From positions 868,001 through 932,000 of the forward strand of contig JBLDXI010000004.1 in NCBI GenBank assembly GCA_047495785.1: DNA of 64,000 nt. The letters run 5' to 3'. Positions within the stretch are counted from its first letter, which is position 1; each line of letters starts with the position of its first letter. Position numbers and translations under genes: made by a program. Shown here piece after piece: positions 1 through 64,000 of the stretch. The stretch is from Lepidodermella squamata (Eukaryota; Animalia; Gastrotricha). The notes under the pieces were generated by a model. That model was given only the letters and a program-made list of their open reading frames with translations, did not search any database and was not told the DNA's origin.

Positions 1-83
1 ATATGTCTTTCTTTCACTTCATAACACTCTTTTACATTGCCATTCAACTCACTTCACAACGTGGTTTACCAGAGATTTAACAA

Positions 84-2217
84 TCATGAATGGTCCTCGC
101 ACAAGACCTTATTTGCTTTGCTACTACAATCATATTGTAAAAACATGGGTGGGTTTTGTTCGTCGAAACTGCTGATAACAGCACAGCCATCGTTCTTTCC
201 AATCCACTTCGAAGCAGCAAACGGAGCATCGGTGCCATCGTCCCATCTGAGGGCACCTTTTTGCCGAACGAGACCGACCCAGGTGTTCAAGGTCGAGTCA
301 AGCACTTGTGAGGCCGCTGTAAGCTCAGCGTCTGATCTAATCTTCGCAATCGAAGCATTTCGTTCAACGCATTTCGACGTTGCTGTCCATTTGTCGCCTC
401 CGTCATCGCCCAGGTCGTCGACCGAGTATCGTTTGACAACAGCCTTGCAACTGTCCTCGTCTTTATAGGCGACATCAGCCGGGATACGAAATTGCGTAGG
501 CGCCTGGCAGCCTGTCGACTCGGTTACGCAATGACCCGACCCGTCACCTATGTCGACGCAGCGGAAGTAAACAGACTGCAAAAGAATTTACAGTTCCTTT
601 ATTTTCTAACTATTTGTAAGCAATTTAACTAATTTTTTAAATTAAACCTGCCGCGAAAGTAATCCACCTTTTTGCGACTGAATCAAAGAAATAGGATCTT
701 TCCCGGAGGGAACCCGAAATAACCCGTTAGTGGCGGCTGCTTCGTAATTTTTTGGTATTTTACCAGGTTAGAACAAATTTATTCGTACTTTTTCAATTCC
801 AAAAGTGATAATACTTCCGAAGTGTCTACGTTTTTAAGTTTCTAAGGAAGATTTCTCAAAACGAAACTTACAGGGGGCGTTATATCCTTGAGGCAATTGT
901 TAAAATTAAGCGTAAACGTCTGCGAGCCGGAGTACAACTTCACCTGCAATAGAAAAAATGAGTTTATAGTTCATACAAAAACTGATCCTTCGTTTAGGTT
1001 TACCTCCGATAGACCTTTAGGACAAACAGCGCGGCAAGACAGGCGGTTAGATGAATCCTTGCACGAATAAGCATTCTGTCAAAAACCACATTAATTGCTA
1101 AAATAGAAAGGATTATTACAACTTACTCCACGCAAGCAAGTTGCACGGTTGATGTAAACCTGGGTCGATGACGGCTGAGTTTCATTGCTGGCGAAACAGC
1201 CGGGGCTTTGCGGTCGGCAGTCGTTGAATTTGCCAGTGTTCGCATCGAAACAGCGGACGTGAGGCTTTTCGCTAACCGGAACTGTAACTGAAATTCATAA
1301 AAAAAAATACCCGGCATTGAATCGCAACCGAATTTCCACTCCGAATAACGCACTCATTCCATTGGTACAAGACGCGAGATTTGGATACAAATCTGAATTT
1401 ACAGGGGTCTTTTGGAACAAATAAAATTCTCACAAATAAAACTGAATAAACCAACTAGGAAGTGACTCACCCAGTTTTCAGGGCATTTGTACGGGTCAGG
1501 GACGCAAGTTTTGATGACGCCATTCGACATGCAGCGCCTGAATTTTAGAGTCTGAAAATGACAAAGGTTAAATCTAACTTTAGTTCAGCTAGTTTCTGAA
1601 TTATTACCTCAAAGGCAGCCACCTTTTTCACGCATTCGTTAAAGTTGAATTTCAAGCTCAACAACGGCCCAGGATCGTTAAACAGAAACGTCTGAAACAT
1701 TGATTTTCCATAAAATTACCAGTTTTGAAAGGTATGGGTAGCGATCTTCATTCGCTCGCATTGTAATTTTACGAAATTTCTAGCAATTGAATGTGGCTTA
1801 CCGGCATTTCACCCGGGTTGTTACATCCGACGCTTCCAGGTACACAGAACGGGGTGAGAGCCTCGTATTTGTAGCACATTCGAGCAAGCTAAAGACACAT
1901 TTAAAGGAGTTAAACATAACTGAGCGAATGACATGTGACTACACAGACCCCTGCGTTGCAACTGGTGGAATGTAGGAAAGGCGCGCCCAGCTATAGAGAT
2001 AGAAAACGCTTGAACTGTCTATATTTCGAGAGAAATTTAATTCTGAGCAAACCTGATAATCTTTGGATAGATTACATCCACTGGCAACCGGTTTGCAGCC
2101 GGTGAATCGGTTGTTGAACTGAGAAAAGCATCGAACCCAAAGCGGCTGGCGCCACGCCCCGTTGCTCGATGTCAGCAGAAGTGCTAGAAGCAAAGCGTTC
2201 AAGCAATAACTGGCCAT
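84..2217 (-). CDS. Paralog A: secreted protein with six 4-Cys modules plus C-type lectin-like domain (alpha-type last exon), intact 10-exon gene
   Basis: Exons with GT-AG boundaries and a continuous frame: 2217-2053, 1990-1949, 1888-1802, 1691-1608, 1551-1471, 1408-1354, 1287-1127, 1075-1004, 943-872, 575-84. Signal peptide MASYCLNALLLALLLTSSNGA. CTLD motifs C..NASIAKIRS, WVGL, LRWDDG, GC, C..LCE. Confidence 0.88.
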
Positions 2218-4004
2218 TATAGTAGATCGAAAAAAGCTTTTAATTCAACTAAAATCAAGAATATTACGTGTTCCGACTTGAGAAAATAAAACCACTAAAA
2301 ATCGTCACTTCAGTTCAGTTCAAATTCAGTTCAATTGGACAATTTTATTGTCCACAACAATTAATTATCGAAAAGGCGAGCATCAAATAATCGCGTGTTT
2401 ATTTATCCAAAGCGTTTCGGCAATACAATTATTTGAAACATTGTCTTTTGAAACTATTTTCTCAGTTCTCTTCAAAACGCTTCCTCATGATGACCTGATT
2501 AGCGCGAAAATCGTCTTGTGAGAATAAGGTCATTTCCATGAATATCCCACTCCACTCGAAATAAAAGGCTAAAACAGAATTTGGGCATGCATTGCGAATC
2601 TGTCATGAGGCTCATTCGATCGAAGAAATTTCGCAGCATGAAGTTAGACCAAGAAATAACTGCGTGATCGGAGGGAAGGAAATAGGCTTTTCGCCGAAAG
2701 GGGGATGCCCTTCAAAATTGGCCTCTTTCTCTGGCGATGCTTTTCTAGTCGATTCACTCCAGTGCGAGATGTAGGATCTTCGAACTAGGAGGTATTTTCG
2801 GGACCAAATGCCTAAAACCTAAAACCTAAAACCTAAGGGTTCCCCTTTGGCTGAGCTGCCGCTGAAAGGGATTCGAATTAAAAAATCGTGGTTGAATTTT
2901 GGATCTCAAAATGTTGGATGAGGGCCGCACAAACTCCCGTCAAGGCTAGAAGATTCCCAAAATGTAAAGCAGTGTTGTTACTAGAGATTTTTGGTACATA
3001 CCTAGCTCGAAGATTGACAGATTTGTCCTTCATTGGTGACAATTGGCATGAAATTTGAACCAATAATCGAAGCGAGGGAATTTTACCTCCATATTCTCCT
3101 GATATAATGACGATAAAACGAGCTTTCCCAGACGTGACTATGACATGGTTGTTACTCTAGGTCCGATTGGTTGTTATATTGTAGCATGATTAACATGCGT
3201 TTGAAGTCTGTTCCTTCTCGCGTAAGGATTTACCAACCAAGATCATGTAGAACGTAGATTCAATTGGAACTCTACCGCAAAGAGCGAAGTAGGACGGCCG
3301 AACTGGTTGGCATAAGGAAAATCGGCGTAAGGGCCCCCTTTGGTCTTTCCCTGAGTTCATCTTGCGCACCGATTGAAGTAGTGGGGACGATCCCTGCCAT
3401 CCCTAGCGGTACCTCGCAATCTGCTCTACCGATGCCACTTGCTAGGCGTGCCTTTCTTCTTGCGGCATATTCAACACCACTATGAGGTAACGCCGATCGC
3501 TAAGTGCAGCTATGCGAAAAGTTGCTGTGAATCTAGGATCCCGATCTGGGATGCTTACAGATTACAGCAGGCTTGATTCAGGCCCTATGCCCAGTTGTGT
3601 ACAAGTAGAACTATCATTATTGTTCTCATCAGTTTCAAAGGTTTCCCAGCGCTACTGCGGCAGCTTTGCTGCTGCTGTTGCCAATATCGTTAACGTCGCT
3701 GAATTAAAGCTTGCTTACTCCCTTTCAAGGTGATACGAGAAAGCGGCTTTTTCAACGAGACTGAAGAGGCGAAAATGAAAGAAATTTAACAAAGGAATGA
3801 CATTATCCGGATCGTATCGTAAAATATGCCTTCTTAATGGCCGAATTATAAACTCATAAAACCTTCTTCCAAGCAGGGATTTTTTGATATTTTCCAAACA
3901 GGCAGGGATTTTTTATAATAATAGTTTTATTTAGCCTCTTCTAGACTGAGCGTCATGTACCGTTTCCGGTTTTGAAGAGGGCGAAGGCAGGCAAAGAGAA
4001 ACTC

Positions 4005-5875
4005 TTACCCACCCCCACAGTTGAAGATCTTGCTTTTTCCGAAAAATTCATAGTTTTCAATCGAGTTAACAATCATGCGCCATTCATCTTTTTCAAAAGA
4101 AGCCATTTCAGCTAGTTGAAAATCTGGTATAATTTTAATTTCAAACTCCTTTTCGCCGGATTTTTCCTTCCCTTTTTTATTTGGCTTTTTGCCCTTCTTA
4201 TCCTTGGCCTTATTCGTAGTGCTAGTTTTCTTTTTCCGGCGCAATTCCTTAGTCAGTCCTACTTTAATCAAACTTCTATGCACTCCGTGGATCCATCTAG
4301 TTCGGGGTCGTCCTCTCGGTGCAAACCATCCCAATGGAGGCGTCCAGATATAAATTTTGTTAATTAGTCCTTCCACGTCGTAGTCACGTGATCTAACAAT
4401 GTGTCCGAAGTACCTTAACCGTTGTTTTTCAACAACGCGGCTCACTTCAATGAGACCTCCGCATAGAGCCAGCCTTATGTCTATGTTAGGAATATAGTCC
4501 ATTAAGTGAACACCTACTATTGATCGGAGCCAACGATATATAGTGTTTAATCTGTTTTCTTGGGCTACCGATATGTTCCATGATTCGCACGCGTAAATGA
4601 TGGTAGGTATTATAACACAAGTCAGTACCTTAAGTTTCGTAGCTATGGAAACCTGATTTTTGTTGCACATGAATTTATTCATGGCGCCGAAAACACTGCC
4701 TGCCTTAGAAATCCTATAGTTCAGTTCCTCGTCGATTTTGCCGTCACTAGTAATAATACTGCCTAAATATTTGAATTTCGTCACTTTTTCAAGTTTTTTC
4801 CCGTTTAGTTCCAATTCATAATTTTGTGCAGCCGACTCGTCCTTAGAAATAATCATATATTGAGTTTTTGCCACGTTGATTTTCAAACCCAATTCGATGC
4901 AAGCCAAATCAAAAATATTAAGTAGTCGTGAAATTTCGTCATGGTTCATGCCTAATAGTGTCCCGTCGTCAGCAAAAGCCAGTAGATTTAGGAAATCGGT
5001 CTCTCCCAAAGGGGTCTCGCCAATAGGAAAGCCTAATTTTTCAGCAGATATTTTTTCGCAAATTTTGTTGAAAGTCGCTATAAATAGCAAAGGGGACAGT
5101 GGGCAACCTTGTCTTAAACCCCTAGTTACATAGAAGAAATCTGAGAGCTCAGAATCTACTCTAACAGCGACTTTATTAACTTTATATAGACTTTGGATAG
5201 CTTCAATTAAACTAGGGTCTACACCCATGTTTTGGAGGGCGGCCCATACTTTTTCTCTATCGACCAGATCATAGGCTTTTTCGAGGTCTATAAAAACTAA
5301 ATGAAGTTCTTTCTTAAACAACATAATTTTTTCGATGATTTGTCGCAGGACATAGATGCAGTCTCTGGTGCCCTTAAGGGGCTGAAAACCGAATTGTAAT
5401 TTAGAGATTTTTGAGCCAATCAATGATCTTAATTTTCGTTCAAGGATAATGGCATACAGTTTTCCTACAACACTTAAGAGGCTTATGCCTCTGTAATTTT
5501 GACATTTTGACTTCTCACCTTTGTTTTTATAAATTGGGGTAATTATCGCCGTTGACCATTCTTCAGGGACCCTCTTATCAGTCCAAGCTCGACTCAAAAT
5601 TTCCTTGAGCCATTCAATATTGGCCTCGCTTAAGGCCTTAATCATTTCGGGTCTAATTTCATCTATCCCCGGGGCTTTACCATTTTTCATGTGGTCGATG
5701 GCGTTTTTAATTTCGGTGAGAGTAATTTCAGTTAAATTTGGATTTTCATCTAAGAAAATGTCGCTGTCGGGGTTATTGGGTTCGTTTTCAAGCCCTTGTA
5801 AAAGATCCATAAAATAAGATTTCATTACTTCCAAAATTTCGTCTATTCCGCTGGTAAGTGAACCGTCTTCCTTTT
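4005..5875 (-). pseudogene. LINE ORF2 reverse transcriptase part
   Basis: KAPGIDEI, NYRGISLL, QFGF, FIDLEKAYD, GLRQGCPLSPLLF, LAFADD, FKYLGS. Frameshifted from the APE part near 5880-5910; LEKEDGSLTS continues in the RT frame. Confidence 0.93.
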
Positions 5876-7351
5876 CTAGAGCCTGGCTTCGCTTTTCTCT
5901 CTGCTCTCTCCTCTCAGCTTTTTAATTTCCAGCCAGAATTTTTTGATATTATCATAATCAGTAGGGTTTTCAAGTAATTTGTCCAATTCCGAGAATTCAG
6001 TTTGATCCTTAATAATTTTCAGACGTTCAAGGGCATGATTTTTCTCATTCCTAGCAATTGTGAAATTTTCTCGGTCTATTCGGCCCTTGGTGTAATTTCT
6101 AAAATTTTCTTTCCCTTTTTGAATGATTTGATTGGCCAAAGGTGTCCACCAGGGCGGTTTTTCACTAACTGTGCCCTTTTTCCGTTCACCGCAGGAGGTT
6201 CTGGCGGCGTCCAGAAGGTTAGATTTAGTATTAACCCATGTCTCTTCAATTGAAACAGGGTTTTCGACATTTTTTACAATTTTGTTTGTTAAATTCTCGT
6301 TAAATTTGGTGCTGTATTCCTCGTTCCTAAGCAGATGATGTTTAATTGATTTTGTGATTTCAACCTTTTCTCGTACAAAATTTGGGCAATTAATAACACC
6401 TCTAACAAGCCTATGATCTGATTCAAGGATTGGCGTTTCCTGTATATCACAATTCAGAAATTTGTCCCTTTCTGTTTTATCGACCAAAATATAGTCAAGA
6501 AATGACCTACGTAGCGTTTTTCCACTGCCCCTTTGCCAGGTATAGCCTAAGTTGGGGAAGAACGTGTTGACAAAGCACAAATTATTGCTATTTGCAAATT
6601 CGACCCATAAATTTCCTTTGTCGTTACCTATGCTATCACCATAAGGGCCTACTGATTTAGATTTATTTTCACTTACGACGCGCCCGTTCAAGTCGCCCAT
6701 TATAATGGTGGTGCCTTTTTTTGAATTGACACGAGAAAATTCTTGTTGTAATACTTGGATAAAGGCATCTAGAGATTTAGTACAGTTATTGGCTGGTGCA
6801 TAGACAGAAAGGATGTTAAACATATCGCGATTTACTTTAAGCCTAGCCGATATAATACGTTCATTGATATTTTTGACCTCAATAACTTGTATGTGCTTAC
6901 AACGACGCACATAGAGGCCTGTTCCTGATTGGGCCCTACCATCATTTACGCCGCTGTAGTACAGTGTGCCATGCCTCAGATTTATGTGGCCTTGGCCTTT
7001 TAAGCAGAGCTCTTGTACCGCCACTGCGTCATACATACGAAATTCATAATTTGCTTCCTCTTGTTTCTTATTTAATGTGGTTATGTTTATCGTGCAAATT
7101 TTAAATGCGATCCCAGACTTATCATTATCTACAGGAGTTTGTATATAATTTTCTTCATCAATCGTTGATTGGCGCAAGATTGTTTTACTCTTACTTTTTT
7201 GCCGCTTTTTTAGAATTTTCTTGCCCTTCTTTGCGTTGCCTTCGCCCTCTTCGAAATATTCATCACAGCTAGTTGATAGCACAGATTGATCGTAGTCATT
7301 CAAGTCCGTCAAAAGTTCGAATCTATTTTCGCATGGGGGTGGGTATCGGTC
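5876..7351 (-). pseudogene. LINE ORF2 apurinic endonuclease part
   Basis: TINI, VQE, SVYAP, MGDLNG, YTW, LDYILV and SDH motifs of the APE/EEP fold. Confidence 0.92.
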
Positions 7352-8025
7352 CTACCAGTAGTTAGCCCTGCCGCCTTGCCCGCCGTAACCGTAATTTCGG
7401 CCGTAGTTGTAGTTGTTGTTGCCGTTGCGATTGTTGTTGCGGTTGTTGAACTGGTTTCGATTATTTGGTCGTTGCTGTTGTTGGTGGTAGAAGCCGTTTC
7501 CTTCCTGCTCACCAGTGTAGTTGAAGTTAGGACAATGGTATTGGATATGACCAAAGCCTCCACAGCTGAAACATTGTGGTCCAGCTCTTTCCGGTTCCGG
7601 CTTGAATTCCTCGTTCGGCTCGTGAATCGCTACAAGCTCCTTGGCACGCGAGCAGTACGTGGTGAGCGTTGTTCGCCCTTGTACTAAGTTTGCACCTCTG
7701 ATCTCGATTCCTTTATGGCCCTGCGCTTCAAGCGTTCGTTTTTCTTCTGCGAGAATGTCTGACACCTCTCGCATGTGTCCAGTCCTCACGGGACTTGCTC
7801 TTAAGCCCGCCTTCCAGTTCTTTGACTCAGTTAGAATTTTCTCCTTGGACCTACGAGCGTCCTCGATGAGCTCAATGATGACAGCTCCATTGGCCTTGCG
7901 CTCCTGAGGTCTCCACCTCGCTAGGTTTTTCGGCAGTAGCTTCTTTACTGCTTCTTCCCAGTCTTCTTCAGGCAAACCTGTTATCTCCAGTCGGTCTTGA
8001 TTGACTAGCTTCTCGATGAGGTGCT
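7352..8025 (-). CDS. LINE ORF1 (gag-like, CCHC zinc knuckle), 5'-truncated
   Basis: CFSCGGFGHIQYHC followed by an N/G/R-rich low-complexity tail. The frame stays open up to the hAT terminus at 8026. Confidence 0.8.
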
Positions 8026-10265
8026 CAGGGCAGGAAAAAGTGTCCGATCGTGCGATCTATGATCGTGGGCAGTTTACAGGGCTGAAACCCCCTTTTCGTG
8101 GGCAGCTCGGCTTTTTGCTCATTATTTAAAAAGTCATTGCGTAACTATGAACTTCAATTTATTTGGAGGAAGAAAATCGAAATGTAAAAGATTAAAATTC
8201 GATGCGCCCTTTGGCGCTGGCGATGCGATCGACAACCTTCCCTGTTGCAAACTTGACCGCCCGATCGCTGCGCCGCTTGAAATTCCACTCCCTTCCCTTA
8301 AAGTAATTATTTAACGCGGTAATCAAAAATTTTGAAGAATTCGGGTTGGCAGGATTTGGTCCATTCCAGTGGATGAAGGTCTCTTTTGACACGACCGCAT
8401 CGTCCGCCGGGCGATCGTGGCTAGCATGACGGTCCAAGACGGACCCCATCGACTCCACCACGGACTCGCAGTGGCTCTTGAGGGCACATTTTAAATAAAA
8501 AGACATGAAGTCTTGGAGCCCTTCATGCAATGAAGCGGTATTCATAAATTGATACAACACCTCGCAGTGTTTTTGCCCATTTAAGGGAAGCGATTTAACC
8601 CGCTTGCTCCAAATGCGGTATTGACTGATTATCGAATCTCGATTGAGCAGCTGCCCACCTTCCTCGGCCTCGTCGATGATTTCAGAGAGGACGGATATCT
8701 GCTCTGGAGCCCCAGCCTTTATCAGTTCCACATTAAACACCAATGCAGCCTTGCTGCTCAGATTCTGCTGAGGCGGAAAACGTTCCACAAGTCGCTGCGT
8801 TATAGTCGTGCATAGACGCTTTCCTTGCTCGAGACATGATTTGGCAGTAGACAATAGGTCAGTAGGTCCGGTTGATTTAGCCGATCGAGTGACGACAATC
8901 TGCCCACCGCATTGGTCCAATTTGCGAGTTTTATACTTGCCCCCTAATAATAAGGAAGATTAGATCCTCCCAAAACTGCCCAATTTCACACTTACCATTT
9001 TCTTGCAACTCCTTGTACGCGGAGTGGAACGATGGAAATTGATCAGCGCAATCTTCAATATCTACTGCCGACATTTGGCGGAATTTCGATCTGGCGAGTT
9101 TTATTATCGTGTCAATTTCCCAATTCATCAAGTCGAAAGTTTGAACTTGTTTCGAGGTTTTACCAAGGAGATCGTAAACATCAATTGCCAAATTGAGCTG
9201 CAAAACGAGTTTCGCTTGGCCGATTTTCGCAGCTAGTGGGTCGCTCTTCTCGACAAGTTTCGCATGCATCGTTGTGAAATTTTTGCGGAAATTGCGGAAA
9301 ACCCCATCAGCGTAGGCTGCGAATCGGGTATCTAGTTATAATGACACAGGTAAAATACGTTTTTTGCGATTATCTCGATCAATTATCGATGATCAGCAGA
9401 AATCGATAATCGATAATCGATCAGTGGTGATAGATAGAGGAAATTGAGTGACACCAGCTTGTTCAGCGTGAAATTTCACCCTAGATGACAAATTTTCATG
9501 TTTCTATCATTCATAATAAGGCAGATATCGCACAATCAGTTTTACTTCCGGTGGGGTATGTTTAGGCGGCTTTAGGCAATTGATGTAGAATTTTTCAAAA
9601 AACCGGCAAAACCGCTTCCTTTGAACTCGAAATCCCCCTTAGAAACCCCGGAGGGGTAAAGTTCGTACGGCGGATTTGATTCCGTTTTCAGAATTTCAAT
9701 AGCCCCCGTACTTCCGGAGATAGTTGATTTTTTTAAATTGTTTTATTACTTTATTGCACCGTAATTATTTTTTCCTTCCAAAGCGTTATATACCCGTGTA
9801 ATACATCAAACTAAGCAGTTTTTTGCGTAGAATCGCGTGGTGCAATTCAAATTTGCATGGGATTAATGGCTTGCAAGTTATTGATGATTCAATTATTGAC
9901 TAACCTGAAAATAGACCGACGCTCCCAAGCGAGGTTTCGGCAACAGAAGCCGCTTGTTCCAGCTCGTGAAACTTCTTTCCCCTGCCGAAATGCTTGAAAA
10001 CTTCGGTGATCAAGTCAATCAGAGTTTTCAACCACTCGTTTTCAGAGCGGGCATCTTTCATCGCAAGCTCGATCAAGTGGGCAGGATCCCAGATAGCAGT
10101 GAGCCAGAGATCGCCTAGTAATTCTCGAAATCGGTCTGCTACACCAAGGTTAATGTACTGACCATCGCAGGCTAATCCAACCAATCTTTGTCGCAGCATA
10201 GTTGTTGAATAATTCAAATTTGTTTGTAATACCGAAATCATGCTCTTGGTTAGCCCCAGAGTCAT
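8026..10265 (-). mobile_element. Divergent hAT-like DNA transposon, 3' half, intron-containing transposase
   Basis: Terminus CAGGGCAGG at 8026. Spliced pieces ~10265-9904, ~9332-8995 and ~8944-8192 give DGQY (catalytic D), WDPAH (CxxH-like), DTRF (TRW-like) and ESVVESMGS (catalytic E). The N-terminus is missing. Confidence 0.75.
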
Positions 10266-12317
10266 GGTCAGTACATTAACCTTGGTGTAGCAGACCGATT
10301 TCGAGAATTACTCGAATTACTAAATGCTTGAAAACTTCGGTGATCAAGTCAATCAGAGTTTTCAACCACTCGTTTTCAGAGCGGGCATCTTTCATCGCAA
10401 GCTCGATCAAGTGGGCAGGATCCCAGATAGCAGTGAGCCAGAGATCGCCTAGTAATTCTCGAAATCGGTCTGCTACACCAAGGTTAATGTACTGACCATC
10501 GCAGGCTAATCCAACCAATCTTTGTCGCAGCATAGTTGTTGAATAATTCAAATTTGTTTGTAATACCGAAATCATGCTCTTGGTTAGCCCCAGAGTCATG
10601 GTCAGTACATTAACCTTGGTGTAGCAGACCGATTTCGAGAATTACTAGGCGATCTCTGGCTCACTGCTATCTGGGATCCTGCCCACTTGATCGAGCTTGC
10701 GATGAAAGATGCCCGCTCTGAAAACGAGTGGTTGAAAACTCTGATTGACTTGATCACCGAAGTTTTCAAGCATTTCGGCAGGGGAAAGAAGTTTCACGAG
10801 CTGGAACAAGCGGCTTCTGTTGCCGAAACCTCGCTTGGGAGCGTCGGTCTATTTTCAGGTTAGTCAATAATTGAATCATCAATAACTTGCAAGCCATTAA
10901 TCCCATGCAAATTTGAATTGCACCACGCGATTCTACGCAAAAAACTGCTTAGTTTGATGTATTACACGGGTATATAACGCTTTGGAAGGAAAAAATAATT
11001 ACGGTGCAATAAAGTAATAAAACAATTTAAAAAAATCAACTATCTCCGGAAGTACGGGGGCTATTGAAATTCTGAAAACGGAATCAAATCCGCCGTACGA
11101 ACTTTACCCCTCCGGGGTTTCTAAGGGGGATTTCGAGTTCAAAGGAAGCGGTTTTGCCGGTTTTTTGAAAAATTCTACATCAATTGCCTAAAGCCGCCTA
11201 AACATACCCCACCGGAAGTAAAACTGATTGTGCGATATCTGCCTTATTATGAATGATAGAAACATGAAAATTTGTCATCTAGGGTGAAATTTCACGCTGA
11301 ACAAGCTGGTGTCACTCAATTTCCTCTATCTATCACCACTGATCGATTATCGATTATCGATTTCTGCTGATCATCGATAATTGATCGAGATAATCGCAAA
11401 AAACGTATTTTACCTGTGTCATTATAACTAGATACCCGATTCGCAGCCTACGCTGATGGGGTTTTCCGCAATTTCCGCAAAAATTTCACAACGATGCATG
11501 CGAAACTTGTCGAGAAGAGCGACCCACTAGCTGCGAAAATCGGCCAAGCGAAACTCGTTTTGCAGCTCAATTTGGCAATTGATGTTTACGATCTCCTTGG
11601 TAAAACCTCGAAACAAGTTCAAACTTTCGACTTGATGAATTGGGAAATTGACACGATAATAAAACTCGCCAGATCGAAATTCCGCCAAATGTCGGCAGTA
11701 GATATTGAAGATTGCGCTGATCAATTTCCATCGTTCCACTCCGCGTACAAGGAGTTGCAAGAAAATGGTAAGTGTGAAATTGGGCAGTTTTGGGAGGATC
11801 TAATCTTCCTTATTATTAGGGGGCAAGTATAAAACTCGCAAATTGGACCAATGCGGTGGGCAGATTGTCGTCACTCGATCGGCTAAATCAACCGGACCTA
11901 CTGACCTATTGTCTACTGCCAAATCATGTCTCGAGCAAGGAAAGCGTCTATGCACGACTATAACGCAGCGACTTGTGGAACGTTTTCCGCCTCAGCAGAA
12001 TCTGAGCAGCAAGGCTGCATTGGTGTTTAATGTGGAACTGATAAAGGCTGGGGCTCCAGAGCAGATATCCGTCCTCTCTGAAATCATCGACGAGGCCGAG
12101 GAAGGTGGGCAGCTGCTCAATCGAGATTCGATAATCAGTCAATACCGCATTTGGAGCAAGCGGGTTAAATCGCTTCCCTTAAATGGGCAAAAACACTGCG
12201 AGGTGTTGTATCAATTTATGAATACCGCTTCATTACATGAAGGGCTCCAAGACTTCATGTCTTTTTATTTAAAATGTGCCCTCAAGAGCCACTGCGAGTC
12301 CGTGGTGGAGTCGATGG
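8446..12317. repeat. 1720-bp inverted duplication (arms 8446-10165 and 10598-12317) with a 334-bp tandem duplication at the centre
   Basis: Mirror-image ORFs 8931-9269(-)/11494-11832(+) and 8192-8920(-)/11843-12391(+). One mismatch seen (8528 vs 12235). 9988-10312 is repeated at 10322-10646. Confidence 0.95.
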
Positions 12318-12687
12318 AGTCGAAAAATTACAAGCAAGTAGTACAAGCTCAGCTCAGCTCATGGCCACTTCATCTACGCTGCCTTCTTTAGCGTCGGCTA
12401 GTTCAAGTTCAGCTCTAACAACTAATTCTGTGACCACGTCTTCTACGCTACCGTCTTTGGCATCCGTGAGTGACACTGGATCGTCGGTTTCCACCAACGA
12501 AAACCCTGTTGATGTAGCAACTGCAGCTGATGACGACGACGTTTTCAATTGTGATGTTATGCTTCCATCTAGTCGCATGTCGATGGCCGGACCACATTCG
12601 GCGGTATCTCGAAGCCCGAGTGTCGAACCGACTGATCGGCAATCCAATCTTAGTCGTAATTCAGCGAATGAAGATACGATAACGTAA
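12318..12687 (+). other. Orphan Ser/Thr-rich coding-like fragment joined to the inverted transposase arm
   Basis: Open frame with TSSTLPSLAS twice and an acidic DDDD run. No start codon of its own. Confidence 0.4.
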
Positions 12688-12949
12688 CCTTGGTGCGTGA
12701 GCCCAATTACAAGATTCAGCACCAGCAATTTGTTTGGCGTGCGAGAAATGCGGGAAATTCGATGTGAAAAACGAACCAAAAACTCGCAAAATGAAGAATG
12801 CGAGATAAAAATGAGCAAGAAACAAATTTCATGATTTTTTTAAGTTGGATCTTTTAATTTCAAATAAAATCAATAAGAAATTCAGCGAGAGCGTACCATA
12901 CAATGCTAGTAACCCTGAAAATTTCACGATACGACCCGGATAACAAACA

Positions 12950-13085
12950 TATACGGAAGCCAATCAGGTTATATGGGTTTAAAATCGCCTTCAGGCTGAT
13001 ATTTCGTCCTTCGGCTGCGCCTCAGGCCGAAATATAAGCCTTCAGGCGATTATAAACCCATATACCCTTCTTGTCTTCCGTATAT
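12950..13085. repeat. Short palindromic MITE-like hairpin
   Basis: atatacggaag...cttccgtatat ends, with internal tatatgggttt/aaacccatata symmetry. Confidence 0.7.
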
Positions 13086-13215
13086 TATATATTATTTTGC
13101 AAATCTGGTTTATTCTAATATTATTCTGCTGCAGCAGCTCTCAACACTAAACACATCTTCTGCATGAAGTAAACTTTCAACAGCCTTTTCAGAGGCTAAC
13201 CGCATGACTTATCAT

Positions 13216-16200
13216 TTATTCAACATAGGTTTCGCATACTGCGTATGCTATACCATTGCTGCAATCATCTAAATACATGTAGGGAGTGATACCCCAAGTG
13301 GGAGCCTTTATGTTCGCACATCCATTAGCATAGAGCGAGGAAGCAAACATAGCTTGATCGAATGTGAAAGCCGAACCGTCCGACCATTTGAGAACACCGG
13401 CCTCTGGAGCAAGACCCACCCAACCAATGGGTGGGTAATGCGTTAAAACGTTGACAACGGCGACTGCATCGCTAGCCGTTTTAACAATTGCCAAGATGCT
13501 ATCCATTTGCGAACACTTTGCAGCTGCAGCTGGATGACTGAAAGGTAAGCCGGAGCTTTCAATTTTGAACAGAATCTTCCTAGCGTTTCGACACTGCGAC
13601 TCGCCGCTGAACGAAACATTTGCAGGGAAGCGTCTCTCAGTGTTGGCGTCACAGCCGCTTGAGCTCGATCGGCAGGTTACTGAACCGTCTGCAGTTCGCA
13701 GGCATCGATGGAAAGTGATCTATCAAAAAATAATATGTTATCAATCATTTAACTATATATGTCGTATCGTATAAGGCAATCCCTCCAATTGTCTCTCAAT
13801 AAGCAATCCGAAAGTTGCTTTTTGCCAGCTGTTTTCACCGGCCTTCAGGTCATTGAATTATAATCTAACAAATATTAAAGAGCCCGAATAGCCCTATCGA
13901 TTGGTCTGCCATTATATATGGTGTGGCGCTGAAAAATGAAAATATTCTAGGGTAAACAGAATTGAAAAAAAACGAGAGTTATTTAATAACGGTAACGGTA
14001 CGCCTTTCCCAAGGGATATTATTGGAAAAAAAATAAAATTATTGGATCTGGCGATAGTCCTTCCTAAGAACTATTAGTAGGTGGTGGAAGAGAATATGAT
14101 TAGATTGGGAAGTTTCAAGGAATAAGGGAATACTCTATGGCTAGCCATGTGGAAATATAATTTTCCAACGATCTATAACCCCGAGCTCTTTTTACTTTTG
14201 ACGCAGCCAAACGAATCGAGAGGTTTCATTTTCCAATGGAACTAGCGCCTTATTAGCGAGCAAATTGTGTCGAAGATTTTCTTGACACTAAAAATGCAAA
14301 TTTCGGATCCGCCAGTGTTCCGAGAAGGATTTGGCCTGAGGGGGATAAGGTCATTTTATTCAAAAAATTTCGCTCGCGAACGCTGCGCGTTCGCTCGCAT
14401 TGTTTCATCATTCCCGATTATTTATTTACCAATATCAACAACTTTTTTCAATCGAACAGTAAAAAAGTTTTCCTAACGCCGAAAATCGCGTCCTTTGCTC
14501 TATCTTTGGCCGTCGGGACTTTCGGCGCCGCCAGGTTGCGTCGGTCATGGGATCGAGCGCTGTTGCGACCAGCCATCAGCCAAGCTCGACAAAGAGGTAT
14601 TGGGTCGAATTTAGCCACCGGTTGCCCGTTAATAGCTATGAACATTAAATCTATTGTTTTAGTGAAATGTTATCTATCACAATTCAAGCCCGGAAAATTT
14701 ACTTGAAACCACAGGAACCTTCAGCCGATTTCGAAGGTCGGTGTGAACGTTATTCATCACGCTGAAACCACGTTCACACTCAGCCGTTGCGATCGGGAAA
14801 ATTCTCAAGCAATCAATTAAGTGCATCAGGTCGCTGCCTTCGGCTGGCAAAGGGGCCTTATTGAGCTTGTAAGCAGCCTTCCAAGCTCGCATTTCAGCCT
14901 CGACCTTGTCGTCTCTCATTGCCATCGCATTGCAGATAAGGAGGACGTCGATCTCGCCATATAGATCGTAGGAATCGTCCTCCGCCGAAGGCCATGTTTC
15001 CGGTAAAAGAACATGGGCGCGGCTTAGAACGCCTTTGCTATCTGCCATCCTGGCTTTCAGAGAATCGATGACCCTATTTAAGATAGCCTTGTGTTTATTG
15101 CGGAAGATGCCGATGTCGCGTTCCGAGCAATTTCGAAGGGGTACTTCCTTGAAACATTCGGCTTCTGCTTCTGACACCAACGCCTGCACGCTGGCCCCAA
15201 AATTATCGCGAATAACTTCAAGCGCCTTCAAACAGCGCTCGATTTTTGGCCAAACGTTATGGGCCGAAGTCAGCGGATCTTGAAGAACCCTAAAATTTGA
15301 AAAATTAAATTTTAATTTCAAATTTTGAAATTTAAATCATCAGTCATAATATTATACCGCAAAATCCGTATTAAAAGACAGAACCTAAATAGACGGAGCA
15401 ACTAACCTAGATAAAGTTTGAATCTCACGGAGCACGTCGTGACACGTCGATAGAAGCGCGACTGTATGAAAGTCGGTCAGACTTTCAAGGACTGAGGTGA
15501 TAGTTTTCTCCTTCTCAGTTTTCTTCTTTGATTTTGCGCTGTCTAGCCGACCCTGAAGGTGACCGTAAACACTGGGGAGATTGTTGAGCAAGGCTCTGGT
15601 AGCCGTAAAACTGCTGTATGCCCAGCGTACATCAAACACCCGTTGCTGCTGAAGAATAATTTCCCCAAGTTCAGCAGCAACCGAATGCAGCTCGCGCAGC
15701 CTTTTCGGCGAGGGCGAGTAAAAGGCGTATATTTTGCCGACGAAATCTGTGAAAATCTGAATCGCCAACGAGCTTTTGATTGCGTCCGCGATGCCTAACT
15801 CGAGACGATGCGCGAGGCAGTGAAAAATGATCAAGCGACGAAACTTCCTCCTCAATATAGCTCCTTTATTAAAAATTGTAAAATTTAAAAATTGAATTTA
15901 AAAAAATTATAAGTCAAAAAAATCGATTAAATTTCTATCAAGGTCGCAAATATAGCAAAGCGAAAAATGAACTCGCCTACGCCGTTAGATTTTCCCATGA
16001 GAACGCTGGCTCCGTCAACGGCGAGAGCCACCCACTTCTTCATCAGGTATTCATCAGTGAAGCCGTTTTTGTGTAAGACATCCAAAATAGCGTCGGCAAT
16101 AGCATTTGCATCGCTTTCGTTCAGCTCAACTAAATCGAGGAAAAAATCCACCGGGCTCTTCCCCCTTAACCCCCGGTCTCGGAACACTGGGATCCGCGCT

Positions 16201-19200
16201 GTTTTGACAGTATGCTGCTAAAAATGACGAATTTTCCTTATTCTTTTGCAACGAGATTCGAGATGGATGTTTCGGACAATAAAATTTGTCGCCATGTTTT
16301 CGCCATCCATTAGCATAGGGCCCAATGGTCGATTTCATTTTCACATAACAGGGCTAAATCTTCAGTATTTTTTATCTGTAGGCAGGGTTCAGACTAGGTC
16401 CAGCATCCAGCACTGAGGGGGTAAATCGAGCATTTTGAGATCAAAACCCTTACGTTTTCCGAAAATTTTCGAACGCCATGGGGGTTTGTTTACCCCCCTT
16501 ACCCCCTGTCGGACCACTGTCTGTAGGCACCAACATTTCTACCTGCAGGAAGAATCCGAAATTCAGGGCTACACATTGATACAAGGTTTGTTAACAAAAT
16601 TCTACAGAATAAGAAAAATGTGGCCAAGTTTTAAGTTGGACAAAAATTGGAAAATTCGCCGAGCCACTTGTTAACAAGCAAGTACGTAGGAATTGGAAAA
16701 TGAGGTTAAAATCTGAATTCACCACCGGGGTTGTGTCCGCGATACATTTATCGTGATTCAGCTTGAAGTTGCCCAAGTCCGAGAACAGCTTATTCTGTTA
16801 TAGAAAACATTTGATACCGCGAAACCATGCTCTTTGGTCTACGTTACCTGAGTTTGGTCTAGAGGACAAGCAGCGTAGCAAGACGTTCGGTTAGATGAAT
16901 CCTTGCACGAAACGGCATTCTGTCAAAACAAGAATTTGCAAGCTGCGAAATCAGGTTTGTTAACTCACTCCAAGCAGGCAAGTTGCACGGTTGATGTAGA
17001 CCTTGTTCGAGTATTGCTGAGTTTCATTGCTGGTGAAACAGCCAGGGCTTTGCGGACGGCAGTCGTGGAATTTGCGAGATGTCGAGTCGAAACAGCGGAT
17101 GTGAGGCCTTTCGCTTATCGGAACTGTGACTGAAATTCAGAGAGGAGTGTGATCGAAAAAGTTATATATTTTTTGTAATTTATATCAACGTTATAGCAGC
17201 ATTATAATTTTTTGTTCCTGTTTTACGTTGATTGGTGTCATTCATTAATATTATGAGCACCGACAGTTATAAAACATTGAACCTAGTAAAGAAGTGTTAT
17301 CCCTGGTTTGATTTATATTATATTATGTTCTCTTCTTCCTTGAAAGGCAAATTTCTTCGACACTAGAAAGGTACCGTCAACTGGGGTGACTTTGGGCAAT
17401 GGGGTGACTTTGGCGTGCCAAAAATCTAAGATGGCAAGGTAAATACACCGCAAGTGGGTTACCGTTGGATAGCCTGTAGGAAATGAAGTCTAAAAATGGC
17501 ATACGATTTCAATTTTGATCAGACGGCTTCAGTTGGGCAGTCACCAAAGTATTAATAAAAAAATGAATTTTTCGAAATTTTTCCAAAACTTCACCTGCTA
17601 TAATATTTCCTTAGGTGTGTTGCATTGATGTGCATTGTACACATCCAGACTGGCCTTTCCTTGGGCTATCCAATAGTACCCCACTTGCGGGGTATTTACC
17701 TTGCCATCTTAGATTTTTGGCACGCCAAAGTCACCCCATTTTGGAACGTCGAAGTCACCCCACTGCCCAAAGTCACCCCAGTTGACGGTATTGATATGAG
17801 CTGTGGTATTCAGTGGTATTATTTCGGCAAATAGCGCGCTAATGCTCGCGATTTTCTTATACCTTCCAAATATATAGGTCAGCTATATATATAAATTACG
17901 TCCATATATATGTTCTTTCACGAACATCTTTGAAGCGAAATATGCTACTTGTTTCAAGAACACATTGACTAGTTTAGGAAATGAAAAAGATAAAAAAGGC
18001 CGCCGGAGAGGTCATCAAGCTCTTCTTCCTCTTCATCGTTCTCAGCTGCCGATTCGAAATCGCAATCCTCGAAAAGATCACGAGGCGAAAATTGGTCACC
18101 CACCGACGTGGCCACCCTTGTCAGCGTGTTAAAACTGCCCTACAGCAATCAGATCGGTGATAGCTTCATAGCAGTGCTTTGTTCAAAAGATCCATCTGCC
18201 ATCCGCGATCGTGGCCTTGCCATGGAACAGAACAGTTGAAGGACATTTTCAACCTAGAAGCTGTCGATCAGCGATCTATATAAAACAAATTTCCATCCTA
18301 GCCATCCTAGTCATCCTAGTCATTCCTGTCATTTGGGTAATTGTTGTTATTGCTGTTTCCGCTTTTTTTGCTACGCGTTACTAATGCACAGGTAAAATAA
18401 AATGAGAGATGTGCTATTCGATAAATTATTTAGCAATTATTGCCAATATAATTTACAATTATTCCAAATTGTCGAAGGGAATTTTGAGGTGAGTAAGATG
18501 AAAGTAGCTGTATCTGATTGTAAGGGGCAGAAATTCTATGCATTTATTTAATATTCTGAATACTTGGTCATTCTACCCTAGACCTGACTCTATTTATTGC
18601 CCATACGCATAGTTATGTATGTTCATTGTAATAAATAGATGCATCGCTTATTTTTTTCTGACTGCATTTATAACAACTTTATAATGTTGTTATAAAAAAT
18701 TGTTATGTACGATCACACTCCTCAGAATGTGAGCTGTTTACGGTAATTCCTTTTAAAATATTCCATCTTTATTCATCTTGAAATATGGCTAACCAGTAAA
18801 ATCATCGTCGCCTTTGAAAAAACTTAGCGAAGCACTTATGATTCTTCGCTAGCGCGTAGCTCTTAGCCAGCCCTCTCTAACTAGAACCCTCTGTAAATGA
18901 TGCAAACATGTGTCTCTCGAACCTTTGCATCTATGGAGGTCGCACTGTAATTTTGGAAATGACTTTCGATGCAGAGACTTTGATTTGATTTGATTTGATT
19001 GTGATTTGATTTGATTTAGGCCATTTTTTGATTATTTGATTTAGAAAATTTCAGGATGATTTGATTTGATTTAAATTTAGCCCACTTGATTTACTGCTGA
19101 TTTATAAAAATCAGAACTCTCGGAGTTCCCCCAGTTACTAAACATGAGAACTCACATTTGCCTTGAAAACAACTGTTTTCCAAAGCCTGGAGCTATTCAT

Positions 19201-20362
19201 GCCCTTGCATACTCATTCTGCCAAAACCAAGCATGAAATTTGAAAGAATTTACCTTAATTTACCCAGTAATTTACCTTAATATTCATGTTTCCCTATGCG
19301 AAAGATTCGATTTGATTTTATTTAAACGGGCCTGATGATTTGATTTGATTGATTTACTATCGATTTTTGGGGGATTTGGTTTCAAATGATTGATTTACAA
19401 AGACCTGTGATTTACTGAATAAATCAAATCAAATCAAATAAAAGTCACTGTTTCGATGTTCAATTACTTGGACCAAAATGATTGATGTTATAACAGATAA
19501 TATCAAAATAACGCACTCAATCCGTTGGTACAAGACGTGAGATTCGGATACAAAGTCGAATTAGTTGACTCCTGAGAAAAAATCAAGTTGATTAAATAAT
19601 CTTGAAAGCTTGAAAATTGCTCACCCAGTTTTCAGGGCATTTGTACGGGTCAGGGACGCAAGTTTTGATGACGCCGTTCGACATGCAGCGCCTGAATTTT
19701 AACGTCTGAAATGACAAAGGTTAAATCGAATGTCTGATCGGAATCCTAAATTCCAACCTCGAATGCTGCTTTCAGTTTCTCGCATTCGTTGAGGTTATAT
19801 TTCAAGCTCAACGTCGCATTCTGATCACCAAACCAAAACGTCTGAAAAAATCAGAACCATTCAAGAATGAACAAGAAGTATGATCTTCCTTCACCCTTCA
19901 CTCCGATAAAAACTTTTAAGAATTTTTTTGAAGCTTACATTCATATCGCCCGGGTTGTTACAGCCGACGTTTCCGGGTACGCAAAACGGGGTGAGAGCCT
20001 CGTATTTGTAGCACATTCGACCATTCTATAGACAAATTAAAAGTTAAATTGAACATCAAATAGGAGAAGAATAAACGGGCCCCGATGTTGCAACTGCCGG
20101 CTGTTCGGAAAATCGAGCCCCACTATCGATAAAACAGAAAAATTGTACTGTCTTGATCTCGACTGAAAAAAATTTGAAGAGAGCGGAAAACCTGATATTC
20201 GGTTAGTGGATTACAGCCATTGGCAGCTGGATTGCAGCTGGTGAATCGATTGCTGAACTGCGAGAAGCATCGAACACAGTTAACCGGCTGCGTACTCCAC
20301 GCTACGTCGCAATAAGCTAGCATCAGTGCCAAAAGTGCAACATTGAAGCAATAACCAGCCAT
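13216..20362 (-). CDS. Paralog B: 4-Cys-module/CTLD protein (beta-type last exon), TE-expanded introns
   Basis: Exons 20362-20192, 20122-20081 (donor GC), 20025-19939, 19841-19758, 19705-19625, 19571-19517, 17129-16969, 16919-16848, 16794-16723, 13719-13216. Frame intact. CTLD WVGLAPEAGVLKWSDGS...YAVCE. Confidence 0.82.
14313..16189 (-). mobile_element. Internally deleted hAT transposon (ZNF862-like transposase) in intron 9 of paralog B
   Basis: TIRs cagtgttccgaga/tctcggaacactg and 8-bp TSD ggatccgc (14305-14312, 16190-16197). Motifs VDGASVLMG, HCLAHRLEL, DVRW, AECERGFSVMN. The N-terminal part is deleted. Confidence 0.93.
16383..16519. mobile_element. Small hAT-type MITE
   Basis: 8-bp TSD tctgtagg (16375-16382, 16520-16527) and imperfect TIRs cagggttcagac/gtcggaccactg. 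A related fragment lies at ~34077-34165. Confidence 0.8.
17142..18723. mobile_element. Non-autonomous DNA transposon with 14-bp TIRs and 3-bp TSD in intron 6 of paralog B
   Basis: gaggagtgtgatcg / cgatcacactcctc, flanked by aga on both sides. Confidence 0.8.
17374..17788. mobile_element. Nested Tc1/mariner/pogo-type MITE
   Basis: Long TIRs ccgtcaactggggtgactttgggca..., with TA on both flanks. Confidence 0.88.
18972..19450. mobile_element. hAT-type MITE with (ATTTG)n subterminal repeats
   Basis: cagagacttt...aaagtcactg ends and 8-bp TSD tttcgatg. Same family at 55126-56530 and a remnant at ~60440-60740. Confidence 0.88.
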
Positions 20363-20894
20363 TTTGTTGAGCAAATCTTGGTGAAAAAAGTCGAAAATAC
20401 TTTCAAATCGAACGAAAATCAGTCAAACTAAGTGTGGCAACCTGAGAAAATAAAACTCTTTCAAATGATATTCGGATTAAACAACACTCGTCCTATTTCA
20501 CTGTGGACAAAGATTATGTCCTCCTCGTTCAATTATCAAGCAGGCAGTTTAGAAATAATCGCGTGGTTCTAAAACCAGAGCGTTTCGACAATTTGATAAT
20601 TGGCAAAAAATTGTCTTGTCCTATTTCTCTCATTGTCAAAAGGCACGCTTTGCTACAAAAATCGTCCTCTCTTGCTTATTAGCGAATAAATTGGAATTTC
20701 GGACTCCCGAGGACAAGGTCATTTTCCATCTTCAATCGACATGAAATGTTACTAATAAAGTACGATTGATAATTATTTTGCCTCGCATTTTTTCAATATA
20801 ACTCCGTAGCCATGACGAATTCCTAAGAGCGGGTTTCACCAGTCAATCCTTGCAACTCACAATTTCCATTTATTCAGTAAATCGGTACTTGATC

Positions 20895-21149
20895 TGAAGG
20901 GTTGATATCCCTGACCTGGTTCGGGGGAAACTAATAACAGCGATTAGACTGAATAATATACAAGGCAGTTCAGTAAAGCAGATCAACTGATATTTTATTG
21001 TTATTATTTAGGGCTTTTATAGCCAACAGGACGCCAATTGAACTATAATGATGTGCGTCACGTGATATTACTGTCACGAGCGCTAGCTAGAATAATAAGA
21101 ATGGATTACTGAACTAGTAATTGGGACAGGGAACATAGCGATCCTCTCA
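20895..21149 (-). repeat. 3' LTR
   Basis: Direct repeat of 27820-28074. Confidence 0.96.
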
Positions 21150-21251
21150 TATGCCCCTCCCTTACAAGTAAACGTCTTACGTTTTTTTATGAGAACAAGC
21201 AAATTTTTAAAAAAATAAATCACGATTAATCACAGGAGAAAAATTTCGAAG

Positions 21252-21827
21252 TTAGTCTTCAAGCATCTTCATCATAATCATCTTCTTCATGTGTTTTGCC
21301 ATGTCATCGCCAGCTTGCTTTGGCTTCGGACGCCCCAGAATCCCCCAACAGCGGCTGGCAGCATGGCCAAGTTTGCCGCAATTCGAGCAAGGCAGGGCAG
21401 AGCGACGAAAGTAGCCAGCGTCAGAAGTAGAGCCAGGGCCGGGGGGAAGAAGAGCAGCAGGGGCATCCGGTACAGCAGAGGCGGAGACGACAGAGGGCAG
21501 GACAGTGGCAGGAACAGCGAGGGGAGGAGCAGGCAGAAGGGCTTCCTTGAAGGCGGTGGCGATGGCCTTCACAAGGCGGGTCCTGATGGACGCAGACGTG
21601 ACGTGCTGAAGAATCAGAGGGATGAACAACAGCTTCCAGTCTGGTTCGCCACTCAAGGAGGAAGCAGCTTCGCCAACCTGGATCCTAGTGAGGCGGAAGT
21701 CGAAGTTTGCATCGAGGATGCCGTCGGAGGCAAACGCTGCTTGAGCCATTGTTTTGATGAAAAATTCGATTTCGGATTCGGTTGCGGGCAGGGCTGCGCT
21801 GAGTTGGTGCATCTCGATATCAGACAT
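21252..21827 (-). CDS. Gypsy ORF3: 191-aa protein with a Pro/Ala-rich linker and a CCHC zinc knuckle
   Basis: Intact ATG-TAA ORF inside the LTRs containing CSNCGKLGHAASRC. A polypyrimidine tract and TAG lie 1 nt before the ATG. Confidence 0.82.
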   Translation of the reverse strand: MSDIEMHQLSAALPATESEIEFFIKTMAQAAFASDGILDANFDFRLTRIQVGEAASSLSGEPDWKLLFIPLILQHVTSASIRTRLVKAIATAFKEALLPAPPLAVPATVLPSVVSASAVPDAPAALLPPGPGSTSDAGYFRRSALPCSNCGKLGHAASRCWGILGRPKPKQAGDDMAKHMKKMIMMKMLED

Positions 21828-22671
21828 GCTATAGGGAAGTAATTGTCAAGGGTAAAAAAAAACGGGCTGTTTTAGGCCACTTACATGATTAAATAACTGA
21901 AATTCCTTTGAGAAAGCGAAGATAAATATGATTGAAACTGAGAAGGCAGGATGGTTGGTTGAAATTCTGTGAATGTTTGAGGGTTTAAGTAGAGGATTTT
22001 CCAATTATTGGCTGTGTGGCGTAATTATTGATGACAAGGATTGATAGCCATCATTGCACGGATGCCTTATTGCGATCCGGAAATCATTAGCAATTTTAAA
22101 AAAAAATTGAAATTTCTGAAATTTTAGTCATTTCTGTAATGAACCAGTGGAGTTCCATTATAATTAGGCCGAGATAACAAAACGATGCCAAATAATATTT
22201 ACAGTAAAATTTGAATTGCGAATCCCATGATTAACTTATAATGTCCTTTATCATAATCATTTTCCAACCGACAACACTTTAAAGACTGCTCGATGACCTT
22301 GATGTCAAAACCAATTTTCCCTATCCTGGTTTCATGCTTTTATTGCTCATAAATGAAATATGGCATAAACATAGTCTAGCGTTAGAAAAAGTGGCAGATA
22401 CAAAGCTCAACCTGATTTCTGGTGCTAGCCAGGAGTAGAGACACGTTTCCGGTACCAGATTTAAAATTTCGACGCTCAATTTTTCCATTCACACTGTCCA
22501 TTAATCAACACTCATGGCGGATTGCGCAGATTCGTAGTCTTTTATATAGGTACTGAGAAGTTAAGAATAATTTTATTCATTCCAAGAAAATTGGATTAAT
22601 TTATGAAGTGCCAAGTGGCAAACTAATTATATTCACATTATGAAGAGAAGACCTTCAATTATTATTTTTAT

Positions 22672-25600
22672 TCATTTATTTTTTGTATCACTGAAAATGC
22701 TGTTGACAAACGATGAAAACTTCTCTTTAGCAGAGGACAGCAAATTTGTGCCCTTATTTTCGATGACAGGATTTACATCAATATTTCTGGCTTTCGATCT
22801 TGTATTATACTGGTGGGGAACAGTCTTCTGCCCATCAGTAGCCAATATATTCGGGATGGAATAGTCGATAGCTTCTTCTCCTTCTTCTGTCACTTCTTCG
22901 ATAGGATGGAAGATCAGGTGTTCAGGCTGATTTTTCCACAAGTCAATTTTTGAGACATTTACAGTGTCCGTATTAGATTCGCCGAATTTCAGCCTGACAA
23001 TATTAGCGTTATCCGGAAAGACTTCTACAACTTCGAATGGACCCGCGAAGCGGTCACCGAATTTGCCGTCTCGATCAATGACCTTTTTTCGTACCAAATC
23101 ACCCACCTTAAAGGAAATGGGTTTCAAATTGGCATCAGCGCGCTTTTTCCGTGATTCGAAGTCAGCCTTGGCCCTTGTTTGAGCCTCTTTCCAGATTTTT
23201 GACATGATTTTCATTTTTTCTTCAATATACTCCGATGGAGAGGTGGTTTGGGTAATTTTGTTGTCACCGCACATGAGATAAAGTGGATCCTTGAGCTTTC
23301 GCCCAAAGACCATCTCATGAGGACTTACACCCGTGGCTTTGTGAGCAGTAGCATTAAATGCATATGTTACAACATCAAGGTTTTTGTCCCAGTTTTTGCG
23401 GTATTTACGCGCCATCATTGTAATGGTGTCAGCGAGAACCCGATTATACCTTTCCGTTACACCGTCACCTTGAGGATAATAACTCGTAGTTCGGACTTTT
23501 TCAATACCCCACTTTTCACAAAAGTCTTTAATCAGGTCACTTTCAAATTGGGTGCCACGATCAGTAAGTAGAACGTCGGGTATTCCGTACTGCAAGAAAT
23601 AGGACTCAAGGGCATCGGCCGTCGCTTCAGCTGTGATTGTTTTCATTGGTTTTGCTTGGGCGAAGTGGCAAAAATGTTCAACAATCGTGAGGATGTGAGC
23701 ATTGCCCCTTATGGTAGGCGGGTTAATGGGGCCTACGAAGTCAATGGAAACCATTTCGAAAGGTTTCGATGCCATAAGTGATTTCATTCCGCCGCGTAGA
23801 GCTCGAGTTTCGGCTTTACGTTTTTGACAGAGGTCGCAACCTTGGCAATAATGCCTAATGTCCGATGGCATCAGTGGCCACCAGTAATGATCCCTGACAC
23901 GTTTGATAGTTTTATTGCTACCAAAATGACCGCCGGAAGGAGCATCATGGCTTTGGTACATGACGTATTTTCGCCACTCTCTTGGAACAAGGAGTGAAAG
24001 TTCCCCAGTGGGTAGACGTTTGCACCAGGCATTTCCCCGAGAGGGATCTTGTTCAAGGCGATCAAAATTACGCATGATACAATCAATTCGCTTCTTAGTT
24101 TCAGGATTATCAATTTCACCGACTTCTCGAGTGCCTTGTTTTTTGGAATTAATCACAGGTCCTATTTCAGGATCTGTCCATTGAGCCTGACTAAGCTCGT
24201 CAAAATTCCAGCTTAATTCCTTCAAATAGATCAAATGGATGAAATCGGTTTCCTGATCTTCTGAGGGAAAGCATCTCGTAAGTGCATCAGCATATTGATT
24301 CTTTCCTGGGACATATTCTAGTTGAAACTCGAATTCTTGCAACTCCAGCATCCATCGGTTCATTTGAGCATTAGGAGTTTCAAGGGATCTGAGCGCAAGC
24401 AGCGGTTGATGATCAGTTCGGATCACGAAAGTTTGACCCAGCAAATATTGCCTGAATTTTCTAGCTACAGACCAGAAGATGGCATACGCCTCCTTTTTAA
24501 TGGTGGCATAATGTCTCTCAGCCTGAGTTAGACTTTTGCTCGCTGATGCTACAAGCTTCAACTTGCCGTCTACTTCTTGGCAAAGCAAAGCACCGAGTGC
24601 CTCATTAGATGCATCGGTATATAGAATGAAGGGCTTGTTGTAGTTAGGAGGTGTGAGAACTGGAGGGTTCAGAAACGCCTTTTTAACCTTTTCAAAAGAT
24701 TCTAACATCTTATCAGTCCACTTCAATTTGCCTTTGCCTTTGCCACCACCTGTGGCTGCCGTTAACGGTGAGACTAATTCAGCATAATCAGGCACGAAAT
24801 TCCTCAGAAAATTTGCCAGACCCAAAAAGGCTCTCAGCTTCTTGATCGTTTGAGGGGGTTCACAATTTCGAATTGAACTCAATTTGTTGGGATCAGCGGC
24901 TATACCTGATTCAGAAATTATTGTTCCAAGAAACTTGACCTCTTTTACAAGAAACCGGCATTTCTGAGGCTTCAAAAGCATTCCTGACTTGAGAATCCTA
25001 GATAGGACTTCTCTTAGCCTTTCCAACATTTCTTCGATAGTATCGGCCCAAATGTTGATATCATCCTGTAAAACGACGCACGTTTTATATAAGAGTCCGT
25101 CAAGAAGTTGATTCACATAATTCTGCATTTCATTCGATGCATTTTTTATTCCAAATGGCATTCGAGTGAAGCAATACACACCTGATCTTGTTCGAAATGC
25201 CGTTTTTTCTTGATCTTCCTCGCGAAGGGGGATGGTCCAGTAGGCTGAACTAATATCTATTTGGCAATAGAATTTATGTCCAGCTGCGGCTTCGATCAGT
25301 TTAGGCATGTTCGGCATAATTTGGGCTTCTGGTTTCAAAAACGGATTCATAGGTGAAAAATCAATCGTAAATCTGAGCTTATCGCTATCTTTTTTCTTCA
25401 CCAAAACCGGATAAAATGCAAATTGCGCATGAGGACATTCACGAATGATGTTATTCTGAAGCATTTCATTTTTGTGTTCCTCAATAATTACATCTTGAGT
25501 GGGCGAAAAATTCTTCGGTTTGATAACAAATTTGTTAGCATCAGTTTCAGGTAAGAAATCAATTTTATGGTGGACGCCTTTTGCAAGACCCACCTCGCCG

Positions 25601-26373
25601 CGCTTGGAAAAGCATGGGTAATTATCGATAAGATTCATTATTTTCGCTCTTTCCTCAACCGAACTGTCTGGCATCGTTTCTTTCAGAAACTGAGCCCAAT
25701 CAAATTCCTTCTCACACATCTGTGGAACACAAATGCGATCAATGTCCTCATTATTACAAAATTCATCTTCTAGGTCGTTAAACCATTGCTTGCTGTCATA
25801 CGAGATTACAGGAAGGGATGAACCTTTCTCAGTTAAGTACATCGGCAGGTGGTAGAAATTCGTTGGAGTTTCACCGACTAGCAACACAATCTCACCCTTG
25901 GAAAAGCCGATCGATACTTTGGGCATGTTTATGCACCACGTGGTATTCTTGTCATCGTCTTCAAATTTCAAATTGCCATTTTTATGTTCAGTGATAGCTT
26001 TATTATTTTTCAAAAATGTGCGGCCTAGAATAATAGTATCCTTTAAGACCGTGCTAGCGATAATAAAAGTGTCCCTCAGCTTTTTTGTGCCGAGACTAAA
26101 AGTAAGCGTGACTTGCCCTTCATGTGGCAGATCAGTGCCATTGCCGCATTTCAAAATGACTGGGCATTTTTCAATATTTACATCAGTAAGTTGTTTCACA
26201 ACACTCATTGGAATCAAATTGTATTTACATCCCGTGTCGACAACACAAACTTTCTCAATGCTTCCAGGAAGAGTTATCACATAAGCCAGCATATCACGAC
26301 TGCCTTCAGCTTCAGGTGATAAAAGGAAATTATTTACATTAGAAGGGCTCTTTTCGACCTGAGGCACATTCAT
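22672..26373 (-). CDS. pol: Gypsy Pol (protease-RT-RNase H-integrase)
   Basis: VVDTGC; RMPFG and LQDD; YTDAS and TDH; H-x6-H...CDLC, D-D-E and GPF. Confidence 0.96.
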   Translation of the reverse strand: MNVPQVEKSPSNVNNFLLSPEAEGSRDMLAYVITLPGSIEKVCVVDTGCKYNLIPMSVVKQLTDVNIEKCPVILKCGNGTDLPHEGQVTLTFSLGTKKLRDTFIIASTVLKDTIILGRTFLKNNKAITEHKNGNLKFEDDDKNTTWCINMPKVSIGFSKGEIVLLVGETPTNFYHLPMYLTEKGSSLPVISYDSKQWFNDLEDEFCNNEDIDRICVPQMCEKEFDWAQFLKETMPDSSVEERAKIMNLIDNYPCFSKRGEVGLAKGVHHKIDFLPETDANKFVIKPKNFSPTQDVIIEEHKNEMLQNNIIRECPHAQFAFYPVLVKKKDSDKLRFTIDFSPMNPFLKPEAQIMPNMPKLIEAAAGHKFYCQIDISSAYWTIPLREEDQEKTAFRTRSGVYCFTRMPFGIKNASNEMQNYVNQLLDGLLYKTCVVLQDDINIWADTIEEMLERLREVLSRILKSGMLLKPQKCRFLVKEVKFLGTIISESGIAADPNKLSSIRNCEPPQTIKKLRAFLGLANFLRNFVPDYAELVSPLTAATGGGKGKGKLKWTDKMLESFEKVKKAFLNPPVLTPPNYNKPFILYTDASNEALGALLCQEVDGKLKLVASASKSLTQAERHYATIKKEAYAIFWSVARKFRQYLLGQTFVIRTDHQPLLALRSLETPNAQMNRWMLELQEFEFQLEYVPGKNQYADALTRCFPSEDQETDFIHLIYLKELSWNFDELSQAQWTDPEIGPVINSKKQGTREVGEIDNPETKKRIDCIMRNFDRLEQDPSRGNAWCKRLPTGELSLLVPREWRKYVMYQSHDAPSGGHFGSNKTIKRVRDHYWWPLMPSDIRHYCQGCDLCQKRKAETRALRGGMKSLMASKPFEMVSIDFVGPINPPTIRGNAHILTIVEHFCHFAQAKPMKTITAEATADALESYFLQYGIPDVLLTDRGTQFESDLIKDFCEKWGIEKVRTTSYYPQGDGVTERYNRVLADTITMMARKYRKNWDKNLDVVTYAFNATAHKATGVSPHEMVFGRKLKDPLYLMCGDNKITQTTSPSEYIEEKMKIMSKIWKEAQTRAKADFESRKKRADANLKPISFKVGDLVRKKVIDRDGKFGDRFAGPFEVVEVFPDNANIVRLKFGESNTDTVNVSKIDLWKNQPEHLIFHPIEEVTEEGEEAIDYSIPNILATDGQKTVPHQYNTRSKARNIDVNPVIENKGTNLLSSAKEKFSSFVNSIFSDTKNK

Positions 26374-26387
26374 CGACCGGGTATCAT

Positions 26388-26397
26388 CTAGTTTTTT
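26388..26397 (-). promoter_or_regulatory. Predicted -1 ribosomal frameshift heptamer A_AAA_AAC before the gag stop
   Basis: gag ends tcA AAA AAC TAG. The -1 frame (AAA AAA CTA GAT GAT ACC CGG TCG ATG) is open into pol. Confidence 0.85.
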
Positions 26398-27476
26398 GAA
26401 TTACTGGTCGGTTGGTTGCGAGGCTTGGGGCAATTACGTTCAATGTGGTAGCGGTCACCACAGTTAAAGCACCCACGAATACTAGGATCACGCCAGTTTG
26501 TGGTTGCAGGTTGATACTGCTGATTATTCCCACTGACTGCAGTTTGAGGAAATCTCCTATTTTGAAACGGAGCATTAGGAGTGTTGGAATAATTAGGCAT
26601 CTGAGGCCTGCTGGGAAACGCCGAAGGTGGCGGATTGAAAGCATGAGGATGGTTGTAGTACACCTGAGGAGCCTGTGTTGAAACTTGAGGAGTATCAAAT
26701 TGTTTTGAAGCTAATTGTTTCTGAAAATCAGTGAACATATTTTTCAGGTCTGAGACTTCACTTGCTAGCTTCTTGTTTTCCGTTTCAGCATTGGTAACAG
26801 AAGAAGTGACCTTGGAAGGTTTAGGATCCTGACCGCTCAATTGACTTGCAGTAATTGGGCCACTTAATTTAGCCTGAGTATTCTTTTTTTCCCAACTCCG
26901 ATTCTCATTTTCAAGAAGCTGAAGAACCGCCGCATATTCAATGTGAGGATCTTTGTCCCATGCTTCAATCAGAATAGTTTGGATTTTCTTATTCGACATG
27001 CCTCCAATTAAGCATTCTGTGGCCCTGTCACACGCATCTCGTCCACCATTTGGGTAGCCGATGGTGACGAAAGACTCTATCTGTGAGATAAACACATCGA
27101 TATTGTCATTCCCTTGAATAAGCTGCTTCAAAAATACACGGGCAGTGCCCTGAGATACGGCAGTGCCTTCAGGCTGGCAGAGTCTAGCAATTGCCGCATC
27201 GAGAGATACGACACGTTTGTTCAATTCCTGAGCGATAATTTCTGCCCTACGCTTATCGACCATTTTCTGAATGATCCTCAATTGCCTTGGAGCGCCTTTG
27301 ATGTTAAAGACCTCCATATAATATTTCACATCAGAGATCCAAGCATTAAAATTGTTCTCATTGGGGTCGAACTTCTGCACCTTATCATGAAGCTTTAACT
27401 CACTATTAGAGATTTGTTCATCATCCGTGTCGGAGTCCTCACGATTGATGAGAAGAGACCTTCGAAAGCTGGCCAT
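26388..27476 (-). CDS. gag: Gypsy Gag
   Basis: 362-aa ORF upstream of pol with a C-terminal CFNCGDRYHIERNC knuckle. Confidence 0.92.
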   Translation of the reverse strand: MASFRRSLLINREDSDTDDEQISNSELKLHDKVQKFDPNENNFNAWISDVKYYMEVFNIKGAPRQLRIIQKMVDKRRAEIIAQELNKRVVSLDAAIARLCQPEGTAVSQGTARVFLKQLIQGNDNIDVFISQIESFVTIGYPNGGRDACDRATECLIGGMSNKKIQTILIEAWDKDPHIEYAAVLQLLENENRSWEKKNTQAKLSGPITASQLSGQDPKPSKVTSSVTNAETENKKLASEVSDLKNMFTDFQKQLASKQFDTPQVSTQAPQVYYNHPHAFNPPPSAFPSRPQMPNYSNTPNAPFQNRRFPQTAVSGNNQQYQPATTNWRDPSIRGCFNCGDRYHIERNCPKPRNQPTSNSKN

Positions 27477-27536
27477 TTTATTTTAATTTATTACAAAAAT
27501 AAGTTGCACAATGAGTCAACACAGAAAAAAATAATT

Positions 27537-27724
27537 CGACTGGAATTTCCTTCAGTCGTCACAAAACAATTTGACTGGAATAGCCTTTTTCGCAAAATAA
27601 TAATAATGGGCTGGAATTTCCTTCAGCCTTGAAAAATTAGCTGGAATGACCTTCAGCTTTTTTTAAACTTTGACTGGAATGGCCGTCAGTCACAATACTT
27701 ATCAACTGGAATTTCCTTCAGTTG
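27537..27724 (-). repeat. Array of six ~20-nt hairpin repeats in the Gypsy 5' leader
   Basis: Units (+ strand): cgactggaatttccttcagtcg, gactggaatagcctt (partial), ggctggaatttccttcagcc, agctggaatgaccttcagct, tgactggaatggccgtcagtca, caactggaatttccttcagttg. Confidence 0.88.
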
Positions 27725-27819
27725 CCAGAAACAGCTTACCACTGTTTTCTATTAAACTTACCTACTGTTGTAAAGAGATGGTGGAATCGATCGTTGATCG
27801 AGCGGAGTCTCGGCGCCAA

Positions 27820-28074
27820 TGAAGGGTTGATATCCCTGACCTGGTTCGGGGGAAACTAATAACAGCGATTAGACTGAATAATATACAAGGCAGTTCAGTA
27901 AAGCAGATCAACTGATATTTTATTGTTATTATTTAGGGCTTTTATAGCCAACAGGACGCCAATTGAACTATAATGATGTGCGTCACGTGATATTACTGTC
28001 ACGAGCGCTAGCTAGAATAATAAGAATGGATTACTGAACTAGTAATTGGGACAGGGAACATAGCGATCCTCTCA
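27820..28074 (-). repeat. 5' LTR
   Basis: Direct repeat of 20895-21149, followed on the minus strand by the PBS-like motif. Confidence 0.96.
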
Positions 28075-30822
28075 GCTATGTATCAGCGATATGTAGTAAG
28101 CAGATAGGCACAAATAGATCGCCAACGTCAAAGAGCACATGACAAGATCGCCAGCTCGAAGCAACGTCATCCTGCCCCATTTGCCGCATAAATAGATTCG
28201 ACTTTTCAGCCGTCTAGCCATCACTTTGTCCTTAATCAAGTTTGCAGTCACGAAATAGTAGATCGTAACCAGAGCAGTCAAAAAGCTTTTAAGCAGCAGA
28301 AAATCGACAAAATTGATGCGTTGCGGGGTGTGTGGTACGCGCCGAGCTACGTCCACCTGAGCGAAAACAAAAGCGAGTAGGATTGTCGCTGCGAACTCAG
28401 GCCTCTCCTTTTTGCTAGGCGGGATCACGAAACTTCCAATAACAATAGCCATCAAAATTTGGCACGGCGCCAAAATCGAAGTGACATAATAATTTGGATT
28501 CCTCGCAAATTCCAGTCGGAACATTGCGTAGCCTGATCTTCCATACTTCAGCGTTGGCGATTCGGTAATTCCTGATTCGTTATAAGTCCTGACCAGCATC
28601 CAAATGCTGTTATCGTTGATGTTAGGCTGGAGCAGTGTCGTGAATAGAAATGTGACAAAAGCTTCAGGTTCTCGAAGTGCAAAGTAGAAGTCACACCATT
28701 GCCTATCGAATGGGAAATTTGTTAGGTCTATAGTGCATTTCGAGTGCATCGAGTGCTGCCGGTTCCAGTAGAAGTACATGGTTCGGTTCGGTTCGGTGGG
28801 GTAGTACTGGATTTGGATATCACTGCCGATTTGAAGCGATTTGTTGCTCATGTAAATGTCACTCGTGCTATTCATCATCAGGAGCTAAAAATGAAGTAAA
28901 AATAAAATCAATTGAACGAATTTGTAATATTTTGATTTCGTATTATCATTAAATTTCATCAAAAATGGAATTTTCGTAGTTTTTAGTAATTCTCCATTTT
29001 TCTATGAGTTTTGGGATTTTTTTTTAATTTATGGACATTTTCGCAATGCTAATGTTTTCACTTTCCGAAATACAAATTTTGACTAGCATTCGTCTGATTT
29101 TTGGAAATCTTCTAATTTTCGATAATTTTAGTTATAGTGGTATATTTCTCACATCAGGGTGCCAAACTAGAGAAGCATCAGTGACGATAACTCGCTCAGC
29201 TTGCATCGCACCTGGGACCGTGGTATCACTCGGGCACACCGTGCTTTTCCACAGCAAATTTGTAGTCGCAGTAATGGAGATAGTTTGCTTCAAATCGTCG
29301 ACATCCAAGATTCTATCAACCGAAAACGTGAAGATGACCTTTGAAGTCGCTGAACCTTGCGATGATCTAGAATCGGGTTGAATATATGGGCATTCCAACA
29401 GCTCTTCCAGAACTACAGTCGGAATTGCGCTGCCCAGTTGAAGGTTCGGGGTGTAGCTGTAATTCTGAGTCAATCCGTTGACAAGAGACGCAAAAACTTC
29501 ATCGCCATCAAAATCCGAACTTAACGCTTGTGATTGGCTGGTTGACCCATCAGTTGATGAAGTAGCTTGGATGCTCGTTATAGAGCCTTGTTGGTAAATT
29601 GTTATAGGCAGAGATTGGATTGGCGAAGTTCCAGGTGCCAGGCTGTAACCAATCGTGGAATTTAAGATCTGAGTGGCTGTAGTGACTGAACCTGCGATTG
29701 AAGCAACACTGATACTGAACTAGTAGAACCTTGAAGAAAGCTCGAGGTTACTGATTGTTGAGATGAGCTCCCCACATTAGTCCCAACGCTCGAGGAGCCA
29801 ATCGATTGAACCAACGTTGACCCTTGATTGCTCGAACTTTGAGTTGATGATTGGACAACTGAACTAGGTACAACAATCGAGCTCAACGAAGCTGCCATTG
29901 AGCTCAAGGAGCTGCTCGTAGTTGGGCTAGAACTTCCTACTGAGCTGGATAATGCTGTCGAGGTATCCGAAGCTATCGAACTTGAAGATGACGGACCTTC
30001 CGAGCTGGAGCTTGTAAAAATCGAACTTTGGCTTGAAGAATCAGCAGTAGAGGAAGATTCGATTTGGCTAGAAGAATACGTTGAACCAGGGTCTTGAGTT
30101 GCCGGATTCAGAAATGGAACAGAGACTGTTTCCGAAGTAGGAGACGTAGACTGAAGAGCTGAAATCGAGGAGATCGAAGGGCTTGTTGCTTGGGTTGACG
30201 AACTGCCTGCAACAAGATTTGTTTGTTGGCTCGATAATGAAGTCATCAATGATGAGGTTGAGATGCTCAGGCTAGAAGACGTCGCAGCTCCGGTGGAAAG
30301 GCTCGAAGCTGTTGAACCGAGGCTTGAAGTTGTTAAACTCGATGATGAAGCAGACTGGGTAGTAATTACAGTTGTCGATTGAGTCGTAGTCGAAGTTGTA
30401 GAAGTCGGGCAAACTATTGCTGAAGAATTACTCGATAAAGCATCGATTTGAAACACCGAAAGCTGCGAAACAGTGACGGCGTAGTTGTTGTTCTGCCGAG
30501 TCACGTGACTCATTTGAAAATCTAGCCCAGCGACCAGTGAGCTCCCGAACCACGGAACAGGCCAATTGTTGAAGCAAACAACCGGCGTCGATGTGTTTGA
30601 TGCCGCGAATGTGACTAGCAGGTCGTCATTAACAGTTTGAATCGTGAATATTGCCCCGCTTTGAAGTTGAGCGACTGAAGCAGTGCATCGAGCGCAGGAT
30701 ATTTGATAGGGCGGTGGGTACAGTGGGGTTGAGGTTGCGCTAACCGAATAAACTGGGTAAATATCGACTGATGTTGTACCCCTGGCTGCAAGGACTAGAA
30801 ACAGGCCGGAACCAATGATCAT
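28072..30822 (-). pseudogene. Divergent Cys-loop ligand-gated ion channel (nAChR-like) subunit with an N-terminal extension and mucin stalk; one frameshift
   Basis: Exon 30822-29153 (frameshift near 29705) and exon 28884-28072. VWHPD|LLMMNS across the intron, Cys-loop CTIDLTNFPFDRQWC, RNPNYY pre-M1 motif and four hydrophobic helices. Confidence 0.82.
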
Positions 30823-31058
30823 GTCGGAATTCGAAGATCCAACTGGTTAATTTATAAATTATATTAAATTGCATGCAAAATTGAAGAAAAATAGAAAAAA
30901 TTTGAACCCTTGAAATTGAACAGAAAATTCCATTCAAAATTAGTAAAAAAAAAAAATTTGTTTGAATTTTTATAATTCATTAGTAATATGAATTTATTAG
31001 CTTTGAATTTGTACATTTAAGAAATTTTCAAAAAACGTTTGAAATAAATGAACAATTA

Positions 31059-33058
31059 TTATATCAACCAACTTATTGAGACGGGTGAATTTCGTGGTGT
31101 TACACCAACTGCGAATCTCGAACCATCAGGTGTCGCAGCGTTGATAGACGTCCCCGATTCCCATTTGATGGTGAACTCAAATCTCACATTCGGTCCAGTT
31201 GCAGGTACGACTGAATAAATAGCGCGGCTTTCAATGAAATTAACGTTGCTGAAACCGAATTTCGGCCCGCCTGAACTCGTCCAATCAACATCTCCAATCG
31301 ACGTCCATCTCGCAGCTTGGCAAATGCTGTTGCCCGAGGTGAAAGAAAAATTTGCCATGTAATCAACAGTTCTCGTTTGGAGGTCTGGCAACCCTGCAAG
31401 GTAGTAATTCGGCTGATTTGGCGGGGTTGCGGGTAAACTAGCTGTTGCATTCATGCCGAATATGTTGAGCTTAATGACTTTCAAACTCGCCAACTGGTTG
31501 CGAAATGCAGCAAAGTTGAACGATGGCATTGGAATCGACGAAGACATTGCTGTGGCGAGTCCTGTTACAGGTTCATTCGACAAACAGTGCGAAACGGCAG
31601 TTACGCCGTTTGAATCAGTTGTAGCCAGTGCAACCTTATGAATAAGATAAAAATGCAACTCGGAGGATCCTCGACCTGAGGGGTACTCGGCCCCGAGTTT
31701 ATCGGACCAAAGGGTCCCACCCTCTGTGGTTTTTGGGGTTTTCTCTCCTAGACCTCTCGGTCTGGGGTGTACATGGTACGGTACACGGTACTTCCGTAGC
31801 CCCTGTACTTCTCACACTGGACTGGTTTTCTCATCATATCTCAGCAGGGTTTTTCAAGAAAATCCTGGACCTTTGCTTTTCTACTTGTGGATGCATAGGA
31901 TTAATGGTGAGCATCCCGCATCAATCCGCTAATATTACTTCTAACATCATCGGTACTTCTTGATACCCAATCGAAATTTGAGACTAATTTCCGTCCTTTC
32001 TTTCCTTAGCTGCAATCACTAACGCTCTTCGAAATGTAAATTGGAATCTTCAAATTAGAGTCAAGCTAGATTCTGATTATTGGCAAGCTCAACGGTGCTT
32101 GGGTTCCAAGCGTTAGTAAACAGCTACGTCTGCTATGCCCCAAAAGCCTTAATGGAGATGGTCGATAATAGAGATGATAATGTGAATGGGTCTGGTTTCT
32201 CAGATTTACGACACTCCAACTCATCATTTATTCAGTGGAACCTTATTGATTCATACGTGAGGCTCTGAAATGGCGATTTTGAAGAGCGGCGATCGAAAAA
32301 AAACAACAATTTCAGAAACTCTAGCCAAAAAATCTTACCGAAAGCAAATCTCGGATGACTTGAACAATGAAGTAGTACTGATAGGTTCCATTCGTAGGTA
32401 AGGCCTGGTTGCAGCTCGAACAGGTCGGCCACAAACCGGTTACATTAGGCGGGAAAAAGCCGGTGTAAACAGATGATGAGAAAATACCAGACATTTTAGA
32501 AGCCTGGTTATTGGGGCAGAATTGATTCCACAGCGACATGCCCTTCAAATTTTTGACTGTGTCATTCGCTGTTCGGTAGAAAACGATGAAATGAATCAGA
32601 GACGAATTTTCAGGTTCGCTTACTGTTGACTGTGAGCACGGATATAGGATTTGTCACAAGCATTGCGAAAGTTGCGCATTTCGATGAAGCAGACACGTTG
32701 GCAACATTTCCGAATTCTATCAAAGCTTCGACCCGAAAATTCGTGGTAATGCCAAACCCCTTTTATTTATAAAATCTGTCTATCGAAAATTGGCTTGATT
32801 CACAAAACAAACCGTTTGAATCCATGTGCTGTTCGATGTGAAAAGGGGCGAAGCCATTTGGTAGCCGTTAGACATGTTTTGACCAGGCAGCCATTGGATC
32901 CAGTTAGCGATGGCTCCAGTTGAGTAGTCGAAGGAGAACTGCGGGATGTGATAGCAAGTCGGATGTGTGATGGGGAGCGGTAGCAAATCAGGGCGAGGCG
33001 TTGAGCCCCAGGCAAACGGGTAAAAACAAAGCAAAACGGCGAAAATCAGCGAATTCAT
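31059..33058 (-). pseudogene. Multi-exon gene for an unknown secreted protein, apparently disrupted
   Basis: Signal peptide MNSLIFAVLLCFYPFAWG and plausible exons ~33058-32813, ~32779-32622 and ~32571-32339. Stops occur in all frames at ~32265-31930, a repeat is inserted at ~31660-31900, and a 199-aa open frame follows at 31658-31059. Confidence 0.5.
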
Positions 33059-33419
33059 AGTTGGCTATTTGAGAATGTTCAAAACACAGTCTGTCGCGAT
33101 TTGTTTCGCTGAACATGTCTACTCAGTTATTACGAGGGCGTTTAGCCGTGGTCACCGTGAATTATTAATGATTTGAAGCTTCGCTATTTGAGTAGTCGAC
33201 TGATTCATTCTAAAATATGTTTTTCATGTTCGAAAATTGATCTTTACCCCTTTTCGAGGGCAAACATGTCTTACTTTCTAGTTCTTTAACGCTATTTTAT
33301 TCGAACTGGAAACTCGCGAACCTACAAGAGAGCCGCGTCGATGACTTTGCGATGTGAATCACAAACTCAATGGGAATCGTGTTTCAGTCATTTTGGAAGG
33401 TTCCGATTGATAGAACTCT

Positions 33420-35029
33420 TCAAAATATGCCGAATTCTATTTCGACGTTCATCAGGCACATCTCGCCGATCGTTTTGCACTGAAATGACTCGCATAAAGC
33501 GTATGGTCGTTGATCGCCACAATAAGACGATACAGAGAAAGAGCTGCCAGATGCAGAGGCACCATAAAGACGCAGCCATCGCTAACTTGGCCCGACCATT
33601 GATCGGCAACAAATGCGAAATTGGAGCCATCATCCCACTTGAATGCGCCATTCGACCGAGTGGAGAATTCAACACTCGCCTAGCCTCAGCCAGTTCGGCA
33701 TCTGACCTGATCGTGGCTAAGGTACGCCCAGTGTTTGCGCATGAGTTTGCTGCGTCACTTTTAGCGGCATCTTCGCTCAGTTCCACCGGGGAGTAAGACT
33801 TAACCACAGATGTACAACGGGTCTTGTCCGGATAGATGGCATTAGCGGGAATTCGAAGCTGGCTGGCCGCATCGCAGCCAGTTGTATTCGCAACACATTG
33901 TTGTCAACGCAACGGAAATAGGCCGCCTGCAAATAAAAAGCGCATGATAGCGCGTCTCAATTAAAGTCTAACTATGAAGGAACCCCGAGCATACGGTCAA
34001 GTTTGATCGGTGAGGATGAGTTGGTAATTCGGACGGTTGGCGAAAAATCGGTGGTTCGACTTGTTGTAGCTCTCAATGGGTAAATCGAGCATTTTGAGCC
34101 CGAAATTTGCAAATCATTAAGGGGGACCCTTACGTTTTTCGAAAATTTTCAAACGAAAGGGGGTCGAAGACTCCTTTGAATGTGCCATAACCACAAACCG
34201 GGTGTGAAATTTCGAATTTCTAAAAGCGAACCTACCGCATATATCATCGATGCGCTTCTCATAATTCAGCTGAAACGTTTGCAAGTCCGCGAACAGCTTT
34301 TCCTGTCATGGGAACGGTTGATAGAGGCAAAACTAGGCATATGTGTTAGTCAGCGTCACCTGCGTAAGGTCTCGAGGGCAGGCTGTGTAGCAAGACAGCT
34401 TTTGCGACGCATCCTTGCACGAGACAGCATTCTGGACAAAAAGCGATTAAAATTACGAATTATTTTCAAGAATATAACTTACTCCTAGCAGGCAAGTCTC
34501 GCGATTGATGTACACTCTGGTCGAGAACTGCCGAGTCTCAATGCTAGCATAGCAGCCAGTGCTCTGCGGTCGGCAGTCGTTGAACTTTCCGGTGGCCGAA
34601 TCAAAGCAGCGAACATGAGGCTTTTCAGTATCGGGAACAGCGGCTGAAATAGCAATAAGTCACAAAACTGTCTTTAATTGCTCAATATCCACTAACCCTC
34701 TCCGTTTGTACAAGACGCAAGATTGGAATGCACAGTTGTTTCGGTGACCTATAATCAAAAAATAAGCTAATCATCACGAAACCGAAGAACATGCGGCTCC
34801 AGCGATGTTGCTCACCCAGTTGTTAGGGCAGGAATACGGGTCTGGAACACAGGTCTTGGTGACGTTGTTCGAGGTGCAGCGCCTGAACTGCAAACTCTGA
34901 AAAATTTAGCGTGCGAATTATAAAAAAATATATGTGAAGTTTCGAAATTCTCACATTGAACACGGCTCGTTTCTTTTCGCACTCGTTGAGGTTGAATCTC
35001 AAGTTGACGAGTGGATTAGAATTCCCAAA
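33420..35029 (-). pseudogene. Paralog C: pseudogene (exons 4-10 only, alpha-type last exon)
   Basis: Exons 4-9 are recognisable. Exon 10 has frameshifting deletions near 33897, near 33662 (loses WVGL) and near 33535. Exon 9 has Cys>Arg. Exons 1-3 were not found upstream. Confidence 0.85.
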
Positions 35030-35051
35030 CTGAATAAAACAAGAAAAACGA

Positions 35052-35895
35052 TTATGAAATCAGCATCGAGTGGTTGGAAAAGTAAACAAATCAGGTGATT
35101 TCGATCGCTCATTATTCTTGAACGATTAGTCATAGTAAACAATTCCCGGCAGATCCAGGTAGCTCTTGAAACGATGAACACATTGATTATTTTTTCGAAA
35201 TTTTAACTATTTTTGAAATGGGGGAAAATCGCAAAAAATGAAATTGATCAATTAATAAAATATGACAACTGCCAATAAGAAGGTGAAATTGAAGGGTATT
35301 TTTAATGGACCAGGTAATTCTGATCACGCTCTACAATTCGATGCTTGGAGCGAGCTTGGAAGATTTTTTTCAGATTTCTAGAATTTTTTATTCATTGAAT
35401 GAATGGTTTTTCCCTACATTTTGACTCTGATCCAGCTCCGGACTCAATCCAGCCACACCATGTGCACATGGCGCACGTGCTGTCAACAAAGATTCTGGAC
35501 AGAATCCAACAGGCTATCTCCATTTTGTAATGTGAAAAACCAAGTGAAATAATTCAAAAAATCATAGAAAATCAGGAAAAAATCTTCCAAGCTCGCTCCA
35601 AGCATCAAAATGTAGAGCTTGATCAGAATTACCAACCCTATTCGCAATATGCTTCAATTTCGATTTAATTATTGGGCAGTGTCGATTTATCTGAAATCAC
35701 AAAATTGTTTTTACGCGATTTTACTCCTTTGTATTTCTCTGAATATTTCGAAAAAATAATGGCAATGTTCACCATTTAAGGCACTATCTGGCACCACCAA
35801 GTTTTTTATCAAGGAAATTTTCGTGAATGAAATATCGGCAATGGAAAAATCACCTGATTTTTTTACTTTTCCAACCACTCGATGCTGATTCATCA
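35052..35895. mobile_element. Foldback/MITE with long imperfect inverted repeats
   Basis: aatcagcatcgagtggttggaaaagtaaa / tttacttttccaaccactcgatgctgatt. A second inverted pair lies at ~35313-35395 / ~35545-35632. Confidence 0.82.
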
Positions 35896-38800
35896 CAACA
35901 TCTGGTGCCCATGGCGTTTACAGCCTTAGTCAGGAGTAGGACCTCTATCTTAAAACTAGCTCTATGTTCAAAACTGTCTGCAAAACAGCACGCGTTTTCG
36001 TTTTGTTCCTAATTCCTAAATCAATTCTGGAAAAGGCGATTGAATAGTATGCCTAGGCGCGTGCCAGACTTGTTTATCATTTTCACCGGCACATAAACAT
36101 ATTTTTCCTTTTTTATTCAGATTCAAAATCCAAAATACATTTGATTATATTTCAACCGTTAAACTAAACCGCTCGATATAGATTTGGGTTATATAAGTAT
36201 TTAATATGAATAATTAATATGAATAATTAATCGCGAATGGATGACTCATTTTTGTTGCTTAAAAAAGCCCCTTTTCCCCATCCACGGAGCCTCAGCCCAA
36301 AGCGAAGGTGGGTGCTACGGCGTCGAGTTCAGCCCTAATTTAGGAAAACATCTACAGAAATTTGATCCTTGCCTCGCATGTCTGTCTGTGTATTTTCAAC
36401 CGTCTGGCGATATCGATTTCAGTCCGCTGTCTTACTCGCCAATAAACAAAACTTATTTCGCAAAACGTTGTATCTCATCACGTTGCAAATAAAAAAATGG
36501 CTTTAAATGTATACCTTATTATAGTGTTAAACACTTTGATCCTTTCAACAGCATGTCTAAGTAAGTTTTTTGGCGGAATTTTTACAAATTTTACATTTAT
36601 TTCATTAAGAATCAGCGCGAGAAACATTCACGGCTGATATGATATGCAAAATAGCTGGGAAAAGGCTCGGTTGCCGCTTGCCCCAAATGAACCACCTCGA
36701 ATTCCGAACTGCAATGACGAATATTGTCAACCGCATGGCCCGGACAAAAAAGTTTGAGTAAATTAACATTGTAAATTCCTGTATTCTTGTGTAAATTGCA
36801 GTTTATTTGGGTTTTTTCATGTCAGCAAATCAGGAACCAGCTCAGTGATCCGGAATTCAGCGTTGTAAAACAGGGTTTTTCGTTTTTCGGCCGAGAAACT
36901 TCATGGAAATTCGTGTAAACCCTGAAATTCGGTCTTGTAAACTCATGGATTTTCGTCCTTCAGTTATTTCTTCGATGTATTTCAATGGAAGCTGAACGAT
37001 TTTTCGACTGGAATATCCTCACATGATTTTACATCCGGAAAAAGACGTTGTATTCTCATGTAAGAAGATCGATTGAATAAAAACTAAATTATTTTTCAAC
37101 ATTCAGCCGCGATTTATCTCATTTTGCGGCTCGAATTTTGAAGAACGTGTCGCAAATAGCCTCACACGAAATTACACGAATGCGAATTTCACAGAATTGC
37201 ATGAGAATTTGAACTCATTATATTTCCGGAGAAAACAGAGTGGTTACACGAAAATACACGGAGAAAAAAATAATGAATATTGCCAAATTTTGCTCAAGAA
37301 ACCACCGTGTAAATTCATGTAGATTGATTGTGAAAAAAGGGTTGAACAATGACAAGTTTCTCATCGAATTTGGGTATTTTTCGCAAAAAAGGAGTTTAGG
37401 TGCGGTAAAAATTCCAAAAATCCCAAATTGTAAAAACAAATTGGGTCAAGAATGATAGATTTTATTAAATTTTACAAAACTTTCAAGTCGTGTAGTGAAG
37501 TCGTGTATAGTGCGCAGTATGAGCGATCAGGCAACCAAAAAATGTCGCAGTTAGCGAATAAAATGACGAGCGCACTCAAATGCTACGGTCTTTCTTAAGA
37601 AGGCTTCATTTCTTCAGGTTGAATATGCTGAAAAATAGAAAAATTCCTGATTTTGCCTGTTCTAGTCATGTTCATAATTTTTCGAAATTTAAAGCAAAGT
37701 TCGGCGGTATTCTATAAATTTTGTATTTTTAAGCTGGCGATGAACTGAGAGTTTTTTTCGCCTGTTTCGAGGTTTTTGGTGACTGGCAATATTGCTTTCG
37801 AAGTGAAACAACCAATGTTCAGATTCAGGGTAAAAATAAGTTATGCTCGATATCAGGGTACATCGATGAATCGGGCTTCTTCAAAGTCTCAAATTTAGAC
37901 CTTAAATCACAAATGCCTATCGAGTGACCTATATATTTTAAATTCCTTATTGTAAATTAATAATTTTTGCGAGTCATCTTCGAGTCGGCTATATTCTCTG
38001 ATTGCTCCTTTGTCGCTTGTTCAGACTGTTTCTGTCAATCTTCGATCAGAACTTTATTGAAAAATCTTGAATTAACTTTAATATGTAATGGGAATTCCAA
38101 ACCAAAGCAAACGGTCAATCTTGAAAATTATGGGTTTCATTTATAATTAACGGTAAAATTGATAGCTTGAATTGGAGAAGCTGGAGAAAATTAATGATGA
38201 TAAATCAATAGAAAAATTTCAGAAAAAGAATTCAGTTATTTGCGAAATTCAAGGCTTAAATTCAGGGCTTTCTCCTAAAATAATTTAGTAGTACTCTGCT
38301 CAGGGTAAAGTCGGTATGGGATTGAAATGTGGCACAAGGCACAAGTATCAGAACAAAAATAATTCAAAAATAATGAATTTTCGAAATTATTTTGGTACTA
38401 CTGCTAGTGAATTTGCTAATAAATATCAGGAGAAAAAATTCCTATAAATTCTAGCCAGTAAAATCCCACCAGCATTTAAAATTTAAATAATAATAATAAT
38501 AACAAACATAATTATTAATTATTATACAGGCTCCACATGAGCGAAAAAATTGACGGGAAAGGTGGCAAAAAATATCTCAAGAAAAGGTAAAAATTCGAAA
38601 AAATGGATATAATCTATTTTCATAATTTTAAAGACGGTATTCGGTTTCCAGGGCTGAAACTGATGAAAGATGATCGCAATCAAACTAGGAGTTCTTTTTA
38701 TCTAATAGCAAATTTTCTTGATTTTAATTTTCGCAAAATCAGCCAAACTTCAATCCAAATCCAAGAAAAATTCTCGAAAAACGTCAAGCTTGAGTTTTGT

Positions 38801-39554
38801 TTTTTAAAAATTTCAGAGCGTGCCTTCGACTTAACTAAGTGCCCAGCAAATAAAAGAGCTGCGGATGGATTTACATGTCACGAGAAAATCCCTTGTAAAT
38901 TGGAGAGGGATAAAAAAATTGAGGAAAAAATGAAATAAAAACTAATTTTAAATGAAGCGGGCCATGTGTTACGTGTCATCTGGCACGTGCGCCTTAAGAC
39001 AAACTCAGCGGAATGAGAACAACACAGCTATTCACTATTTTTCCGTCGTTTAAAATCAGGTCAACTTTTTATTTCATGTATCTCGCTTTTTGATTGAAAA
39101 ACAGGCTGTTGGCTGTTCTACATACCTCGTTTCGTTTGCGAGGTCAAAGGTAAGCAGGCAAAGTAAATAATTCTCCACATTGATTTATTGCCCGTTATGA
39201 TTAATTGGCCGCTTCTCGTCGGTACTGGGACTTCCGGCAATTTTCGGATTTTACGGAAATGGCCCCGCGAGTATTCCAGCTTGTCGAAGCCAACTATTTC
39301 TACTTCTACCTGAGTAAGTAATAATTTCGACAGGTAATTGCAAAGTAGATGACTCGCATTCGCGCTTACTAATCCTATTTATCGACCCTCGGCTTAATAG
39401 CATAATTTCATTCATTATTAGTATCTTTCTCTGGGGTTTAAATTTTTGAAATTTGCCATCTCTTCGAAGCTGCTTAGTCTCAACGTGTTTCCACGGAATT
39501 ATTTCAAATTTATATAATTATTCATATTTTTTATTTATACATTTATGAATAATA

Positions 39555-39929
39555 CAGCGTGTTCCAAAAATTGCGCAAATATTTTTTAATTTCAAAACAT
39601 TTTGAAGGAAATTTAACTAATTTCTAAAAATTGATCCAACCGAGAGAATATTCCTTTTACCCGCGATTTAACCAAAGAAATGAAAATTTAATGGAGAAAA
39701 CCCGGATGGTAACTGATTCGGTAATTTTCGGTATTTAACCCGGCCGGACCAAATTTCTCCTGAATTTTCAAAATCCATTAACAAGTGACATACTTGATTA
39801 CTATTCTCGTGATTTTTGAAGTTTTCTAAAAACAGTATGGCCTTGATATGTGACTTCGTCACTCATTCTACGGCGTCTGAACCCTTTTCCAAGTATTTTC
39901 TTTGCTTGCGTTACTAATGGGACACGCTG
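39555..39929. mobile_element. Tc1/mariner-type MITE
   Basis: ta|cagcgtgttcca ... tgggacacgctg|ta. Confidence 0.75.
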
Positions 39930-41483
39930 TACATCTCGAGGATCGAATTGTTGTTGGTTGGGTGCGATATTTGGCGATAAATCAACGCATAACTATGAAT
40001 GATTTCGTCCCATGCATATGCAAAAAGCCATTCTAGCGCTTCATTTTAATCACGAGACTTGAATTTTTTTCATAATTCCGTCATACAATATCAAAATAAA
40101 TAAAGTTTTCGTTTCCTCTCTTTCAGAGAGTTTTTAACCAGTAGTTTCTTCAACCAAAATTAGAATTCTTTGAATTAAAAAGTCGGAAATCGTAAGTCGT
40201 CGAAATGTCATGTTTTTGTGTAATAATTTAATCTAAAATTATTATGTGAAATTCTAGAGCATTTGTCATAGAGTTTTTCCGGTTTTTCATATTTTATTAA
40301 AAATAAATAATTAGTCCATTTTTCTGAAACTTAGTCTCTCAGCGATGGCCCTCGATTTCTCGCATCTCGAATTTCCTGCAACGTGGTGAGTTAAAATCTA
40401 CCTTAAAATAAGTAATTAAGTTAATAATTCGCTTTTCTCTCCTGCCGAATTTTGCTGTGGAGCTATGGAACGATCGTGGAGAAAAACGAACCTGAAAACA
40501 AACTGCACTGAGGTGAGAAGTTTCAGGCAATTTTTGAGACCAATTATAATCGAAATAGTTAATAAAAAATGCTAATTAATTTCTAGGCGATTGAAGCTTG
40601 CACTCACCCTCATTAGGCTAGAACAATTTCTAGGATAATTTCTGCATCTATTATCTATTTTGAAAGCAAAATTAAATTAAGAAAAATTCCCGATTACAAT
40701 ATTTCTTCGACTGATCCCTGCAAATAATCGGTTATCGGTCCTGAGAACTTCAGAATTTGTGAATTTCAAAAAATGGAGTAATGCGTTATAAAGTGTTAGC
40801 GGCTGTTTCCAAAATAACAGAAATTAAAACTATAAATGTTATCTAAAATAAATTTGTTGAGGAGCTTGATATAATTTTGGCGGACATAGTCATCCAATTC
40901 AGTTGATTTGTCAAACGTTTAATTTTCAGGAATGTAATTGCTCGGCTGCTGACGCTGATTGAGGCAAATGTCCTGATGCTGCTGATTTTGAAATTCAGGT
41001 GATCATACGTCGATGTCACGTTGCTACTACAACTACATTTTCGGTTACTTTCAGCTGAATCCTGTTGCTGAAGCTGTTCATGTTAGGCTGAATTCCTGGC
41101 TGTTCGTCATGGGTCATTGGCCGCATTTTAGCGCAAAAGATGCGCCAAGGAACAGGCAATAAAATAACGATTTTTCTCGATTTTATTGCTTTACGCGAAA
41201 TCTGTGAAATTCGATATTTTCATGAAAAATGCCGTTGTAGTGAAAATCTTCATTTCTGTGGAAATTGCTATTTTCATGCTGTTTTAATGCTGCCATTTTT
41301 GCGCTTATCGCACCAGTTTTCACGATTTTTCTCCCATTTTTTCGAATTATGTGTGAAAAATGTGTTTTCCTACGTTTTGCTGTGCCTGTGTGGTTACACG
41401 GAATTACACGATGTTCCTCGAGTTTTTGTGCCATTTTCGCGCAGTCTGTGTGAAAAATGCTATATTTTTGAGCCATCTCTCTG

Positions 41484-41721
41484 CGCTTCCACGGAATTAC
41501 ACGGAGTTCTGAGTCTGGTTGATTTCGCCGGAAACGCTGGAAAAACTTGTCTTGACTTGCTTTTCTCGGCTGAATCTTCTTACATGAGTTTACAACGGCG
41601 AAATGTCGTTGAAATCTCAAGTTTGACGATTCAGCTGGGAGAAGCAAGTCAAGACAAGTTTTTCCGGCGATTCCGGCGAAATCAACCAGACTCAGAACTC
41701 CGTGTAATTCCGTGGAAGCGC
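41484..41721. repeat. ~78-bp-arm inverted repeat
   Basis: gcgcttccacggaattacacggagttctgagtctgg... mirrored at 41643-41721. Confidence 0.9.
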
Positions 41722-42720
41722 AGGGCGAACGGCAGCCAAATATGGCCTAATTGTAAATTCATGTGAGCTGAATCAATAAAATGATCATGTAAATTCATAG
41801 GACTCGTTACCATTTCTCCCTGATTTTACAGCAAAATACACGGACGTGTTTTCACCCCATTTACACGAGTTTACAACATGAAACTTTTTAGTCCGGGGGA
41901 CGCGGCGAAAGCTAGAGCCGACGCCTTCGCGAAGTGCGTCATATCGGCGGTTTCCAGCGACCGCGTCATGCGGCTGGCCTACCACCAGGACGTTTGCGTT
42001 CGCCGCATTCTAGGCGAAGAAATGCGCTCACCGCGCTCATCAGCTTCTGCTAGAGTTGTGGCTTTTAAAAATCTATTCAATCAAGCTTAACATATCAATA
42101 AACTTAAACATAATAGCAAGCCTGAAATCTTGCATTTGGCAGTGATAATCGAATAACAGATTTCAGGGTTGGAACTCATGGAGGACTTATATGTCAAAAA
42201 AGATGAATTAGGATGTTTGGATCGCCCGGGCCTACAGTGCGCAGTAAGATCCTCGAGCAAGGGGGTATTTTCGGGCCCGAATTTTATGACCAAAGGGTCC
42301 CCCCTGTGGTTTTTTGGGGGATTTTCCACTGTGGCCTTGTGAGCTGGGCGGTACGATACCCCACATTCCCCCCGTACTTCGCGCACTACGGGCCCAGACC
42401 GACATCTACAAAGCCGAACAAAGGGGTGAAATCGATTTCATGTTTTTAACAGCCGAAAAACGTCGAAAACACATAGAAAATTTATAAGCGAAAAATCTGC
42501 TCGCCACGTGGTTAAATGCCTAAACGTAGCCTAAATTTTATTACCGGAACGTGGAAGAAAGAAGATCATGCAGCATCATCACGGGAACATCACGGGAAAA
42601 AACAGGAGTATAGAATTAGAACTTGTTTATTCTCAAGGCAATGAAGTTAATTTTACTTCACTTTACAGCAGCTCATCTTGAACCATCAACTTGAAGAAAG
42701 AATTAGTTCAATGATCATTA

Positions 42721-45563
42721 TCATTCAACATAGGTTTCGCAAAATCCGTACTTAGCAGTAACGGCGCAAAAAGTTGGAACCAAACGTAATACCGATGGTA
42801 GACTATTATAGATTATACAATTGTTATTATTAGGTTCAGCATAAAACACAGCTGGATCGTATGTGAAAGCCGACCCGTCCGACCACTTAAGGACTCCTCC
42901 GGACTCATCTGCAGCAAGACCAACCCAGCCATTAATGGAGTAGCTTGCAATCACGGCTAGGTCGGCAGCCGTTTTAACAGTTGCCAAGATGCCATCCAGT
43001 TGCGAGCACTTTGCGGCTGCAGCCGAATGATTCAAAGTACCGCTGGGGTTATTAACATAAAACACTGTCTTTCGAGCGTTTTGACACTGCGATTCGCCAC
43101 TGAACGTAACATTTCCAGGGAAGCGTCTCTCAGTATCGGCGTCACAGCCGCTTGAGCTCGGTCGGCAGGTTACTGAACCATCAGCAGCTCGCAGGCATCG
43201 ATGGTAAGAGATCTACAAACATAAATCAATCATGTTTAGCGTTGATCGCGAACTAATTAGCGATAATATGTTACTAAAATGATTCACGCAAAATAGCAGC
43301 GTTGATTACTACCAAATACCAAACCCTGAAATATTTAAGGAAATAAACTCACAGGAGGCGATATATCATTGATGCATCTGTCGTGATTCAGGTGGAAGGT
43401 CCCCAAGTCAGAGAACAGCTTAACCTGTTATAGAAAAACTGTTGATTCCGGAAAAAGACGTGCTTTTGGTTTAGCATTATTACCGGAGTTTGATCTCGGG
43501 GGCAAGTGGCGTAGCAAGACGTTCGGTTGGATGAATCCTTGCACGAAACGGCATTCTGTTCAAAATATTTATGTGATTACCAAAAAGATAATTCGTTAGA
43601 TCAAAACTTACTCCAAGCAGGCAGCTTTCTTTATTGATGTACACCCGCGTCGAGTACTGCCGAGTTTCGTTGCTTGCGAAGCAGCCGGAGCTTTGCAGTC
43701 GGCAGTCGTTGAACCTTTCGGTCGCAGAATCGAAGCACCGAATGTGCGGCTTTTCGCTATCCGGAACAGTGACTATCATAAACAAAAATTTTAGCAGTTT
43801 TTTATCCGAATTCTTTAGTTTTTAGTTCAAGCACTAGGAACAAATTTGGAATAAACGGACATCCAGGAAATTAGGATTGGCTTTAAGTCTCCACCAAGAC
43901 AAAATTAATCCTACCTTCACTTCGGAAAATCGATATTGCACAGAAATCAAAGAGGCGAAATGGTTATAGGGTTTTTTAATCACGCCTAGGGCCCAGCTTC
44001 ATCCTTGAATGAGAAAATCATGAACCTTCTCCATTTGTACAAGCTGCGAGATTTGGATAGATCGTCGATTCAGTTACCTGTTGGCAAGAAACGATAAGAA
44101 TATGTCACATGAAAGCTCACTTTCTTGAAGTCAACATGCAGCGCAAAGTTTATATATATATTCTTGAAGCCCACGACTTCCCCTCTCCAACAATTTATTA
44201 ATTTCAAAATGTCGCAGATTACGTAACATTCATGACGCTAAAATCGATCGATCTAGCTAATGTTTGATCAGCTGCTAGCAATCACCTGTTACGTACCCCT
44301 ATAAAATTCCTTAATTATGAAAGTTCCTGGATGATCATGTTCTGCAATTTACTACTCGAAATGGAAAACTGCAAAAATATCAGGGTTTTCGCCGCGTGAA
44401 ATCGAAATTTAAAATCGCTAACCCAATTTGACGGACATGAGTACGAGTTCGGAACACAGCTCATGGTGGCATTGTTTGAGGTGCATCGTTTGAATTGCAG
44501 GTTCTGAATAAATAGATAATAGACAAGGCTGTAACAGATGGGAAACCATCTCTCCATACTGTTTTTATTCGAGGTATTATTGCGTGTCACGTGACCACAT
44601 TTTAAACAAACGAACACCCAATTCGACCATAATAATTTTATATAATTTCAAAATCAACAACAAAAAAGGGTCACATATGGTTCAATCATTTCCATTTCCT
44701 GCTAAATCTGATTTTTTTTTAATTTGGAAAAATCAGTATATCCATGTTGAAAATTTTCTCTATTGTACGATATACAATTTGTCTGCTAAATAACATTGAT
44801 TTTTAGATTGTTTTTTTATTATTATTTTCGGCCGAGCAAATTGACTTCGAATTATCTCACTGAGTTGCTTTGTTTAGAGCAAAAACAAAAAATAGTTAAG
44901 GTCAGGAAAAAGTCACTATGGAGAGATGGTTATTTTCCTATCTGTTACTGTGTTTTCTATGTAATTCATATAGAACTTAATAGAACATCACGTTTATAGA
45001 GTTTCTCCAATATTAACCTCAAATACGGCTTTGTACTTCTCGCATTCGTTGAGGTTGAATCGCAAGTTCATCATTGGGTTTGACTTGGCGAACCAGAACA
45101 ACTGAAAATAAATTAAAACCAAAGCTTCATCAATAAGTAAATTGGCACTAGATCTTACGGGTAATCTGCCCGGGTTGTTACAACCGATGTTAGCAGGCAC
45201 GCAAAATGGAGTTAGCTTCTCGTATTTGTAGCACATTCGGGCATTCTGTAATTGAGAGATATAATACTGTGAACGGTTAGATACCAATCTCACCCCACGA
45301 TTGCACACTCCGGCTCTGCGGAAAACTGGACCGAGCTAGATAATGGGAAATTCCAAGTAAAAGTGGTCGCGGATTGACAATAAAAATAAACCTACGCGGT
45401 ATTCCCGTAGTCGATCGCAGCCATCGGCAGCTGGTACGCAGTTGATGAATCGGTTGCTAAACTGCGAGAAGCACCGAACCCAGTTCAACGGCTTCCCCGC
45501 AGCAATGTCGCATGACGCCAGCACGAGTGCTAGCAGTAGTAGAGCACAGTGATACGAAATCAT
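42721..45563 (-). CDS. Paralog D: intact 4-Cys-module/CTLD gene (beta-type last exon, EPN motif)
   Basis: Exons 45563-45396, 45335-45294, 45245-45159, 45101-45018, 44503-44423, 44077-44026, 43772-43612, 43555-43484, 43424-43353, 43212-42721. All GT-AG with frame intact. Confidence 0.88.
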
Positions 45564-46159
45564 TTGAGGCGCCTTTTACTAATTGCTGATAATCCTTGTG
45601 ATTGATTGCAAGCCGGATGAAATAAAAATACAATAAAATAAATTTAGTTAGAATGAGAATTAGGAGCAGAAGCACGTAGGAAATTGGTGAAAGTTGAATG
45701 ACACAGCGCGTGCGATTTTTCGAGTAGCCACGCGTCACTCCTGTTGCTGTAATCAGGCTAGTGAAGTTAAATCAAACATTAAAAAATGCTCAAACACGGC
45801 TCTTGTTTTTGGCGACGATCAACTGCACAGTGGCTACTCGCGCGTCGGAGAGTCCATGTCGGAATTGTATAAGCTATATCATGAAATTTATTTCAACTTT
45901 AAAATATTGTGAAATTTCGCTAAATTAAAGTTTGAATTTCATTGCTCTCTTCTCTCCTCCTCCTTTGAGTTATTTTGGTCATCAGGGCTATTCGGAATAA
46001 TGTTTATGCGAGCAGTAGAGTGAGGCTTCGGCCGGATTCTAGATTAACACGACAATGCCATTGATCTAATCAGAAATTCGCGAAAATTCACTGATGAGAT
46101 TGCAATTCACGATGGAAAACATTTGAAATTGAAGTTGAGCAATTATAGTCACTCGTTGA

Positions 46160-46430
46160 GTTTTCTGACCTTCTACTCTTAAGCCGTTGATAGCAAGACA
46201 ATGGGCGATGTCTTAAAAACAACAGTCGAGAGCCTTCTTTCGAAAGGATGTAAGCTGATGAATTTGAGACATTGATGGCTTAAAAAATTAGTGAACTGGC
46301 CACTTTTGGTTCAATGTAGTCGAAATCGAACTTAATTGATAGCTCCGTGATGTCAAATAGGCTCAAGAGCTTGGCATAGATCGATCGCATGAAGCTTGTT
46401 CAACAGTCGCACCACAACCGACCGCAAAAT
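46160..46430 (-). pseudogene. Remnant H: C-terminus and 3' flank of a G-like paralog
   Basis: 46430-46363 reads AVGCGATVEQASCDRSMPSS* versus AGVSCGVTIEQALCERFMPSP* in G. 46160-46360 aligns with 63121-63375. Confidence 0.8.
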
Positions 46431-46468
46431 ATAGTATGGGGCATAAATATTGAGCCGACTTTAATTAC

Positions 46469-47246
46469 TGACAGCGCAGTCATTTCGGCTCCGATTCTCA
46501 CATATCTTATACCGTTGGAAAGCCCGTGAATTCTAGTTTATTTCGCTCAAGGAACCGAATTCAAGTTACAGCAAGTTATAACTAAGTGAGGTTTGAGCTG
46601 TAAGCTGTAAAATGACCCTAAAATGACCCAAATAGCCATGAATATGCCGACAAAGGTCATTTTCGCCTCATTTTGTGGCAGAAGAGACTTGCGCAAGCAT
46701 GCTACGGATAACAAGCTTTGGCTTTTTCACTTGCTGGCGAGCTTGCTACGTGTGTTCGTGGCTTTATTCCATCCTAAGGTTGTCCAATTCATTTTTGAAG
46801 TTGACTTCTAACCCACTGAGTTAAAAATGATCTGTCAGCTCTTCATCACTGGACTGGGGTCTCGCTTATTTTGCTAAAATTTGGAGATGTGTGCCTATAG
46901 GGTATACCTTCTTTTTCTCGCATCATGGTGTCGCAAATGGAGCATATATCAATGTCCCAAATCATTGCCAGAGATGCCTAGAGCATGCCGGGATAGTGAC
47001 GTGCCAATTTGTTAGGGTCTGGGAGCGTCCAGAGTTTGCCTTTGATGTGTACGAAAACTATTAGAATTTAAGTTTTTGAAAGATGGGGATTTTTTGTGCG
47101 ATCAACGCAACGCGGCTTCTTTAATTTGCTATAACTTGGATTCGGTCAGTATCCCTTGGGCGAATTTTAGGGCAAGAAACTATTTTTTATGGGCTTTCCA
47201 ACGGTATAGGGAGAATGAGAAACGGAGCCGGAATTACTGCGCCGTG
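46469..47246. mobile_element. MITE with ~110-bp imperfect TIRs
   Basis: gcgcagtcatttcggctccgattctca...ataccgttggaaagccc mirrored at ~47125-47246. Confidence 0.72.
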
Positions 47247-47257
47247 AATAATTGAGG

Positions 47258-48097
47258 GCACGCGACCTTCATTTTTATTCACTCATCGCCCTATCCGCCC
47301 ATTGTAATTTTTCCGATTTTTAATTATTTTCTAAAATTCCCATAGAAAGTGTTTCATTTCCCGCAAATTTCCAACAAATTTACTGGAAAACTAGAAGCGC
47401 TCCTCTATCGAATGAGCCCCGTCTCATGAGACGGTTTTTTCAAGTTTTTTAAAGAAATTTTAAAGTTGACGACTTTGACGAAAAATCGCCATTTTAAGAG
47501 TCTTACAGGACGGGAAAAAATTAACCGTAGTTCTACCGTAGAAATTGCCGTAGTTTTTCCGTAGTTTTTCCGTAGTGCTAATTTCTACCGTAGAAGCAGC
47601 AAATAGGGTCAAAAATATCAGGAAAAAATAAAAAATGCAGTGAGCGGCCGCAGTGAATCGAACCACCAATACTGATTACTCATTAAATCACCCATGCCCC
47701 CAACCAATTATGCCACCCACTACTTCACAAAGTATAAAGCGATTAACGGGCTGTTCTCGTCCTTGATAATATATTAAATAAATACCTATAAGGATCAAGG
47801 TAAGCATGGATCTACCCATGACAGACGGATAGAGGGCCCTCGGTTCTGAAACCCCGGAAGATTTCAAGCCCGCGGGGGCCCAGGGTTTAGCGGTTATGAC
47901 GCGTAAAAACGCCAAACTTTCGCGATTGCTCGCATTTTGGGCCGACTTTCCGGCCAGTTTTCAATGCCAGGGAAACTTTTCTTCGGGTTCTAACCATGAC
48001 AGACGAATAGAGGGTCCTCGGTTCTGTAACCCCGAAAGATTTCTGAAAAATCCCAATGGGTGGATAGGGCGGTATGAGTGAATAAAAAGGTCGCGTT
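47258..48097. mobile_element. MITE related to the 49456-49989 palindrome
   Basis: acgcgacctt...attcactcatcgccctatccgcccattg mirrored at 48053-48097. Internal direct repeat at ~47815 and ~47994. Confidence 0.7.
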
Positions 48098-48558
48098 TCC
48101 ACGTGTTGGTGTGAATTCAGGAAGATCGTTACCTTTCGATGTTTATTGAGTTGTCTATGTTAAAAAGAGTTAATTGTTACCAGGTCTGCTGTGCAGCCTA
48201 TGGTGTAGGATCGATATTAAACCATAAATTTGTGATATTAATTCATTTTATTCATAGTTTGTGCTAGATTACGTCCATTTTTTGTTTATTTTTTTCTTCA
48301 CAAATCATAATACCTATAATGGAAAATGCTTAAAAACTGCACTCAATCGAGAGAAACACGGACTTGAACTCTTCAACACGCGCCGAAAAAAACGGGCACG
48401 TGACAAGTTCAATATCGCACCACAAGGAGTGTCGCCATAAAAAATATCGAAAAAAACAACATTAACAACGCACCGTCATTCACGATTCATTCGATACAAT
48501 TTAAAAAAAATTCACATTGTAACATTTTAACTGATTTTTTCCAAAGCTCATTCGATCA

Positions 48559-51500
48559 ATGGTTTCTTATCACTGTGCTCTGCTGCTGATCCTATTGCTG
48601 GCGTCAAGTGACCCGGCTTCGGGTAAAGAGTTGAGCTGGGTTCGCTGCTTCTCGCAGTTCAGCAACCGATTCACCAACTGCGTACCAGCTGCCGATGGCT
48701 GTAATCCACTCACTGAATTCCAGGTTTGCCACAATTTACTTGCATGCGTACAGTAACCTGATGATTGTTGAATTTTTTACCAACTAGTGGGGCGGCATTT
48801 TTCAAACGACTGGCGTCTGCAACAATGGGGTTAGTTTTACTCTTCAGTTTATTGTTTGTTAATTAAATCCTCTGTTTTGTCTATAGAATGCCCGAATGTG
48901 CTACAAATACGAGGCTCTTACTCCGTTTTGTGTACCTGGTAACATTGGCTGTAACAACCCGGGTGATATGAATGTAAGCCTCGTTTCATTTTTTGAAGTC
49001 TCTAAACTCTAAATAAAAATCTTATTTTTCTACTTTTTTCACATCAATCTTCAAACACAAAAAAAGTCAAAATAATTCTTTTGATTCTTGGCAAATTTTA
49101 AGATGAGGTCTCCTGAATTCTGAATAATGACCAGCATTTTATTCTGATTTTAATTTGTTAAAACAGCAAAATCTCATTTTCGATTTTTGATGTACATATT
49201 AACTTTGCATCCCGCACTCGGTGCGGGAATGAACCGTCATTCTCATCCCGCAGCATCCCGCATTTCATCCCGTAGTCCATCCCGCGTATCCCGCAGTTCA
49301 TCCCGCAGTCCATCCCGCCTATCCCGCAGTCTATCCCGCACCGCGTCCCGCAGCTGAGATTATGGAGGGTGCGGGATCACGCAACGGTCCTGCTGAAGAA
49401 GTGCGGGATGGCAGCTGCGGGATGGTGTGCAGGATGGTGCGGGATAACAGTGCGGAAAAGAAACTAACGATCTTTCCATAGTGAATTTATTGGAGCTGTT
49501 ATTGCAAAAAGGGCGGCACGCGACCACTTTTTATGACACCAAACACCCTATCCGCCCATTATAATTTTAATTAATTTCAAAAAATAAAAAAGCCTAAGGT
49601 ACCTCTTTTGAAAATTTTGATTTTCTGCTCATAAATAAGCAGCCCTCTATCTATTGATACCAGGCACACCTAGTGTTCCCGCATGAATACTTTTCTGAAA
49701 TTCGCCAAAAAGGGCTATATTTGGTGTTTTTGGGCAAAATTGCCATTCTTCTGCCACTTCGAGCACTAGGTGTGCCTGGTATCAATAGATAGAGGGCTGC
49801 TTTTAGTATTTATGAGCAGAAAATCAAAATTTTCAAAAGAGGTACCTTAGGCTTTTTCATTTTTTGAAATTAATTAAAATTATAATGGGCGGATAGGGTG
49901 TTGGGTGTCATAAGAAGTGGTCGCGTGCCGCCCTTTTTGCAATAACAGCTCGAATAAATTCACTATGGAAAGATCGTTAGTTTCTTTTCTGTTACAGTGT
50001 TGTCAATGGTTCGACACAATACGAATAGGTGTACAAATAAGAGGCCCTTACTCCGTTTACCGAACCTTGTAACATTGGCTGTACAACCTGGTTGATTTGA
50101 ATGTGAGCCTCGATTCATTCACCAATCAAACATCAAATTTCAAATTTTATTGCTTTATTGTTAATACATTGTTTTGTTTTACTTTTGCCGCAGACGTTCT
50201 GGTTTAACGATCAGAATGCGACGTTGAGCTTGAAATTTAACCTCAACGAATGCGAGAAAAAGAAAGCTACATTCGAGGTAAGATTTTAGAAAACTTGGTC
50301 ATAATGCATTGTTCTTTATATTTGCATCTTTCCAGACTTGGAAATTTCGGCGCTGTACGTCGAACAACGTCATCAAAACGTGTGTTCCGGATCCTTATTC
50401 CTGCCCCAACAACTGGGTGCGTCCTTTCCGCAATCATGGGCGTCGTATCTTTGATTCTCGGTTTCGTTTCGTCTACAGGTTACTGAATCACTTTTGTATC
50501 CCGATCTCGCGTCTGGCATCAATGGAACAGGTTTGCGAAATTGATTTATTTTATCGGAGTCATGTGACATGAGAAGTAAATCACATATTCATCAGAATAA
50601 TCAAAAAACAACATGTTTACTGTGAAGAAGGAAACCATGGCTTATACAGTGTGTTTTTTAAGGAATCCAGTGGTGTTGACTTTATGTTTTTTGGTGTTGT
50701 CATAAAGACATGGATAAAAAATCGTTCGATCGCTCGCTGCGCTCGCTCGCGATATCCTCATTTGTCAATACTTCGATTCTGTTGATAGTGAGGAATGATT
50801 ATGTAAACTTGTGAGCGCAGCGAGCTTAAGCTAACGGTTTTTCACGTAATTTTGGCTGAAAGTAGTCTAAAATAGGATGTTTTTCGCGTCATGATGACGA
50901 ATCTCTCCGCGAGGCACTCTAGCGACTTGCAAGATGTTACCCGTGAGTAAACGTAAGAAAATATAAAAGCCATTAGTAAATTTCACACATAATAAATCTC
51001 AGAAATTTTCTTGTTATTTTTCAATGCGGTGGACATTTTTCAGGAATAAGAGCTTAAATCAAAAGTGTTATTCTAAGGCGGTTCAATTCTCTCCCAAATT
51101 CGGCCGCAGGGTGCGATCTTGGATCCCGGAGCTGTCAGGAATGGAAATTGTATTTCCTGTATTTGCTAAACTCCACTAATAAGCGAGCGAAGCGAGAAAA
51201 TTTTGAAGATTTCTAACTGAAACACGCTCCTAAACCTCTAAAAATGAACAAACCTGTGGGATAAATTCTCATTTTGCTGTCTGGCCCGGGTGATGCGCCT
51301 TTTTTTGGTGTTGACATTGTCAACCATGTCCACCCCTTAAAAAAAACTCTGGCTTATAGGTTTAGGAAATCAGGAAATTTCATCATCAAACATTGGCCAC
51401 GGCTATTGTTTTTCTCAGCACTCGAAAAAATCGGGCTTTTATTCGAGGCTTTTTTTATCTTGGAGATAATATTATTCAAAGAAATTCGGTATTTCAAAAG

Positions 51501-54500
51501 CTGCGTCCTGGTAAGTCTCATGGAAAGGCGCTATGTTTTCGTGTTTTTTCAGTCACGGTGCCTGTGAGCGAGAAGCCGCACGTCCGCTTTTTCGACTCGG
51601 CAACTGGCAAATTCGACGGCTGCCGACCACAAAGCACTGGCTGCTTGGCTAACAACGAAACTCAGCAATATTCAGCAAATGTTTACATCAACTATCAAAG
51701 CTGCCTGCTCGGAGTAAGTCTCTTCTAATTTACCCGCATTTGATGTCTATAATTTCATTTTTGAACAGAACGCGGTTTCATGCAAAGATTCGTCTAACCG
51801 AAGTTCATGCTACGCCGCCTGCCCTCGAGACCTAACCCAGGTGAAACTTTGAAAACTCACGAATAAATTTTCCTATGGCAATGATTCTAAAACAGGTTAA
51901 GCTCTTCTCGGACTCGCAGTCTTTCGAAGTGAACCACGGCAAGTGCATCGATGAGATATCGCCCACGGTGAGTTCGCACTAACTCGAAATCACGAATGTC
52001 GCTAGCTAGTCGCAAGTTCAACTGAAATTATATTTGTATGGTATGACACAGGGTTCGATCTTCGATCCCGGAGCTGCCGGGGATGGAAAAATTTTTTTTG
52101 CTGTATTTGCCAAAATGACTGGTCATTTTGAATTACGGTGTGGCTATTGGCACATAATTATGTGCCTCTTATTGGCTATTGGCACATACATTATGTGCCC
52201 CTTAATGGCTATTGGCACATAACGCTAATTTCAATTTTCGATGTTTTAGAAAGTCACGCATCGAAATGTTCCACGAGTATTGATATTAGGGTTTTCATCT
52301 ACGGGGAATCGAATGGCCATATCGAAATTGCAGTCATGGGCCCACAAATCGGGGTATCCGTCATCTAATGGGTAGCCCAAATAGAGTATCTGAAGTCTAT
52401 CGCATAGTTACGTGAAATCCGACGATTCCAGTGAATTCGCCGCCCCTAGATTGCTAATGCAAGGTTGAAATGCTGGTATCTGGGAATTAAACTCCCGAAA
52501 AAAGCAGTTAAATGAAAAATGTTATGTGCCAATAGCCATTAAGGGGCACATAATTATGTGCCAATTCGGTATTTCAAAAGCTGCGTCCTGGTAAGTCTCA
52601 TGGAAAGGCGCTATGTTTTCGTGTTTTTTCAGTCACGGTGCCTGTGAGCGAGAAGCCGCACGTCCGCTTTTTCGACTCGGCAACTGGCAAATTCGACGGC
52701 TGCCGACCACAAAGCACTGGCTGCTTGGCTAACAACGAAACTCAGCAATATTCAGCAAATGTTTACATCAACTATCAAAGCTGCCTGCTCGGAGTAAGTC
52801 TCTTCTAATTTACCCGCATTTGATGTCTATAATTTCATTTTTGAACAGAACGCGGTTTCATGCAAAGATTCGTCTAACCGAAGTTTATGCTACGCCGCCT
52901 GCCCTCGAGACCTAACCCAGGTGAAACTTTGAAAACTCACGAATAAATTTTCCTATGGCAATGATTCTAAAACAGGTTAAGCTCTTCTCGGACTCGCAGT
53001 CTTTCGAAGTGAACCACGGCAAGTGCATCGATGAGATATCGCCCACGGTGAGTTCGCACTAACTCGAAATCACGAATGTCGCTAGCTAGTCGCAAGTTCA
53101 ACTGAAATTATATTTGTATGGTATGACACAGGGTTCGATCTTCGATCCCGGAGCTGCCGGGGATGGAAAAATTTTTTTTGCTGTATTTGCCAAAATGACT
53201 GGTCATTTTGAATTACGGTGTGGCTATTGGCACATAATTATGTGCCTCTTATTGGCTATTGGCACATACATTATGTGCCCCTTAATGGCTATTGGCACAT
53301 AACATTTTTCATTTAACTGCTTTTTTCGGGAGTTTAATTCCCAGATACCAGCATTTCAACCTTGCATTAGCAATCTAGGGGCGGCGAATTCACTGGAATC
53401 GTCGGATTTCACGTAACTATGCGATAGACTTCAGATACTCTATTTGGGCTACCCATTAGATGACGGATACCCCGATTTGTGGGCCCATGACTGCAATTTC
53501 GATATGGCCATTCGATTCCCCGTAGATGAAAACCCTAATATCAATACTCGTGGAACATTTCGATGCGTGACTTTCTAAAACATCGAAAATTGAAATTAGC
53601 GTTATGTGCCAATAGCCATTAAGGGGCACATAATGTATGTGCCAATAGCCAATAAGAGGCACATAATTATGTGCCAATAGCAACACCCTTTGAATTATAA
53701 CCGAGCGAAGCGAGAAATTTTTTAAAATGTCCCACTAAAACATGCTCTACAACCTCTCAAAATTAACAAAACAGTGGGATAAATTCTCCTTTTGTCGTCT
53801 GGCCCGGCCGAGCTGGGGGTGATGATCCCCCCCACCCCCCCCTGAAAGTCGCACACTGGTATGACATGAGTAAAACGTTTATATCTGTACGGAGCCGCCC
53901 GAGATTTACGAGTCGGAACGAGCCGGAGGCGAGTTGCGATGAGTAAATCGAGTGCGGCGAGTTCAGATATGAACGATTTACGAATGTTATACCGTAAAAT
54001 ATCGAATTGTCATAGCGACTCGACCTATATTTTTGGCGACAATTCTATATTTTATGGCATATGGCCTAGTTTGAGCTTGTGGTTTGATGGTATAGCAATA
54101 AGGCAATCAGTTTAGCTACGAGATTTCCAGGCCTCATTCGGACAACCCGATGAAAGGAAAGCCGTATTCCATGTTCACCCGCTTACTTTGGATGTTCAAA
54201 TGCCTTTTAAATTTCCAATTCCTTAAACTGAAAGATCTCTAAAAAGAATGGGATTGGGACGTAATTTCAATGTTTTCGGGCCCTACCGTTTCAACTGAAC
54301 CGCGCTGCATAACGATGGCGTATTCACAAAATTGCGGCATCTTTTATTGAATAATTGATTAATCAATTATTTTTTTGATTAATTGAAATCAGCAGCAAAA
54401 CGTATGATACATTTTACGAGACTAACGGGATGGAAAGAGGGGCGTGGCGTGAGGGAGCACTCTGTGTTATCACCTGGCTTTATTACTATCATTTTAAACA

Positions 54501-55073
54501 AAAAAAAATTACTGTCTTACTGTCCCATGCAAATTTTAGCCGGCTGCGTATTTCCGCTGCGTCGATAACAGCGATGGAACAGTTCACTGTGTCACGGCGT
54601 CGGCAGGCTGCAATGCGGCAACTCAGCTTCGAATTCCGGCTAATTTGGTCTATCCGGACGAGGGCACTTGCAAGAATGCGACCAAGATGTACACGGTAGT
54701 AGTTTCTCGTGGACTCAGAGCTCATCTCTTGCCCAAATGCGCCGAGATAAATGCTACATTTGCCACGATTAGATCTGACGCCGAGCTAGCCGCCGCTAGG
54801 CTCGCGCTCGAGCAGGCTAGCTCTGCACTAGGTTCCACGGTTTATACGACATTGGTCGCTCTCAGTCGGCAAAACGGCATACTCAAATGGGATGACGGAT
54901 CGAGCTTCACTTACGTCGAAACGCAATGGGCTATGGTTCCATCTGATGATGGGTGTCCACGTTTAGTTTACTATTCTAAAGGTTCAAATAACCTTCCATC
55001 AGACGGTTATTACTATTTGTTAGATGATTGTGATAATACCTTTTCATACGGTATCTTGTGCGAGTATTTTTAG
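48559..55073 (+). CDS. Paralog E: inverted-orientation 4-Cys-module/CTLD gene (alpha-type) with duplicated exons 7-9
   Basis: Exons 48559-48723, 48788-48829, 48887-48973, 50194-50277, 50336-50416, 50479-50530, 51553-51713, 51769-51840, 51896-51967 (copies at 52633-52793, 52849-52920, 52976-53047), 54540-55073. Confidence 0.8.
49207..49455. repeat. (ATCCCGCA)-like minisatellite followed by its reverse complement
   Basis: Multiple atcccgc units followed by multiple gcgggat units. Confidence 0.85.
49456..49989. mobile_element. Near-perfect palindromic foldback element (~225-bp arms)
   Basis: aaaagaaactaacgatctttccatagtg...cacctagtg mirrored at ~49764-49989. Confidence 0.9.
50022..50103 (+). 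pseudogene. Degenerate duplicate of exon 3 of paralog E
   Basis: Aligns to 48893-48973 plus the following intron bases. Contains TAA, indels and lost Cys codons. Confidence 0.8.
50647..51351. mobile_element. hAT-like MITE in intron 6 of paralog E
   Basis: cagtgtgttttttaagg / ccttaaaaaaaactctg, with gcttata duplicated on the flanks. Confidence 0.65.
51483..53302 (+). repeat. 1080-bp-period tandem duplication covering exons 7-9 of paralog E
   Basis: aattcggtatttcaaaagctgcg at 51483 and 52563. One substitution seen (51806 c vs 52886 t). Confidence 0.95.
53129..53858. mobile_element. hAT-type MITE
   Basis: cagggttcga...tcgcacactg with 8-bp TSD gtatgaca (53121-53128, 53859-53866). Confidence 0.85.
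53216..53688. mobile_element. Nested Mutator-like MITE with repeat-built TIRs
   Basis: 9-bp TSD tttgaatta. ~87-bp TIRs built from ggctattggcacata units. Confidence 0.85.
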
Positions 55074-55125
55074 TGAAGCTATGAGTATCGAGCCTTTTCG
55101 CGACGAAGTGAAGGTGAATAATTGT

Positions 55126-56530
55126 CAGAGCTTTGGATTTGATTTGATTTGATTTACGGCTTAAATCACGGACCTCCTTCAATCAATCAAAATCGATCTT
55201 GTCCCAATTTTCCAGGACTAAAGCCATCAAATCAAATCATCGACAACCATGAATCCAGACTTGGGAAAACTCCTGAGTAGGACGATTCAAAATTCTTCGA
55301 TTCTGATTCCGATTTTTAAAAGTAGATTCTTGACTCCTGAGTCTGAAAATAGATTCCGATTCTAACCCATTCAATTCTGATTCCCGATTCTGAAAAAATT
55401 CTCGGTTTTATCGTAACGTGCGCCTGAATATTAAAAATTAAAAACCAAACCACACCTTTGACACGCGTTTACATACAATTCGGTCAATGCTCTTTTCTGC
55501 TGGGTTACATGAGTGGACTTCTACCATGTTTCTCGTACTCACCTTAGCGGCGCACAGCTTAGCGGGCTTGCCCTGCGATGAAAATAGGTAGTAAAACGGC
55601 CTGGCATTAGTGCGCGCGCATTCGCACAAGACGTACGTGATCACCTGTACTCGCCAATAATTGTACACGCAACGCTATTGGATACGCAATCACACCGCGC
55701 GCGTCTGTTCTTGGAGCTGTAATGCGATTGGTTGACAATCATGTAAACACAGCGTGTCATAATTATAACTGAAACGCTATTGGCTGGTCAGTAAATGTTT
55801 ACAAGTTAACCTGGGCAAATTGCCCGCTTATATTTTTACTCGGCACGCTATTGGTCTACGCTAACTTGACGCGCGCGCGATCGGAAATTTTATTGGCGGA
55901 AAGTTTCTCTCGCGGCAATACGCAAAGTCACGTGATGCTATGTTTAACGTGGCGGTTGATTGGAGGCGAAGACAGCGCGCGTTAATGCCAATCACGTGAG
56001 CTAATGTTTAACGTAACGCTATTGGTTGACAAATTGATAGGCAAAGGTGGAGGCAGCGCGCGTTAATGCCGGTTTTAGGAATCGCGATTCTCTGCGTCTT
56101 CCCGATTCTCGACGGTGCCGATTCTGATTCCGACTCTCAAAAAACGATTCGCGAAATGTTCGATTCAAAATTCCCTAAAGAATCGGAGTCAGAACCGAGA
56201 ATCTCGATTCTTTAGAGTCGAATCCCCAAGTCTGCATGAATCACAATAAATCGCGAAACATCGGGATTTTCAGGAAGTTGGGGGCTTCGAAATGTCAAGA
56301 AATTGATAAAATAACGCGAATTTGAAGTAACTATCTCTTTCCATAGCAAATTTTCATTAAAAAGGAGGTTTGTACTTGTTTTTGCGGTATGTATCAAGTT
56401 TTTCGATTGCATCACCAAGGCTAAATCGAAATCAATCAAATCAGAATGCTTCCCCGCGTAAATCAATCATTTTAAATCTAAATCAGTCAAAATAGGGTCT
56501 AAATCAAATCAAATCTAATCCAAAGCACTG
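55126..56530. mobile_element. (ATTTG)n hAT-type MITE just after the stop of paralog E
   Basis: cagagctttgga/tccaaagcactg TIRs and 8-bp TSD ataattgt. Confidence 0.88.
55256..56234. mobile_element. Nested hAT-type non-autonomous element with GATTC subterminal repeats
   Basis: cagacttggg/cccaagtctg TIRs and 8-bp TSD catgaatc. Confidence 0.88.
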
Positions 56531-56827
56531 ATAATTGTATGTGATAGAAAGAAGAGATAACTGATCTGACTAATAGATAATTCCGCCGTGCATTTAGAAA
56601 TAAAGTGTGTGTGAAGTAATAGTGAAGCATGTATGGTCTTCTACGGGGCACTCTGATGACTCTGATTACGCTCAGTAATTGTGATGATTATGGTGACGCT
56701 GTGGTACACCTTTCTTCTGAACAATGCCTTGTGAGAAGCCGAAGTAAAATAATACTTTTTGGGGAGATTATATTCTTCTGGCACTTGAACAATTGCTTCA
56801 CCGAGCATTTGACAGCCGTTTACCGAG

Positions 56828-58602
56828 CCGTTTACAGGCCAACGTTCCCATTTGGGAACATGATATTTGAAGCTTGACAGATTTGTAACTAAAGCTCCTA
56901 TAGTCGCAAAAAAAGTTGCAAAATGAACACCAAATCGTAAACTGTCAATGAGAATCTTTCCGGATTTTTATCCCTTATCGAAAAAATGGCCAATCGCCAA
57001 TCGATGTCGATTTTTGGTCATTTTCGATTTTTCGATTTTTTTTTAGATTTACTCGAAAACAAGACTCATAACAATTTATTATTTCGTTTCTAAGCAGAGT
57101 TAAGCGTCAACTATAAAAAAACTAATTATTTATGTCATCCCATGCGTGACCATTAATGGCAGATGGCATCGTTACGCAATGAGCATGTTCCCATTTGGGA
57201 ACGTTGGGACTTACATGGCACATCAACATGGTATATCGGTGATAACATTTTACTACGTATTTATCACCAAAACATTGCGTAATTCGTTGAAATTCGATCG
57301 CGTGCGAGTATTATCGCGAGTAGCGTGTGGAAACAAAAAATAAAGCGCGGTGAGGGTTTTTTATCATCACAACAACACACCGTTATCATAATCAATCATA
57401 ATTGATCATAAATAAGTTATCATAATCGCCATCATGGAACTAAACGACCTTCTCAATTTAATGTAAGATATTTTCAAAGTTTTGATTTCGCAATTAATTC
57501 GTAGTCCAGCGCAACACATCCCAACGGGAGTGGCTCACATTCTTTAACACTACGGCAGTAGCAGAAAAGATGTCTACCGTAGGCTCTACGGTATACTAGT
57601 GGTAAATTTTGTATGGAAATGGGATTCATGCGGGCACAATCATCTACAATCAGGAATGGGTAAAAACGTTTTTCATCACCCGCTTCCACGAGCCGTCTAG
57701 TGGCAATATCGTCGAAGGCAGGGTGCGAAGTACAGGGGTGTCGCAACACCCCAGCTTCGGGACTCCAACCAGGAGTAGGCTGAGAAATCCACAGGGGGGA
57801 CCCTTTCGTTTCTTAGGCTGGGTGCCGGAGAAACCCAGAAAACATCTCAATTCCTGGGTCCTACTTCGCACACTGGTCGAAGGTTACCATGTTACATCTG
57901 AGCAAATGCTCTCTGCCAGGTGGCCGGACCCCAACTGTAAGTAAATTATGTCGCTAAATAATTAAAATACCAATCAATCTTGGTGAAGATGTGAGTAAAG
58001 GATAAGAGATTTGGGTTCATTTATTTTACAATTTTAGAAATTTACTGGTTTTTTTTATTAAAATTCGAGGTTGAGGTTTGTAAAACATGCCAAAAAGTTT
58101 AGCATTTTGCTTGGAAGAGGCTGTTGATGAAGTAAGGCGGAGGAAGACCAGATCTCGTCCAATCGACTTGACTATTCTTCCACCTGATAATGGTAATGGG
58201 ATAGTTACAGATAAAGAAGATATCAATGATGAAGATCTGGATGTGATCGAGATGCCAGGTCATGTAACGGGTCCTGTCGATCTGGACTGGGATGAAGATG
58301 ACCCTGCTCTGGTTGACAATGAAAATGACTTCATTGCCGACCCGAAGCCGACAGATGAATTTGAGTTTGACTCGTTCGAAACTTTGAAATTCGGCATTAC
58401 ATTCCATGAAGCCAAGGACTACGTCAAGCGGAACTACGGCATTCTTTGGATTGGCACTATCAAGAGCGGTTTCAACAAGCAAACATGCTATTACGTCTGT
58501 AAGCATCGGAAGTCAGGCTCAAGGTTCGCGGGTTTCATTTCACTTCAAACTATTTACGAAAATTCGCGGAAATTTCACGACAATTTTTTCAACGGCGATT
58601 AA
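56828..58602 (+). mobile_element. piggyBac-like remnant (left end and transposase N-terminus)
   Basis: ccgtttacaggccaacgttcccatttgggaaca terminal-like motif, with the palindrome repeated at ~57187. ORF 58087-58602 has DLTILPPDN...TDKEDINDED, resembling PGBD-type N-termini. No catalytic core. Confidence 0.5.
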
Positions 58603-59854
58603 ATTCGCCCAGCAGGCACTGAATAAAGCTCAGGAATCCTGTCCGGTTAGACAGAAAATTGATCAGGTTGTAAAATGAGTCACAAAAATACCCACGTTTA
58701 CAGGTTTTAATTATTTTTAGTTCTCTCAAAATCACGATAAAACCGTGAAAATAAGCAAAAACAAGCTAATCACTGTTATTTAACAATGGAGTAATTACCA
58801 TCATTTACCATTCGAATAGTGTAGTGTAAAAGCGGCTATAAATATTACTTAGTTTATGGTTTTATCTGAATACTATATAAGCTTTTTTATTGCTCATACC
58901 TGACAGCGATTTTCATCAGCGCGCTGCGACCCCGCCAATTGCCGCATCTACCTGTGCTGTTGTTTAGCTGCTGGTCGTGCCGGCGAATCATGTCGACCTT
59001 TGGTTTGGGCTACTCGCAGCAATTTCTTAAATTTTTCAAATTTTGAAGATTTCATCAATAAAATACATGTGGTGTTGCGCTCTTCCTGTGTTAACTCAAG
59101 TGCGTGTTTATACACATTTTTTTACCCGAGTAAACTCAATTGGCACAAGTCCAAAAAAGGAGGTCCCGGATGAGTAAACACGTAGATTGCTGTATATTCT
59201 TTGAGTCAGTTTTGACCGATTGAGTATACTCAATTTGTATGGAGCTAAGAAGCTGCCGGCATTAGAGGGTTACGCTGTGTCTGCTTCAAAAAATTCAAAT
59301 TCATGAAATTTATTGTCCTAGGATCCACGCATACTCAGCGATATTCGCTGATCCCAAAAGCTTTTCTTACTTGCAGCTTTGATGGGCGAGGCTTGATTCT
59401 CGGAAAAATTGGAAACAATGGATTAATATCGATTTATTTTTGAAATATTGCCGGATTCACTTCAGGTTAAATTCTGGATTCATTCGAAAACCTAACGGGT
59501 GCGATCTTTCGCTCTCGCCAACTGACAACAGTGGAAATGAGACTCAATATGAAAAAATATCTTGTGGCGTGCTTGCCTCGACATTGCGGCTCCCAACACT
59601 GAAGGTTTTCTACGAATTCGGATCACCCCGAGCGACACAGCTTGAATACAATTTGCCGTTTTTGTGACTTGGTAGAATTTGAATAGATAACACATGATAC
59701 ACAGGATAACACAGGGAAACAAAATTGCATGCCCCGCTGGGTTATTTTCAAGAAAATACCCGTTGTTGTTGTAAGCATCAGTAGCTCATCGCGTAACATA
59801 AACGTACATTCCATAACCAAACGCAGTTTTCAAGCTCACCACTCGCACAGCCTT

Positions 59855-62229
59855 TTAAATTTCTTCATATGTTTCACAAACTCCATAGCTATATTTCGAA
59901 GAATCATCACAATCATCGACATTCATCAAGAATGAAGACCCAGAGTAAGAAATGATCCCACATCGATTAGAATTCGGAATATAATCGGGTACAAATAAAG
60001 CAGGATCAAACGTGAAAGCAGAACCGTCCGCCCACTTTTGAACGCCCGACTGCGGCGCCAGACCCACCCATGCAGTGATGTTTTTCCAGATCCATCGTTC
60101 CAGCGATGCTGCTTCGCTAGCCGATTTAACTGATGCAATAATCATACCAGAAAACGCGCAATTACTCGCAGCCGACGCAAAACTAAAAGTTTGACGGAAG
60201 ACAAAAGTAGAAACAAAAACCTTCTTGGCGTTTTCACACTTCGATTTGCTGCTGAACACAGTATATTTAGGGATGCGCTTCTCCGTGGCGGCGTCACATC
60301 CGTTCGCGCTAGGTCGGCAAGTTACGGAGCCATCGTTAAGTCGCACGCATCGATGTTGCGGGATCTACGAAGATCGGAAGAGATACAAATAACCTATTAT
60401 CAAGATTAGGTTTTCGTATTTGAACAGCTTCGTATTTTCACGGAGCTGAATTTGATTTAGGTCATTTTTCGATTATTTGATTATTTAATTTCAAGATGAT
60501 TTTATTTTATTTAGATTGAGCCCACTTGATTTATTGCTGATTTAGAGTAATCAGAGCTCCGGGAATTCCTGAACACGAGACCTTTGCGTCGAAAGTATCC
60601 TCTTTCACAACTCCCAGGCTATTAAACCGCTTTCAGACCTGTCCCGCCAAAACCAACCTTAAAATGTACAGGAGTCCTAGGAAATTTACCCTAATACGCA
60701 AGTTTCTAATGGGAAAGATTTGATTTGATTTGATTGGATTCACTAATTTTAGATTTTTCAAATGGAAATATGGAACCCTGAAATCTTGAAAGAAATAAAC
60801 TCACAGGAGGCGATATTTCGTTCATGCATTTGTCGTGATTCAGCTGGAAGGCGCCCAAGTCTGAGAACAGCTTATTCTATTATAGAAAAAACGGTCGATA
60901 CCTAAAAAAACCGTGCTGTTAGTTGAGCGTTACCTGAGTTTGATCTTGAGGGCAAGCAGAGTAGCAAGACGTCCGATTAGATGAATCCTTGCACGAAACG
61001 GCATTCTGTCAAACATGAGTAACAGCATTAGTTATGCTCAAACAGGAGAATAACTACTTACTCCTAGCATGCAGGCTGCACGGTTGATGTAAATTTTCGC
61101 CGCCGAGTATTGCCGAGTTTCATTGCTAGCGAGGCAGCCGGGGTTTTGCGGTCGGCAGTCGGTGAACATTTTGGTCGCAGAATCAAAGCACCGAATGTGC
61201 GGCTTTTCGCTGACCGGAACTGCGACTGAAATGGCAAACAGAAATAAAGAAACCGGAGACAAACCAGAAGTCATTTTTAAATTAATTATGCATGCATTAT
61301 TAATAGCTTAGTGAGAAAATGATTCAAAATTTGCGTTTTAGTGATGTAAGCTAGAGGCTAGAGGCTAGTGTTTATGTAAATCACGAACCTCTTCCATCGG
61401 TACATGACGCAAGAGTTGAATAAAGAGGAGATTCAGTGATCTAGAAATACAAGCATTATCAGCATAACGCGGGAAGACGTGAAACGTTCGCTCACCCAGT
61501 TGTTAGGGCAGAGGTACGGCTCCGGTACACAGGTCGTGATTACGTTGTTCGACGTACAGCGCCTGAATTTCTAGTTCTGAAATGATACAAATATAAATAG
61601 CAAATGTAATACGTAACGGCCTAGTTTCCTGAATTCTCACCTGAAATACAGCTTTCTTTTTCTCGCATTCGTTGAGGTTGTATTTCAAGCTCAAAGTCGC
61701 ATTCTGATTGTCGAACCAAAATGTCTGAGGCACATATTAATACAAGATAATATCAATAGCTATAATATTAGTTTGATTGCATTTTTGACTAATGAAATGA
61801 GGCGTACATTCATATCACCGAGGTTGTTACAGCCGACGTTTCCAGGTACGCAAAACGGGGTGAGGGCCTCGAATTTGTAGCACATCCTGGCATTCTATAG
61901 ATAAAACGGAGCCTGATTACTAATAGATTTAGCAGAAATATTAACAGACCCCGGTGTTGCAACTGCCGGTGGTTCGGAAGATTGGGCCCAACTATCGATA
62001 TAGAGATTATTCTTTAGCTGTTCGAAGCCATTTTATTGAGTAGAAAAACCTGATATTCGGTGAGTGGATCACAGCCATCGGCAGCTGGTACGCAGCTGGT
62101 GAATCGATTGCTGAACTGCGAGAAGCAACGAACCGAGTTCAACGGCTGTTCTACGAACCCAGTGCCCCAAGCCACGTCGATCGACGCCAGCATGAGGGCT
62201 AGTAGCAGAGCGCAGTAATACGAAGCCAT
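59855..62229 (-). CDS. Paralog F: 4-Cys-module/CTLD gene (beta-type) with an in-frame TAG at the start of exon 5
   Basis: Exons 62229-62050, 61991-61950, 61894-61808, 61724-61641, 61576-61496, 61440-61389, 61225-61062, 61005-60934, 60876-60805, 60364-59855. The only lesion seen is TAG at 61573-61571. Confidence 0.78.
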
Positions 62230-63446
62230 GTGATCAGATGAACCTTGCAAAAATCCAAGGCAAAAATCCAGTTATAAATTTGTGAAAATTGTAACGAATG
62301 GAATTAATATGACTGAGCGTTTCATCGTCCGGGTTGGTTGTTTTGGTTGTGGCGCCACACGTTCTGGTCTTGCGGTCGAGCACGCGTTAAAACGTTATCA
62401 AACACAATTTTAGGCCATGCTGGTTCATGTTATTGGCGATGCAACTGCGTAGTAGCTGGTCGCGTGTCAAAGAGTCCACTGCCGAGTTCATGCCGGTGTT
62501 TACGTCTGGTTTTATCAAATTTTTTTGAAATTTTAACAATTCAAATCACATATAGGTACTGGCCGTGATGTTTTTACAAATTTCAATTCAGCATAAAGCC
62601 ATGATAAATTGGCTGTGCTCTATAAATTAAGTAAGCAGAATTCTGCTTACTTTATTTATAGGCTGGTTTAAGGCGGCTGGCATGCCGCCATTGAAATAAA
62701 ACTAATAATTGCAAACAAATTATATCACTAATTGTGAAATCTTTTACTTTAAATCCATGTTCGTTTCGTAGTTATTTCTCAGTCCAAATATTTGTAAATT
62801 TCAGGGCCGCTTGATAGTTCTGACTATTCGGGCGGTTATTCTACCAAAATACAGGTCCGATAATTCTCTATCGATTGAATATGGTGTTGCGTGGAAACGA
62901 TGTATGGGGAAATGTTTCACGTGCACCTTATAGATTTGACGGGCGCACACTCATTTCCCCAAGTCCAGTAGCGCCGCCAGTGGCGCTTCGACTGCGAATC
63001 AATCTGCCGACTTTTCGCGCAGGAAACTGTTATTTTGTTATTCTGTTCAACTGTTCAACTTATTCCATAGACAGTAGCAAGTAAGTTATCAAAGTGGATT
63101 GCTACGTGGAAAATTGAGGTTTCTGACCTGCTACTTCTGAGCCGTTGATCGCATGACTATGGGCGATGTCTCAAAAACAACAGTCAAGATGAGTCTTCTA
63201 TCGAAAGGATGTAGGCTCATGAACAAATTCTATGAATTTGAGAGAATTCTGTAAATTCTTGTTGAAAATTAGTATGGAAATGCTGTAGTATTGATCAGTG
63301 AACTGGTCGCTCTCGGTTAAACCCTAGTCGAAATCGAATTTTATTGATAGCCCTAAATCCGTGATGTCAAATAGGTAACCTTTTCATTTCAACACACATT
63401 CACTCTTCTGCCTGTTACAACATTGGAATTGACCATTGTTCAAAGC

Positions 63447-63966
63447 TCAAGGGCTTGGCATAAATCGCTCGCATAGTGCTTGTTCAATAGTCACGCCACA
63501 GCTAACTCCAGCATAGTAATAGACGCTCGGCCATGTGGGAGACACCATCCCAGCACAGTCACCATATTCAGGTGAGCCATGCCACTGATTAGTTTTATAC
63601 TCGTAATCGGAGCCATCATCCCACTTGAGCACGCCGTTTTGCGAGAGCGACCCATGTGATTGCGTCATACTTACCACCCGACAATGCCAACCTAGCCTGC
63701 GCAAATTCGTCGTCTGACCTCATTTGAGCTAACTGACCGCCGTTACTGATGCATGCCTGAATTGAGCCAGTTCTACTGCCGTATTCGTATTCGGTCACGT
63801 TGTACACATACAGCACAAAGTACACTTTGCGCATGCCCTTGCAGGTGGCTTCGTCCGGATAGGCGCCAGCAATAGGAATTCGAACTTCGGTGTTTGCATC
63901 GCAGCCAACTGTGTCCAGCAGGCATCGAACTGACGCGTCACTCTTGTAAACGCAACGGTAATAGGC
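63447..63966 (-). pseudogene. Paralog G last exon (alpha-type CTLD), frameshifted; the rest lies outside the window
   Basis: AYYRCVYKSDASVRC...RSDDEF...TWVAL, then a frame change to QNGVLKWDDG...ALCE. About a 5-nt deletion relative to E near 63642. Confidence 0.8.
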
Positions 63967-64000
63967 CTATCCAGTTATAAAGATAGAATAAAACAAGATT

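Follow-up and report, generated by a model that had tools for sequence, protein, structure and literature searches.

The leaders of gypsy-group retrotransposons offer the closest described parallels to the array reported here. In gypsy, a 340-bp part of the 5′ UTR bearing 12 Su(Hw) motifs serves as an insulator; gtwin bears six short repeats in the same region, and the leaders of ZAM and Idefix likewise contain regulators (PMC3383448). What these leaders share with the present one is layout: a short motif is repeated in tandem between LTR and gag, in 6–12 copies over 200–340 bp, with A/T-rich spacers between the copies. Here, six copies lie 30–36 bp apart in the 5′ UTR of a Ty3/Gypsy-type element, and the spacers between them are 77–100% A+T, compared with 58% for the element as a whole. 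Unlike anything described for the gypsy-group arrays, however, the present units are palindromes with co-varying arms. Repeats of the plant Sireviruses (Ty1/copia) also form short palindromic clusters with a fixed core and variable symmetric extensions (PMC2829016), although these are found near env and, within the LTR, ahead of the TATA box, have another core and belong to another superfamily.

On the RNA side, retroviral psi (PMC5035971) resembles the array in having leader hairpins past the PBS, unpaired purines in the loops and a Gag that ends in CCHC. The array is, moreover, absent from the predicted spliced RNA, and at 27537–27724 it occupies the position typical of psi, between the PBS (27801–27818) and the gag ATG (27476). 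Where psi stands with respect to the splice donor varies, and in RSV it lies upstream. In contrast, psi is built of dissimilar stem-loops with long-range pairing, whereas the array is a tandem row of near-identical units with marginal predicted stability and no extra stability as a dimer. The packaging stem-loops of RNA viruses such as MS2, HBV and picornaviruses (PMC6281560, PMC4751978, PMC7612645) are comparable in that many weak, variable stems present one common loop motif for multivalent contacts with capsid protein, but there the stems are spread genome-wide, while here six units stand within 190 nt with none elsewhere in the element, and the elements are unrelated. For Ty elements, packaging signals are said to be undefined (PMC4974528).

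The Rev/RRE system is similar in combining a small accessory protein, here one predicted to be translated from spliced mRNA, with a multi-site RNA element that stays within the intron, yet it differs in that we found no sequence or fold link, the third open reading frame of our element (ORF3) is an orphan, and a row of tiny hairpins stands in place of one large branched element. Within the Gypsy-type elements, Meignin et al. reportedly described, in 2003, how the Idefix 5′ UTR together with Gag switches genomic RNA between a translated and an untranslated state. The preliminary description of the present locus held a related idea, namely that an interaction of Gag with the leader sets the fate of genomic RNA. 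In the literature searched, we found no Ty3/Gypsy leader in which near-identical hairpins, their stems co-varying, stand in tandem. The array would work like a gypsy-group leader array, like psi or like a multi-stem-loop packaging signal, and is at most a candidate member of any of these classes.

The array and its host element lie on the minus strand of the window, by which we mean the whole 64-kb stretch analysed; the sense strand is therefore minus throughout. The element and its parts, in sense order, are as follows.

20895..28074, minus strand: whole Ty3/Gypsy-type LTR retrotransposon, 7180 bp, with identical LTRs, PR-RT-RNaseH-IN order and open ORFs
27820..28074, minus strand: 5′ LTR, TG...CA, with TATAAAA at LTR position 129 and AATAAA at 151
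27801..27818, minus strand: PBS-like stretch, starting with TGG 2 bases past the LTR; putative, recognised by reading
27787..27801, minus strand: hairpin directly after the PBS, perfect 6-bp stem, 3-nt loop
27756..27765, minus strand: consensus splice donor CAGTAG/GTAAGT, exon end 27762, intron GT 27761-27760; use predicted from the consensus
27729..27747, minus strand: hairpin between donor and array, perfect 6-bp stem, 7-nt loop with a second GGTAAG
26388..27476, minus strand: gag, 362 aa, C-terminal CCHC knuckle, ATG at 27476
22672..26373, minus strand: pol (PR, RT, RNase H, integrase), in the -1 frame relative to gag
21828..21860, minus strand: predicted splice acceptor, pyrimidine run and AG (21830-21829) one base before the ORF3 ATG; taken from the consensus
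21252..21827, minus strand: ORF3, 191 aa, orphan, with an Ala/Pro-rich linker and a CCHC knuckle
21154..21163, minus strand: putative polypurine tract just upstream of the 3′ LTR, recognised by reading
20895..21149, minus strand: 3′ LTR, 100% identical to the 5′ LTR

By its LTRs, PBS and polypurine tract and by its Pol domain order, the element belongs to Ty3/Gypsy (Metaviridae-type). Pfam matches at Pol residues 43–123, 325–486, 552–681 and 796–967 follow the order protease, RT, RNase H, integrase, and the short overlap of gag and pol holds an A-rich heptamer of the slippery type. A further difference from the elements of the gypsy group is that this Pol does not exceed 47% identity with any protein found: the closest one in the collection, on a 7150-bp contig, reaches that value and all others 39% or less, and the named matches are generic Ty3/Gypsy polyproteins of spider, fishes, mollusc, Daphnia and fungi. 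Nor does the element show the envelope glycoprotein that is the third ORF of an Errantivirus, as ORF3 has no Pfam family above the cut-off; the 845 nt between pol and ORF3 contain no ORF over 55 aa and no Pfam match. The element is apparently young and intact. Its two LTRs, of 255 nt each, are 100% identical, and no stops or frame breaks were seen in gag, pol or ORF3. We saw no target-site duplication at its ends, and a search for a paralogous empty site found none. The 64-kb window holds no other copies or fragments of the element, only host segmental repeats, and no tRNA genes, so that none is available there to match the PBS-like stretch. Nearby in the window lie a Cys-loop receptor fragment and a non-LTR retroelement, from which we take the host to be an animal; no feature pointed to human DNA.

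Within this element, six minus-strand copies of the 11-base motif GGNNATTCCAG lie at 27540, 27575, 27611, 27641, 27674 and 27706, all falling within 27540–27716. The whole window contains seven occurrences against 0.44 expected, and none of 100 shuffles reaches seven. The limits of 27537–27724 given for the array in the preliminary description proved exact, and the distance of about 30–36 nt between units that it reported agrees with our measurements (32, 33, 30, 36 and 35 nt in sense order). Three units match a longer core, CTGAAGGAAATTCCAG, exactly, and two depart from it by two to three mismatches. The units, in sense order, are:

27703..27724, minus strand: Unit 1, CAACTG-10 nt-CAGTTG, core CTGAAGGAAATTCCAG
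27671..27692, minus strand: Unit 2, TGACTG-10 nt-CAGTCA, core CTGACGGCCATTCCAG
27639..27658, minus strand: Unit 3, AGCTG-10 nt-CAGCT, core CTGAAGGTCATTCCAG
27609..27628, minus strand: Unit 4, GGCTG-10 nt-CAGCC, core CTGAAGGAAATTCCAG
27575..27590, minus strand: Unit 5, a half unit with its 11-mer GGCTATTCCAG intact, the 5′ arm gone and no hairpin
27537..27558, minus strand: Unit 6, CGACTG-10 nt-CAGTCG, core CTGAAGGAAATTCCAG

Tandem Repeats Finder reported no repeat in 27000–28300, because the spacers are unrelated to each other. A covariance model built from the six units and run over the whole window with filters off recovered those six alone, with scores of 27 bits for Unit 5 and 35–40 for the others; the next-best match in the window reached 13 bits (E about 0.5), and hence the model detected no dispersed copies elsewhere in the 64 kb. 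Rfam 15 gave no match at the gathering score over the whole window, and between 27400 and 28100, at E values up to 10, only two chance-level snoRNA matches. Given the excess of the motif over shuffles and the restriction of the covariance model to the six units, the array is real, non-random and restricted to this one spot in the leader.

Five of the six units are perfect palindromes with arms of 5–6 bp around a 10-nt centre. A single unit pattern, in which CUG and CAG with complementary bases outside them enclose a near-constant centre, had been proposed for all six; five units read as written, but Unit 5, the fifth in sense order, has no 5′ arm and no hairpin, showing AAA where the others have CTG and non-complementary flanks. 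In the five full units CTG and CAG are fixed, the next two positions outward are Watson–Crick paired in all five, and these two positions show all four A–T/G–C combinations. The third position outward is paired in three of the five, which brings the complementary total to 13 of 15 variable arm positions. Over 20 arm positions, three or more double changes that preserve pairing have occurred, compared with five changes in 80 core positions. The claim that outer pairs change compensatorily around a fixed core was therefore borne out: in the alignment of the units, the covariation score was 0.367 against 0.184 ± 0.062 after shuffling, a value reached by 1 of 500 shuffles, and 80.6% of cells were paired in the true register against 14–42% when the partner was slid by one to three columns. 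By comparison, among about 11 distinct further CTG-N10-CAG sites in the window just one had two or more additional pairs. Small hairpins with perfect stems number 10 in the leader, compared with 4.5 ± 2.3 after shuffling.

Since the arms co-vary, base pairing in some single-stranded form is favoured, and the sequences argue that such arm changes would be hard to obtain without it. This covariation is that of five paralogous units in a single copy, not of independent lineages, which leaves room for an explanation without function, namely that a palindrome was amplified by slippage and its arm mutations were copied from one arm to the other by hairpin-templated strand switching (quasi-palindrome correction). 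The identical cores of Units 1, 4 and 6, suggestive of recent duplication, and the decay already visible in Unit 5 would fit such an origin, and template switching is frequent in reverse transcription. Nevertheless, we give this account little credence: correction should also have perfected the inner mismatches, whereas the core stays asymmetric and invariant; Unit 5 has lost three bases of one arm, while the nine fixed bases of its 11-mer are all still there; and selection is indicated by the even spacing of the units, by spacers that are A/T-rich throughout and by a leader free of ATG.

A selected array need not act as RNA. The six 11-mers could be sites for a host DNA-binding factor and together form a downstream enhancer or an insulator/boundary past the LTR promoter, a reading that we would not bet on but take seriously. 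Its layout is that of the gypsy leader, with a motif every 30–36 bp (about three helical turns) and A+T-rich spacers between LTR and gag, and the base pattern is also suggestive, the invariant GG, ATTCC and AG surrounding two variable central bases. Unit 5 keeps its 11-mer exactly although its 5′ arm and pairing are lost, and the Sirevirus palindromic clusters, with their symmetric extra sequence, have been read as transcriptional cis-elements (PMC2829016). As for a possible factor, TGGAATTTCC, present in Units 1, 4 and 6, makes a Rel/NF-kappaB-type dimer a candidate for these three units, and four copies of it have served as an NF-kappaB reporter element (PMC5331596). The same 10-mer has also been listed as a potential p65 site, but in that study ChIP found it unbound (PMC2879527); it is present in only three of the six units, with Units 2, 3 and 5 differing from it at two or three central positions, and a 10-mer resembling some known factor site easily arises by chance. 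More generally, a protein reading the duplex conserves bases and not complementarity, while here 10 of 10 positions are complementary, with a chance of about 0.001 even under a purine/pyrimidine-only constraint. The geometry of the arms speaks in the same direction: their dyad axis lies at core positions 8|9 and that of the inner 9-mer palindrome at position 10, and because of this offset the arms are unlikely to be protein half-sites. Should the array nonetheless prove to be one of factor sites, it would extend the known leader enhancers and insulators of gypsy, ZAM and Idefix by a palindromic variant, possibly of Rel type, and would bear on how the insertion affects neighbouring host genes.

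Folding calculations give a less favourable picture of the sense RNA than the arms do. The preliminary description had presented the array as structured sense RNA, a claim that our folding check did not confirm. Taken as RNA, the 221-nt sense stretch has a z of +1.18, with 182 of 200 shuffles folding equally well or better. Single sense hairpins reach about −5 to −7 kcal/mol (−5.2 to −7.3; z −1.1 to −2.1). When the complete leader of 343 nt is folded, their stems have pairing probabilities of 0.1–0.68. The reading as sense-RNA hairpins is thus supported in part, in that the arms co-vary, while the sense fold is no better than shuffles; as to the stable sense-strand structure expected of psi, the same co-varying arms come with an array z of +1.18 and with units of marginal energy and probability. 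The energy of an array homodimer, as would be expected of dimer linkage, was no better than that of shuffles (−8.1 vs −9.8 ± 2.3 kcal/mol), and when the rest of the element was scanned for sense-strand stretches complementary to the motif, which could support long-range pairing, none of note emerged.

The antisense RNA (window plus strand) folds far better, with stems of 7–8 bp, loops of 6 nt, an array z of −2.96 (1 of 200 shuffles), unit z values down to −3.9, stem pairing probabilities of 0.85–1.0 and an RNAalifold energy of −5.73 kcal/mol compared with −2.67 for the sense strand. The reason is a single position: the invariant A·C mismatch of the sense strand, right after the CUG/CAG pairs, becomes a G·U pair in the antisense, found in six of six units and lying beside an A–U pair in five of them. 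These values would suit hairpins formed on the other strand, be it in an antisense transcript or in minus-strand cDNA during reverse transcription. We nevertheless regard such a role as quite improbable. As one core is common to all units, the strand bias counts as one observation and not as five; with DNA energy parameters both strands are alike (z −1.22 and −1.41), so that a cDNA role gains nothing; the antisense leader holds 4–6 ATG; and we found no known role for such hairpins, the antisense transcript being only postulated. That neither strand stands out with DNA parameters is, on the other hand, a point in favour of an array of factor sites. Covariation of paralogous units from a single copy, together with a better antisense fold, is in any case insufficient for calling a sense RNA structure.

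Two further forms were considered and ruled out: a cruciform in double-stranded DNA, for which a 10-nt centre is, from general knowledge, unfavourable, and a small-RNA precursor, for which stems of only 5–8 bp are too short.

Between the TATA-proximal start region and gag, the sense leader contains no ATG at all, against 6.5–7.9 expected (P 0.0002–0.002), and since the antisense has the 4–6 mentioned above, selection must act on the sense RNA as a leader that is scanned. With the sense leader free of AUG, the AUG of ORF3 would be the first in the predicted spliced RNA, and gag would be reached by scanning through the array. The positions described earlier for the donor GT (27761) and the gag ATG (27476), with the array between them, are correct. 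The predicted intron runs from 27761 to 21829 and contains the entire array, so the earlier statement that the ORF3 mRNA lacks it holds for the predicted splice, in which a consensus donor and acceptor enclose the units.

Such a position also invites a reading in which the array itself controls splicing. The repeated AUUCCAG after CUGA[A/C] could supply acceptor-like decoys or a silencer that preserves genomic RNA, and any element that, like a retrovirus, produces a subgenomic mRNA has to keep splicing in check. The array begins 37 nt past the consensus donor, inside the intron, a pyrimidine-rich CAG closes each unit, and the hairpin between donor and array has another donor-like GGTAAG in its loop. 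Yet the pyrimidine stretch is just 3–4 nt, about 11 nt separate a branch-like A from the AG, both CUG and CAG would be hidden if the arms paired, and the covariation is left unexplained; we consider this the least probable of the explanations discussed here.

Weighing these lines of evidence, we lean towards a reading in which the genomic sense RNA forms hairpins that present the motif to a zinc-knuckle protein and so mark unspliced RNA, to which we assign a probability of roughly 0.35, with an array of DNA factor sites nearly as likely. The array would then serve as a multivalent platform for docking, carried by unspliced (genomic) sense RNA and made of five hairpins, each with a 5–6 bp stem and a 10-nt loop, set on A/U-rich single-stranded linkers. 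The common loop, A-[A/C]-GG-NN-AUUC, would offer two unpaired G, and the sixth copy would present the same motif without a hairpin. The likeliest ligand would be the zinc-knuckle protein of the element itself, in the form of the NC-like end of Gag, with ORF3 less likely. Copies of it bound side by side may mark the intron-containing RNA for packaging or for another fate of unspliced RNA, and the ORF3 mRNA would be devoid of the array. The hairpins would be weak enough for ribosomes to scan through the AUG-free leader to gag. In this model RNA as the active form, the stems in vivo, the ligand, the splice and the function are all ones that we infer.

Several features are consistent with this hairpin reading. 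A conserved loop on variable stems is, by analogy, the usual pattern of protein-binding hairpins, and the 77–100% A+T spacers would be expected to separate the units as single-stranded linkers. The confinement of the array to the leader, its place inside the predicted intron, the CCHC knuckles of Gag and ORF3 and the ATG-free sense leader would all suit it as well. Against it stand the weak sense fold, the stable antisense, the lack of extra stability as a homodimer and the lack of an Rfam match. In addition, since Unit 5 keeps its 11-mer exactly without a hairpin, it points to recognition of sequence for which, judging from this one unit, the stem would not be needed. Analogy with other elements also tends the other way: the tandem arrays studied in Gypsy-type leaders act on DNA (PMC3383448), and palindromic repeat clusters in other retrotransposons have been read as transcriptional elements (PMC2829016).

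A more elaborate version of the hairpin reading would be a modular circuit of the Rev/RRE or psi kind, in which five hairpins, present only in unspliced RNA, are read multivalently by the NC of Gag or by ORF3 made from the spliced mRNA, and thereby decide splicing, export, translation or packaging. We consider this circuit, which takes in the switch by feedback from ORF3 or Gag put forward in the preliminary description, rather improbable as a whole, although its setting is of interest. Little is well defined about cis-acting RNA signals in Ty3/Gypsy elements, and a compact, modular array limited to unspliced RNA would be a clean natural candidate for one; ORF3 of the same element, with its knuckle, is likewise unexplained.

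Either Gag or ORF3 had been suggested as ligand of the array. A CCHC knuckle in both could bind nucleic acid, and this part of the suggestion stands; as ligands of the array, both proteins are candidates. The zf-CCHC Pfam matches of Gag and ORF3 are sub-threshold (14.2 and 16.4 bits vs a cut-off of 20.8), and the Cys/His spacing can be read directly in both. Word-based searches returned no homologues of ORF3 or gag, searches of solved structures with both proteins gave only non-significant NC-knuckle matches, and the AlphaFold model of ORF3 is poor (pLDDT 45). Kinship of ORF3 with a known RNA-export adaptor was found neither by sequence nor by solved-structure search. An exhaustive HMMER search with ORF3 against 1.84 billion representatives yielded two weak matches, neither of them a named protein and both limited to the linker and knuckle, and it is in the same Pro-rich linker and knuckle that ORF3 bears a weak likeness to gag (E 0.003, in a single comparison).

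The sense strand of the leader, followed over about 440 nt (27477-27915, minus strand) from the TATA-proximal region to gag, contains not a single ATG where 7.9 would be expected (P of about 0.0002), and the antisense strand of the same stretch carries six. Besides the units of the motif array, the leader also holds two perfect 6-bp hairpins, the loop of the second containing another donor-like GGTAAG:

27787-27801, minus strand: perfect 6-bp hairpin, directly 3′ of the primer-binding-site-like stretch
27729-27747, minus strand: perfect 6-bp hairpin, between the predicted splice donor and the array

Downstream of the leader, the element shows these further features:

26374-26400, minus strand: short gag/pol overlap, where pol is read in frame −1 with respect to gag
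21828-22671, minus strand: gap of 845 nt from the pol stop to ORF3
21252-21827, minus strand: ORF3, an orphan reading frame of 191 aa

Within the overlap, a slippery-type heptamer rich in A lies directly 5′ of the gag stop. The gag/pol arrangement is the layout of a programmed frameshift rather than a disrupted frame. In the pol-ORF3 gap, we found no ORF longer than 55 aa and no Pfam match, and its 3′ end is formed by a long pyrimidine run followed by the predicted splice acceptor.

ORF3 itself exceeds the element in G+C content and contains a CCHC knuckle and an Ala/Pro-rich linker, which together bear a faint likeness to the C-terminus of the gag of the same element (E 0.003, in a single comparison). 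A search of 1.84 billion representatives returned no homologues except two weak matches, both on the knuckle, and the AlphaFold model was poor (pLDDT 45).

Although the LTR pair is 100% identical, no target-site duplication was found, as the 5 bases flanking the LTRs (20890-20894 and 28075-28079) are unlike each other; this may have arisen when two copies recombined or when sequences were joined in the assembly. At the 5′ LTR, one further reading frame was identified:

28072-28878, minus strand: ORF of 268 aa, whose frame continues uninterrupted as far as the first bases of the 5′ LTR

This ORF has a 60-aa Pfam match, scoring at the cut-off, to the ligand-binding domain of neurotransmitter-gated channels, and the element may lie inside or adjoin a Cys-loop receptor gene.

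The element is immediately preceded by one copy of a segmental repeat of the host that recurs about every 17.5 kb (approximately 1000-2150, 16700-20290, 34300-34900, 43300-45500 and 60100-62150) and comprises several families of 100-250 nt in 3-5 copies each at 60-92% identity. Elsewhere in the window, a non-LTR retroelement with RT and endonuclease ORFs (4005-7312, minus strand) adjoins a perfect inverted repeat of 1724 nt (8442-10165 and 10598-12321), inside which (8442-12321) are perfect direct repeats of 300 nt. A cluster of perfect repeats at 51179-53807 contains an inverted pair of 418 nt (52137-52554 and 53270-53687) and a direct pair of 300 nt (at 51483 and 52563).
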